A stretch of DNA of 64,000 nucleotides from NCBI RefSeq assembly GCF_001194135.2, contig NC_068994.1, forward strand, positions 22,048,500 through 22,112,499, in the 5' to 3' direction. Source of the stretch: Octopus bimaculoides (taxonomy: Eukaryota). The notes beneath the pieces are model-generated. The model was not told where the DNA came from. It saw nothing but the letters and a program-made list of their open reading frames with translations, and did no database searches. Position 1 is the stretch's first letter; each line of letters starts with the position of its first letter. This document shows, piece after piece, positions 1 through 64,000 of the stretch. A program made the position numbers and the translations under genes.

Positions 1-1462
1 TTAGTTTGGGAAGGGGTTTCTTAGGAGGATTTAACTTCCGGCTATTCACTGGTTTCACTTCTTCAATGTAATTTGAAGGTGCCCAGCCTTGTTCTGTGCC
101 AACCCTCACCAGCCACCAACCTGACTCATCTTTCTCCAACACTTCAATGGAATCATCACGGACAAAGCTAATCTCTTCAGCATTTTCTGCCTCGTAGCTA
201 TGAGAAGCCTGGTACTTTATTTCAGCACTATCTGCAATTTTCCCATCAGACTTATCTGTTGGAGTAGATGGTGGCTGAAGAGTCAACTTATGACCAACTT
301 GTGCTGGCGCTGGTTTTGATACAGGTGCTGTTTTCTGGGCTTGAAACTGAGGATATTTTGAAACAATTGTGTGAGGATTACTTTGAGTAACATTCTGATT
401 TAACTTTGGCTTTGTGAATGGCACTTTAGGTTTAAGACCCAGATTAGGAGGGAAACTCTCTTGAGAACTCTTAACTGTGGGTTTCAGAGCAGCTTTGCTG
501 AATACTGGTGGTTTCTGAAGTATGGCAGGACTTGGCTGTTTTGTATGAGTAATATGCTTTGAGCTTGTTTCATTTTTGTTGTCTTGTAAATTAGAATCAT
601 CCAATTTAAATTTTTCCTGTTGCCGTTTCAACAAATTCAGACCTCGATTATTTCCTGTCGTTATGTTTGCATCCTTGTTTTCACACTGATTCTGAAATTT
701 AGCAATCTTATCTGAAAGTTTAGATACACTACATCGTACAGTATCTTTCTCTTTTGACTCAGTTTCTCTCGCTTTTGATTCAGTAGTGTCATGTTGAAAA
801 TTATTTGAGCTGTTTTGTTTCTGTTTTAGTGCACTAGGCAATGATAATGGAGATGGTTGTGGTGGTGATATTCGCGTAGGTTTCTCTTTTGGAACAAGTG
901 ATTTCTTAAGACTTGACTGCCTTACATTATATTTTGGAGCTTGAGTGCTGGCAGGTGCAGCAGAGTCTGGTTTAGACACCTGTTGTTGGGATTTTAATTT
1001 GGTCAATTTAAACTGAAGCTCATCAGTAAAGTTTGATTCACTTGCTGCATTTGGCATCACTTTTACAGTTTCAACACTAGAAGAAGGAGCATTATTGTGT
1101 AGCAGTGGTTTTGGAGGATTTAGCGATTTCCTTCCAGGCTCATTTGCTACTTTTGTAGGAATATTTTTCTTAGGAGCCATAGCATCTGGATGTTTAGGAG
1201 GAGGTGGTGGTATAGATTTTGGTCGCATTGCACTATTATTTTTACCAGCTGAATTCAAGTTAGCACTGTTACGGTTAAGTTTTAATTGAAGCTTATCAGT
1301 GAAATTCTTATCTGCTTCATGTTCCTTCACAGAACTTGTTACATTCCCTGAGTCAGGCTCAAGAGAGTCATGGATAGTGTTCAGGTATTTTTTGTCACTT
1401 TCCACTTTTGCATTGGCACTAATGTTCCTCTCTGTAGTGACGTTCTCTGGATTTTCGTAGAT
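1..1462 (-). CDS. SH3PXD2A: Large coding exon (3' end off-window) of a Tks5/Tks4-like PX-SH3 scaffold: Pro-rich region plus SH3 domain (~56-217)
   Basis: Hand translation is open for 487 codons, IYENPENV...KKPLPKL; includes KYQASHSYEAENAEEISFVRDDSIEVLEKDESGWWLVRVGTEQGWAPSNYIEEV. Pyrimidine tract and AG at 1464-1463; phase 0 matches the 11082 donor. Absent from the ORF track, probably because no stop falls in the window. Confidence 0.93.
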   Translation of the reverse strand, partial: MYENPENVTTERNISANAKVESDKKYLNTIHDSLEPDSGNVTSSVKEHEADKNFTDKLQLKLNRNSANLNSAGKNNSAMRPKSIPPPPPKHPDAMAPKKNIPTKVANEPGRKSLNPPKPLLHNNAPSSSVETVKVMPNAASESNFTDELQFKLTKLKSQQQVSKPDSAAPASTQAPKYNVRQSSLKKSLVPKEKPTRISPPQPSPLSLPSALKQKQNSSNNFQHDTTESKARETESKEKDTVRCSVSKLSDKIAKFQNQCENKDANITTGNNRGLNLLKRQQEKFKLDDSNLQDNKNETSSKHITHTKQPSPAILQKPPVFSKAALKPTVKSSQESFPPNLGLKPKVPFTKPKLNQNVTQSNPHTIVSKYPQFQAQKTAPVSKPAPAQVGHKLTLQPPSTPTDKSDGKIADSAEIKYQASHSYEAENAEEISFVRDDSIEVLEKDESGWWLVRVGTEQGWAPSNYIEEVKPVNSRKLNPPKKPLPKL

Positions 1463-1665
1463 CTGAAGAAGAGAAAATAGTGAAAATCTGAGCAATTATA
1501 AACATTTCACATCTTTTTATCTCTAAGTTCAATTAATTTTAACAAATTTTCTTGGGTTAGCATTGGTTTAAAGTATTTTATAAGACAGTAGTAGTTTGCT
1601 AAGATAGATTTTATCCAGTTGCTGCTAATTATGTCATTAGATGTTCCTTTCTAACTTTCTAATAC

Positions 1666-1880
1666 TGGTTTCAAATTTTGGCACAAGGCCAGCAGTTTGG
1701 GGAGAGGGGCTAAGTTAATTAAATTGACTCAGTGCTCAACAGGTACTTATTTTAGTGATCCCAAAAGGATGAAAGGTAAAGTTGACCTCGGCAGAATTTT
1801 AACACAAAATGTAAAGACAGATGAAATACCACTAAGCATTTCACCTGGTATGACAACGATTCTGCCAGCTTGTTGTCTTT
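1666..1880 (-). mobile_element. tRNA-derived SINE with Meta-type core (family A)
   Basis: Reverse complement has A/B-box-like head and the CCTTTCATCCTTT.GG core shared with other copies. Confidence 0.8.
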
Positions 1881-2899
1881 TCTAATATCAACAACCTAAA
1901 CATAAAGTCAAACAGAAACTACTTTTTTCATAGCTGGGTTTAATAAATAAAGAAGAGAGAATATCAAGTAATCCTTAATGCAGGAGGATTGAACTCCCCA
2001 ACATACTGGCAAGAATGTTACTCATTAAGGGAGGCACATTAGTCATTGAAATTGCCTCAGATAAACTTGTCAAAATTGCAAGCACTTTCCAACTCTTGAT
2101 TATATGATTGATGTAATAAAGAGCTCCTAGCTTTTATACCAGTTGCACTAGTAATTTATCCAAACATAAAGTCATGGAACAACTGTAATGGAAAGTGACA
2201 TATTTTAGTTCTATATACATCTGTGGAACCAAAATTGAAAAGTATCCAAAATAATCAAAATTAAAACAAAAATTAAACAAAACATAAATTAAAAAAAAAA
2301 ATCAAAATCAGTTTATTTACAATTGTATGTTGTTAATTTAACAGTTCAAAGGTTCAGATGGTTGTATGTACATGTTAATGATGGGTTAGAAAGCAGTAAA
2401 ACAAAATAACAGAACTAGACAAATTGAGTCAAGTTCTTTCACAGTAACAGATGTGTAAATTATATGATGTTATTAAGGAAATGGATGTTAAAAAAAGCTG
2501 AAGAAAATTAAGGAAATGAAACTAGAAGAAGGCAATAAGAAAGGCAAAGAGGAATAACTAGAAAACAAAGAATAAAGCAATGAAGGATTGAAAGTAATCA
2601 AAGGAGAATTAAGCAAAGAAAATAATAAACCAGGGGAGAAAAAGGATGAAACAGAAGAAAGGGGCAATGATAAAAAAAAAGACAACAAAGAAATAAAGTG
2701 AGCATGGAAGAAAGCAAAGTGGAAAAATAGAGAAATTATACAAAAGAAGTCACAAAAAATAAAGACAGAAAGTATATCCTTGTGGTAAATACTAGACCAA
2801 TTATTGGTAAAGTAGGCAAGATGCTGTGGAGATAAAAAGTTAAGTTAAAAAGCAACAAATATAAAATAATAATCTGAAAAAAATTAAAGCACAAATCCA

Positions 2900-3210
2900 C
2901 AGAGGCATAATGGTTAATGTCAAGTGGTAGATACATAGCTCATTTGGTTTTGATTGGTTTACATGTAAGTTCAACTTAATGTTTACATACTTCAAATATG
3001 AATATTAAAAGCCTTAGTCCTGGATTTGATTCTACTATACGGCATCTTGAGCAGGTGTCTTCTACTTATAACCTTAAGTTGACCAATACAAGTGGAATTT
3101 GGTACACAGAAACTGCAAGAATGCCTTGTGAGTGTGTGTGTATAGATGTGTTTGTTGTCTCTAAATGCCCCATAACTGTGTCAATGAAAAGAGATCAATA
3201 AAATTTAGTA
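2900..3210 (+). mobile_element. SINE family B-like, decayed
   Basis: GGCATCTTGAGCAGGTGTCTTCTAC...GAAACTGCAAGAATGCC segment resembles family B in forward sense. Confidence 0.55.
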
Positions 3211-3713
3211 CAATTTTGAAATAGTACTGAAATTCATATGATCAGCTACCTTAGCCAAGTCCAAGACTGCATACACTAAAAATAGCCATAAGTTACTAAT
3301 CTCCCAGTGGACAGAACATGAGTGTTCCTTTTCTGATGAAAGTCTAACAGAACTGGAAACCTGTGTAATACAGTCCCACTTTTTCAGATTATGGAAAGAT
3401 AAATCCTATGATTTAACTACTTTATTTGAAAAACTTATATGTTTATTGAATTATGTATACCTTACATTCACATTAACCAAGCACTGTTGAGTACATTATA
3501 ATTCATTAATTCATCTTATCAGGGCTGTTATTCAAATTAGATTGTCATGTTCACCTGAGTCTTAGAATACACCATAAATAGCTATAAGTTATTCATCACT
3601 ATCTGATAATACAATAGGCATTCTTTCTCTAATGAGTGCCATCATTTGTCTTCCCTTTTTTTTGCCCTTTCACAGCATACAGTGTATCACGTCTTCCTCT
3701 TCCTATATAGGTT

Positions 3714-3747
<34 letters not shown>

Positions 3748-5284
3748 CAAATAGTAAAAGAGTATATGCATATATACGTACAGGTATGTGCATACCTACG
3801 TCTACCTGTATATATAGGTGCATATCTGGGTACAGGACATTGCAAACAAAACGTAGACAAAAAAATAATAATAACCAGAGTACAGAACACACACAGTCCA
3901 ATTTCAGCAGATTTTACCAATCAGTTTTGTACATGTGTATTTGGAAAAACTAACGTCAGCACTTAGGAAAAGTAAAGTGGGGCTTGTGGCTACTGGAGGT
4001 TAGAAAGTATCACATTTGATTTGCAAGTATCATGAAAAATATGCAGAGTAAGAAATATGGGAGAAAACATAGAGGGAAATTTTGTTCTCTAGAGTTTTGT
4101 CCCTTGGATACGATCAGATGGGCAGTTTCACCATGGTGTATGAGGAAATTACCTGTAGAAGTGATTTTGGGCTGGCACAAGGGTGGGATGGGTTTGATGT
4201 ATTGTTGTGGGATGTAAGGATGGGGAAAGTGTCACTTTAAACATCATGTATTGGTGTGCACGTGTGAGTGTATGTGTAGGTTTGTATGTAATGAAGTGGG
4301 GTGCAGCAAACCTTGCACCAAATCCTTGGATGGTGATGAGGAGATATTCTGATTTTGGAAGCTCTAGTATTTATTATTTATGATGCAGTTCATCAGTATC
4401 CAGTTTGTTTGCCAATTTGTGTTCAGGAGAACAAAGAACTATATACCCATAAATATACACACGTATATACATATGTACATACATAGGTACATACATACAT
4501 ATATTTATATAACATACACATGTGTGTTGTAGCACAGAAGAAGCCTTTTTTTTAAGGTAAAAGAAATACTTTGAAAATTACCTTGCATCTTCCATGATGC
4601 AAGTTGAAAAACTTTAGCAGTGTTCTTAGAGTTAAATAAAATCAGCCCCTTACAAAGATTTATTATTTGTAATATAGATAAAATCAAAAGACAAAGAATG
4701 TATACACAACCCATTCTATACATAGAAAAGGAGTATTATTTTCAAGCTTTCTATTTCTTTCACAGATTCTTTATTAAAAATTATTATACAACAACTGATA
4801 AATGACTTGTGTTGATCGCTGAATGTTGCCTACACATGGGATAGTTGGTGGCAGTTGTAGTTGGTGGGGATAGGTAGTCAGCATTGGCATGTGTGGTATG
4901 ATCACCATGGTATGTCACATGAAAAATTGCAGGACAGTTGAAATGAAAAGCATAGCAATGTGTACTACAGTAATAACCAGCAGTAAACCACCAGATTGGT
5001 GGCCATTGTCTGGTGATTTCACACAATGATTGCTCTGCTGGATTGTCTATCAATTTTGTCTGATAACTGGCTTTTATTGAGTGCCCACTGGGCGCTGCCA
5101 GATCATGTGGATGGGGCTTTGGTAAATATTAAAAAATATTTTCCTAGAATTACATTACCAAATTCTGAGTGCATCCTCCAAAATGCAGCATTTATCATGC
5201 TGCATTTTGATTTATTAAAATATTGTATATATCATCATCATCGTCGTTTAACATCCGCTTTCCATGCTAGCATGAGTGGGAATA

Positions 5285-5640
5285 TATTTTACTTGTTTCA
5301 TTAATTGGACTGCAGTCATGCTGGGGCACTACCTTGAAGTATTTTCAGTCAAATGGATCATCCCCAGGGCTTTTTTTTTTTTTTTAGGCCAGATACTTAT
5401 TCCATCAGTCTCTTTTGCTGAACAGCTAAGCTATGGGGGCATGAACACACTAACAGTGGTTGTCAAGTGGTGGTAGTAATGGTGGTTGTGGGGGGAGACA
5501 CACACACACACATTGTGGACTTCTTTTAGTTTCTGTCAACCAAATCCACTCACAAGACATTGGTCAGCACCTTTGCCCAAGGTGCCAAGCAATGGGACTG
5601 AACCTGGCTTGAACTATGTGGTCAGGAAGCAAGCATACAT
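5285..5640 (-). mobile_element. SINE family B
   Basis: Homologous to 58410-58795. Confidence 0.75.
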
Positions 5641-5690
5641 ACATACATATATATTATTTTAATAGACACGTTTTAATAGACATGTTTTTA

Positions 5691-5749
5691 TGTGCTACTA
5701 ATAGTTTCATATGTTGAGAAATACCTCAAACATATTCATCAGGCACAAA
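5691..5749 (-). ncRNA. Minimal type I hammerhead ribozyme in a Penelope-like terminal repeat
   Basis: UUUGUGC-CUGAUGA-AUAUGUUUGAG(GUAUUU)CUCAACAUAU-GAAA-CUAUUAG-UA-GCACA: full core, 5-bp stem I, ~10-bp stem II, short stem III, GUA cleavage triplet. Confidence 0.8.
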
Positions 5750-6913
5750 CCACACATCATAATGAACTAAAAATTGAATGAGAAAGGTTAAGAAGGAAGC
5801 ATGTAGAAAACGTGGAAGGTTAAAAAACGGAAAATGAAAACTGGAATACAAAAAAATGGAAGACAAAAGAGTAAAAAGTAGAAATGGTAAGAGAGTTATC
5901 CTCCTTAGACTTTAAATTATAAGGCTGGAATGGAAAGATGTCAACCAGTTAATCAGGTACAGGTGGAATTTTTCAATTCTTCAAAATGTACTTAGGCATA
6001 TGTTTGCAACCACAGAAAATTTCAGACCTAGAATTCAGTAGCCAGGGATCTTAGATCTGAAAAGAATCTGAGCTCTTTCAGCTGAACATAGCTTGCATTT
6101 ATTTGATCCATTAACATAAGGTGTGGAATTTTCAGTTATTTCCCACTTAATCACATGTGCTATTGTATTAGATTTCAAACTACATATATATAACTAGTCA
6201 ACTTAGTATCTCTGTTTTTGTCCTTATGTTGGAAGGAGGCTATGTGATCGGCATAGTGATTTTTAAATTCTCTTTCACATAATCCAATATAGGTCTTCTT
6301 ATCCATTGTATTATCATCTGGCATTGCAGTAACTTCTGCCTCATATGATAGATTTAATCATACATCGTTGGTCAAGTGGACCAGATCTTGAGTCTTGGTA
6401 TTGACCTCGTTTAGGTTTATGGTACTGACCTTGTGTAATGATACTCTTCATATTGGAGCAGCAGCTATATGATAATTTCAAAGAACGCCTATTAAATATT
6501 TTCCTGTATCTGTGAGTTACTGGAAAGTGTTTGTCTAGGAGAGACAAGAATTTATTTTCCTATCTTAGTTTATATGTTTAGGGAAAAGGGAAGGATGAAC
6601 CAAATAATTTTTCATGGCCTATATTTAGGTCTATTATTATTATTCTGATTAATATTAGAGGGAATATATATTAATTTATCTGTGCCTAAGTACATTTTGA
6701 AGAATTAGAAAAATTTCGCCTATACCTGATTAACTTGTTGATATCTTTCAATTCTAACCTTATAATTTAAAGTTTAAGGAGTATAAATCTTTTATTATTT
6801 TAACTCTTTTGTTTTCCGTTTTTCATTTTCTGTTTTTTAACATTCCATATGCGTCCTTCTCAATATTTCGTGTTTCTTCTCTCATTCAATTTTTAGTTCA
6901 TTAGGATATGTAG

Positions 6914-6972
6914 TTTGTGCCTGATGAATATGTTTGAGGTATTACTAAACATATGAAATTATTAGTAGCACA
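6914..6972 (+). ncRNA. Second hammerhead copy in the inverted Penelope repeat
   Basis: TTTGTGC CTGATGA ATATGTTT..AAACATAT GAAA TTATTAG TA GCACA; core intact, U-G wobble in stem III. Confidence 0.7.
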
Positions 6973-7392
6973 TAAAAACATGTCTATTAAATAATATTTA
7001 TCTCTCATCAGATGGAGTACATTTTTTGTTGATCTTACCATCACGGAACAGTAAAATATTTATAAATATATAAATATATACATGAGTAACAGTAGAGATA
7101 CAGGTGTCAATCCATTGACACCTCTACCGTTACTCATATTTATTCACCTGTCTTGGAATATGCCCTTCATAAGTATTATGGACCATATATTTAATATAAT
7201 GTACATGTCTAAATAGCTCAAGAGTGGATTTTCTCACACAGCTGGGTCTAATTGTTTACATACAATGCAAGAATATCTTTCGGCCAGTACTTATTTACCA
7301 AGTTTGATATTTACATAATATTGTTGTGTGTGTGTACTATTCCGACCTAATGAGGCGCCTCAGTTTAAGGACCTAATTCAACTGAATCTTAC

Positions 7393-7438
<46 letters not shown>

Positions 7439-8057
7439 CACACACACACACACACACATACACATATATATGCCTGACACAACATATATTACAAAATCTA
7501 AGAAAAAATATTTAATGTAGTTAAAAGACAGACTTGACCAGTTTTGAAACCTTCAGTAGTCAATATAGAGACACAAATCTTATTTATTGTGCATGGAGAA
7601 AATGAAAGATAATCTTGAAATGTTTCATAGATAGTTGGATACTCATCAGAGTATCAAATACAATACACAAGTGAACTGCAAAGGCTAGAGTATATCAGAA
7701 AATTTCTCTTCAAACAGGAAAGTAATGAGCATCCCGACATGTTTCATTACTATTTGGCTACTCATTAAAGGAGCACCAACCACCATCTGTTCACAGCAAA
7801 ATTACAGCAATTGTTATGATAACCTGGTTACTTTATATGTGTATTCATCAGAATAATTACAAAAAAAAAAAAATCAATTAATATTTGTATTTGTCTCTGT
7901 ATATATGTATACACATGCTAACATACATTTGTATCTGTAATGCGATGAATGTATGCTAATATATGAGTATGTATGTATGCACATATAACTATATATATAG
8001 GTGAGCACAAGTGTGTACGTATGCTGCTATATGTATATATAAACGTAATAGAGGACA

Positions 8058-8306
8058 ATAGAGGACAATAAAACATTCAGACAGATAGACGATAAAAAGG
8101 CGGACAGGAGAAACAACAATTAGAAGGACATGGAAAATAAGGACAGGTCATTTGTGGCCTTCTTTCTTCGAAATTGTAAGGACATCTGGTAACCTAACTG
8201 AAGAAAGACGGCCATGAATGACCTGTCTTCTTTTTCCTGTACTTCTAATTGTTGTTTCTCCTGTCCGCCTTTGTATCGTCTATCTGTCCGAATGTTTTAT
8301 TGTCCG

Positions 8307-8310
<4 letters not shown>
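8058..8310. repeat. Palindromic MITE-like element (~110-bp arms, ~30-nt loop)
   Basis: 8058-8169 is a near reverse complement of 8200-8310; abuts a (TA)n run. Confidence 0.85.
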
Positions 8311-8361
<51 letters not shown>

Positions 8362-8955
8362 TATATAGTTTTTTATGACTGCCTCACATGTATGGCCCAC
8401 GCTACTAAAAGTTTCATGCACATAGAACCCATGTACATTCTTCAGGCAGCAGCCATACCATCAGACTTAAACAGTTTAAATACATCATTAAGAACATTTC
8501 CCCACTTTAGAGACCACAATGTGTCTCCTCAGTTAAAACTACCCCTGAACCAATGAATTAACAAGAGTACAGGCTCTTGTTTACAAAATAAGCAAACAAA
8601 TTATTTGCTGGTGCATGCTGATCCCTGCCAAACTGATAATAATTCAGAGTGCATGGAGAATAGTAAGAAACCAAACAATAACTTATCTAATAATTCTCAA
8701 TATGTTCTGGCAGATTTGAACATGAAGATGGTCTTCATTGTTGTATTTTGTCATTGGAGAATGTCTCTCTTTAAACAATGGGTCCTCATAACACATGCGA
8801 TGCACTGATTTAGTTCCCTCTGTCACTTTCACATCCACTAAACTTTAAATAACATGGAGAACTAAGTCAACTCAGTACTCAATAAATATAACTCCCACTA
8901 TATGTGGTGAGAACTATTTTCATTTGTTTGCTCACTCACACGCACATATATAGTA

Positions 8956-9163
8956 CAGTAATCCCTTGACTATTGTGGGTGTTATGTTCCAAAGTCCCCC
9001 ACGATAGGTGAAAATCCGCGAAATAGAAACAGTACTAAACTGTATATTTTTTTTATTACTTTTATAATTTGTATATATTTATTTTATTATAAATGCAAAA
9101 CAACACCACAGAGGAATCAAAGTAAGCTTAAATAATAAACTGCGATATGGCGAGGAATTACTG
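8956..9163. mobile_element. Tigger/pogo-like MITE
   Basis: TA-CAGTAATCCCT...AGGAATTACTG-TA terminal inverted repeats. Confidence 0.75.
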
Positions 9164-9689
9164 TATACACACACACACACACACATATATATACATACAC
9201 ATAGACATGGATCATAAGTAGTATGTAATATTTGAGATTTGGCAGCTATTTCTAACACATAAATAAATATATGTACTATAAAACATTTCTATAGCTTTTG
9301 TTTTGCTTTTGGTGAACATTATGTCAGAATATATGAGCAAACAAAACAGAGCAACTGTTCTATGTATGTTCCATCTCTCTTAAGGAGTTTTTGTCAGCAG
9401 CAGTGTACAACTTTTAACTTTTCACAAACATATTTTTTAAAACAACAGCTATCAGAAGTTAAAAAAGTAAATTTGATGAACATATTTGCATATTTAACAC
9501 TTTCATAGCAGAAAGATCAAACATTAAATTACTGGAATGTTAACAATGCTTTGTTTCATTGCTACAATATACTATAGAAGGTATTGGTACTTCTTTTTTT
9601 CTTTCTTAGTCAACTTTGAAACTCTGTTAGTTATCTATCTATCACACACACATTGGGATATTTGTCCTAGATATTTTAAAAAGATGTAG

Positions 9690-10230
9690 ACACTCCCACA
9701 ATTCAGCTGCCTGGCAATCTCAAGTCATATGAATAATCATGTCGTTGATAAATTCAAGAAGAATCTGATAAACATCTTGAAAGAGTCTAGCCTAAAGATA
9801 TCTTTTACTACCAACTTAACAAAGGTTGATTTCCTAGGCATAACCAGACTCATGACCCCTATAAAGAGCCCAACAAAGAAACTGATTATGTTTAGACATT
9901 CCAACCCCACCACCAGTTGTAATCAGAAACTTAGTCACAGGTATCAGCAGAAGGATCTTCAATTTATTGGCAGAAAGGGAGAGATTCAACAGGGCTTCAA
10001 CCCATTATAATGAGTTGCAAGTTAGTGTATATGTAGAATACCCTGATCCACCCAACCCACCCACAAATCAGAAGAGAGAAGAGAAAGGTAATCTCGTTGA
10101 TCCTCCATTCAACCTAGATGTTTCTACCAATATAGCTGGGAGCTTCCCAATGCTAAGTAGGCAACATTCTCCAAGAACCCTAAGATATAAACTTTTTAAT
10201 TACCTTAATGTCATGAAAACCTCCTCCTTT
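9690..10230 (+). mobile_element. Decayed Penelope-like RT C-terminal fragment
   Basis: LKISFTTNLTKVDFLGIT, SN-PPVVIRNL and DPPFNLDVSTNIAG motifs across frameshifts; same type as the 5650-7000 element. Confidence 0.75.
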
Positions 10231-11081
10231 CTGTTCCACTTCATCTAGAGACTCAGATACCAGAGAAATTACTTCTGCAACATCATATGAAGCATTCTTG
10301 ATGAGGTCCTCTCCTAACTCACCCAGACTTCATAACTGCTAACTCCACCTCCATAGGATTTCATATATTACCAGCTTGCAGAATCCATCGAAAACCAACT
10401 TATCCTATTGTTGTCACCACAAGTGTATCTTGTTAATGAACTTCAAGTCATTGGCCATTGATAGCCAGCATATAACACCCTAGGTCTAGCTGGCAGAATA
10501 CACAATCCTGCTTGCTTGTAGAGATAATATCTTACTATCAGCAGATGATGCTGGTCATGTAAACTCATATTTAATCTTACACCATAAAACCTTTCCAATG
10601 AAATGTCACACCATACAGAATAACTAACTGTCACTAACATTCTGTTTTATCACATATGGCATCCAATAAAAGAAATTATGTTAAGATTATAAAAACACCC
10701 ATATCACTTGAACTGACTAATGGAGACCTAAATGCTCTCATTCACAAGCAATTTTAAAATCCTCAAACCACACCTACTGTCTTATGTCTGCACATATGTA
10801 TTTTCGATCTAAGAAAGGAAACCTCTACATGATAGATATGATCAAAATAGTAGTTAAATCTCCTTCATATCACATCCTACTGTTGTGTATGTGTATGAGC
10901 CAACAAAAGAGACCTCTATATGGTAGTTTGAGCTGAAAGTGTTAAACAACATCTATCTCTAACCAATCAAAGCTATGCATTTTGAGACAGTGAGAATTAA
11001 AATGCCTTGGCCATTGACACTGGTAACAAAGATATATTAGTTGGTAATTATACACTTTAATAAACACACATACTGAATTAC

Positions 11082-11433
11082 CTTAGCTGAAGCAGTTTTC
11101 ATGTCCTTGAAAGTATTTCTGCGTTTTGGAGCTGGAGCATAGATACGGCTATAATGGCTATCATTCTCATCCGAATCATCATTGTCATCAGAAAACTCAT
11201 CACTTTCATAGTCATTTTGGTAACTTGGGGCATTTGGTTTAGCATCCATATCAACAGAAATAATGTGGCTATCACCAACACTAGTCACTGGACTTTTGAG
11301 CAAATTGCTCACATCAGATAAGTTGTTGACTGTTTCTACAGTTCCAGAGGCAAGATTATCCAGTCTGTCTTGGACATTTCTTTCAGCCAACTGAAGGCAT
11401 GTGGCAGGAGCCCAACCAGCTTTCTCATTTATG
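11082..11433 (-). CDS. SH3PXD2A: Coding exon: end of SH3-2 plus acidic linker
   Basis: ttttcatag|C ATA AAT...GCT AAG|gtaatt; INEKAGWAPATCL...DYESDEFSDDNDDSDEND...MKTASAK; 352 nt, phase 2 to 0. Confidence 0.93.
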
Positions 11434-11687
11434 CTATGAAAAGACATGAGAAAAAGAAAAATCATTATTATTTGTTTTGAGTAGATACAAAATGGAATAC
11501 AGTCTACTATGCTTCTCAGAAATGTCTACCAATTAGCATTGATGTCAAAGTAAGTATACATGTTATCAAGATGTTCATTACATATTTTTATTATCAAATA
11601 TTGGGTATCTTGTACAATAATGATATCTTACAACAATAGAAAGCCATAAGTTTGGGAATAATTGATTATATTGACCATGATACAAGG

Positions 11688-11860
11688 CTGGTACCTATTT
11701 TCTTGACCTCCATCATAAAATTTTTAACATTATAAAATATATCCATTTTAAAAAGCAAAGGCAACCTCAGTGAAATTTGAACTCAAAATGTAAAAAAGCT
11801 GAAAGAAAATGTTGCTAAGTATTTTGTTCAATACTTTAACAATTCTCCCAATCTACTCCC
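11688..11860 (-). mobile_element. SINE family A, decayed
   Basis: Homology to other family A copies. Confidence 0.6.
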
Positions 11861-12686
11861 TTATAATAATAACAACAACAACAGCAGCAGTAATTTCTTT
11901 TTCTTATTTGCTCTAATGAAAATGGATAGGTGGACATTACAAGGATTAGTTACAAAACTCTATCAAAAGTTTTAAGTATTGAATGAATAAGAGATCCCCT
12001 AAAGCCTGGTTTATTAACCACCCTATTAATCTTATATCTTATAAGATGAAAGCTGTTGGGAATCACACAGGTCGGTGCACTCCCAACCACATTATGATGG
12101 ACAAGTTTTCACCTTTCTATGTACAACTTGGCCAAATTTTACATTTTTCTTTCAACAGAGTTACAATGCAGAAATTATCAAAACTTTGCTTATGTCTACC
12201 TTTGTCACCACTTCCAAGCTAACACAACAGGGAATGTTCAGTCTGCCAAGACAGGGTTGAACAAGTCTGGTATACATCCATAGAGTTTGTAGAGTAGACC
12301 ACCCAAACTATGTAGTTAGCTCCTTCTACAAACTACTCACTATTAGCAATGACTCAGAAGCAGTTATTGTCATCTTTCAACATTCCACCCTTTCTGTAAC
12401 AGGATACTGTAGTAGGTACTGAAGTCCACGGTCTCTGTATACCTGCCTGAAATTCAATCACATGTATCACTTATGGCCCATCAAAAACCTAATTGTAATT
12501 TTGTTGCCATGATGGATTTGGGTGACTCTGTATTTATTAAATGGGATTACACAATTCAAATCAAATCATATTGTGATGACGGAACAGATGATAAAAACTT
12601 AGGGGTGACTGATAGACTAAATATGTACTGCTTGCTGAGAGAAAGAGAGGCTAAAGGAGAGAGAGCGAGCTTAAATACATAGACTA

Positions 12687-13566
12687 TGAAGGGGTAAAAA
12701 AAAAAGAAGAAACTGGAATTTTTTTGTAATATTATTCTATTCAAATAGTTTTACATTTTTTATACTTTTATCACCTTCAAAGTATTCTCCATTTGAAGCA
12801 ATGCATTGGTCCAGACGTTTTCTATTGTTTGAATCGGTGCTGGAACTCTTGTGAAGTGATTCCTTTTCATGCCTCCATCATTTTTTTATTCACCTCTTCC
12901 ACATCTGCAAATTCCATAGCACCAGCTTTCGTCACCAGTGATGACCTTCGAAAAAAGATTCAGATCGTTTCCAGTTGTTCTTTCAGTTCATGACACACAT
13001 TCAGTTGTGACTGCTTTTGATCTTCTATGAGCAAGTGAGGCACAAATTTTGCTGCAACTCTTTTCATTCACAATTCCTTGTTCAAAATTCGTTGGCAGGA
13101 GCTTCAGAACAAACTCACTGTTTGATGATGGTCCTCCAAGATCAGTTTGTGAATTTTCAATATGATTTCATTCATTTGGGAGGTCGATGGATGCCTAAAC
13201 GAGGTTGGTCTTCAAGCAACAAGTGACCATTCCTAAAGTGTGAAAACCACTTGTAAACTTATGTTTTGCTCATGGCAGCATCCTTGTAAGCTGTTAGAAG
13301 CACGACAACTGTTTCGGCTGCTGTTTTCCCAGCAGAAAACAGAATTTCACAAAAGCAGACTGCTTCCCCATTTCAGTCATTTCAAAAAAAGGGGAGAAGC
13401 ACGGTAAAGCAAAGACACACCACATGGCAGTACAACTTCACCCGATGCTGCTGGTCTGCATACTGATAGCTGAGGGTTGCATCAAGTGGCTTTTAGCAGC
13501 AGAAACCTGAATTACAACGGGCTTGTCCCACAGTTAACGTTTCCAGTTACTTTTGGGTACCCCCTC
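12687..13566 (-). mobile_element. Internally deleted mariner transposon
   Basis: KFCFLLGKTAAET...VYKWFSHFRNG...EDQPR and RVAAKFVPHLL; degenerate TIRs (GA.GGGGTA..AAAA...AACTGGAA). Confidence 0.88.
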
Positions 13567-14192
13567 CAATATGATTACACAGTAATAAATCCAAACTTTG
13601 CTACAGCCATTGCATCCATGTATTGCTTGTTTTTCAGTCAGCCAGAGACAAGTGTCACCCATGCCACTTCATAATCAAGTAGTTAACAGTAGGGAAGATC
13701 AGACCTATATCCAGCAACTGCATTAGAACACTGTGGAGAAACTTGCTCTAATAAACAATTTGTAAATAAGTAAATAAGTGCATGATGCTAAGGAGGACAA
13801 AGAAAAATTAATCAAATATAACTTATATGTGCATTGTTGGTTTTTATATAAATAGCAGATTACAAGTGAACAGTGGGGGCAGTTGTGTATGCAGGAAACA
13901 CAGATGCACTGGTATTATATGATGTAAATGAGTGCTGACAGTAGGAAGCACCAGCAGCACTGAAAGATTAAATAAGATATGGGAAGAAGATCTTAGGATG
14001 TAAGGCTTTATGGAAAAGATGACAAAGAATTAAGATGAGTGATAATATGACATTTAGCAAACTTTTATTCATGTCAGCACATTAAAAATGGATATTAAAA
14101 CAATGACAACATCAATTTTAATAATGACGATGATCATTTATAATAAAAAATATAAATATAAATCATTTTATGTTTTCCTTGCTAGCACTCAC

Positions 14193-14310
14193 CTGACCCA
14201 CCACCATCCATCGAGATTCTTCTGGATGAGCTCCACTATTACCCCAACTCTCAAGGAATGGTCATCAGGACCCTCAGGTTCAAATGCTTCTATACAGACA
14301 TATTTCTCTC
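14193..14310 (-). CDS. SH3PXD2A: Coding exon: N-terminal part of SH3-2
   Basis: attgtag|GA GAG AAA TAT...TGG GTC AG|gtgagt; EKYVCIEAFEPEGPDDHSLRVGVIVELIQKNLDGWWWV; 118 nt, phase 1 to 2. Confidence 0.95.
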
Positions 14311-16744
14311 CTACAATAGAGGTACATCAACTTGAGTATCAGCTTAATGGTAACAACTGATACTCAGTTGTTTAATGATTGCTCAACAACAAACAAGTTA
14401 TCACATTTCTAAATTCACAGATTCATCCTTGACATTACTAACCTATGCATTCTACTCACTACCTCACACTATGGATTTAGATCACTACACACAACTACCA
14501 CACTATACATAAACCTTACACAAATAATACCTTGTAGCTTTGACAATAATGAACAAACCACATACAACATCTACACTAATTTTAGCAAATTCTTTAACTC
14601 CAGTTGTTGCTACTCACCTATACATAAAATACAAAAGATTTTTTAAGAAACAATACAAAACACAGGTTAACAGACTACTTTTTAAGTCTATCAACAATAA
14701 AAAGAAAATAGGTCAGGGGAATGCTCTGCACACTAAATAAAAATATGGTAGACATGGTATAGTGACTTGAAAAACTTTGATCAACTGAAATCATTCAAAA
14801 AATTAGTAGACATCTTAAACAAAGAAGGGCACATTGGATAATGAAGTCATAGATATATAATAACTAAAGATGAGAGGGTCATAGCTGAGATGCCATTGAT
14901 CATAGATCAACTTGATCACGGTTGACCTGCTGCTAAACAACATACACACAGCCTCATAAACATATGGGATCACAATTACCTCATCCTGCCATTCTTCAGA
15001 TACAACTGCACAATCCCTCAAAACTACATCTACTACCTAGACACTAGCTCCAAATAAAGTTTGAAAATATCTTCCAAACCCAGAGTCTCCCTTCTCACCA
15101 GCAACATCAAAGAACATCAAAGACATGCGATCATCACACTGAGCAGCATAAATAGGCTCAAACAAATGCACAAACATTTAGAACTCATAAATACCGTATC
15201 TGGCTAACAAAAAGAAACAATAACATTACTCTGCAAACAATATATTAGATCCACCAGGGGTTATGCCATCTCTCCCTAGGTTTACAATCTTTCCACAACA
15301 AACAACAAAGAAAACAAAACAGTTCATCTTACATAATCACAGGTTGCACACAGAAGAGAAAAACAGGACACAAACAGCAAAACAAAAATATTAAAAATGA
15401 AAGATTACCTTGATATATGATGGGGCACAGTTTGGTGCCACAGCAATTCTATTCTTCAAGATCTCTTACATAATAATCATCTCTAAATACCCAGACACAT
15501 TTAAAACATCCTCAAACACCATCTTTCACTCATAAATAAAAAATACACATTACACAGAAATAGCTGCAACATCAATGGCTTCATTAGCAGCAGCAATGCA
15601 CAGTTCTAATGATATGTGCAGAGGAAAAATAACTGTTGCGCACTGAGTCCACTTTGTTCACCTCCATATTGACCTTCAATAGAATCTCAAGCCATACAGA
15701 AATAGCTTGGACAGAAGGGAGACTATAACATGTCAAGAATGTCACACTGCATTCCATGTGAGTAACCATAACATGTCAGAATGTGCAGTATAATCCTCAG
15801 TAAGGTGCAGCTGTAGAATATGCGGAACAAATAGATCACCAAATTACACCTACTTGTTCTATCGACTACCTACTGGTCATAGGTTTGCTCAAGCAAGGTT
15901 GACTAGGCTATGCAACAACACACACCATCCCACACATTTTACAGATGCATAAATGCACAACAAAATTTATTCATACACATCACAATGCACAAACAGTTAT
16001 TACACACATATTACATTGCTTATGCACAAATCCTAACTCATTAAAACTTTGTACTAAAACACACACACACACACACATATACAATCCTATACTCAAGTAC
16101 ATGAAACTATACACAAACAACACATTGGTGCAGAAGTTAAAATCCTTTTTCCTATTCTGAAATATCTGCATTGATTTACTTTATGACCACTGAAGTGTCC
16201 TCAAATTCTTCTGCACTTCCAAATCCAGATTTTATTCAACCATCACCATATCTTTACTCATCAGGTTATCTGATTACTGCTTAATCAAGACAACACACTT
16301 CCTATCTTCATACTACACAACATCTACTAACCCATACTCCTCTCTGATAATTCAAGTCAGTAACTTATCTTTCTCTCAGACTCCTCTAAGATAAATAAGT
16401 GGGTGACTGATCCCATAATCTCAATCTTGATTGCCTTAAGTGGAGTATATTTTCTTGCAAGTAATTGTTTCAGGGTCTGGTCTGAAAATAACTTCCACCT
16501 TACTCCTCTGACTAAAATTTTAAAAAAAAACCCCAAAAAAACCAATCCTTCAAAATATAGCCTTTCACTTTCCTCACTCAACAAAAAGTCTAAAAACTTC
16601 AAGTGGTTCATTTCCAAACATGTAGCAGTACACAGTTCACTACTACTAAGAGACATTTACTTTACTCATCCCTGCCACATCTGCAAGGTGTCTATCAGAA
16701 AACCAAGGAATGCCTCCAAGCATTTGCCCAGAACCTCCATCATC

Positions 16745-17115
16745 ATTATCATAACCATCAACATTTAACAACCATTTTCTATGTTGGCATGGGTTGGACA
16801 GCTTGACAGGAACTGATAAAGCCAGAGGCTGCACCAGGCTCCAGTGTTTGTTTTGGTTTGGTTTCTATGACTGGATGCCTTCCTAATGCCAAACCACTCC
16901 ACAGTGAACTGGGTGCTTTATATGTGGCGTCATCACCAGCATTCATACCAATGCTTTTTAAATGACACTTTGGTTTTAGGATCTCAATTCTGTTGTGGAG
17001 GTCAGGTTTTCTTGAGTACAGCTATGCACCACATATCTTGATCCTCTGTCATCTCCTTCATAAGGTTTGGAATTCTCTTTTGCAGACATAATCCTACATC
17101 ATCTTCATCAATCTT
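16745..17115 (-). mobile_element. SINE/LINE-tail family C (CATCATC...GGTTGGAC); related copies ~23060-23330 and ~43300-43540
   Basis: Shared CATG..GGCAT.GGTTGGA..G...TGAC and GGATGCC..TT.TAATG segments, reverse of the RTE tail at 27020-27178. Confidence 0.7.
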
Positions 17116-17191
17116 ATCAATCAGGGGAGTTCTGCAAAGTTCTTGGGATTTCTGCTCTCAAACTTTGACTAACCAATAATTTTTCTTTTAA

Positions 17192-17256
<65 letters not shown>

Positions 17257-17337
17257 TGCACATGCCTAAACCTATTTCTGCACAAACTAGTAGTATACAC
17301 ACGCATAAACATATTCCATATCTCTACACAGCCTTAC

Positions 17338-17442
17338 CACAGTTCTCTGCCACAGTCCTGGAATCTTTCAGACTGTCACATCGCTTCAGATAGTTTCCAG
17401 GAACATAGCCTTGTCCAGAGTTTTTGTTCACCAGCCACCAAC
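17338..17442 (-). CDS. SH3PXD2A: Coding exon: C-terminal part of SH3-1
   Basis: ttgcag|GT TGG TGG...TGT G|gtaagg; GWWLVNKNSGQGYVPGNYLKRCDSLKDSRTVAENC; 105 nt, phase 1 to 1. Confidence 0.95.
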
Positions 17443-17505
17443 CTGCAAGTTAACATCATCATGTGAATCATATGCTACAATAAACATAAGTAACAACAAC
17501 AACAG

Positions 17506-17537
<32 letters not shown>

Positions 17538-18635
17538 TCAATGATCATATTACAATTGTTATTTGTGACTTTTGCCATGCAATTTTAGTATATAATAGCT
17601 AATTTCAGTGAATAGCTTCACACATTATCTTTTTTGAAATTATGCCTACTACATGATTAGCAGTAAGTAATACCAGACACAAACAGTTTTTTTGCTCTTA
17701 AGATATTGGGTACAAAGATATTGGGTGAAAGTACAAAGTGAAAATATTTCAGTTTTAGAGACTGAGTACTTATGATGTCATTAGTGGTGAGAAATACTAA
17801 CAAAGAAGATATTTGTATACCAAAGTGGAATAAATGAATGTTATACCATATTTTCAAGTTTTCAGGACCAACAAAAGGACCCACTTATAAAGTAGAGAGA
17901 GATAAGACAGAAATAGTATACTTTTTCTTCTATATTTGTACTAAATTGCATCTAAAGAGACAAAACTACATGCCAGAAACTAGAATGATATAAGTGAAGA
18001 GTAAATGAAAGCCTTGCTGTCCCATGTATTGAACTTGGACAAAATTCTTGGAACACTCAAGGATATTTAGTGTAATTAGTTTGGTCAAGAGGAAAGGGCT
18101 GAACCCATGTAATTTGCATGATCAAAAACAGTGAAATCAGTGCAGTTAACATTCCTCTTAAAAAGTTGGGAGTTAACAACTGCAAGAAAAAAATGTACAA
18201 GGAGAGAATTCCAGAGAGTGGATATTTTGAGGAGGAAGGACTAAGTATAGAAGTTAGCACACAACATAGAAGTATAGAACAAGTATAGAAGTTAGCACAC
18301 ACTACAATATGGATGATGAGAAGAAGAAAAACCAAGTCAGGAGATGCTGAGTGGAGGTGGTACAAGACCAGACAACACTGAGGAGTAGAAACTACTGGAG
18401 AGTAGCGGTAGAGAAAGGGAAGACAATACACATGCGAGTCAGAGGTTGGAGTGTATCGGGTCAAGTCAATCCTTTGACAGGCCTTTATGTGGATGAGGTC
18501 TGTGTGTGTAGTAGTAGCAATGTCCTAGACATGGGACCAGTACTCCTTTGTGGATCTCACCAAAGCTTTGTTAAGGGTTAGTGACTGTTGGGGAAATAAT
18601 CCTCCAAAGAACAATCCCAGACATGCTGAACTCAC

Positions 18636-18745
18636 CACATTTGGTCTTTTGAGGATAGATTGCAAAATAATTTTCATTTCTATTGATGAAGTTACAATTG
18701 GTTAAAAAGGCTGTTTGGAATTTAAACACTATGTTCCATTTAAAC
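18636..18745 (-). CDS. Candidate alternative exon with the same phases (2 to 1) as exon 20178-20320
   Basis: tatctcctttcacag|G...TGT G|gtgagt; 110 nt, open frame FKWNIVF...ENYFAIYPQKTKC. Confidence 0.3.
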
Positions 18746-18801
18746 CTGTGAAAGGAGATATCGAAGTTCGAGTTTACATCAGATCACACAACAGCTATGT
18801 A

Positions 18802-19342
18802 CAAGGGTGAGTCAAAAAGTAATGCCATTTTGTTTAGGACAGGTATAATTACCAACACAGGAACATGTATAATACATCAAAATGAAGCTGGTCTTCTGTG
18901 GATCACATCCCTACTTCTCAACCGTTTCTCTCAATAGCAATGTTCCACCTTCAAATGAGAGCATGTATCCCTGCCCCGTAAAATTCTGTTGACTGTTCTT
19001 TGAGCCACTTCTTCACTACAGTTTTCACTTCCTCATCACTGGAATAATGTTTGCCTCTCAAACCCTCTTTCATGGGGCTGAAGAGATGATAGTCCAGTGA
19101 CGAGGAAGTGAAAACTGTAGTGAAGAAGTGACTCAAAGAACAGTCAACAGAATTTTACGGGGCAGGGATACATGCTCTCATTCGAAGGTGGAACATTGCT
19201 ATTGAGAGAAACGGCAACTATGTTGAGATGTAGGGATGTGATCCACAGAGGACCAGCTTCATTTTGATGTATGATACATGTTTCTGTGTTGGTAATTATA
19301 CCTGTCCTAATCAAAATAGCATTACTTTTTGACTCACCCTCA
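18802..19342. mobile_element. Foldback (palindromic) mariner-derived element with TA target duplication
   Basis: Arms ~18802-19043 and ~19093-19342 are near-perfect reverse complements; encodes mariner C-terminus DYHLF.PMKEGLRGKHYSSDEEVK...KWL; TA at 18800-18801 and 19343-19344. Confidence 0.92.
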
Positions 19343-20177
19343 TAAATGACTCTCAAATTTATACTGGTAAAAAAAGTAAAACAGCAGTACTTCTGAAGTT
19401 ACCCACCAACTGATTAGTAATAGGTTTAATGGAAATAATATTCTGCTAAGTTTATTGTGATAGTCTTCATTATTTTCTTTGGATTTACTTCTGAAAGTCT
19501 GGGAGAAAACAATAATAGAATGTGGAAGTGTGTGAGCAAGAAGCAGTGAAAACTAAGTCATTGCATTTTGAAATGAAACTAGTTCATCAGCTTCTCATGA
19601 AATTTCAGATCTGAACAAAACAAGAATAACAGTAGAAAACACATTACTTGCCAGGTAACATGGAAAACAAAGAAAACTTTCAAAATCGCTTAAAACTGGG
19701 TAGATTATGAGAGCTGGTAACTGGTTGCAGCTCATTGCCAAAAACCACTTTATTTTAAACTATTCTAATTATTATTTTTCACAACATATATGGGAATCAA
19801 ATTTTAGTCATTAGGATTTTGATTGTTTGTTGTTTTATAATGCCTTTTTTTTCCGCTTTGTTTCATTCTTATTTGCTGTTTACATTACACTTTACTAAAA
19901 ATTTTGTGTTGTATAAAAAAAAAAAATTATATATCATATTCTCAGGCTAACAAACAGCATCTTAAAAGGTAGTTTATTTCTTAATGGCACTTATCTTAAA
20001 AATTTTCTTCAGGTACATATGTGCAAGGGAGGTTACAGTTAAGATAATAATATGATTGTTACTCCTCACAGAAGTGGTGGTGGTGGTAGTAGTAGTAGTT
20101 GAAATACATATTTAGCTGGAGAGAGAGAGAGGGAGATGTAAGGAGAAGGAAGGTGGGAATGATATAGGGTACTTTAC

Positions 20178-20320
20178 CATCTTCACATTTCTCAATGACT
20201 TCAAGGGTGTCTCCAGCAGTAACATCAATCTCATCTTTGTTCTGCTTGGTGAAGTCATAAACTGCAACATACTGCTCTAGTAATCGTGGAGTGGATATGG
20301 TGTTGAGATCTTGCTTTTTG
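20178..20320 (-). CDS. SH3PXD2A: Coding exon: linker plus N-terminal part of SH3-1
   Basis: catttccag|C AAA AAG...GAT G|gtaaag; KKQDLNTISTPRLLEQYVAVYDFTKQNKDEIDVTAGDTLEVIEKCED resembles the Tks5 LEQYVVV...VIEK SH3-1 start; 143 nt, phase 2 to 1. Confidence 0.95.
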
Positions 20321-21497
20321 CTGGAAATGGAAGAGAGGTTCAGAACATCATACTCAAACAACAATGGAAAAAAAGCTTTGAAAATGCATATACAATGCAT
20401 GGCGATTTGAAAATGCATGTACAATGCATAGTGATAGGACAATGTGATTATAAGGAAAATGAAAACTTGGTGGCTGCTACAATGATTTATTGAACTTAAT
20501 TGATTATTGATCAGTTATAAATTAGTTTCATAGTTTACCAATGTAATCTACACAACAAAATATCATAGCACCTTGTGAGACTTTCTTCATTGTACAGTCA
20601 ACCAGACCACTTCCATTTCTAAGTAAGTATGGAAACCCAGAAAAGTAAACTTAAGCAGTAACAAACAAAACTTTATATAAATATTCCCACATATACTAAT
20701 AAGAGAGTTTGGTACACAACTGGATCTTCTTGAGTTCCTGTAGAGGTACTGTCCGATCTTCCACACCATAGCATGTCACCATTGTCTTCTGAATCTGGTA
20801 TGACAGGTTTTATTAATTTTGAACTACAATAGGAAATGTGGGGATTACCTGGGCACCAGAACAGAGCGCCAAGTCATGAACAGCCACAGTGCCTGTCTAT
20901 ATAGGTACCTAATATTTGCATAATTTGAATGACAATCAAAGCGTTCAACTTAATCTACAAATAATTTATTCTTACTTCTACTCACAAAATTTTAAGTCGT
21001 ATTCATCCCTTTAAGGATATGAGTCTGGAAGTAGATGAACAGGTATATGCTTGAGTAAATAAGTTAGAGACAACATTCTCATTATAAGGGGTATACTTCC
21101 TTGTGTAGATAAATGCTGCAAGTTCTAGTCTCTATTCCTGAATCTTTGCAATCTTTACTTTTATATGCTATCTATTGTTAAATATAAAAGCTACAAAATT
21201 TAGATCAACAATCATCCTAAAGTGGTACCATGCTAGGTAATAGCTCCAATAAGGTACTACCTAAATAAGGGCTGTCACTACTTGATCTAAAATATGGTAA
21301 TATAATTCACTTCTTGATATGATTGCCATAGGTCAATAAACCGTGGTTTAGAGACAATACAAACAACAATACCTGTTGTAAAACACACAGACAGACTTCT
21401 CGATGCATGCATACATATATACATGCACATTCATTCAAGTGTTTATATGAATATGTCTCATCATTCTCTTTAATTTATCCTTTGTGCTCTCCTCATC

Positions 21498-21516
21498 TGT
21501 CTGTCTGTCTGTCTGT

Positions 21517-21597
<81 letters not shown>
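21498..21597. repeat. Compound tetranucleotide microsatellite (TCTG)n(CCTG)n(TCTA)n
   Basis: Read directly. Confidence 0.95.
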
Positions 21598-22817
21598 GCT
21601 TAATGTATACAGTATATAGTCATGAGCTACTACTAATAATCTCATTCATTGAAGGTATTATCTAGACAGGTTTTAAAACATGCCTAGTGTCTCCAAGTAA
21701 TCTTTGTGCTCTGGGCACAAGGCCCAAAAGTTACAAATTAGGACAACAGAACAAGAGAAATCATGAGAGAAAAACAAGACAATGGTGGGTTCAAAAAGTA
21801 GATTGTTAAACTCAGGGAAGACTGAAATTGGGTTAGAAGCCAAAACAATACTAAGGAATATTATTAATATCAAAATCAGAGAGATACTAAGCTACAACAA
21901 TGGGATAATAGCAAAACTGCAAAAGATTGGTTTAAGAATTTAAAGAATAAGTATCAGGCTAGATTTACACTGATATTATAGATTTTTATTTCTCTATACC
22001 GAGATTGCTGCTTGATAAAGTGATTGAGTTTGCAAAAACATGTTGACATAGGTGATATAAACCTAGACTTTATCATGCAAGAAAACATTTCAATTTAGTA
22101 AGGGCTCAGCATAAGTTAAAAAATTCCAATACAGATGAACTGTTCAATGTATTAATGGAATTGTATGACTGCTGACATCTGACATCTTGTAAGTCTCTTT
22201 ATATTAAATACATTGAGGTCAAAGTTCCTATCTCAACAATGTTGGTCTATGCCAAGATGATGGATTGGGAATTTCCCATGGCTGTAATGGTTACATTCTT
22301 GATAAATTTAGGCAAAATCTCATCACTATTTTTAGTCAATTAGGCCTCAAAATCACTGGCATTACTGATGTGTCAAAAATCAATTGTTAAGATGTTTCCC
22401 GAGATTTAAATTCTCATTCCTATAAACTCTTATACAAGTCCCACCACTCTATATCAAAGGATCATGTCTTGCAAGCTACTTGGCAACCTTACTATTGCCA
22501 GTAACATACAAAAGGACCCAGTATACTCTGTAAATTGGTTAGCATTATGAAGGGCATCAAGCTGTAGAAGCCATGCCAAAACAGACATTGGAGTATGATA
22601 CAGTACTCTGACCTGTTAGATCCTGTTAAACTCAATATTAAATGATAATGATGATGATATATAAATATAAAAAATACACACACACACACAGAAACATAAA
22701 TTTATACATGACACAGACACATTCATACACATATATACCTACATACATACATATAAACATATATACACACAAATATATACAAGTATATATATACACACAC
22801 ATACAAGTATATATATA

Positions 22818-23010
22818 NNNNNNNNNNNNNNNNNNNNNNNNNNNNNNNNNNNNNNNNNNNNNNNNNNNNNNNNNNNNNNNNNNNNNNNNNNNNNNNNNNN
22901 NNNNNNNNNNNNNNNNNNNNNNNNNNNNNNNNNNNNNNNNNNNNNNNNNNNNNNNNNNNNNNNNNNNNNNNNNNNNNNNNNNNNNNNNNNNNNNNNNNNN
23001 NNNNNNNNNN
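22818..23010. other. Assembly gap
   Basis: 193 N flanked by (TA)n. Confidence 1.
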
Positions 23011-23044
<34 letters not shown>

Positions 23045-23399
23045 GCACAAATATACATCACTATCATTATCGTTTAACATTTCCCATGCTGGCATAGGTT
23101 GGATGTTTTGACATGGAGTTGACCAGCTGGGGAGCTGTCCAGGTGCCAATTGTCTGTGGCATGGTTTCTACAGCAGGATACCCTTTTTAATGCAAACTAC
23201 TTTACAGCGTGTGTTGGGTGCTTTTTGCATGCCACTGGCACAGGTGCATTTATGCAGCACTGGCACAAGTGCATTTTATGTGGTACTGGCACCTACAAAG
23301 GACAAACCAGTATGTATGGATGACAGTGATTTTACTGCCATGTACATAAGGAGGGACCCTTAGTTACCAACAAAGGTAGAAGCTCTCTGAACTTTGCCT

Positions 23400-23990
23400 A
23401 GCCCATTCATACTCTAGCAACTACACTTTCAGAACTTCCTCTTCCACTGCTAACTTGGTCTCCTAGTTAACAGAAGCTAACTACAACTTCTAATGGTCCT
23501 CCACCAAGGACTGTGCCTTTTCCAATCTCTTGGACACTATTCAAGAGTTGCATAGGTCCACCTGTTGTCTGTGAACTTTGCTACATGTCTGGCCAACTGT
23601 AATTTGTGCTTTTGGCATTCCGTGATCATGTCATTTGTTCTGCAATGTTTTTGAATTACCTCATTTCAGACATGCACTTGTAATAATATTCTCAGCATAG
23701 ACCCTTCCATGACCCTTTGCATCATAGCCAATCAATGTTCTTCTTCCCTCTTCATGGTAGCTCATGTCTCACTTGTGGATAAGGGCACAAGTAGGACAGT
23801 GACATTGAAGAGACTTGTACATGGTGTCTTGTCCAGTTTTTCTTGGAGCACATCTTTGATCAACATAAACATCGTCCACACTGTTCTTATTTGCTGCAAG
23901 ATTTCAGCATTCATATCTTAGTGCATATTCCCTGTGTACCCCAGCTAGACATATTCATTTACCTTCTTAAATTCATCACTAACCACCTCT
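23400..23990 (-). mobile_element. Decayed RTE LINE 3' fragment
   Basis: KVNEYV.LG-like and SET.ATMKREEE..Q.VME.SML motifs of the RTE C-terminus. Confidence 0.7.
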
Positions 23991-24986
23991 ATCTGGCCTT
24001 GTGCTACCTCTTGTTTATGAGGGGCTCTGCCCCACCCACACCTCATCCTCTCTACCCTGTCAACCTTTTCCCCTTACATTTCATCTAACACCCATCACTT
24101 CTCTATCACCTGAGAGCAGGATAGGCACATACTACATCCCACCCTGGCTTTCTCAGTTACCTTTCTTACTCCAAACCACCTTCATTTCCCATTATCTTAC
24201 CTCACCTACTGCCTCCACCAATCACCTCATTTTTGTGCCTTCTCCTCCACCCTGCACTGTTCTCCATTAACACCATGCTTGTTTACTATCATCCTCAATG
24301 TCCTCACGTATCAACAGTAACCCCCACCCCGAGCTCTCCTATATTTCTCTCCATCATTTGCTACAGTCACCTTTATCCTGCCCACTCATCCAGTCCAAAC
24401 TTCTGTATCACTTCACTCCCAATGTCTCTCAAGGGCATGTCCCGACACATTTTCGCCATCATCTCTCTCTCGCTATTGCTCTCCTTATCTTTCTCTCTGA
24501 CTCAACTCTCTTTTCTATTCCAACTAGGGCATTCATGTATCCACAGCATATGTGTGTGTATATATACATACATATATATATATAATTCCATCTAATGACA
24601 TAATGTAACAGTATGCACAGTAAGTGCTGAAGTTGATTGACCACTAAAACTCCAACTTGAACTGCAATTAAAACAAAAGTGGTTTTGTAGCTGCCTAGCA
24701 TAGAATGACTATAAGTGATTCATCATTGTGTGGGTAGATATATATTAGAAAGAAAGAATGAACAAGCAAAACACTTTAGTGCATGTAATTTATAATTCAA
24801 ACATAATTGCTGAGTTGTTGGAGTAAATAAGGGATTTAGAAATAATGGATTGAGAAATAAGGGGCTTCTTTATCCCTTATTTACTCTAACAGTTATTACT
24901 CTGCAATTATGGTTGAATTATAAATTACATGCTCTAAAGTGATACCACACGTTTTACTTCTCCATTCTTTCTTTCTAAGACACACA

Positions 24987-25022
<36 letters not shown>

Positions 25023-25439
25023 TGAAATAATTGCAGAAAAGAAGTTATAAATACTTTGAGTCTTTCCGTACAATTGTTTTAACAATCTTTAACAAACCAT
25101 TTCATCAGGTAGAGATACCAAAATTTAAAACCAATTGAAAATACTGCCCTTATACACCAAAGAAGCGAGCCCCAAGAAAATAAATACAGGCAATGACAAA
25201 AATAATAAAACAAACTTACATTTAAGGATTTACTAAAATAAAGATATAATTATAAAAAAAATGTACAGAAGGAAAAGAACAAAAATAGAAATGAAGTGAA
25301 AATAAAAATCTAAGTGTAAAAAGCAAAAGATAAAATTTAAAACAGAAGGCAACCATCTTGCCAGCCTCTTTTCTTCCTTACAACCAAATAGTGGCATATG
25401 GCTTAATTTGGTACCCTCCTTATCAATCAATCCCCTTCA

Positions 25440-26110
25440 AGATGATGAGTGTGCTCATATGGGAGTGACCCAAGACCTTAGTTTGCGCATGTGTGAGCTG
25501 CACAAATGTTATGCAACAATAGTGGAAGAATTCAGCCTGCATTCATTGTCCTACAGCCTTAGCACAGGCCGATTCCTCTGACACACCACTCTGAATAACA
25601 TTACAAGGGGCCTCAATGAGGCTCACTTTCCATCTCAACTAGAGCCAGTAGGTCTTGACCATGGGAACAGTAAGTGCCCCAACAGAATCACCCATTTCCC
25701 ATTCGAGGGATGTAGATACTTAGTCTGGGATGTGATGTGCAGTGACACATTCTCTGATTCCAACTGTGCAGCATTCACTGCAAACCCAGGTGTTATCACC
25801 TGTGATGCAGAGGAGAGAAAGATCAACAAATACAAGGTCCTGACCAGCTGCTACCAGTTTGTGCCGGTCACCATCAAGATGTTAAGTGTTCTCAGACCCT
25901 GTACTACCAATTTCCTCCACAAAATAGGGATAATGTTGGCCCATCTGAGAAATGAGCTCCATGAAGTGGGATGGCTACTGCAGGGTGTGTTGCTGGCCAT
26001 TCTCTACAGCAATGCCATCGTGGTTATTATTGCAGGGGCATGGCTGAGCACACCATTTGTTCCAGCATGTGTGGCCCATCAACGCTCTTCTCCATCTTCT
26101 GCTGCTTTAC
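25440..26110 (+). mobile_element. Restriction-like-endonuclease (CRE-like) non-LTR retrotransposon 3' fragment
   Basis: PSQLEPVGL...YLVWDVMCSDTF...AEERKINKY...YQFVPV matches the RLE C-terminal pattern, with an upstream Cys/His knuckle remnant. Confidence 0.75.
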
Positions 26111-26174
26111 CCAACCTTTTTTTGTTTCTTTTCCTTCATAATCTTTCTTTTTTTCTTCCTGCTTCTTTGTACTT

Positions 26175-27178
26175 AAAGAGTGAAAGGTAGACTGTATGAT
26201 GCATGTGTGCGGACAGCCATGCTACACGGCAGTGAAACATGGGCCGTGACTGCTGAGGACATGTGTAAGCTTGCAAGAAATGAAGCTAGTATGCTTCACT
26301 GGATGTGTAATGTCAGTGCGCATGCATAACAGACTGTAAGTGCCCTGAGACACAACTGCGCTGGTATGGTCATATGTTATGAATGGATGAGGACAGTTGT
26401 GTGTAAAAGTGTCACACCCTGGCAGTAGAGGGAACCTGTGGAAGAGGTAGACCTGGGAAGACCTGGGATGAAATGGTGAAGCACAACCTTCGAATGTTGG
26501 GCCTCATGGAGGTGATGACGAACGAAAGAGACCTTTGGAGATGTGCTATGCTTGAGAAGACCCAACAAGCCAAATGAGACCATAACCATGGCCTGTACCA
26601 GTGTAGCATAACCAGCCCATTTAAGAGTACCCTTCAATCATTGGGCAATAAACTGCTTCAGAAGACCTGTTGAGTCAAGTGAAATCATTGTCATGGCCGA
26701 GACCAGTACCGCCTGACTGGCACACGTGCCAGTGGCATGTAAAAAGCACTATTCAAGCGTGGTCGATGCCAGTGCTGCCTGACTGATCCTGTGCTGGTGG
26801 CACGTAAAAAAGTATCATTCGAGTGTGGCTGTTGTCAGTGCCGCCTGACTGGCTCCTGTGATGGTGTCATGTAAAAAGCACTGTTTGAGTGTGTTCATTG
26901 CCGGTGCCACCTAACTGGCTCCTGTGCTAGTGGCATGTAAAAAGCATCATTCGAGCATGGTTGATGCCAGTACTGCCTGACAGGCCCTCGTGCCGGTGGC
27001 ATGTAAAAAGCACCCACTACACTCTCAGAATAGTTGGCACTAGGAAGGGCATCCAGATGTAGAAACCTTGCCAGATCAGATTGGAGCCTGGTACAGTCTT
27101 CTGGCTTGCCAGTCTTCAGTAAAAACCGTCCAACCCATACCAGCATGGAAAGTGGACGTCAAACAATGATGATGGTGT
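26175..27178 (+). mobile_element. RTE LINE 3' end with 66-bp tandem array and SINE-shared tail
   Basis: RLYDACVRTAMLHGSETWAVT, GRGRPGKTW motifs; tail ends in GAT repeats. Confidence 0.85.
26702..27013 (+). repeat. Minisatellite, ~4.7 x 66 bp
   Basis: Units start at 26702, 26768, 26834, 26900, 26965 (GCCAGT.C.GCCTGACTGG...GGCATGTAAAAAGCA). Confidence 0.9.
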
Positions 27179-27549
27179 TGTATAATTGACTGTAGAAATA
27201 AAGATTTAAGAAACAAAATTGAAAGAGAACAGACAAAAAAGCTAGCTATCAAATAAAGAACAGGAATTAGCAAAAAAATCAAGATAATAGAGTATCATAT
27301 TACATACAGAACAAGGCCAATAGCAACAAAGTCATGCAAACGGAATGAGTTCAGTGTAGGCATTATATATAAATTAGGGCAGAGAAGGTTTCACAGTATC
27401 ACAAGGAAGATTAGAATGTGAGTTATCTTGTGAGATACATAAATGATTCATACTGCCATACTCTACCTAATATCCAATAGTGTCAGACTTATACACATAT
27501 GCAGAGAAAAACAACAATTACTGAGACAAAGACATTCCTATTATATTCT

Positions 27550-27895
27550 TTTACTTGTTTCAGTCATTAGACTGCGGTCATGCTGGGGCACTGTCTTGAA
27601 GGATTTAGTTGAACAAATCGACCCCACTACTTTTTTTAAGCCTGGTATTTCTATCAGTCTCTTTTTAATGCACCACTAAGTTACAGGGATGTAAACAAAC
27701 CAACACCAGTTCTCAGAAGTGGTGGGGGTCAATCACAAACACACATAGACTACACACACACACACAAGGAGCTTTTTCAGTTTATATCCATCAAATCCAA
27801 GGCCTTGGTCAGCCCAGGGCTATAGTGGACAACACTTGCCCAAGGTGCCAAGCAGTGGAACAGAATCCAAATCAATGTGGTTAGGAAGTAAGCTG
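27550..27895 (-). mobile_element. SINE family B
   Basis: Homologous to 58410-58795. Confidence 0.8.
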
Positions 27896-28029
27896 CACCT
27901 TTTAATATAATACAGAAGAGAAAAAAAGACAATAACAATAACTGTAGTGGTGGTGGTGGTGGTGGTGGTAGGAGGAGGAGGAGGAGGAGGAGGAGAAGAA
28001 TTGTTAACACACTAGACAAAATTCTTAGC

Positions 28030-28220
28030 AGCATTTTGTCTTTATGCTCTGAGTTCTAATTCCACCAAGGTCAACTCTGCCTTTCATCCTTTCAGGGTTG
28101 ATGAAATAAGTACCAGCTGCATACCAAAGTTGATGAAACAAGTGCCTGTTGCATACCAAGGTTGATGTAATCAACAAGCTTCCTCCCACTAAAATTTCAG
28201 GCCTTAAGCTTATAATAGAA
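28030..28220 (+). mobile_element. SINE family A, ending at the Tx1 LINE 5' junction
   Basis: GAGTTCTAATTCC B-box, GCCTTTCATCCTTTCAGGG core, ends ...ATAGAA. Confidence 0.8.
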
Positions 28221-31200
28221 CACCACCTTCACCAGCACTACCACTTACATCAATAGACACAAACAACACATATCTTGTGACACATCTTAGAGACAAAACA
28301 GACATCACAATAGAAGATTTTGTCTTCTCAATGCAAAACACAGCACCACCACAAATACAAATTCTAAAAGCCACACAAAACATATACAACACCATAAAAA
28401 CAAACTTTCCAGAAGCTGTTGGGTCATTTGAGAGAAACCTCTGTAAACAACTTTACCAAAACCTTGTGGAAATACCAACACCAAACAAGAAGGGGACCAC
28501 CCCACCAGAAAACAATGGTAAGTAGAGCTCTTCTCCATCCTAAATATTTATTATTTTTAGCATGGTCATGCTCAGAATCGGTAGTATGAATGTCAGGGGC
28601 CTTGGGTAACCTCTTAAACGACCTGAGGTCCATCAGTGTAGATGGAGCAGCCATTAGTGAAACCAGGCTTTCTGACCCACGGGACTTCATGGCCCTTTTC
28701 GATGGATATGAAATTTTCCTATCTCTGTATCGGCCAGGAGGTGGTAGTGGTGGTACCGTGGTGCTTTTCCGGAAAGGCCTGGATCTGAAAATAAAAGCAA
28801 TCTTCCTGGATCCAGAAAGTAAGATGGTGGTCTTAGATGTGAACAGCAGTGACGGCGGTGCCTTCAGACTGGTGGCTGCCTATGCTCCAACAGGGGTAGG
28901 GCAGTCAGATTACTTCAAGTATCTGGAGGTTTTCCTGGCAATGTCTCAGACTTTAGTGCTACTAGGGGATTGGAACACTATCTTAGAGGAATGTTTCGAT
29001 CATGTGGGAGTCTCTGATAAGAGATGCGGGTGCAAAAGCTTCACAAACCTGCTCAGACGTTTTCAATTGTCTGACAGGTACCAACTAGATAACCCGATTG
29101 TGCCAATGTAGACTTAAACAAATTGCATCGGGTCATCTAGATCGTATTTAGATAGAGTTTTTTGTAAGCCAGCAGATAAAGACAGTATAGGTTATCCACA
29201 ATTTCATATAGTCGGTTACACAGACCACAAATTTGTGATCTGTACAATCGACTTAGATAGGCTCCATAGGCAGGGTCCCAGTTAGTGGAAGCTGAAAACA
29301 TCGTTATTGGCATACCAAGCTTACAGAGACCAGATTAGTCTTTTAGTGAAGAGAGTGTTGACAGGGACAATCGTCAACTACAACTGGTGGTTTATTCTTA
29401 AAACGGCAATTAGAGTAGAATCAAATAGGTTTAGTAAGGCATTAGCAGTAAAGAGAAATAAAATAGAGGAAGATTCAGTTAGAAAGTTAGATGAGGTGCT
29501 TAGGACAGGCATCACAACCGACATGTTGACGGCAAAGTTGAACCTTGACCAATTTTTTGACGCCAAACATGAAGGCTGCATTGTCAGAGTTAAGGCACAT
29601 CTACTAAGCAGGGAGGGGACTAAGACCACTTGATGGGCCCAAGTGGCAGAGGCAAAATGTGGCAACAAAGCCACCATTAGGTCTTTAGTGGACCAGAACG
29701 GGTGCAAGGTATTTGAACCAAAGCAGATGTGTGCGGCCTTTCAGCAGCACCTTGCTCGACTGTTTGGAACGAGTGATAGTATGGGTAACAGGAGAGACTT
29801 TGGTGTGTACTTGGATGGCCTGCTGCAACTCTCAGTCAGCAAGGCAGAGTGCTGCAAAAGACCAATAACAGCCTGGGAAGTACAGGAAGCGATGAAAAGC
29901 TGCACAAGAGGCAGATCACCGGGTTTGGATGGTCTGCCCTATGAGCTTTATAGTTCAATGCCAGACTTGTTTGCGGGCCTCTTAGCAGACGTATAGCTCA
30001 AGTGGCAACAAAATGGGAGAATCCCCACTTTTGTTTGTCGAGAGCTGGTGGCACTGCTGAGAAAGGACCGAAACAAGAGGGATATTATAAAAAATTTTAG
30101 GTCCATCACTCTGCTCAATGCGGAGTCAAAGATTTTGGCCAAGGTGTTAGCCAAGAGGTTGGTGCTTGTTGTGGACAAGCTGATTGGCAAGGTGCAAACA
30201 TGTGTCATCCCAACCAGGACTATTTGTGACAACCTCCACCTCATGCACTACATCATAGAGAGGGTGGGTAACAATGCTGGCATGGGTGGAGTTTTGATCA
30301 ATTTAGATCAATTTAAAGCCTTTGATCAGGTCAACCATCAATACTTGGCAGCTGTTCTCAGAGCTGCCAGTTTCAGTCCGGTCTTCTATGGTTGGATTGG
30401 TGCTTTGTACAGCGGCATCCGCTCAGGTGAATGGTCACCATTCAGAACCATACAGCATCTTGTACTCAGTCCAACAAGGGTGCCCTCTCTCTTCTTTTCT
30501 GTATGTACTAATACTTGAGCCACTACTGTGGAAGTTGGAGGTACTGAGGGGTGTTCTGCAAGATTTAGGGTGTGGGAGAAGCATGTCTGCTTACGCTGAT
30601 GACATCACCATGATAGTGTCAAGCTACAGGCATGTAGACCTGATTGGCAACACACAACAAGAATATGAAGCAGTGACAGAAGCAAAAATGAACACAGAAA
30701 AATCAGTGGGCTTGCAACTTGGCACCTGGAGAAGCAAGCCAATGCCATCCAACAATGTCGTCAGGCACTGGACAGACGGTTTGGTTAAAAAATTGCTCAG
30801 GGTCTGGTTCAGTCTGGATCTCCAGGTGCAGAAAAACTGGGATGAGGTGGTGAGCATCCATCATCTATTACTGCTTGATCATCGTCCCTTGCTTCATTTG
30901 CTGGTTGACCAAGCTGGTGCACTTACTCTTTCGCTTTCCGTGGAAGGGGCATGTTCCACTGGTCAGGTGCTCAATCTGCTGTCATCAGCCTCTGAATGGA
31001 GGGGTGGGTATGCTGTGGTTGCTGATGTGCAGAAATGTACTCAGGCTATGGCATCTCCACCATTTTCTGGATGGTGAGCAGGTGTGGTTGCTGTTTGTCA
31101 GACTCGCTCTTCCACAGCTCGTCTCTTTGACTGAGCTGCAATCCTGGATTAGGTGTAGACCAAGGAAGGGTGCTTGGCACCTTGAGTGCCGTTGAGCACT

Positions 31201-32065
31201 CACAGCCCTCAGCCAGGCAGGCAATGCGATCAGTAGTAGTTTCACCCTAGTGTTCTATAGAGGGTTAGTGGAGGAAAAGTGTGACATCATTCTCAGGTAA
31301 ACTCTAGGCATCAATGAGGATCAACTTACTGGTCTGTTCTGGAGAACTTTCAGGCCAGGGTCTATCGTTAACTTCCAGAAATCCCTCACCTGGCAGTGCT
31401 ACTGATGGGTGCTGCTCATTTGGGATAAACTTTCCAGGTACAGAAGTGCTGTCAGCCAGACTTGCCCGAGGTGCGCTCAAAGTGATGAAACTGTTCTGCA
31501 TGCACTTGTCCAGTGCCTGAGCATTGCTGACCTGTGGGTTTATGTTGAACAGCTGCTGTTGTGTGTAGGACAGATCCAGCTATCGGCTGAATCCATAGTG
31601 AAGATTGCCCTGCCGGCCTCCTTTAACAGGGAGGGGCAGGCAACCTTCATTTGTCTGGTGGCTGTAGCAAAAGAGGTAGTACGGTGGACTTGTTTGAAAG
31701 TCAGACACTTTCCTCTTTGGCCAAACTCTCATCAACTTTTTCAAGTTTCACTTGAAAAGGAAAGTGAGGGTGGAGAGGGAGGTGTTGTCTTCTAGCAAAT
31801 TTATTGAAAGGTGGGTGGATGTTGGAAAAATGGCCAGTGTGAATGGACCAATTCTGAGAATACACCTGTACAAAGTATAAAAGGAGAACAGTTCTTGCCC
31901 TGTTGGTCAGGTACCCGTGGCTTTTGTGGGGTTTACCACAAGTAATCATTAAAGCACCTCCCCCTATTGGGAGTTTTACTTGTTACCTCTTTCTTGTTAT
32001 TTAATGTTTACACAAATGTGGAAACCCTTTATATCGTCTTTTCATTATTATTATTATTATTATTA
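28221..32065 (+). mobile_element. Tx1/L1-clade LINE: ORF1 C-terminus plus disrupted ORF2 (APE, RT, Cys motif), (ATT)n end
   Basis: MNVRGL, ISET, AYAP, LGDWN endonuclease motifs; SPGLDGLPYELY, SITLLNAESKILAK, QGCPLS, YADD, CPRC..SDETVLH; several stops and frameshifts. Confidence 0.93.
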
Positions 32066-32079
32066 CTTTTATAATAATT

Positions 32080-32410
32080 AATTCTGTCTAATTTTGGCAC
32101 AAGGCCAGCAATTTTAGGGGGAGAGAGATGGCTACTTGACTGAACAACAACAACATGCTAAATATAAGACAAAAAACAGTAAAGCAAATACAAAGCAATT
32201 ATAATTATGTTAATAATTCTTTCTAATTTTGGTACAAAGCCAATTGTAGGGGAAGGGGTGAGTTGATTATCTTGACCCAGTGCTCAATAGGTACTTATTT
32301 AATTGACACTGAAAGGATGAAAGGCATCTGAATTCAAAATGTAAATCCAGAAGAAAAGCTGCTAAGCATTTTGTCCAACATGCTAACAATTCTGCCAGAT
32401 CACTGCATTT
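32080..32410 (-). mobile_element. SINE family A (one partial plus one near-full copy)
   Basis: TTTTGGCACAAGGCCAGC ends and AGGATGAAAGGC core in reverse. Confidence 0.75.
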
Positions 32411-33026
32411 AAAATTATACTAATAATTCAAAGAATAATGAAATTATAAACAATAACAAGAAATGTAAAATTTAATCAATAAAACAATATAGATAAGACC
32501 AATAAAAACAACCACTAAGATAACAATAGTTACTGTAATGATATATATCATTATATTATAGTAAGAACATTGTTTCAGTAAATGTAAGAGTTACAGAATG
32601 AATAAACTGTATACATAATAGTACTTTGGTTCATATTGTGTGCGTACATGATTTGCTGCACGTTACTCTACACAGGATCTTTACATCTAAATTGAGAAAA
32701 GGAAGAGCAACAAAAAAAAAAGAAAGAAAGAAAAGAAAGGAGGCATAAATTATAGAAGCTCATAAATTTCCATAAATTTACATGACATGTGAATAAACCA
32801 GAATCTATCCCACTTGTTAATGGTTCACTGACAACTATGAACTCTGAAAAATGTAGTAACCACTTTATTTAATGTCTGCAATTAATAATTCATTCATTTC
32901 ACTTATTTAGTAAGTATTAATTACCAGCAATAAGATCTGGAAATGCCATGTGTGCAAAACACATAAATATACATAAATATATATATGAGTAAATGCGCTA
33001 AGCAGTGTTTACATATAATCACAATA

Positions 33027-33325
33027 TAGGTTAGTTGAAATATGTTTGTCACTACTAGTGCAAATCAGTCAATGTGTTGGCTGAATTATATATAAAGCTA
33101 TAAGCTTTGTCAGTTCGTTGAGGGTTACCCCTCTCAGGTACATCTGATTGACAAGTCAACAAACTCGAAACATCAATGTCTCAGATTCCCGAGAGAGGGT
33201 GACACTGAACGAAAGGGGTGTTTTCACACCTTTTTACCATAAGAGAGAATTTTTTCTCCATGGCAACTGCAGTGTATTTGCCTTTAGAAGTTGAGATGTG
33301 AGACAAACATATTTCAACTAACCTA
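33027..33325. mobile_element. MITE with perfect 24-bp TIRs
   Basis: TAGGTTAGTTGAAATATGTTTGTC (33027-33050) and its exact reverse complement (33302-33325). Confidence 0.8.
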
Positions 33326-33614
33326 AATTATATATATATATAAGTATTGTTACCATTATATACAGTAATAATGAGGCGGCTAGCAAGTTTCTACCTATAC
33401 AGGTACAAAAACTGTAAGAATGTAGTTGTGTAAAGCCAGAACAATCTGAGATAGTAAAAAGTAGACTACCAAAAGAGAATGAAACAGAACAAAGTTGCAG
33501 TTTTACCTTGTATTTCTATATTTTGGAGTGAAGACCCCTTCTTCAGGACAAAGAGAAAAAAACAGTAGTTGGAAAAGGTTGCTGCTTAGAGCAACAAACT
33601 TATATATATATGTT

Positions 33615-33925
33615 GTTGTTGTTGGCACTCCATCGCTTACAACGTTGAGGGTTCCAGTTGATCCGATCAACGGAACAGCTTGCCCGTGAAATTAACGTGC
33701 AAGTGGCTGAGCACTCCACAGACATGTGTACCCTTAACGTAGTTCTCGGGGACATTCAGCGTGACATAGTGTGACAAGGCTGACCCTTTGAATTACAGGC
33801 ACAACAGAAACAGGAAGTAAGAGTGAGAGAAAGTTGTGGTGAAAGAGTACAGCAGGGTTCGCCACCATCCCCTGCCGGAGCCTCGCGGAGCTTTTAGGTG
33901 TTTTCGCTCAATAAACACTCACAGA
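33615..33925 (-). mobile_element. GC-rich interspersed repeat (SINE-like)
   Basis: CpG-rich block bounded by microsatellites; resembles a recalled abundant octopus repeat, not verified. Confidence 0.5.
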
Positions 33926-33974
33926 TATATATATATATATATCTATATATATATATATATTTATATATTTATAT

Positions 33975-34370
33975 ACAGGGTGCAGCAAAATGATAACACA
34001 GTTGTAGGTTTAATAAAAGTAAAATAGAGTAAAGAACAAAAAATGTGTTTTATTTCCGAAATGTACATATAATGCCACTTCGTTTCAATAGGTGCAACTT
34101 GTGACATTTTGTTTCATTTTACTTTCAGTTGCCAATATATATATTGGACGGGCGAGCATCATGCTTTCATTGTGGAGACATGAAGAACAACGAATCCGTA
34201 TGTGCAACACGAAGAGCATTCCGTGTGCACTTAAGGCTTGGTAGCTATGATCTTGTACCTACTCGGGGTTCATACTTCATTTGGGGTCCATACTTCTTCG
34301 AAGAAGACAATGTTACAGTGACTGTGAACTCTGTCAGACAGGACCTTGATGTCTGCCATGATGCAGGAAA
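33975..34370 (+). mobile_element. Tc1/mariner-superfamily relic
   Basis: TA-CAGGGTG terminus; ATRRAFRVH...VPTR and GPYFFEE..VTVNS motifs. Confidence 0.65.
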
Positions 34371-34719
34371 GTATACTAGTCCTTATATATTTAATACTCT
34401 ATATTTAATACTCAATATTTCATATATTCAATAAAACATTCAATACTTCATTTCATTTTACTATTTATATTATATATTCCATATTGATAGGTGTATGCAC
34501 TTGTATATGCCAGATAGTGGCAGAGGTGAGAGAATATATCAAACATAAATTAAAAACAGAACACAAAGGACATTGCAGTACATGTGTTTCAAGCTTTATA
34601 AACCTATTATAATGGATAATACTAAGTGTACTTTTTCTTTTGTGATGTAATCTTTGGACTAAAAATTGATGGCGGCTGAAGAGAGCTTTAAACCGTGCTG
34701 AACAACTTTTAATAAACAA

Positions 34720-34915
34720 AGTTGTACAATCTGAAGTAAGAAAACAACATAGAAACCTTGTGACAGTATGGCTTGACGATAAGAAGGCATTCGACTATCG
34801 CTCGTTCATGGCTGTTGAAGTGCCTACATCTGGTAAAAGTACCTACACTCTAATTGCTGCTATAGAGAGACTCACAAAGACATGGACAACAATTCTCACC
34901 CTTCCAAATGAGAAC
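34720..34915 (+). mobile_element. R4/Dong-like RT fragment
   Basis: RNLVTVWLDDKKAFD / SWLLKCLHLVKVP / LIAAIERLTKTWTTIL across two frameshifts. Confidence 0.65.
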
Positions 34916-35104
34916 AGACAAAGTTCACTGACAAAGTTCTGTGATGCAGCAAAGAACTTTGTCAGTGAACAGGCCGCGGTCTCAAAGTGACGAAAATATT
35001 TTGACAAATTAAATTTAAATGTTGAAGTGAATCTAACGGTTTTGTGTGTTATTTTAAATGGCTTATAAACACCTTCCATGCTGCAATTGTATATATATAT
35101 ATAT

Positions 35105-35286
35105 NNNNNNNNNNNNNNNNNNNNNNNNNNNNNNNNNNNNNNNNNNNNNNNNNNNNNNNNNNNNNNNNNNNNNNNNNNNNNNNNNNNNNNNNNNNNNNNN
35201 NNNNNNNNNNNNNNNNNNNNNNNNNNNNNNNNNNNNNNNNNNNNNNNNNNNNNNNNNNNNNNNNNNNNNNNNNNNNNNNNNNNNNN
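35105..35286. other. Assembly gap
   Basis: 182 N flanked by (TA)n. Confidence 1.
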
Positions 35287-35429
35287 TATATATACACATA
35301 CATGCATACACATATATATACACACACACATATACACACACACACACACATATATACACACACACATATATATACATACACACACACACACGTATAGTGA
35401 GAATTTACAAAAAAAACAAAAGAGGAAGA

Positions 35430-37045
35430 TGGGTGTGTAAACAGCAAACAGATGTATTAGTTTAATGCTCGGGAAGTGAGAAAGTCTTTTTTCGCTTTTG
35501 AGCCTATGCTCTTCAACAAAAAGGAACACTGGAATAAACAGAGCAAGAGAGGAGAGGTGGGTAGGAGGAAGAAGGTGAGAGAGGAAGAAAGGAAAGGAGG
35601 CGGGTAAGATGAAGAGGGGAGGAGAGTCAATCCCATATGGCATAAAGGAGCAAAGAAAGAAGATTAATCCCTGTTCACGGTGAAGATGGAAGTCCGGATG
35701 GACCCTGTACAAAGACAATCCAAACACAGACAGGTGTTGTAAAGAATGACCAGTAGAGTGGAAATGGCATGAGACCGGGGTGTCGTTGCCAAGTCTGATG
35801 TCTCGGAGGTGTTCCGTGAACTGGTCAGCCAAGTGGCATCCCGTTTGACCGATGTATAGAGAAGGACAGAGAGAGCAGGAGATGCAGTAGATGACGCTGC
35901 TAGAAGTGCAGGTGAAGGAATCAGTGATATGTTAGGGTCGATGATGGGTACCTGTGAGGAAGGTGATGTTGGAGAGGTAAGGGCAAGTGTGGCAGTNNNN
36001 NNNNNNNNNNNNNNNNNNNNNNNNNNNNNNNNNNNNNNNNNNNNNNNNNNNNNNNNNNNNNNNNNNNNNNNNNNNNNNNNNNNNNNNNNNNNNNNNNNNN
36101 NNNNNNNNNNNNNNNNNNNNNNNNNNNNNNNNNNNNNNNNNNNNNNNNNNNNNNNNNNNNNNNNNNNNNNNNNNNNNNNNNNNNNNNNNNNNNNNNNNNN
36201 NNNNNNNNNNNNNNNNNNNNNNNNNNNNNNNNNNNNNNNTGAAGGGGTCGGAAGGCTCGGAGAATGGTGCGCTGGAGAGGTAAGATGGTGGGGTGGTAGG
36301 TGAGGGGAAATGGGAGGCGGGAGACAGCAGGGCAGGTTCAGGGGAAGAGAGCAGATGCACGGTCCACGGAACGTGCTCTGGCAAGGGCAGTGTGGATAGT
36401 GGTGAGGGGATATCCATGTAGGATGAAGTGGTAAGCCATGAGTTGAGACTGAGTCTCAAAGTCATGGTCATCACTGCAGAGCCTGCATAGATGAAGGAAT
36501 TGGGAATAGGGGATGGAGAGCTTGGTGTGTTTAGAGTAGGAGGGGGAGAAGCTGAGGTATGAGTGTGAGTCTGTGTGTTTGTAGTGGATGGAGGTGGTGA
36601 GAGTGGAGTGATGAATGCTGACCAAAATGTCGAGAAAGGCAATGGAAGTGTCGGAAATAGTGCAGGAGAAGTGGAGGGCAGGATGGAAAGATTTGACAAA
36701 AGAGAGGAAGGAGTCTAGATGTTCATGGGAGAGTGAGGTTGCACTGAGGTCGTCAATATAACGACCATATAGTTCGGGAGTGGGACCAGTGAAACTTGAG
36801 AATATTTGGGCCTCAACGTAGCCTATGGCCATTCCTGAGATATGCTGGTAAAAATCACCCGCAAACAAGAAGCAGTTAAGTGAGAGGACAAGTTCAGCTA
36901 GACAAAGGAATGTGGATGTGTCAGGTTGGAGGTTGGGTCGAAGGTCAAGGAAATGTTGGAGTGCATGCAGCCCCTCATGGTGAGGGATCACTGTGTATAG
37001 GCTCCTGATGTCAAGAGAGAAGAGATGTTTAGAGGGGCCAGGAAG
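35430..37045 (-). mobile_element. Penelope-like element (Neptune/Poseidon-type) with RT and GIY-YIG endonuclease; contains a gap
   Basis: ORF 36338-36991 has YGRYIDD, FLDI, SIPYSQF; downstream VIYCISCSLCPSLYIGQTG...EHLRDIR...PVSCHF. Confidence 0.9.
35997..36239. other. Assembly gap inside the Penelope-like element
   Basis: 243 N. Confidence 1.
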
Positions 37046-37574
37046 GAAGGAGAAATATATACATACACATACGTATATATATAGTCGTATTGAGAGAGAT
37101 GGCTTTGTACCAAGTGATGAGAGGTTAGAGTATGAATAGAAGAACAGAAACAGGTGTCTTGCAGAGGAAGGGAAAATGGCTAATCCAGTTAGAAAGAGAG
37201 AGTGGGGGGAGAGGAGAGGAAAGTGAAAGAAGATAAAGATGTGTCGGTGGAGATATACAAGTGAAATAGTTCAGAGGACTGGATAAGATGATTCGGCAGG
37301 TAAGTTTGCAAGTGTACAAAAGTGGGAGCTAGAAAAAGGACACAGTGAATGGTGAACACAGGTATCAGAACTAGCAAAATAATGTAGTTGATTGCATAAT
37401 CACAAATGTTACACTCCTGTACTGAACGCTTTGGGTGTTACTGTAATGGCACAAACCAGAAGAAATACTCATAACAGATATGCACATATTTCAAGATTGT
37501 AAAAAATCAAGTTCTAATGCAGAATATACAAAGATCCTTCAAACTTAACAAATCCAATTCACCAATATACATAC

Positions 37575-38086
37575 CATGGTGTAGAATCATGAGAACAAAA
37601 TTCCTCTTGTGTCAAATGGTAACAGCCTTTCCTTGTTGATGGAGTTGCTTTCCATTCAAATGAATGACAATGATAGATGAAGCAAACTAACTTTTGATTA
37701 CGAATTTTCTGCTGAAGTTTGCAATATATCTTAGCAGTGCGATTGCAAGCTTGATATTGAACAAAGGCTATTGATGACATAAGTTTCTGAGCAAGTATGG
37801 TTTGCTCTAAATGGTTAATACATTTCATACTAATCATATGAGTCTTTTTTGCAAGCCAGTAAATGCTGTATGCTGCATTGTGGTGCCTGAAATACCTTGG
37901 TACTGGTCTGGTTTTGTGAGCAAAAATATTTAACAATGTTTTCTTAAGAGTGTATTTGGTTTTAAATGGATGTGGCATTGTGATACAACATTCTTGAATT
38001 TTCTTAAGAGTATGAAGAAGAAAACGTCTCCGCTTTACTCTTGAGAGTGACTTACGATCAATTTTGATTTTGCGACACCGAGTCAT
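37575..38086 (-). CDS. Candidate alternative first coding exon (170 codons, basic) for a PX-less isoform
   Basis: A-rich ATG context with an in-frame TAA two codons upstream; long open frame in AT-rich DNA; ATG|gtatgt donor in phase 2, matching exon 20320. Confidence 0.5.
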
Positions 38087-41000
38087 TTTTTAAAAATATA
38101 TTATTTGGAGGGAAAGTGGACTTTGTATCATATAACCAATTACATGCAGGTTTTCAAAAATGGTATATTAACACATGTAATTACATTGGAAGAGACATTT
38201 AGAAGTACATTAAGGTATTTATACATGTGTATATATATTAAAAAAAATATATATAGATAGATATATTCAGACATACTATTCATACATACAAACTAAATTA
38301 ATGAAGTATATATAAGTAAACTGGTGCATGTGATTATCTGAAGATATATGTTTGCATATGCATATATATGCAAGCATTTATTTACAGATATATGCTGTGT
38401 GTGTATGTGTGTGCACATTTACAGTTGTTTATAAAGAAGTACGTAAGAAAATATAAGGGTGAGCGTGTGTGCATCTGTTGAGGTAAATAAATATTTTCAA
38501 GAGTTAGTTAAATCTAAATACATATTTGTGAACGTTTTTGTGTACCCATACACATGAATGTGTGTGAGATATGACCATGTAGAAATCCAAATATCATTCA
38601 GTAAATATAGCAATATAATTGAAATAGAAAATCTCACAGTGAAACATGAACAGCCATATCATAATCAGATCAAACTGAGATTTGATTCTTGATTATTTAA
38701 AATAAAATGTTATAATCTATAAGTCAATTCTCTTTTTGCTTTCTTTTTCTAAATACTTATTTCTTTCTGTCTAGTTCCAATTCCTTGAAACCTACTTAAT
38801 TCAAAGAATTTAAGCACTCTATCTACTAACAGTGCAGGTATGGATGTGTTTAATCTGAAACACTGGATATTACCACAAAGCAAACATAAAAGTTGAAATA
38901 CCAGTGATGTGAATTTGGAGTGTGAGTATAATTTTTATCTCCACATCCCTATTCACAAATTCAAAGTTGATGTGGGTGTTGTGGGTAATGTTTATGTAGA
39001 GACACTATTAATGTTGGTATTGACTGAAGTAGTTTGGGAAGTGACAGTGTTTGTGGTGACATGATGATGTTGATATTTGAGATAGTGGCATTAATATTAG
39101 TGAAAATGTTGTTGGTGATGATGTTCATAAGGTTTAATGAGATTAAGGCTTAAGTACTTTGAAAGCAAAAAAGGGTGGACAAAAACTTAAATATATTGAT
39201 TATCCAGGTGTGAACAGGGACTAATATGGTTTTATTTACCACCTGTATCTGAATGGTATCTCATTTTTGACTAAGGTAGTTTTATTATATTTGTGCTTGC
39301 ATTTATAACTGAAAGTTTCTTATAAGAAGCTTGTAATTAGATGCATGTGTTTATTTGTTTGCATTTGAACAGAAAAACATTAGTGTATAAAAGTGTGTGG
39401 TAATACCTGTATACAAAAATATGTGCAAATGTGTAAGAACATTAATGTTAATGAGTCTATATGCCTGCGTGTAATTCAAATGAGTGTGTATTTTTCTTTA
39501 AGATAGTCTAATAAAATGGACTTATACTCAGAGCATTTTAAAAAATCCCCGTTAACTGGGGAGTAGTGATAATTTAGTGAAGTCAAATTGGAATACATCG
39601 ATGTGTGTAAGGCAGATTATGTATGACCTTAAGAATCTGTGTATGACTGGTTGAATATATGTAGAGGCAGTTCCATACAATAAAATACATTAAAATATAA
39701 CAGAGTTAACTATTAGTAAAGACTAATAAAATTCCTGTGCAACAATAAACCACCCTGATAGTTTCCTGATAAGAGATGATTCAGCAATCCTGGTCAGAGA
39801 TTCAGCTGGTTGATTCTAAGGGTAGAGTAAATAAGTTCAGCCCAAGTGTATCTCAGATGTTTTTGAGTCTGTTACATGCATTTTTATGAAACAAAGTAGA
39901 CTTCTCTTTCAGATTTTTATATGATACAAATTTCTATCAAAACTTTTGACAGATATGGTCTTCTTTCTGAAAAGTTAATTGAAGGTGTAAGCAGTATCCT
40001 CAATGCAAAACCAAATGGCAATTTTTTCCATCATTGGTAACTATCAAGGAAAAAACATCTGTCACATTTTCATACATGTAATTTTTGCTGAAATTGTTAG
40101 TTTTGCAATAAATAATGATAATGATGACAAAAATCAAAAGTTAATATCACTTTTCAGCTAAAATCCTCAACAAATTGCAGTGTTTTAACTGGTAGCATCA
40201 CATTGTGAAATATAGGTGAATAAATGAAAACCTATCTGCAGCTTTTGATGAAAGAAAGGTAGTTAGGTATATAATTGATGTATTTATGAGTGAGGGTGTA
40301 TAATTACATAAAAGTGGCAATTTCTGTTAATCTATTTTGTATATCAAAGTGCCAAAATAATTATCATTAAGGTATGCATCACTCTCACTTCAATTTCTTT
40401 TAGTGTGTGTGTTATGTATGAGTATATGCATGTTTGTATGTGTGCATATATATGTATGTATATAAAAAAAACACAAAAATTTCTAACTACTACTAATCCC
40501 TCATGATGTGTTGGACAGTGAAGGGAGAGACATACAGAGGGAGTGAGAGTGAACGAGGTCAAATGTTACTATGTATGTGTATATGTGTATGCATATTTAT
40601 ACTGAAGTTTGCAATAATGACTGACACGGCTTTATAAGATCTGCACCAGCACGGAATTTTAAGCAATAACAATCCCCATTCTACTGATTGCTGTGACTAC
40701 CAGTATTGTTGCCACTATAATCATTATTGCAACCTAAATACCACATTACAACTACTACTACATCATTATTCCCTCACTATAGTCATACAGCCTCCCTCGT
40801 GGCTTTAAAACAACTTTCTACCAGGAAACCCTATATTGTATTAACTTGACCAACTAGGAATATCAGCCAAATCTCTCTTAAATCAGTCCACTGTCAAAGA
40901 AAAATAAAAGACAAACATTAATGATAATGTAATCATAGATACCTCACCTTTCTGTATATATATAAAAACAAAAAAGACAATTACACAAAATGCTTCTGTC

Positions 41001-41494
41001 AGTTTTCTCAGTCCCCAACAACTACACACAAGACAAACACTCTCTTGCAGACATATTCACAAAGGAAAGGTTTGACTCTTGGTATTGCACTGGGTAATGT
41101 CTACATCTTTAGTTAGCTTTTCAGTAAGATGACCATAACTATCAGAAGATAGGAATTTATAAGAAGTAAAAGTCTGAAAGAGAAGTCTATTTTGTTTCAT
41201 AATAATGCATATAATTCAAAAACATCTGTGATACATTAAAACTTTAAATTCTTTTTTTAAGAAAAATACTGAGCTCTGGAAAAATGCATTAAACTTTTCC
41301 AGCTCATCTTTCTCAAAAGAGGAGCAATATTAGAGAAAGTGAGCTTTGTGAACAGAATAAAGGGAATCATGTGCAGTAAGAAAATGACTAAGACTGCCAA
41401 CATTATATTGTGCTAATAAATAAGGAAAAACAGAAAGAAACACAAAAGCTTTCATAAAAATATTCACACTAAAATATATTAAATACTTTTCTCC

Positions 41495-41668
41495 TAAAGT
41501 CTTTAGCATTTAAACTAGCCATAGCCAACCTCTAGCACTTATCATTCTAAAAATAAACACTCATGTCATTGACATGTCAAAGCTACTAGATAATGCATGA
41601 CTAATTCATATTAATGTAAATAAGTATGACATTTGACAGAGAAATATGAATGCTAAAGGGTTAAAAAG
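41495..41668. mobile_element. piggyBac-like MITE
   Basis: CTTTAGCATT left end and ATGCTAAAGGGTTAA right end. Confidence 0.55.
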
Positions 41669-42151
41669 GTTTTTTTTTTTCATCTTTCATATTCCTGATT
41701 ATGATATATCAACAAATATCAAACATTATTCTTCTGAGACATAGAAGCAGAGTTTTCAATTTCAAGAGAGTAGATTTGAACACAAATAGTACACTCCTTG
41801 ATTGCAAAGAAAGTAACAGGATTACTGTTAGAGGAATTGAACTCATGACCCAGTTCAGCAACACTCCCAGTATCAAGTTAGATTCTACACACTAATTCAG
41901 TGTCAGTTGCATGTATTATGATGTATTATTAGGTAGAGTTAGAAAGAGAGGGAGAGTAAAGAAAAAAGAAAAATGACTCAGCTATTACATCTGTTTTAAG
42001 CATTATTATAATCACTCCATTATGTCAAAGCAACCATGTAGTAATTCTTCTTGCCAAGATGTTGATCTACTGCCATTTGTCAGACATCACAAGTGACAAG
42101 TCTTTTTTAATATAATCCGTAGATTATCTGGACTGCTTAAGAGAACTGCTT

Positions 42152-42152
<1 letters not shown>

Positions 42153-42216
<64 letters not shown>
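42153..42216. repeat. (TG)n microsatellite; similar dinucleotide runs at ~3718, 7400, 8308, 17195, 24990, 59462, 61659, 62981
   Basis: Read directly. Confidence 0.95.
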
Positions 42217-42218
<2 letters not shown>

Positions 42219-43789
42219 CCTGTACGCATACCTATTCTACATAAAGTGATGGTAAATCCAGAATTTTAATTAACAATAATTTGATTCCTAGTTGAGCTAT
42301 TTTCATCTTTTTTCTGATTGTTATTAAATTTTGTGCAAAGACATATCTCTATATAAAAACAAATTATATGTAGTGACAAGCAACACCAGTCTGAGTTTTC
42401 TAGAATAATCAAGATATTGATAAAATATTTGATTATAACCAACAGCAAGTCTGATTTTTTTTTTTTAATTTCATGTAACTTGGCCACCTTCTTCAATACC
42501 TTCAGTTGAGGGGGTCTTGCCTTGTCTTGCAAGTTACTTAGTAACCCTCATTAGTGCCAGTACCACATTAAAAGCACCCAATACATACTTAAAATACATA
42601 GCATTAGGAAGGGCATCAAGCAATAGAAACCATGCCAAGCTTGGTGCAGTCCTCTGGCTCACCAGCAACTAATGAATCATCTAACTCATGCCAGCATGGA
42701 AAACAAATGTTAAAAGATGATAGTGACAACAAAGAAGAGAAAGATGTATACCACTCAATAATAGTCTTTTGCCCTTGAAAAAGTCAAGAAACTGTAACAC
42801 AACAAAGCCTTTGATCACATGTGACATGAGAATGTCCTACTTAGGTTACCAGCCTAAGGGTTTTATCCATCTCCCTCAACTGAAGGACAAGAAATTTTCT
42901 ATCAACTCACATCATAACAGTGTATACTGACATTGCTCTCTCTCCAGCCAATATTATCAACTTTGAAGTACTTTGAGGTTTTGGTTAAGACACCCACAAT
43001 ATTTCTGTTGCCAGTTCTAAAGCACAACTCTATACAAATGATTCCTTGGGGTTGATTCATTTGACTAAAAGAAATTTTTCAAGGTGGTGTCCCAGCATGG
43101 CCACAGTCTAATGACTAAAACAAGTAAAAGATAAAAGAAACAAGCTGAGCTATCTACTACAGTGCTATCCTAAGAATCCAGGGAAAGTTTTCTCTAACCA
43201 ATGCATAACAAATTGTGAAAGAGTTCATCATGAGACCCCTTCTCTTTTCTTCCAGACACCAGTTTATTTAACCTAGAGTAATGCTTTAAATATACATATA
43301 TCATCATCATCATCATCATCATTATTTAACATCTATGTTCCATACAGGCATTGGTTGGACAGTTTGACAGGATCTGATGGGCCCAAGGACTGCATTATGC
43401 TCCAATGTCTACTGGGCATGGCTTCCACAAATGGATGCCCTTTCTAATGTCAGCTACTTTACAGTGTGCCTTTTTTTTATGCCACTAGCACAAGTGAATT
43501 CACCTTGCAGCTTACAAGACTATAAACACTGAGCACTTGGGGCAACTTTATTCTAGGAGAATAAGGAATAGGTAAAGTGTGGAAGGTAAAGGTAAAGTGT
43601 GAGAGAAAAGGGCCAGAGCAGAACAGGCTTCATGCTGTAGAGGAGCTACATGACTACTGACGTTTCAGAAAAGAGGGTTGGCATGGACCTTCCACTTTCA
43701 GCATATGGGGTAGATAAGGATGAGAGGTGCCAGGAGTGATTGGAGGAGTAGGGAATATTTAATAGTATAGATTAGCAGAAAAGAAATGA

Positions 43790-44300
43790 TGATACAACCC
43801 TGGCTAGAGAGTTACTGTTGGCAGGAAATGAGTGGCAGTAGGATTTAGTTCCAAACCTACTGGAAAGGGCCAGAAAGTGGTTGTCAGACAATTTCTACAA
43901 CTTCACCAGACCCACATGCTGGTCACCTAATCCCCTGATTATAATCCTATCGATAACTACGTGTGGGACACAGTTGAGAAAGACACCAACCATTCTGCCT
44001 GCAACACCAAAACTGAGCTGGTAGACAAGATCAAGGAGGTGTCTGAAAATCTTCCCAGGGCACAGTGAGGAATGCATGTGCCAAGTTCTGGAGCCATCTT
44101 GAGGGTGTGGTGGAAACTGAGGGTGGCGACTTTGGGTAAGCTATTATTTTCCAGCCATAATGGGCTTGATATTTTTTGATTCTTTAAAATACACTTTTTT
44201 GGGGGGATAGGAGACCGTTTTCTTTCCCTTTTATGGAAACTGTCAAATTTAGCCATACACTGAGTATGTGTAGTCAATAGTGTTTACAACACTAATACTG
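43790..44300 (+). mobile_element. Tc1/mariner transposase C-terminal relic
   Basis: W-PNSPDYNPIDNYVW...NTKTELVDKIK...NAC..F...LE.VVE.EGG motif. Confidence 0.75.
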
Positions 44301-44509
44301 CTTTTAATTCATATGTATGCATCATCGTGGCATACCAGCAAATGACTTTTACACTATTTGAATCAGGTAAGTCACAAAAATGGTGAAATATTGGTAGTCA
44401 TCACTCCTGGATGGGACTGGAGGCAAGTTGTCTCACCTATGACTGTGGGGTTGATAATATATACATATATGCATGTGTTGTGTATATGTGTGTGTATGTT
44501 TGTATGACT

Positions 44510-44710
44510 ATACTACTGGTGCTATTATTATTAAGGTGGTGAGTTTACATTCTGAGTTCAAATTCCACCACAGTCAACTTTGCCTTTCATCCTTTTGGGG
44601 TCAATAAAATAAGTCCCAGTGAAAGACTGGGGTCGATGTAATTGACTAGCTCTCCCTCCACCCCCAAAAAATTTCAGACCTTGTGCCTGTAGTAGAAAGG
44701 ATTATTATTA
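44510..44710 (+). mobile_element. SINE family A
   Basis: AAGGTGGTGAG...GAGTTCAAATTCC...GTAGAAAGGATTATT. Confidence 0.85.
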
Positions 44711-45319
44711 TTCATATTGTTCTTATTGTTGCTATCATCATCATCATTATTATCATTTATTCCAATGTGTCTTGACACTACTTATATGCTCAAGGCCATA
44801 TACTACCAATTCCATTCAGTACTTAAAGTCACACCTTGACACCTAGTTCATTTCTTTTCTACCCTTTTTCCCCCCAATGCCATCCAAATTCTGGACCTTC
44901 CCAATTTGATACTCTTTGTCCTTCCCTTTAGGTTTTGTATGCAAACTTACAGATACAACCTCCCATTTCCTTTCAATACTATTCACTCATGCATCTTCCT
45001 TTCTTCTCCTTCCTAACTACTTCATTTTATATATTCTTCACTTCTCTCTCTCTCTCCCTCCCCTCTCTCTCTCTCTCTCTTTCACTCCTCTTATTCCTTT
45101 CTTTCTCCTCCTCTATATACATATTCATCTTCCTAACTTAGTAGCCAAGTTACTGTTCTGATCATATACACTGAAATATTTCGATTAACTGCTTCATATT
45201 TTGAAATGTTTTAACTGAGGAAGATGCTATGTAATAGACACATTTCTTATTATATATTACGTAGACCTGAAACGTACATATTAGATGACTTCAAAATAAC
45301 ATCATTTGGTTTACTTCAT

Positions 45320-47560
45320 TATCACAACTTAAACAACTCAATGCCAATAGAAACCAGATTCCAGATTCCACTTACGCAGTAATAATTATTACTAACAAGT
45401 AATATGCACTTGGAAAGATGCATCATTACACATGTCAATGCCCAGGTCACACACTGATTTTGATTCAAGGATTGCAATCTCTCGTGGGTTAGTGTGACAG
45501 TAGTGCCAGGCTTGAACTTTTCCAGCATTAAACTGCACGTTATTTTCCTCAGCTCACCTGTATACTGAGTCCAACTCCTGTTGCAGGTGTACAACATCTC
45601 CGGGAGTTCTGTATCCTCTGAGAGACTTTTGTATTATCTGCATAGCTAGCAAGGGTAGGTATCTGAGCAGCTATGAGCATGTCTGAGAGGGCCACTCTGA
45701 ATAGCAGTGGCCCTGTAAAAAAAAAACAATCACTATTGTGTTTCCTTTGAGGTGGCTCCACTGGCCACCACTACCTAACTTCTATTTATTAAAAAGTGGT
45801 ATAGCCATCCTCCAAGTTCTCTGCCAAGATCATGTAGCTTGTGACATATCATACTATGGTTGACTTTATCAAAGGCTTTTGCAAAGTCGAGATATACCAC
45901 ATTCAAATTCAAGTTGTTGATTAACTGCTTTAACACCCAGTTGTAGTGCTGCAAGAGATGTGTCAGGCAGCTTCTATCTGGTCAAAAACATGCTGAATGT
46001 TAGTCAGTAAGTCATTCTCTTCAAGGAATGCAATTAGTTTCCTTTGGACTATTCATTCCATGACTTTACTGACATGTGAGGTCAGAGAAATAGGCTTATA
46101 ATTTTTAGCATCTGCTCTGCTTACTCCTTTATGGATAGAGCATATTATTCCCTCCTTCAATTTGCTTGGGATATTACCACTTGCATGATCTGATAAAGAT
46201 TGCTGAGAATCCATCAGGGCCAACAGCTGAGTTTGCATCTACCTCATTTATAGCCAGTATTACATCTCCTTCTTTTATGTCAGTGTAATCAATTATTACC
46301 GCCTTCCTTGTTATAGGTATAGTGGCAACAGAACTCTGCTGGTTCGTTCATTTTCCAGTGTCTTAATGGGGTAGTGAAAATACTTTTGAACTGTCTATTC
46401 AGTATTTCACTTATCCTCAATGTGTTTCTTGTGAGGGAGACATCCTGTTGGATGAAGGGCCCTATCTTGTAATGTACTGAGGCCATTTTTTGGCAAAGTT
46501 AAAGAGAGCTTTAGGGTTTGACTTAATAGTTTTTATAACCCTGGCTTCTGTATTTGCTCTCTTTTTATGGGACTGTTGCAAATTTTTTTCTCAATCTCCA
46601 CCAGTGTTGTTTTCAAGCAAGTCTTTTCCCCATTTTCATTGTTCAAGCAGTTTACAATTTTTGCTTGATGTTTCATAAAAATTTTCCTCTGTCTAGATAT
46701 CTCATTCTTGTGTGTGTTGGACTTGTGCTCTGGGACAAATTTGTCACATATGGCTTCCATTATGGACATGAAATGTTGAAGTTTTATATCAATGTCTGGT
46801 GTGGAGAAAATTTAGGCCAATCCTGTTTGAGTATCTCTTTCTGATTCAATTTCCAGTTTGCTTTATGAAAGTTCAGATTGGAGAGACTGTGGGTGCTTCT
46901 TAAAGGCTGCATGTCTGCAGCTTGTTTTAGTCCATACATAATCAGCTCTATTATATTGTGATCCAAGACTAGTGATTGTGTCACTTTCACATTATGGATG
47001 ATATCCATATTGTTTGTGAAGCAGAGATCTGGTATATTATTTTCCCTGGTTGGTTGGAGCAAAATTTTCTCCATGAATGAAGCATTGTTGAGGTGGAGCA
47101 GGGACTCCACCTGTGCTTGTTGGCAATGTGTCATTCCTGAGAGCATGGGGCCCTCAGGTCACCCCACATTGGAGAGGCTCAACTCACTTACAAGGAACAC
47201 ATTCATGTTTCGCTCCAGTTTGGTGAGAACTATTTTTGTGAGACAATCTTCAAACTTGTCAGTGTGATTTGGAGCATCTGGTGGGCAATATGCGATACAT
47301 AAAACAATGTCAAGTTGTCTTATGAGTACAATTTCACTATCATATACTGAATTTGAATATGATCCACACAGATGTATACTGCAACTTCACCATGTCTCCT
47401 TTCTCCTCTGTTCATTCATAATACAACATACTTTGGTTTGTGCATCGCTGCATCCCCTATATCAGATCTAAGATGTGTTTTCACAAGTGCTATACATAGA
47501 GCTTGATTGCATGCAATGAGGTCTTTCAGGAAAGATTTTGGTTTGGTTGTTGAGGAGCAA
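45320..47560 (-). mobile_element. Decayed CR1/L2-type LINE (APE plus RT)
   Basis: QPTRENNIPDLCFTN, DHNII, IHKG...NYKPISLTSHVSKVME, GPLLF...YADNTK motifs. Confidence 0.88.
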
Positions 47561-48295
47561 CAGATCTCTGATATTCAGTAGAAATATCAGTGTATATATA
47601 TATGTGTATTTATACACACACACACACATATACATGTATATATACACATACACACACACATAAATATAAATTTTGAATTACATCATAACCACTTTCTTAG
47701 CTGAACCAAAGAGACAGTGTTTCCATTAGTTTTTCACTTGATGATACTATGTGCTGGTGACAATTCCTTACTGAAATGTTACTTTCAATTTTCTTTCTGG
47801 TGACAGGAGTTGGGATGTGAATTCAGAAAAGATGGAGTTGTAGCATATACTACAACATATCTACTGGTATGCTTTACCAATTCTATCTCTCCACCACCTT
47901 GGGTTGGTACTTTATTTATTATCACTCAAAAGAGTGACCTTTTGTGTTCTAAAGTTAGAGCACTGTGAGTCAGAACAACTACAACAATAATACTACTGAA
48001 TCAGGACTGACCTTGGGTTAAGATCAATAACAACATGTACTCAAGGACACTTGAGATAAACATGACACAAGAGCATCATTTTCATCTCTTTTTGACTCAT
48101 ATTCAAAATCTGCCAGGGTGAAAGTTATATTTCACTCCTCTGTAATCAATAAAGTGGTGACTACTTAATCTTTTATTATCAATTCCTGCAAAAATTTGCA
48201 GTCTTATATCAATGTTAGGAATAATTATTATTATTATTATGACTGCTAAAAAGTATTAATGTTTCAGCAAAAGAATGAAATTCTTGTATACTAAC

Positions 48296-48390
48296 GTTTG
48301 TGTCACTGCAGCAATATCTTCTGCTGATGACTGGAAAAATGTTAGAACTGCATGGCACTGTGAAATTTTGGGTTCAAGTTTAGTGAGCAG
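48296..48390 (-). CDS. SH3PXD2A: Coding exon: end of PX domain
   Basis: ctcttccacag|CTG CTC...CAA AC|gttagt; LLTKLEPKISQCHAVLTFFQSSAEDIAAVTQ resembles Tks5 LPPHISQCDEVFRFF; 95 nt, phase 0 to 2. Confidence 0.93.
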
Positions 48391-48622
48391 CTGTGGAAGA
48401 GAAAACAAAAGAAAAATAAAAAGAGAAAGAAATAATATGAAATGCACAAATGGAAATTAGGTAAGTCAGTCTATGAAATGTGATAATAATGGTGTTCAAA
48501 GTACTGCTGTTTAGTGATAATATTCAGTAAATCCATCTATATAGCAACTGAAGTAGAATGACAAGAATATGAACAAGAAATATCAAATTTAACAAAAAAG
48601 GAAACAAAATGTAGATATCTAC

Positions 48623-48699
48623 CTTACAGTAATTATCTAAGGGGGTAAGTCTTTTGAGGGCAACATCTCTGACATGGCTGCGGCCAAAGAATATCTTTC
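48623..48699 (-). CDS. SH3PXD2A: Coding exon: PX domain
   Basis: ctatttccag|GA AAG ATA...TGT AAG|gtagat; [26 protein letters not shown] closely resembles Tks5 [25 protein letters not shown]; 77 nt, phase 1 to 0. Confidence 0.95.
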
Positions 48700-49589
48700 C
48701 TGGAAATAGAAAACAAAATGTGAAAAGAATAGATTCAATATATGTCTGAATAATATAGCAACAATAACAATAATGGTAATAGTGGTCGAAAAGATTCTGT
48801 CAATAATGAAATGAGCAACAATGATTATAATGACAATAATGACGATGACAATGATAATGATGATGATGATGATGATGATGAAAATATTAACATGAAAATT
48901 GACAACGTCCTTGCTATTGATCATTCCTTTAATAATGATGTTGATGATCATTATGGGGATGCTGATGGTAATGATGATCATTTCCAAAAACAGATACCAT
49001 ACAGGTACCAACAGCCAATCCAGAGGAAGATTGTATCTTATCTGTGTAATATCACATAAACAGGATGTAAACACTATTCACGAGAACCATGGGAGCCCAT
49101 GAAAGGGAATGTGACTAGCTGATGCCTGATATTTGAAAAAGAATCTATGGAAAGTAGTAGAAGTTTGAGAAAATTGATACAAAGTAGTTAAATGAAGCCT
49201 GATAATGAGGGGTTTCATATGATTGAGATGAATACAGACATTTAATCCAAACTGGTCTAACCTATGTAAGAAGACAAGCATTATGGTCCTTACAGTCATT
49301 TTGAAGTTCACTCTCAAGTAGTGATGATAAAATTGAAAATATAACTATGTTGTTAGGGCTCAACCAAAGAAGAGGGACACGAAAATCAGCATTGTAATTT
49401 AATTTAAAAAAACCCTCAATTGACTTTTCAGTACAGCTGTTGTATATAGTTGTGAACCATTCTATCCAATGATATCGCTTATATGCAAGTGAGCCAAGCA
49501 GATACATCTGTGTTGGTGAAAGATATTTTGACTCAATAGCAAAAAAGAAATACTTGTGTGATGGGTTTTTTTAAAAATATTTCTTACAG

Positions 49590-50365
49590 TAATAAGGCAG
49601 TGAGCTGACAAAACCATTAGTACACCAGACAAAATGCTTAGTGGCATTTCATCTGTCTACATACTTCTGAGTTCAAATTCTGCTGAGGTTGACTTTGCTT
49701 TTCATCCTTTTGGGGTTGATAAAATAAGTACCAGCTGAATACTGGGATTGATGTAGTCGGCTTAATTCCACTCTCCACAAAAACTGCTGGCCTTATGCCA
49801 AAATTTGAAATCAATATTTCTGACAGTAATGGCCTTATATTAGTTTATTACAGCAATGTAATAAACAAATATAAACCTGATGGCAATAGCACATATGGCA
49901 GAGATGACTGTAGATTTGTAACATATACATAAGTAATGGGAGTTGTTTGTATAACAATGACACAGAGATGATGATGTCTGTTATTTTTGTTATCAAAAAC
50001 TGTGTTAGCTATAGCTTTCCAGGTTAAATTATGTTCATATATTGCAACATGAAAATTAAACTATTTTCATAAACAATACAAAAACATGGTCTTTCATCCA
50101 AGAAAGAGGCCTTGTTATTTTATTATTAATATCTACATTATTAAAAAGGTGGCAGGCTGGCAGAATCGTTAGCATGCCAGACAAATTGCTTATTGGTATT
50201 TTATCTGTCTTTATGTTCTGAGTTCAAATTGTGCCAAGGTCAACTTCGCCTTTCATCCTTTTGGGGTCAAAAAAATAAGAATCAGTTGAACACTGGGGGT
50301 CAATGCAAGCGACTTATTCCCTGCCTCTAGACTTGCTGGCCTTGTGCCAAAATTTGAAATTAATA
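49590..50365 (+). mobile_element. Two SINE family A copies (~49590-49820, ~50140-50365)
   Basis: Full head, B-box, Meta-type core and AAATTTGAAA tails. Confidence 0.85.
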
Positions 50366-50769
50366 TCAATATTATTAAAAGTAATATTATGATATTTAGT
50401 TTACATCACTAAGTTCTTCACTAAAAACTCTGCTGGTGACTTTGTCTTTCATCAATAAATTAAATTCTAATTCTTCTCTGTACAATGTCCTTGATTTAAT
50501 ATACAGAATAAGAAAAAATCATTGTTATTACTATAATTAACAGATGCAAACATGACAGTGTGGTTAAGAAGAACACTTTGCAATTAGTCCTACTGCATGT
50601 CTCCTACTAGAGCTCCAGGTCAATCAAAGCCTTGTGAATGGATTTGGACAATGGAAACTAAAGAAAGTGGTGATGGTCGATGTGACAAGTACCAAAAGAT
50701 TTTTTCAAACAGTCCTTGTGTCGCTTCTTTGGTGTCTCTCAGTCACAATGGCTGGAGAGTTCATTGTAC

Positions 50770-52115
50770 AGCATGATCTTTGGCAAGTGATGATCCTTCA
50801 TCCTAGAAACATGCCTGCCCAGGGTAACTGAGACTTCAGCAGCATGTCCTCAATGCTGGTGACCTTTGCCTGTTTAAGGACTCCAACATTGGTTATGAAC
50901 TCACTCCAGTGGATGCTAAGGATGGTGCAGAGCAGTGCAAGTGGAGTCTTAGATGATGGTGATAAGTGACCCACGATTGAGCTCTACAGGAGGGTGGTAA
51001 GGACTATAGCTCTGTACTCACTGATCTTGGTGCCCTTTTTCAAGTCTTTGTTGTTCGACACCATTGCTAGTCTGGTATTAATTTCCCAGTCAATGACATC
51101 TGACGTGATGGTGCACCCCAGGTAAGTGATTTACTGGACCATTTTCAATTTAGTCTCACCAATGGCAAAGTGAGGAGGGTAGTACTCTTCCTGAAATGCA
51201 GGCTGGTGGAGTACCTCCATCTTCTTTAAGTTGACTGACTTCTAACTCAAAGAACCGAGCAGCCTCTGTGAAGCAAGGAGTAAGTGTTACAAGGCTCTTT
51301 CTGCGCAAGCAACAAGGGCAACATTATTGGCAAAGAGGTCTTGGATCAGTTGTTCCAGGGTCTTCATTTATTAAACAGGCTGTCATCAAGATGGCATCTG
51401 ATGTAGATTCCACCCTCACCAGCAAGATCTTCTATGGCTTGCTTGAGTATCGTGCTGAAGATGGTGAAGAAAGTCAGTGACAAGATGCAATGCTGCTTCA
51501 CTCCATTAGTGATCAGGAAGGGCTCTGAGAGGTCACTTCTGAGTCTGACTTGGCAATGCTGGTCTTTGAGCAGCTGGATGACAACGCTCAGGAACTGGGG
51601 GGCGGGGATAGATAAAAAAAACTCCATAATCTGTCACATTTCTATCCTACTCACTGTATTGAATGCTTTAGTCAGGTCACATATAGCTCTTTGTTTTTCT
51701 CCTAGCATTTCTCTTGGAACTGCCTGAGAACAAACACCATATCTACAGTGCTCTTGTTGGCTCTGAAGCCACACTAGCACTCTGGAAAGTGTTCTTCAGT
51801 GATGATGGGTAGCAGTATGTTCATCAGAATCCTTGCAAGGATTGTTCTTGTGATGGAAGCAGAGTAATCCCCTGGTAATTAAAGCAGTCTGGTTCTTCCC
51901 ATTTGTTTTTGTAAGGGTGATGACAATAGCTTCACACTGGTCTTGTGATAGTTTGTCCTGCACCCAGAAACAGATGTAGAGCTTGTGGACTTTTGTAGGC
52001 AATGCTGGGCCCCCATACTTCCAAATCTCTGGTGGGATTCAATCACCTCCTGCTTCTTTGCCATTCTTTAGCTGCTCTATGGCTTTGGTGGTTTCTTCAA
52101 TAGTGGGCCATGCAG
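50770..52115 (-). mobile_element. Decayed RTE (BovB-like) LINE RT region
   Basis: DLTKAFNTVSR, SEPFLITNGVKQ.CIL, GIYIR...D.SLFN motifs. Confidence 0.85.
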
Positions 52116-52139
52116 AGAAATATTTGTTATTATTATTAT

Positions 52140-52380
52140 TATCAAGGTGGTGAGCTGGCAGAATCATTAGCAAGCTGGGCAAAATAGTTAGCGGCATTTC
52201 ATCCATCTTTACATTCTAAGTTCAAATTCTGCTGAAGTCAACTTTATCTTTCATCCTTTTGGGGGTCAATAAATTAAGTACCAGTTGAGTACTGAGGTCA
52301 ATGTAATCGACTTAAAATGAAATCCCCCCAAATTTCAGGGCTTGTGTCTATAGTAGAAAGGATTATTATTATTATTATTT
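52140..52380 (+). mobile_element. SINE family A
   Basis: Full copy between (ATT)n runs. Confidence 0.85.
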
Positions 52381-52534
52381 GTTAAATAAATATGCTCACT
52401 ATACCTCATTTGCCTTTGTTATTCTGACATAGTATAATAAAAAAGAGTAAATGAATATATTTCTCAAATAAACTCACTTCTTCAAGCAGTAAATTAAGGA
52501 GGCGGGGTAAGACTGTTTTTCTTACTATTTTTCC

Positions 52535-53697
52535 TTAACCCTTTTGTTACCATATTTATGTTGAGATACTTTGTATTTCTTTTAATTAATTTTAAATATA
52601 ACAAATAATTTAGTAAAATAACTTAGTTATTAAACTAAAGTTAGGAATATAAATTGTGACTAAGGTATGGTGGAAGATTTTAATTCAGAACTTTTGAAAA
52701 CAAGACATTAGTACTACAGAGCCAGAGTTGGTTTCAGGCAGGTTGATATAAAAAATGTCAAAATAGTTATTCTTATGTCACATAATACACATGGTTAAAT
52801 ATATATTGTTTCCCAAACTCACTTTTAAAACTGTAAAGAAATATCTTTTGAGACTATTTTTGTTATTGTTTTCTTGTAAAATATTTCAAAATTTGGTATT
52901 CTGAATTTGGTCGTTTGAAATTTAGCATTATGATTGGTACCTTCATTCAAGAATTGGGATTGATTTAATTAACCAAGTTCCTCCCACCAAATGTTAGGTC
53001 TTGTGCCAGGTTAGAAATAATTATCATTATCATATTTAGAGTTTTTCAAAGTTGGACATGCTTTGTCTCACTCTGATGAAATTGGATTTTTTTTACCATG
53101 TTTACTAAATGAAAAGTTCCCTCTTTTGGATTATTTTCATATATGGAACCTTACAAAAATGAGGAGTTGACTTAATTACCTCATGGCATCTTCTTCATAT
53201 GGGTTGATGGTGAAAGGTGAAGTCAAGAGAGTAGGGTTGAAATACTCCCTTACAAAAAATTTCTCAACTTATGAAAACAAGTTTTAAAAAATAATTAAAC
53301 TTCAAAAAGATATTTCCAGCAAAACTCACACACTTTAACTATTTTGTTACCAACCCAGCTGTAACCGGCTCTGGCTCTTTAGTATAAATGTCTTGTTTCC
53401 ATATGTTCTGAATTCAAATCTTCCACCAAATCTTAGTCACAATTTATGTTCCTAACACTAGCTTAATGGTAACGAAGTTATTTTACTCAATTCTTTGTTA
53501 TATTTAAAATAATTGAAAGAAACATCTCAAAAGAGTATCTCAAAATAAATACAAGACACCTGATGAAGGCTGGAGGGTATACCAGCCAAAATGTTGTGTT
53601 AACAACAAACAAGATGAGGGCAAATATCCATCAATGGTAAATAATATATATAATCCCTCATCTCTTAAATATAGAACTGTAGTAACAAAAGGGTTAA
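52535..53697. mobile_element. Two inverted copies of a piggyBac-like (TTAA-CCC) MITE, ~52535-52760 and ~53335-53697
   Basis: TTAACCCTTTTGTTAC at left, GTAACAAAAGGGTTAA at right; internal sequences are reverse-complement homologues. Confidence 0.75.
53555..53600 (+). ncRNA. Degenerate hammerhead relic
   Basis: GACAC CTGATGA a GGCTGG(loop)CCAGCC AAAA TG TT GTGTT; stems intact but GAAA is AAAA and CG is TG. Confidence 0.55.
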
Positions 53698-54864
53698 AAG
53701 GAAAAAAAATGACATTTGTTAGACAAAATGGTTAGCATCAATAACAACAGTACACAAGCACACATGCACCAGTTGTCATGTGAAGAAAATAAGGTAAAAG
53801 ATAGCAGGTAGCAGTGTTTGCATGATATTAACAGGTCTCATTTTGAACATGAACTACCTAGCTGAAAGCAATTAGTTTGACATAGCTTTGTAACCAAGGA
53901 AGGTACATCTTTGCCAAAGGCTATCATTCTAAAGTGAAAGAAAGAGAACATTACCCACTTCTGCATTGCCAAAAGTGAAACATTTCCCCATACTCACAAA
54001 AGAATAATTAGAGGATAATATATGGGGATATATTGGTCAAATTAAGGATTACAAAACTTTATGAAAAGTTTTTACAACTGAAGGTCAAGTGAAGATGCAT
54101 GCTCAGCTGGTGGATCATATAAGTAGCAATACATTACTATCTCAATACTAGGATTGATGAAATACAGTCAAGAATAGTGGCAACAATGTTGACTTTGGCT
54201 CATTATCACTTTTGTGGTATGGTAAGGACAGGTCATGAGTGCCAAGGTAACCAAAAACATGTTGTTTGGTAGGGTGTCAATGTACATAAAACTTATGACT
54301 TTATAAGACCTCAGAACCATACTAGAGTTGTGTTTATTGAGGATGAGGAAAGAAAAACTGATTATACAAGACTGAATCCCTAGCTGCTGCACACATGGCA
54401 GTAAGGGTCATCTGAACGCTTTCAACCAAGAAGAATTTGGTAAACTGAGTTGCGGCCTTGTCACAGCCCCTGAATGGCTGAAAGACTAGCCTTGTTCTCA
54501 GAACCCAAAACTAATGACCTGGAAGCCAAAGAATCTCTTCTCAAGGATATCACCATATTGTCTAACAACAAAAGAAGTAAACTGAAGATGGAAAGGCAAA
54601 TTTTCAGAGACAGTGAAAAGCAAAAAAAGAGAAAGAGAAAAAAAGAGAGAAAACCAGTGAACCAAAAGAAACAGCATGTACAATTCATGAAGACAATCAG
54701 CCTTCATTACACAGGACAGCATGATGTTTATGGTCCTGTAAATAAGCAACATGGTACTAAGCTCAAAGCTGGGTGTTCTGAATTATAAAGGTAATGAAAT
54801 ATAATTATTATTATTATTATTATTATTATTAGCAGCAGCAGCAGCAGCATCAGTAGCATTTCTT

Positions 54865-55025
54865 CCAGCTCTTAACATTCTGAGTTCAAATCCCACTGAA
54901 GTTAGCTTTGCCTTTCATCCTTTCAGATTTGATGAAATAAAGTACTACTAGGACTACTTATGAAGCACTTGAGTTAATGTAAACAACTATCTCCCTCCCT
55001 CAAATTTCAAGCTTGGGGCCAATAT
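54865..55025 (+). mobile_element. SINE family A, 5'-truncated
   Basis: GAGTTCAAATCCC and GCCTTTCATCCTTT core. Confidence 0.75.
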
Positions 55026-55254
55026 TATTAATATTAATATTATGATTAAAAAATGTTTGCTAATAGTCAACAAAGTGTGTTTTTAGTTAAAAGAGCATTA
55101 CTTTAATCGAATATAACCCACTTCAAATTTGTATGGTTTTGACAAAGACAAAAATAGTTATTTCTTGGTCAAAATTATATTACAATAAAAAAAAATTCAA
55201 ATCAAAAAACATTAATCAAAAGCTTGATCTACTTCATATTGTAACATACTTTAC

Positions 55255-55330
55255 CTGGCAGTACAGGCAATGTTTGCTCTTCAGTGCTTATTACATTATT
55301 GTCCTGTGGAAACAACTCCAAGAGGGATAA
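55255..55330 (-). CDS. SH3PXD2A: Coding exon: PX domain Pro-loop
   Basis: gttcttttcag|TTA TCC...CCA G|gtaaag; LSLLELFPQDNNVISTEEQTLPVLP(G) matches LL..FP...P.LPG; 76 nt, phase 0 to 1. Confidence 0.92.
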
Positions 55331-56884
55331 CTGAAAAGAACAAGAATAATATCCTTATCAACATGATCTTCATTAGCACATCACCGTTATTTTTGTTATT
55401 ATCACCATATTTTCATTTACATCAACATCTATAATGCCAGATCCTTGCAGATAGATTTCCTTCTGCCTTTAGTGGTGATCAGGCATTTAGTCATATTTGC
55501 TATTTATTAATAACTATGTAAAAAATACAATGCATATGTATAGTTCTGAGTCTCTCTTGACATCTATACTCAATAGCTGAGCACTCATACAGCCCTTGCC
55601 AGTAAGTTTGATCCAACATTCTGTATCCATCAGACATCAGATACAAGTATATCAGCAAGAGTCTAATCTATCATTTCAGACTTAGACAGTCTACAAAGTC
55701 CAAGGATGCAACCCATTCTCCAGTTAAAATTTATTAGACCTCATCAGTAAAGCATAGTCTAATTGGAATTGCAAGACCTTAAAATAACACAAAAATTTTT
55801 CATTAATGAACACTGAGTAGTATAAACTTCTCCTATCAGTAATTTCCCCCTCTCTCCCTCATCAGTTAGGAAGTGTAGTCAAGAGCTCTTTGTGACAGCA
55901 TTAGTAATAGGGCTTTCATACATCACCAGTCACTAGGTATACACATTTAATAGATCATGACATCTTAACAGCTACCACAAGTAACAAAATTTTCATAGAC
56001 TACCAAATATACCATCATTTGCCACTTTGTTTTGAACTGCAAGAATGTTGATAGTATTAAGACTTCATTGATGTCGCTTTTTCTCTGTTTATCATTATCC
56101 TAAACAGTCATTATTATTATAAATAACACTTCTATTATCATTGCTCTCTTCAGTACTAACCTCAATATCGATCTTCATCACCCCCAACAGTGTTTACTAG
56201 AGATGAAAGCCCAACTTTCCCCTATATTCTCTTCAATAAACCACACAAATTTGGCCAGTGATGAATGAGAGTCTCAACGTTACAGAATGGTTATGGTAAA
56301 AGTACTAGTGTTGATTTTATTCTTCACAACATTCCAATTAACATTTCCGCTCTCTTATGCTTTTATAGCTATCATTTCCATTCAAACAAATCGAGTTACA
56401 ATTCTAATGACCCAACAACAATTGTATACACACACAAACATATTAAAACACAAAGGTATATCAACAAGAATACAGAAGTAAACAAAATCATAGACACATA
56501 CACTTATATACATGTATTTGCATTTGCACACAGTTGTCATGTAATAATTAGTATGCACACATTTAGCTACTTTCTTTAATTAAGAATTAACCCAAATCCT
56601 CTTAACCTAGGTCATGAAATGTATCAGACAGATCTGCTCATCCAGGATTACCAACACTTATTACAAACCAATAAATATTAATCTGTACCCTGCTTACTAC
56701 CTTCCTCTACCTACCCTTCTGTTTGTTTTACACACACACACACACAAGCAAACACTAAAGTAAGATCAGGGTTTTATTTGTTTTCCATTTAGTTTTGAGT
56801 AAGTAAATAAATAAAATTATTTCTTGTATTAATTACCATTTCCCTTGTCTATATATCTAAACATCTGAATATACACACACATGC

Positions 56885-56982
56885 TGACATGCATGCATGC
56901 ATGCATGCATGTATGTATGTATGTATGTATGTATGTATGTATGTATGTATGTATGTATGTACGTATGTATGTATGTATGTAA
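56885..56982. repeat. (ATGC)n(ATGT)n microsatellite
   Basis: Read directly. Confidence 0.95.
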
Positions 56983-57134
56983 GTAAGCTATGTAAGCAAT
57001 GGTTACACAAATTGCACAGCGGGATCTATAGCCGAGTAGCAGAGAATCACAACCAGATGCAACAGATGTATGCGAGTGGCATAACATTGAAAAGGAGAAA
57101 GGAATTTCAATAAGCAATAATTCTTTTGGAAACT

Positions 57135-57520
57135 AGTTGAGCCAGGTATGGGGACATGCACTGTTACAGTATGTCACTTCATCCACCATTTGTGGATATT
57201 TGCTTGAGTTGTCCTGGGCAACCCTCCAAACACTATCCCAATCAGTCCCTGTCTCTGTAAGATACTTCCTCATGTGCCATACTATGTAACATGGAGTCAA
57301 ACAACACAAGCTGTCATCCCAACTAAAACCTCAGAATAGAACACAATACATAGAATTCAACTTGGAAAATCGAACAACATGACCAAAGTCTGAGTCAACA
57401 CTCATGAATCATACAAGTAATAGGACACGCCCCAGGTTCTGGTTGGAAACAGAATCTAATCAATGGTAACCCGTAATCCTAAGAAGCTTGTCAACAGGTG
57501 TTACATCTAATACCATTGGA
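57135..57520 (-). mobile_element. Decayed RTE-like LINE 3' end
   Basis: LRITGYH..D.VSNQ and DWDSVWRVAQD-like motifs. Confidence 0.55.
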
Positions 57521-58409
57521 ACCAATCAGTTGGTCACATCAAGTGCTACCCGACTTGCATGCTAGCCATCTGTCAACCCAGACAAGTAGTAGGTGTAGCC
57601 ACTACTCCTCCCTAGCCAACACACCTCCAATAGGGTTGCCACAGCGACTTACAAATGGCCAAGTTACAAAGACATGAGGGGCAGAAGGGAGTTATCCCTC
57701 AAAGAGAGAACATTTCAGATCCCCACACAAACAGGCCATTTCATGTTGAACCAAGAATTCCTAATTGTGGTGGATGACACTTCTGCACCACTCAGGTGAC
57801 AACCCCCCAATCCAACCCAACCTAACCTGATCTCTGGGTTTTTCCCCATTTAACAGATGGCGTTCCTGATGGCTTTTACACCAACACTTCAAATGACATA
57901 ACTTATAGGCAGTCAAAGTACTTCCCTGGAGGAGAGAACTTGATGGGTCTGTTTGGATAGTCACTACTGGTGAGAGTTTTACAAAATCAGAGTGCAAATC
58001 CTATCTCAACCTCTTTTAGTTGTTGTTTATGACATGCAGAGGAAACATTGGGTCTATTCTTTGGCATGCTAGTTTCCACATTGCATGCAATTCCTACCTC
58101 AACTTCTTTTAGTTGCCTTTTACGACATGCAACACAGGGAACATTGGATCTATTCTTTTGATTGCCTGTCTCCACACAGGAGACTAGTGCACAAATGAAA
58201 TTAAACTAGAGACAAAAATTGAATACATTTTATCAAAATATACATATGGATTGTAAGCACATTGGATTATATGTAATATTCAATATTAATAACAGCTTCA
58301 AGATTAAAAATATAATGGTAAAAGTACAAATCATTCTGCCTTTACAACATATTTAATGCATATTAAAGATTCATTCCGGATACATACTCTCTTTACTCTT
58401 TACTCTTTT

Positions 58410-58795
58410 ACTAGTTTCAGTCATTTGACTGCGGCCATGCTGGAGCACCGCCTTTAGTCAAGCAAATCGACCCCAGAACTTATTTTTGTAAGCCTAGTAC
58501 TTATTTTATCGGTCTCTTTGTGCCGAACCGCTAAGTTACGGGGACGTAAATACACCAGCATCGGTTGTCAAGTGATGGTGGGGGGGACAAACACAGACAC
58601 ACAAACACACATACATATATATATACACATATACGACGGGCTTCTTTCAGTTTCCGTCTACCAAATCCACTCACAAGGCTTTGGTCGGCCCGAGACTATA
58701 GTAGAAGACACTTGCCCAAGGTGCCACGCAGTGGGACTGAACACGGAACCATGTGGTTGGTAAGCAAGCCACTTACCACACAGCCACTCCTGAGT
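58410..58795 (-). mobile_element. tRNA-derived SINE family B (Octopus OK/OR-type), young copy
   Basis: CAGTCATTTGACTGCGGCCATGCTGG...CAAGGTGCCACGCAGTGGGACTGAAC...CCACACAGCCACTCC; CpGs retained. Confidence 0.85.
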
Positions 58796-59461
58796 ATAAA
58801 TATTGTATAACATTAGTTATTACAAAAAGTACATTGAAGTTGAATGGTAGAGGGAAGCTGTGACTGTTTAACATCTGTTTCTGACTCTATACATTGAATT
58901 TTATATGTTAAATGAGCATTTTTGTAATGAACTGGGAATCATTCACACTTTATAATTGTCAATTACTTTTTATAGCTTTAGCATGTATGCAATGTATATA
59001 TTGCCAACTCAGACAGTATAGCTTCATATAATGTGAGTATATGTGTGTATGTATGTGGGTGAGTATGTCTCGATCAGCCTTCCATACTTGTTTCTGTTTG
59101 TTTCTTGTCCTACTCACAGTCAAGTACACACACACACACACACACACACATATACTTAACTACATGAAAATAACAACTAGCATACAATTTGGCCTTGTCT
59201 AGTTGCTACATACCTGTTGACAGTAATTCTAATGACTAACTAAAAAAGATCTAGTTCTGATCAAAAATGAAAACCAACCTAATAGAGTAGTTTCACTCAG
59301 TTTTTGATTGGCTGTAACTGACCAATCAATAACCATTCAGTAACATCACTTCAAACTTCTTCTGCGGCATTCATAAGGGCTGCAGCTTAGATTTAGATAG
59401 AGTAGCAGCAGGCTGTGGCCAATAGCTGGTCATTCAGCTTTATCATTGCAATGCATATTAA

Positions 59462-59528
<67 letters not shown>

Positions 59529-59869
59529 CTGCATGTCAGCACACAAAAATAACAGGTGCATACATACTGATAAGAACATATCAATTTCATGTTTGAAAGC
59601 TTCCCGATTTTTTATTAATTTTTTTTTTGAAATTTTTAAAATGTTGTAATACCTTATTTTGGCAATTTCTGTTTGTGTTTTATAATGGTCTAGCAGAGCT
59701 AAGTCAATTTTTTTTAATGGGAAAATAAGAAATTGTAGATCTTAAAATACATTTTCATCTTTTTGATTGTTAAATCATTGAAGTAGTGACCTCAGGAAAT
59801 CACACAGCCACTTCTGTAGTATGCTCTTTAGTCTGAAAGCTTGCTTGTATTATTATTAATATTATTATT

Positions 59870-60001
59870 ATTATTGCTGAGGTCCACTTAGCCTTTCATC
59901 CTTTTGGGGTCAATAGAATAAGTACCAGTTAAGTACTGGGGTCAATGTAATTGACTATCTCCCTCTCCCCAAATTTCAGGCCTTGTGCCTATAGTAGAAG
60001 G

Positions 60002-60034
<33 letters not shown>

Positions 60035-60770
60035 TAAGGTGGCAAGCTGGCAGAATCATTAGCATGCTGGACAAAATGTTTAACAGTATTTCACCTGTCT
60101 TTATGTTCTGAGTTCAAATTCCGCTGAGGTCGACCTTGCCTTTCATCTTTGCGGAGTCGATAAATTAAGTAACAGTCAAGTACTGGGGTCAATGTGATCA
60201 ACTTACCCCCTCCCCACAAATTTCAGGCTTTGTGCCTATTGTAGAAAGGATTATTATCATTATTATTAAGATGGCGAGCTGGAAGAATCGTTAGCACATT
60301 GGACAAAATTTTAGCAACATTTCATTTGTTTTTATGTTCTGAGTTCAAATTCTACCAAGGTTGACTTTGCTTTTCATCCTTTCAGAGAAGAACCATCAAG
60401 CCGAGCAAAATAGCAGTCATGGCAGATACTGGTGTCACGCAAATTGGCACCTGTGCTGGTGGCACATAAGAGCACCCCGGTGTCACGTAAATGTCACCAG
60501 TGCCAGTAGCACATAAAAGCTCCCATTACACTCTCAGAGTGGTTAGTGTTAGGAAGGGCATCCAGCCATATAAAACCATGCTAAATCAGACTGGAGCCAG
60601 GTGCAGCCTTCCAGCATGCCAACCCAGTCAAACTGTCCAACCCATGCCAGCATAGACAACAGCTGTTAAATGATGATGATGATGAACACTGGGGTCGATG
60701 TAATCAACTTACCCACCTCCCTGAACTTGCTGGCTTTGTGCCAAAATTTGAAACCATTATTATTGGAATT
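59870..60770 (+). mobile_element. Chain of three family A SINEs; the third is interrupted by an RTE/SINE tail (~60385-60685)
   Basis: Copies joined by (ATT)n; inserted piece ends GATGATGATGA. Confidence 0.85.
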
Positions 60771-61460
60771 CAGAAATAATTGTTAGGCATCAAAAACATG
60801 TTTTCTTCACCTTTTCTAATTCCATCAAACAAAACACAAAACGCCAGAGGAAATAGTAACATTCCAAGCTTTACTAGCACAACAAGTTTAGCAGATACAA
60901 CATCACTGAATACATTTCTCAATTATTTATTATCATATTAGAATCGATTCATAGTTTATCTCTGGCTGCTATCAGCACACATCTCACTGCTTCTTAGCAA
61001 CCAGCCATGACAGAATACATAGGGACTTTCTGTGTCAACAATTCATCAATCATGACTGGGCATGCATTATAGAGATGATGTTCCGCTTGAACAAAAATCA
61101 CGACAACTTCCTACAAACAATGCCAGTCTTCTTTACAGCTGCCATATTACATGTTTCATTCATCATTTAAACACTCATGCTTGGCTCTTGACATTCTGTA
61201 GCACAAAGAATTTTATTTTCATGTTAAACCAAGAGACACACCAATATGTCTTAACAGACATAGATCACTCGAAAAACTCATGCAGCACCATTGACCAAAG
61301 AGCCCAGTGGCAATAATTATTCATACAAAATTTTTTTTCCAAATATAGATACGGAAGCATGACTGTAGTTAAGAAGTTTGTTTCTCAATGACATGGTTTC
61401 AATTTCAATCCCATTCAGTAATTTATTTCTCTTATATATATATATATATATATAAGTGCA

Positions 61461-61493
<33 letters not shown>

Positions 61494-61655
61494 TCAGCAA
61501 TGTAACTACACATGGGCCATTGGAAATTTTTTCTTCTCCTTTCATATGAAGAGCTGTACTTGAAATGTTAAATTTATGGCTCTTTGGTCAATGGTGCTGC
61601 AAAAGAGTTTTTCAAGTGATCTATGTTTGATAAACAGAAACTGAAAGAAGCCTGT

Positions 61656-61705
<50 letters not shown>

Positions 61706-61849
61706 TATTAACAAGGAGATTGGTAGAGTAAGCAAATTATTTTATTATATAAATTTACAATGGTTTCACTGGCATTTGAACTCAAGAGTATTGCTATATT
61801 ATTATATAATATATGCAACTATAGACTCAAGGTATATCATTATGTCCTT

Positions 61850-62045
61850 TCTACTCTAGGCACAAGGTCTGACATTTTGGTGGAGGATCACATTGACCCA
61901 AGTATTCAAGTGGGGCCTATTTCATCAACCCCAAAAGAATGTAAGGTAAAGTAGACCTCGGTGGAATTTGAACTCAGAATGTAAAGAAAGATGAAATGCG
62001 ATGAAGCATTTTGTTTGGCATGCTAATAATTCTGTCAGCTTGTTG
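61850..62045 (-). mobile_element. SINE family A
   Basis: Reverse-complement homology to the plus-strand copies. Confidence 0.75.
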
Positions 62046-62319
62046 CTTTAAGGAGTAAGACCCAGGAAGATATGAGACAAAGTTGTGAGAAATGATCTTC
62101 AGGTGTTGAGCCTCACAGAGGAGAAGACAAAGGACCAAAACAATTGGTGATTTGCTGTGCTTGAGAAGACCCACCCAGCTAAGTAAAATCGAGGCCATAA
62201 AGGCATGTCCTTTATGTCCATGTATCCCCCCTTGCACACAATTTGTTCCCCAACAAACCATCTCCACAACCCATCTTTCTAATACCTCCTTTCCCCCTAC
62301 CTATGTTCATTACCTGCTG

Positions 62320-62915
62320 CATTGCCCTCATATCTTGATGTTTTGAATGAAAGCCTGAAGTCATTGGTGAAGCAACCAGGACCACAATGCCGCTGGACCT
62401 TGATGCAGGACAATGATCCCAAGCATACCTCACTTTTAATCCAAAATTGGTTGACAGAAAACATGATAGATGTATCATGGTCAGCTCAAAGTCTTGACTT
62501 AAACCATACAGAAAATGTATGGTGAGAGCTAAAGAGTTACAGTAACAAGGCCGTCTAATTCTATGCAGATAAAAGAATATGTAATTGAAGAATTGGCTAA
62601 CTGATCTGTGCCTGAAGCTAACTGAAAACTACCTTCACAGACTGAAGGGAGTTATTAATCATAAAGGATATACTATTGATTGTTAATCATCAAATGTTGT
62701 AGAGGTGCCAATGATTTTGAATCATCGAATTATTTTGTTTTTCTGTTTTGATCATTAAAAATAAATTGTTTTGGAAATTTAACATTTGTCTGGTGCTTCT
62801 TAAAAAATGACAACTACATTGGTCAAAAATTATTTATGTAGACACAAATTTTAGCAAGAAATTCAATAAAAACTCATTTTTGACAAGGAGTGCCAATAAT
62901 TGTGTGCATAAGTTT
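62320..62915 (+). mobile_element. Tc1 transposase C-terminal relic with terminal repeat
   Basis: MQDNDPKHTS...W..QSLDLNHTENVW; GTGCCAATAATTGTG-like end. Confidence 0.85.
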
Positions 62916-62977
62916 AACATTTCAAGCACAGCTCTTCCTATGAAAGGAGAAGAATTTACCATGTGTAGTTACATTGC

Positions 62978-63020
<43 letters not shown>

Positions 63021-63073
63021 GTGTGTGTGTGTGCGTGTGTGTGTGCGTGTGTGTGTGCGTGTGCGTATATATA

Positions 63074-63110
<37 letters not shown>

Positions 63111-63699
63111 CTTATCTATGAAAGGCAAATTTTCTGTGTGTATGTGTATATGTTTCAAATTCATACATTTACACAATTCCAAATTTCTTCGATGAAAGAA
63201 TCAGAATTAATATTCTAAATACCATAACTTAGGTCACACCGTCATTTTTTCCGTCAACAACAAATACAAAAACAAAGGAAGGAGAAACACTGACAGTAAA
63301 AGAAACAGACACAATACCAATCCTACATCAATACACACATATACATACACATGCGTACATTCCAACACAATTTCTCTGCACAAGTCACTTTCACATTGAC
63401 AGTCAAACATTTCATTCAATACAAACTGTGTCCAACTTTACTTGATGAGCCATATACTTTCACTTCAAAAATGAAACTATTCCACTATTTCAGTATCAAA
63501 ACTGAAACAATCACATTTCGATACTGTAATGACAGATACTTTCACTTTAATGATTTCATTTTCATACTGAGACTACTACAGTGAAGCTATACTCTCACAT
63601 ATATACAGACATACATACATATATACATACATACATGCATATATATATCTGCACAAATGCATCCATATACATGTATATATATATAGAAAGTTAGTTTTT

Positions 63700-64000
63700 G
63701 TATGTGGCAGATGTTCAGGGGCAATAAACACTGTAAACAAACAGGAAACAACTTCTATCTCATTCCAGGGAGAAAAACTAGAGGTAGTTGATAGCTTCCG
63801 CTATCTGGGTGACCAAGTTAGTAGTGGGGGTGGGTGCGCTGAAAGTGTAACCGCTAGAATAAGAATAGCCTGGGCCAAGTTTAGAGAGCTCTTACTTCTG
63901 CTGGCGACAAAGGGACTCTCACTCAGGGTAAAAGGCAGACTGTATGACGCATGTGTACGAACAGCCATGCTACATGGCAGTGAAACATGGGCTGTAACTG
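63700..64000 (+). mobile_element. RTE LINE fragment (runs off window)
   Basis: Open frame EKLEVVDSFRYLGDQ...ARIRIAWAKFREL...RLYDACVRTAMLHGSETWAVT; same family as 26175. Confidence 0.9.

What the first reader, a model, noticed from the sequence alone, without database searches (positions are those of the whole stretch)
37575..38086. Candidate alternative first exon replacing the PX domain with a 170-aa polybasic N-terminus
Seen: in the 28-kb PX-to-SH3-1 intron there is a 175-codon gene-sense ORF with no recognisable TE motif. It has an A-rich ATG context and an in-frame TAA two codons upstream. A good donor (ATG|gtatgt) sits just before its stop, in phase 2, which joins exon 20320 in frame (...HDSTP-C-KKQDLNT...). 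The peptide is K/R-rich (RKIKIDRKSLSRVKRRR). Known: mammalian Tks5 has PX-less short isoforms from internal promoters. Inference: this lineage may have a PX-less isoform with a lineage-specific basic, possibly membrane-binding, N-terminus.
Basis: partly seen in the sequence, partly recalled or inferred. Interest (0 to 1): 0.72.

Follow-up and report, generated by a model that had tools for sequence, protein, structure and literature searches.

The report
Conserved coding exon inside Tks5-like intron
The open reading frame in the big intron of this octopus-like Tks4/5 scaffold gene is a real protein-coding exon kept by selection in two distant animal lineages, and it ends in a conserved splice donor, but whether it joins the SH3 exons to make a PX-less isoform still needs transcript data.

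Summary
A 175-codon ATG ORF lies on the minus strand at 38086..37559. A TAA sits two codons upstream, and an ATG|GTATGT donor in phase 2 joins exon 20320 in frame.

ORF length alone is weak evidence: 7 of 200 random windows reach it. Conservation is what decides.
- **Octopod relative.** It keeps the ORF at 93% DNA identity with no indels, against 77-83% in gapped flanks. dN/dS is 0.34.
- **Distant lineage of unknown taxon.** It has a homologue of 31-34% identity (E 1.4e-8 against 1.84 billion proteins). The start codon is the same and dN/dS is 0.12-0.19. There are 14 synonymous changes against 6.5 expected (P=0.0006). A top-0.2% donor also sits in phase 2.

Constraint stops at the donor, and the tail after it drifts and frameshifts. 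No transposable-element, Pfam, PDB or Rfam match was found, and the sequence is single-copy.

So this is a genuine 5' coding exon of an undescribed basic, Cys/His-rich protein, and it is not lineage-specific. My estimates:
- about 0.45 that it splices to the SH3 exons;
- about 0.40 that it belongs to a separate nested gene;
- the remainder for other readings.

Membrane binding was not tested.

The parts
37575..38086 (-). Candidate 5' coding exon: ATG at 38086, 170 codons plus 2 nt (phase 2).
   Evidence: ORF shown. It is 93.3% identical with no indel to the octopod relative L001, against 77-83% in the flanks. dN/dS is 0.34. The synonymous excess has P of 0.02-0.05. A distant homologue exists, P0002.
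37569..37574 (-). Splice-donor candidate GTATGT (ATG|GTATGT).
   Evidence: Its position-weight score is at the 97.6th percentile of all GTs on this strand, and it is the best of the 24 GTs in the ORF. L001 has AAG|GTATGT (99.5th percentile) and the second lineage has AAG|GTGGGT (99.8th percentile). All are in phase 2.
37559..37574 (-). Read-through tail (W)YVYW plus the TGA stop. It is intronic if the donor is used.
   Evidence: The stop moves by two codons in L001. In the second lineage the tail has a 37-nt frameshifting deletion in one species.
37583..37696 (-). Most conserved segment, residues 131-168: QKLVCFIYHCHSFEWKATPSTRKGCYHLTQEEFCSHDS, a Cys/His motif. Zinc binding is an inference only.
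   Evidence: Alignment A2. tblastx of second-lineage contigs hits exactly 37696..37583 with E 6e-15. About half of the conserved residues use different codons.
38024..38080 (-). Basic cluster, residues 3-21: RCRKIKIDRKSLSRVKRRR.
   Evidence: The basic character is kept in P0002 (RQKRHQVHKKR...KAKRKTR).
38087..38195 (-). Conserved block upstream of the ATG, a candidate 5'UTR or core promoter. It contains the palindrome ATGTAATTACAT at 38175..38186.
   Evidence: It is 90.8% identical to L001, against 82.7% further upstream, and is bounded by a 48-nt indel.
20178..20320 (-). First SH3-1 exon of the host gene, the proposed splice target. The acceptor AG is at 20321-20322.
   Evidence: Sequence. 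SH3_1 scores E 6.5e-13 on the spliced exons.
48296..48390 (-). Last PX exon of the host gene. Its donor AC|gttagt is in phase 2, the same phase as the candidate exon.
   Evidence: PX scores 23.1 bits, above the cutoff, with exons ~55239-55318, 48624-48701 and 48296-48390.

Best explanation
The ORF is a genuine 5' coding exon that has been kept by selection. It consists of its own ATG, 170 codons and a phase-2 splice donor. It lies in the sense orientation in the 28-kb intron between the PX exons and the first SH3 exon of a Tks4/5-like (SH3PXD2) gene.

The most likely reading is that a transcript starts just upstream, near 38100-38200. It would use the donor at 37575|37574 and splice to the next phase-compatible acceptor, at 20320. 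The product would be a PX-less scaffold isoform. Its N-terminus would be a 170-aa basic module (pI 10) ending in a conserved Cys/His motif (C-x3-HCH-x13-C-x-H-x6-C-x-H).

**Shown:** coding constraint, a conserved start, a conserved donor and a compatible phase.

**Inferred:** the transcription start, the actual junction, zinc binding, and any targeting role of the basic clusters, whether nuclear, nucleic-acid or lipid.
For: **Octopod relative.** The octopod contigs (P0001, L001-L003) are collinear with window 38525..37082. Identity is 93.3% with no indel in the ORF, against 77-83% with 13 gap openings in the flanks. NG86 dN/dS is 0.34. There are 14 synonymous changes against about 9 expected from spectrum-matched permutation (P 0.02-0.05).

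**Second lineage.**
- P0002 matches at E 1.4e-8 in an exhaustive search of 1.84 billion representatives. Pairwise BLASTP gives 4e-17.
- The ATG and length are the same, 175 codons to the donor.
- Of 48 identical degenerate residues, 25 use different codons, so the conservation is at protein level.
- Within that lineage dN/dS is 0.12-0.19, and pS is at least the flank divergence. Differences by codon position are 3/2/11, 1/4/7 and 2/4/8.
- Of 22 substitutions, 14 are synonymous against 6.5 expected (P=0.0006).

**Donor.** The donor scores at the 97.6th, 99.5th and 99.8th percentile in the three sequences. It is always in phase 2 and always sits where constraint ends. The tail beyond it differs in length (5, 7 and 27 codons) and carries a 37-nt frameshifting deletion in one species.

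**Fit to the host gene.** Phase 2 is what exon 20320 needs, as does the canonical PX exon. No AATAAA or ATTAAA occurs in the 560 nt after the ORF. Mammalian PX-less Tks5 isoforms start in the equivalent intron (PMC4178035).
Against: - No transcript, junction read or TSS evidence could be obtained.
- No protein in the databases joins this peptide to SH3 domains. This is uninformative, because those databases hold no cephalopod Tks5.
- Phase compatibility with exon 20320 has a 1-in-3 chance.
- The acceptor is 17 kb away, and unknown exons could lie between.
- It is not known whether the second-lineage homologue lies in an SH3PXD2 intron. Its contigs are at most 1.3 kb.
- All related contigs are unspliced genomic DNA.
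- The structure model is useless (pLDDT 37.5), so domain claims rest on sequence pattern alone.
Confidence: 0.45

Rival explanations
1. It is an independent nested gene with several exons. The ORF would be the first coding exon of a separate, undescribed gene lying inside the host intron on the same strand. The conserved donor would splice to that gene's own downstream exon(s), and the transcript would end before exon 20320.
For: All the evidence for coding constraint and a conserved donor fits this reading equally well. The homologue in a distant lineage shows a protein module that could stand on its own. The phase match with exon 20320 could be chance, at 1 in 3.
Against: No second shared coding segment appears between the second-lineage contigs (up to 400 nt past the donor) and the window. 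No poly(A) signal occurs in the 560 nt after the ORF. A same-strand transcript inside an intron would meet the strong host acceptor at 20320 unless it terminates first.
Confidence: 0.3
2. It is a single-exon nested gene. The 175-aa ORF would be translated as it stands, stopping at 37559, as a small basic Cys/His-rich protein. The GT at its end would be a coincidence.
For: The ORF is complete, from ATG to stop, in every species seen. All related contigs are unspliced.
Against: The best donor-like GT of the whole ORF sits at the end of constraint, in the same phase, in both lineages. The tail after it varies in length and is frameshifted by a 37-nt deletion in one species whose remaining sequence has dN/dS 0.12-0.19. 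No poly(A) signal occurs within 560 nt.
Confidence: 0.1
3. It is not a functional coding sequence. It would be a chance ORF in a conserved non-coding element, or the relic of a transposable element, for example part of the neighbouring RT-bearing fragment.
For: ORF length alone is only borderline (7 of 200 random windows). An RT-like fragment lies 520 nt downstream on the same strand. No known domain matches.
Against: Synonymous excess is seen in two independent lineages. Synonymous codon turnover occurs at conserved residues. There is one contig per sequencing run, no second copy in the window, and only two clusters among 1.84 billion representatives. No terminal repeats are present. Nothing matched in viral or metagenome contigs. 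The relative's contig leaves the alignment at the microsatellite that borders the RT fragment. No Rfam family reaches threshold.
Confidence: 0.1

Closest known systems
Mammalian Tks5beta and Tks5short (PX-less isoforms of SH3PXD2A from alternative transcription starts in introns V and VII; PMC4178035)
   Same: The host gene has the same architecture, PX followed by SH3 domains. The candidate start lies in the intron between the last PX exon and the first SH3 exon. The unique N-terminal sequence would be joined in frame to the SH3 exons.
   Different: In mouse the unique part is short and is a 5' extension of exon 6 (start codon 29 bp from the exon). Here it is a separate 512-nt exon 17 kb upstream, encoding 170 residues under purifying selection with a homologue in a distant lineage. 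No transcript evidence exists here.
Same-strand nested genes in introns
   Same: The exon has a complete ATG-to-stop ORF inside a host intron, its own conserved upstream block, and conservation that does not depend on the host exons.
   Different: Constraint ends at a consensus donor rather than at the stop. The tail is unconstrained, and no poly(A) signal follows.
Taxonomically restricted (orphan) protein families with Cys/His zinc-binding motifs and basic nuclear-localisation-like clusters
   Same: There is no Pfam, PDB or viral match. It is a small basic protein with eight conserved Cys/His positions.
   Different: Zinc binding and localisation are untested. The family here consists of only two sequence clusters.

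Membership tests
Protein-coding sequence under purifying selection | Excess of synonymous over non-synonymous change, with an open frame and no indels across species. | tested here: met
   Octopod pair: dN/dS 0.34, P 0.02-0.05. Second lineage: dN/dS 0.12-0.19, 14 synonymous changes against 6.5 expected, P=0.0006. Between lineages, 25 of 48 conserved degenerate residues use different codons.
Alternative first coding exon giving a PX-less Tks5-type isoform | Its own conserved start codon downstream of the PX exons, in the sense orientation. | tested here: met
   The ATG aligns in both lineages. An upstream in-frame stop is present in every species, and the upstream frame is not conserved. The position in the intron is shown.
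Alternative first coding exon giving a PX-less Tks5-type isoform | A splice donor whose phase matches the first SH3 exon. | tested here: met
   The donor is in phase 2 and exon 20320 needs phase 2. Donor score is at the 97.6-99.8th percentile and the donor is conserved.
Alternative first coding exon giving a PX-less Tks5-type isoform | Transcripts that start in the intron and join the exon to the SH3 exons. | not testable with these tools
   No cephalopod transcript data were reachable. A database query with the SH3-1 exon peptide found nothing.
Single-exon nested gene | Coding constraint runs to the stop codon, followed by a poly(A) signal. | tested here: not met
   The stop shifts, and the tail is frameshifted by a 37-nt deletion in one species. 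No A[AT]TAAA occurs in the 560 nt downstream.
Transposable-element ORF | Multiple copies, TE protein domains and terminal repeats. | tested here: not met
   There is one copy in the window and one contig per run. Only two clusters appear among 1.84 billion representatives. Pfam gives no hit. No TIR or LTR is present.
Zinc-finger or other known structural family | A match to a known profile or fold. | tested here: not met
   Pfam gives no hit at E up to 10 apart from a stray DUF7299 match at E 0.13. A PDB profile search found nothing. The AlphaFold model has pLDDT 37.5, too poor for a fold search.
Polybasic membrane-binding region | Binding to acidic phospholipids. | not testable with these tools
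   Only the composition is known: pI 10.1 and 34 K+R in 170 residues.

The most novel reading that the evidence does not exclude
An old, undescribed protein module would serve as an alternative N-terminus of the Tks4/5 scaffold. It consists of a basic region plus a CHCH-CHCH-type putative zinc site. It would be shared by cephalopods and a distant lineage, possibly bivalves. Swapping out the phosphoinositide-binding PX domain for it would retarget the five-SH3 scaffold, for example to the nucleus or to nucleic acids. That would make promoter-driven domain swapping in this gene ancient rather than a mammalian feature.
Probability: 0.25. Interest if true: 0.65.

Novelty: new variant of a known kind. 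Interest (0 to 1): 0.48.

Why it matters
Tks4/5 scaffolds are placed on membranes by their PX domain. PX-less isoforms from internal promoters are known only in mammals, where they change invadopodia behaviour.

A conserved 170-residue replacement N-terminus in molluscs would show two things. The PX/no-PX switch would be older and more elaborate than thought. It would also define a new small protein domain with a clear experimental handle.

Even if the exon belongs to a separate nested gene, it is an unannotated, selectively maintained protein family with no match in Pfam, PDB or 1.84 billion representative proteins.

Tried and rejected
- **Rfam** on 36900-38700 gave only sub-threshold hits to TA-rich palindromes.
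- **Pfam and PDB** profile searches gave nothing.
- **AlphaFold** on the 3-sequence alignment gave pLDDT 37.5. I therefore ran no fold search, because the matches would be meaningless.
- **SH3-1 exon query.** A protein-database search with the SH3-1 exon peptide, meant to find annotated isoforms, returned nothing. It showed only that the database lacks cephalopod Tks5.
- **Exact look-up** of the window's ORF found it not on record.
- **Viral and metagenome contig scans** found no relatives.
- **Link to the neighbouring RT-like fragment** was rejected. The relative's contig diverges at the bordering microsatellite, and the second lineage has no RT downstream.
- **Second shared exon.** tblastx of second-lineage contigs against the window found only the ORF.
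- **Naming the source species.** The sequencing runs could not be traced in the literature. The one lead is that ERR3431204, the accession next to ERR3431203, is Mytilus coruscus Illumina WGS. Neighbours of the ERR124/ERR129 runs are PacBio HiFi or Hi-C genomic libraries. The taxon of the second lineage stays unverified.

Full report
**What is at the coordinates**

On the minus strand, an ATG at 38086 opens a 175-codon frame that closes with TGA at 37559-37561.
- The in-frame codons before it read TAA AAA ATG.
- The sequence ACA CCA TG|gtatgt puts a GT donor after 170 codons plus two bases, so the last exon base is 37575.
- The first SH3 exon begins at 20320, after ttccatttccag.
- TG+C then reads HDSTP-C-KKQDLNT, in frame.

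**The host gene**

It placed exons on the minus strand. I then checked them by reading the sequence and by Pfam.
- Exons at about 55239-55318, 48624-48701 and 48296-48390 together score as PX: 23.1 bits against a cutoff of 21.6.
- Exons at 20320-20178 and 17449 onward score as SH3_1, E 6.5e-13.
- Further SH3 exons lie near 14317, 11441 and 229.

The last PX exon ends CAA AC|gttagt in phase 2, the same phase as the candidate donor. The intron 48295..20321 is 27,975 nt long.

**Is the ORF more than chance?**

Length alone does not settle it. Random 64-kb sequences with the window's dinucleotide content reach 176 open codons in 7 of 200 trials. A genome scan would meet many such frames.

**An octopod relative**

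The protein search found one cluster, P0001: 177 aa, 89% identical, from Logan assemblies of five runs (SRR11869384 and neighbours), with one contig per run.
- The 1.55-kb contig is collinear and unspliced with window 38525..37082.
- Identity is 93.3% with no indel from the ATG to the donor.
- It is 90.8% in the 109 nt upstream and 87.8% in the 100 nt after the donor.
- It falls to 77-83%, with 13 gap openings, in the remaining flanks.
- Nei-Gojobori dN/dS is 0.34, with 14 synonymous and 20 non-synonymous differences.
- When the same substitution types are placed at random, about 9 synonymous changes are expected, giving P of 0.02-0.05.

The donor is kept and is improved in the relative (AAG|GTATGT). 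The stop moves by two codons.

**A distant lineage**

An exhaustive HMMER search of 1.84 billion representative proteins found only one further cluster, P0002: 203 aa, E 1.4e-8. Pairwise BLASTP gives 4e-17, with 34% identity over 122 residues.

Its 90% cluster has four members, on genomic contigs L004-L013 from three closely related genomes.
- The ATG aligns with the window's ATG.
- The conserved core is Q-x-LVCFI-x-HCHSFEW-x-AT-x3-RKGCYH...C..DS.
- Between the window and L004, 25 of 48 identical degenerate residues use different codons. The conservation is therefore of the protein, not of the DNA.
- Within this lineage dN/dS is 0.12-0.19, and pS is equal to or above the flank divergence.
- Differences fall 3/2/11, 1/4/7 and 2/4/8 on codon positions 1/2/3.
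- Of 22 inferred substitutions, 14 are synonymous against 6.5 expected (P=0.0006).

The ORF is therefore a real coding sequence. It is not lineage-specific.

**Where the coding constraint ends**

I scored every GT with an approximate metazoan donor matrix, taken from general knowledge.
- The window's donor is at the 97.6th percentile of all GTs on the strand, and it is the best of the 24 GTs in the ORF.
- The octopod relative's donor is at the 99.5th percentile.
- The second lineage has AAG|GTGGGT at the 99.8th percentile.
- All are in phase 2 and lie within a few codons of the last conserved residues.

Beyond the donor the reading frames run for 5, 7 and 27 codons of unrelated sequence. One species of the second lineage has a 37-nt deletion there that shifts the frame. 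No AATAAA or ATTAAA occurs in the 560 nt after the ORF in the window.

Together this favours a spliced 5' exon over a protein that ends at the stop codon.

**What it joins**

The available data cannot show this.
- All related contigs are genomic. The neighbours of the ERR124 and ERR129 runs are PacBio HiFi and Hi-C libraries.
- They are at most 1.6 kb long.
- The protein database holds no cephalopod Tks5, so the absence of a chimeric protein says nothing.

In favour of a junction with exon 20320:
- the exon is in the sense orientation;
- the phase matches, which has a 1-in-3 chance;
- no nearer shared exon was found;
- mouse Tks5beta provides a precedent, since its transcript starts in the intron between the PX exons and the first SH3 exon (PMC4178035).

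Against it stands only the lack of direct evidence and the 17-kb gap, in which unknown exons could lie.

My estimates are:
- about 0.45 for the PX-less isoform;
- about 0.30 for a separate multi-exon nested gene;
- about 0.10 for a single-exon gene;
- about 0.10 for a non-functional sequence;
- the small remainder for readings not listed.

**What the peptide is**

It matches nothing in Pfam, PDB sequences, Rfam, or viral and metagenome contigs. The structure model is unusable, at pLDDT 37.5.

From the sequence, pI is 10.1 and 34 of 170 residues are K or R. The basic clusters at residues 3-21 keep their basic character in the distant homologue.

Eight Cys/His positions are conserved in the last 35 residues. 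The spacing suggests zinc binding, but this is inference. The basic clusters fit a bipartite nuclear-localisation signal at least as well as a membrane anchor.

**Transposable-element origin**

I consider this unlikely.
- There is one copy in the window and one contig per run.
- Only two clusters exist in the whole library.
- There are no terminal repeats.
- There is no TE domain.

An RT-like fragment lies 520 nt downstream on the same strand (36338 to about 37040; RVT_1 E 0.03). It begins at a microsatellite, which is where the relative's contig leaves the alignment. The second lineage has nothing similar after its ORF.

**Taxon of the second lineage**

This is unresolved. ERR3431203 is numbered next to ERR3431204, the Illumina genomic library of Mytilus coruscus. 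The other runs sit among Darwin Tree of Life genomic libraries. A bivalve origin is a lead, not a result.

**Verdict**

"Lineage-specific" is wrong, and "membrane-binding" is untested.

Noticed in passing
window 36338-37082 (minus) and 34843-35832 (minus): A 5'-truncated reverse-transcriptase-like fragment with a YIDD motif; Pfam RVT_1 reaches only E 0.03. It starts at a TA/TG microsatellite. After an N gap comes an ORF whose start (…EHLRDIRLGNDTPVSCHFHSTGHS…) looks by eye like the GIY-YIG end of a Penelope-like element, but Pfam finds nothing.
   Followed up: partly
window 28590-31800 (plus): A frameshifted LINE lies antisense to the host gene. It has an Exo_endo_phos endonuclease (E 1.3e-6) and RVT_1 (E 2.5e-12 and 3.2e-7). 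The local GC rises to 0.43-0.47.
   Followed up: partly
window 16859-16915; L001 1487-1548: A short SINE-like repeat is shared (82%) between the host intron and the 3' end of the octopod relative's contig. It probably explains why that assembly breaks there.
   Followed up: no
window 38175-38186 and about 38140; L004 about 300-360: The conserved block upstream of the ATG holds a perfect 12-nt palindrome, ATGTAATTACAT, and a second CATGTAATT. The second lineage has a 60-nt invariant upstream block with TTAATTAC and an inverted repeat TTGTACC-N9-GGTACAA. These could be homeodomain-type sites or promoter elements, or chance in AT-rich DNA.
   Followed up: no
window 38202-38249: A 48-nt AT-rich insertion relative to the octopod relative carries TATAAATA. 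It marks the upstream edge of the conserved block.
   Followed up: no
window about 22.8 kb, 35.1-35.3 kb and 36.0-36.28 kb: Assembly gaps (618 N in all) sit next to CA/TA microsatellites. One of them interrupts the RT-bearing element.
   Followed up: no
L005-L007 (P0004): One species of the second lineage has small indels upstream that open the frame before the ATG, and a 37-nt deletion after the donor. The gene caller therefore reported a 259-aa product. The extensions are not conserved.
   Followed up: yes
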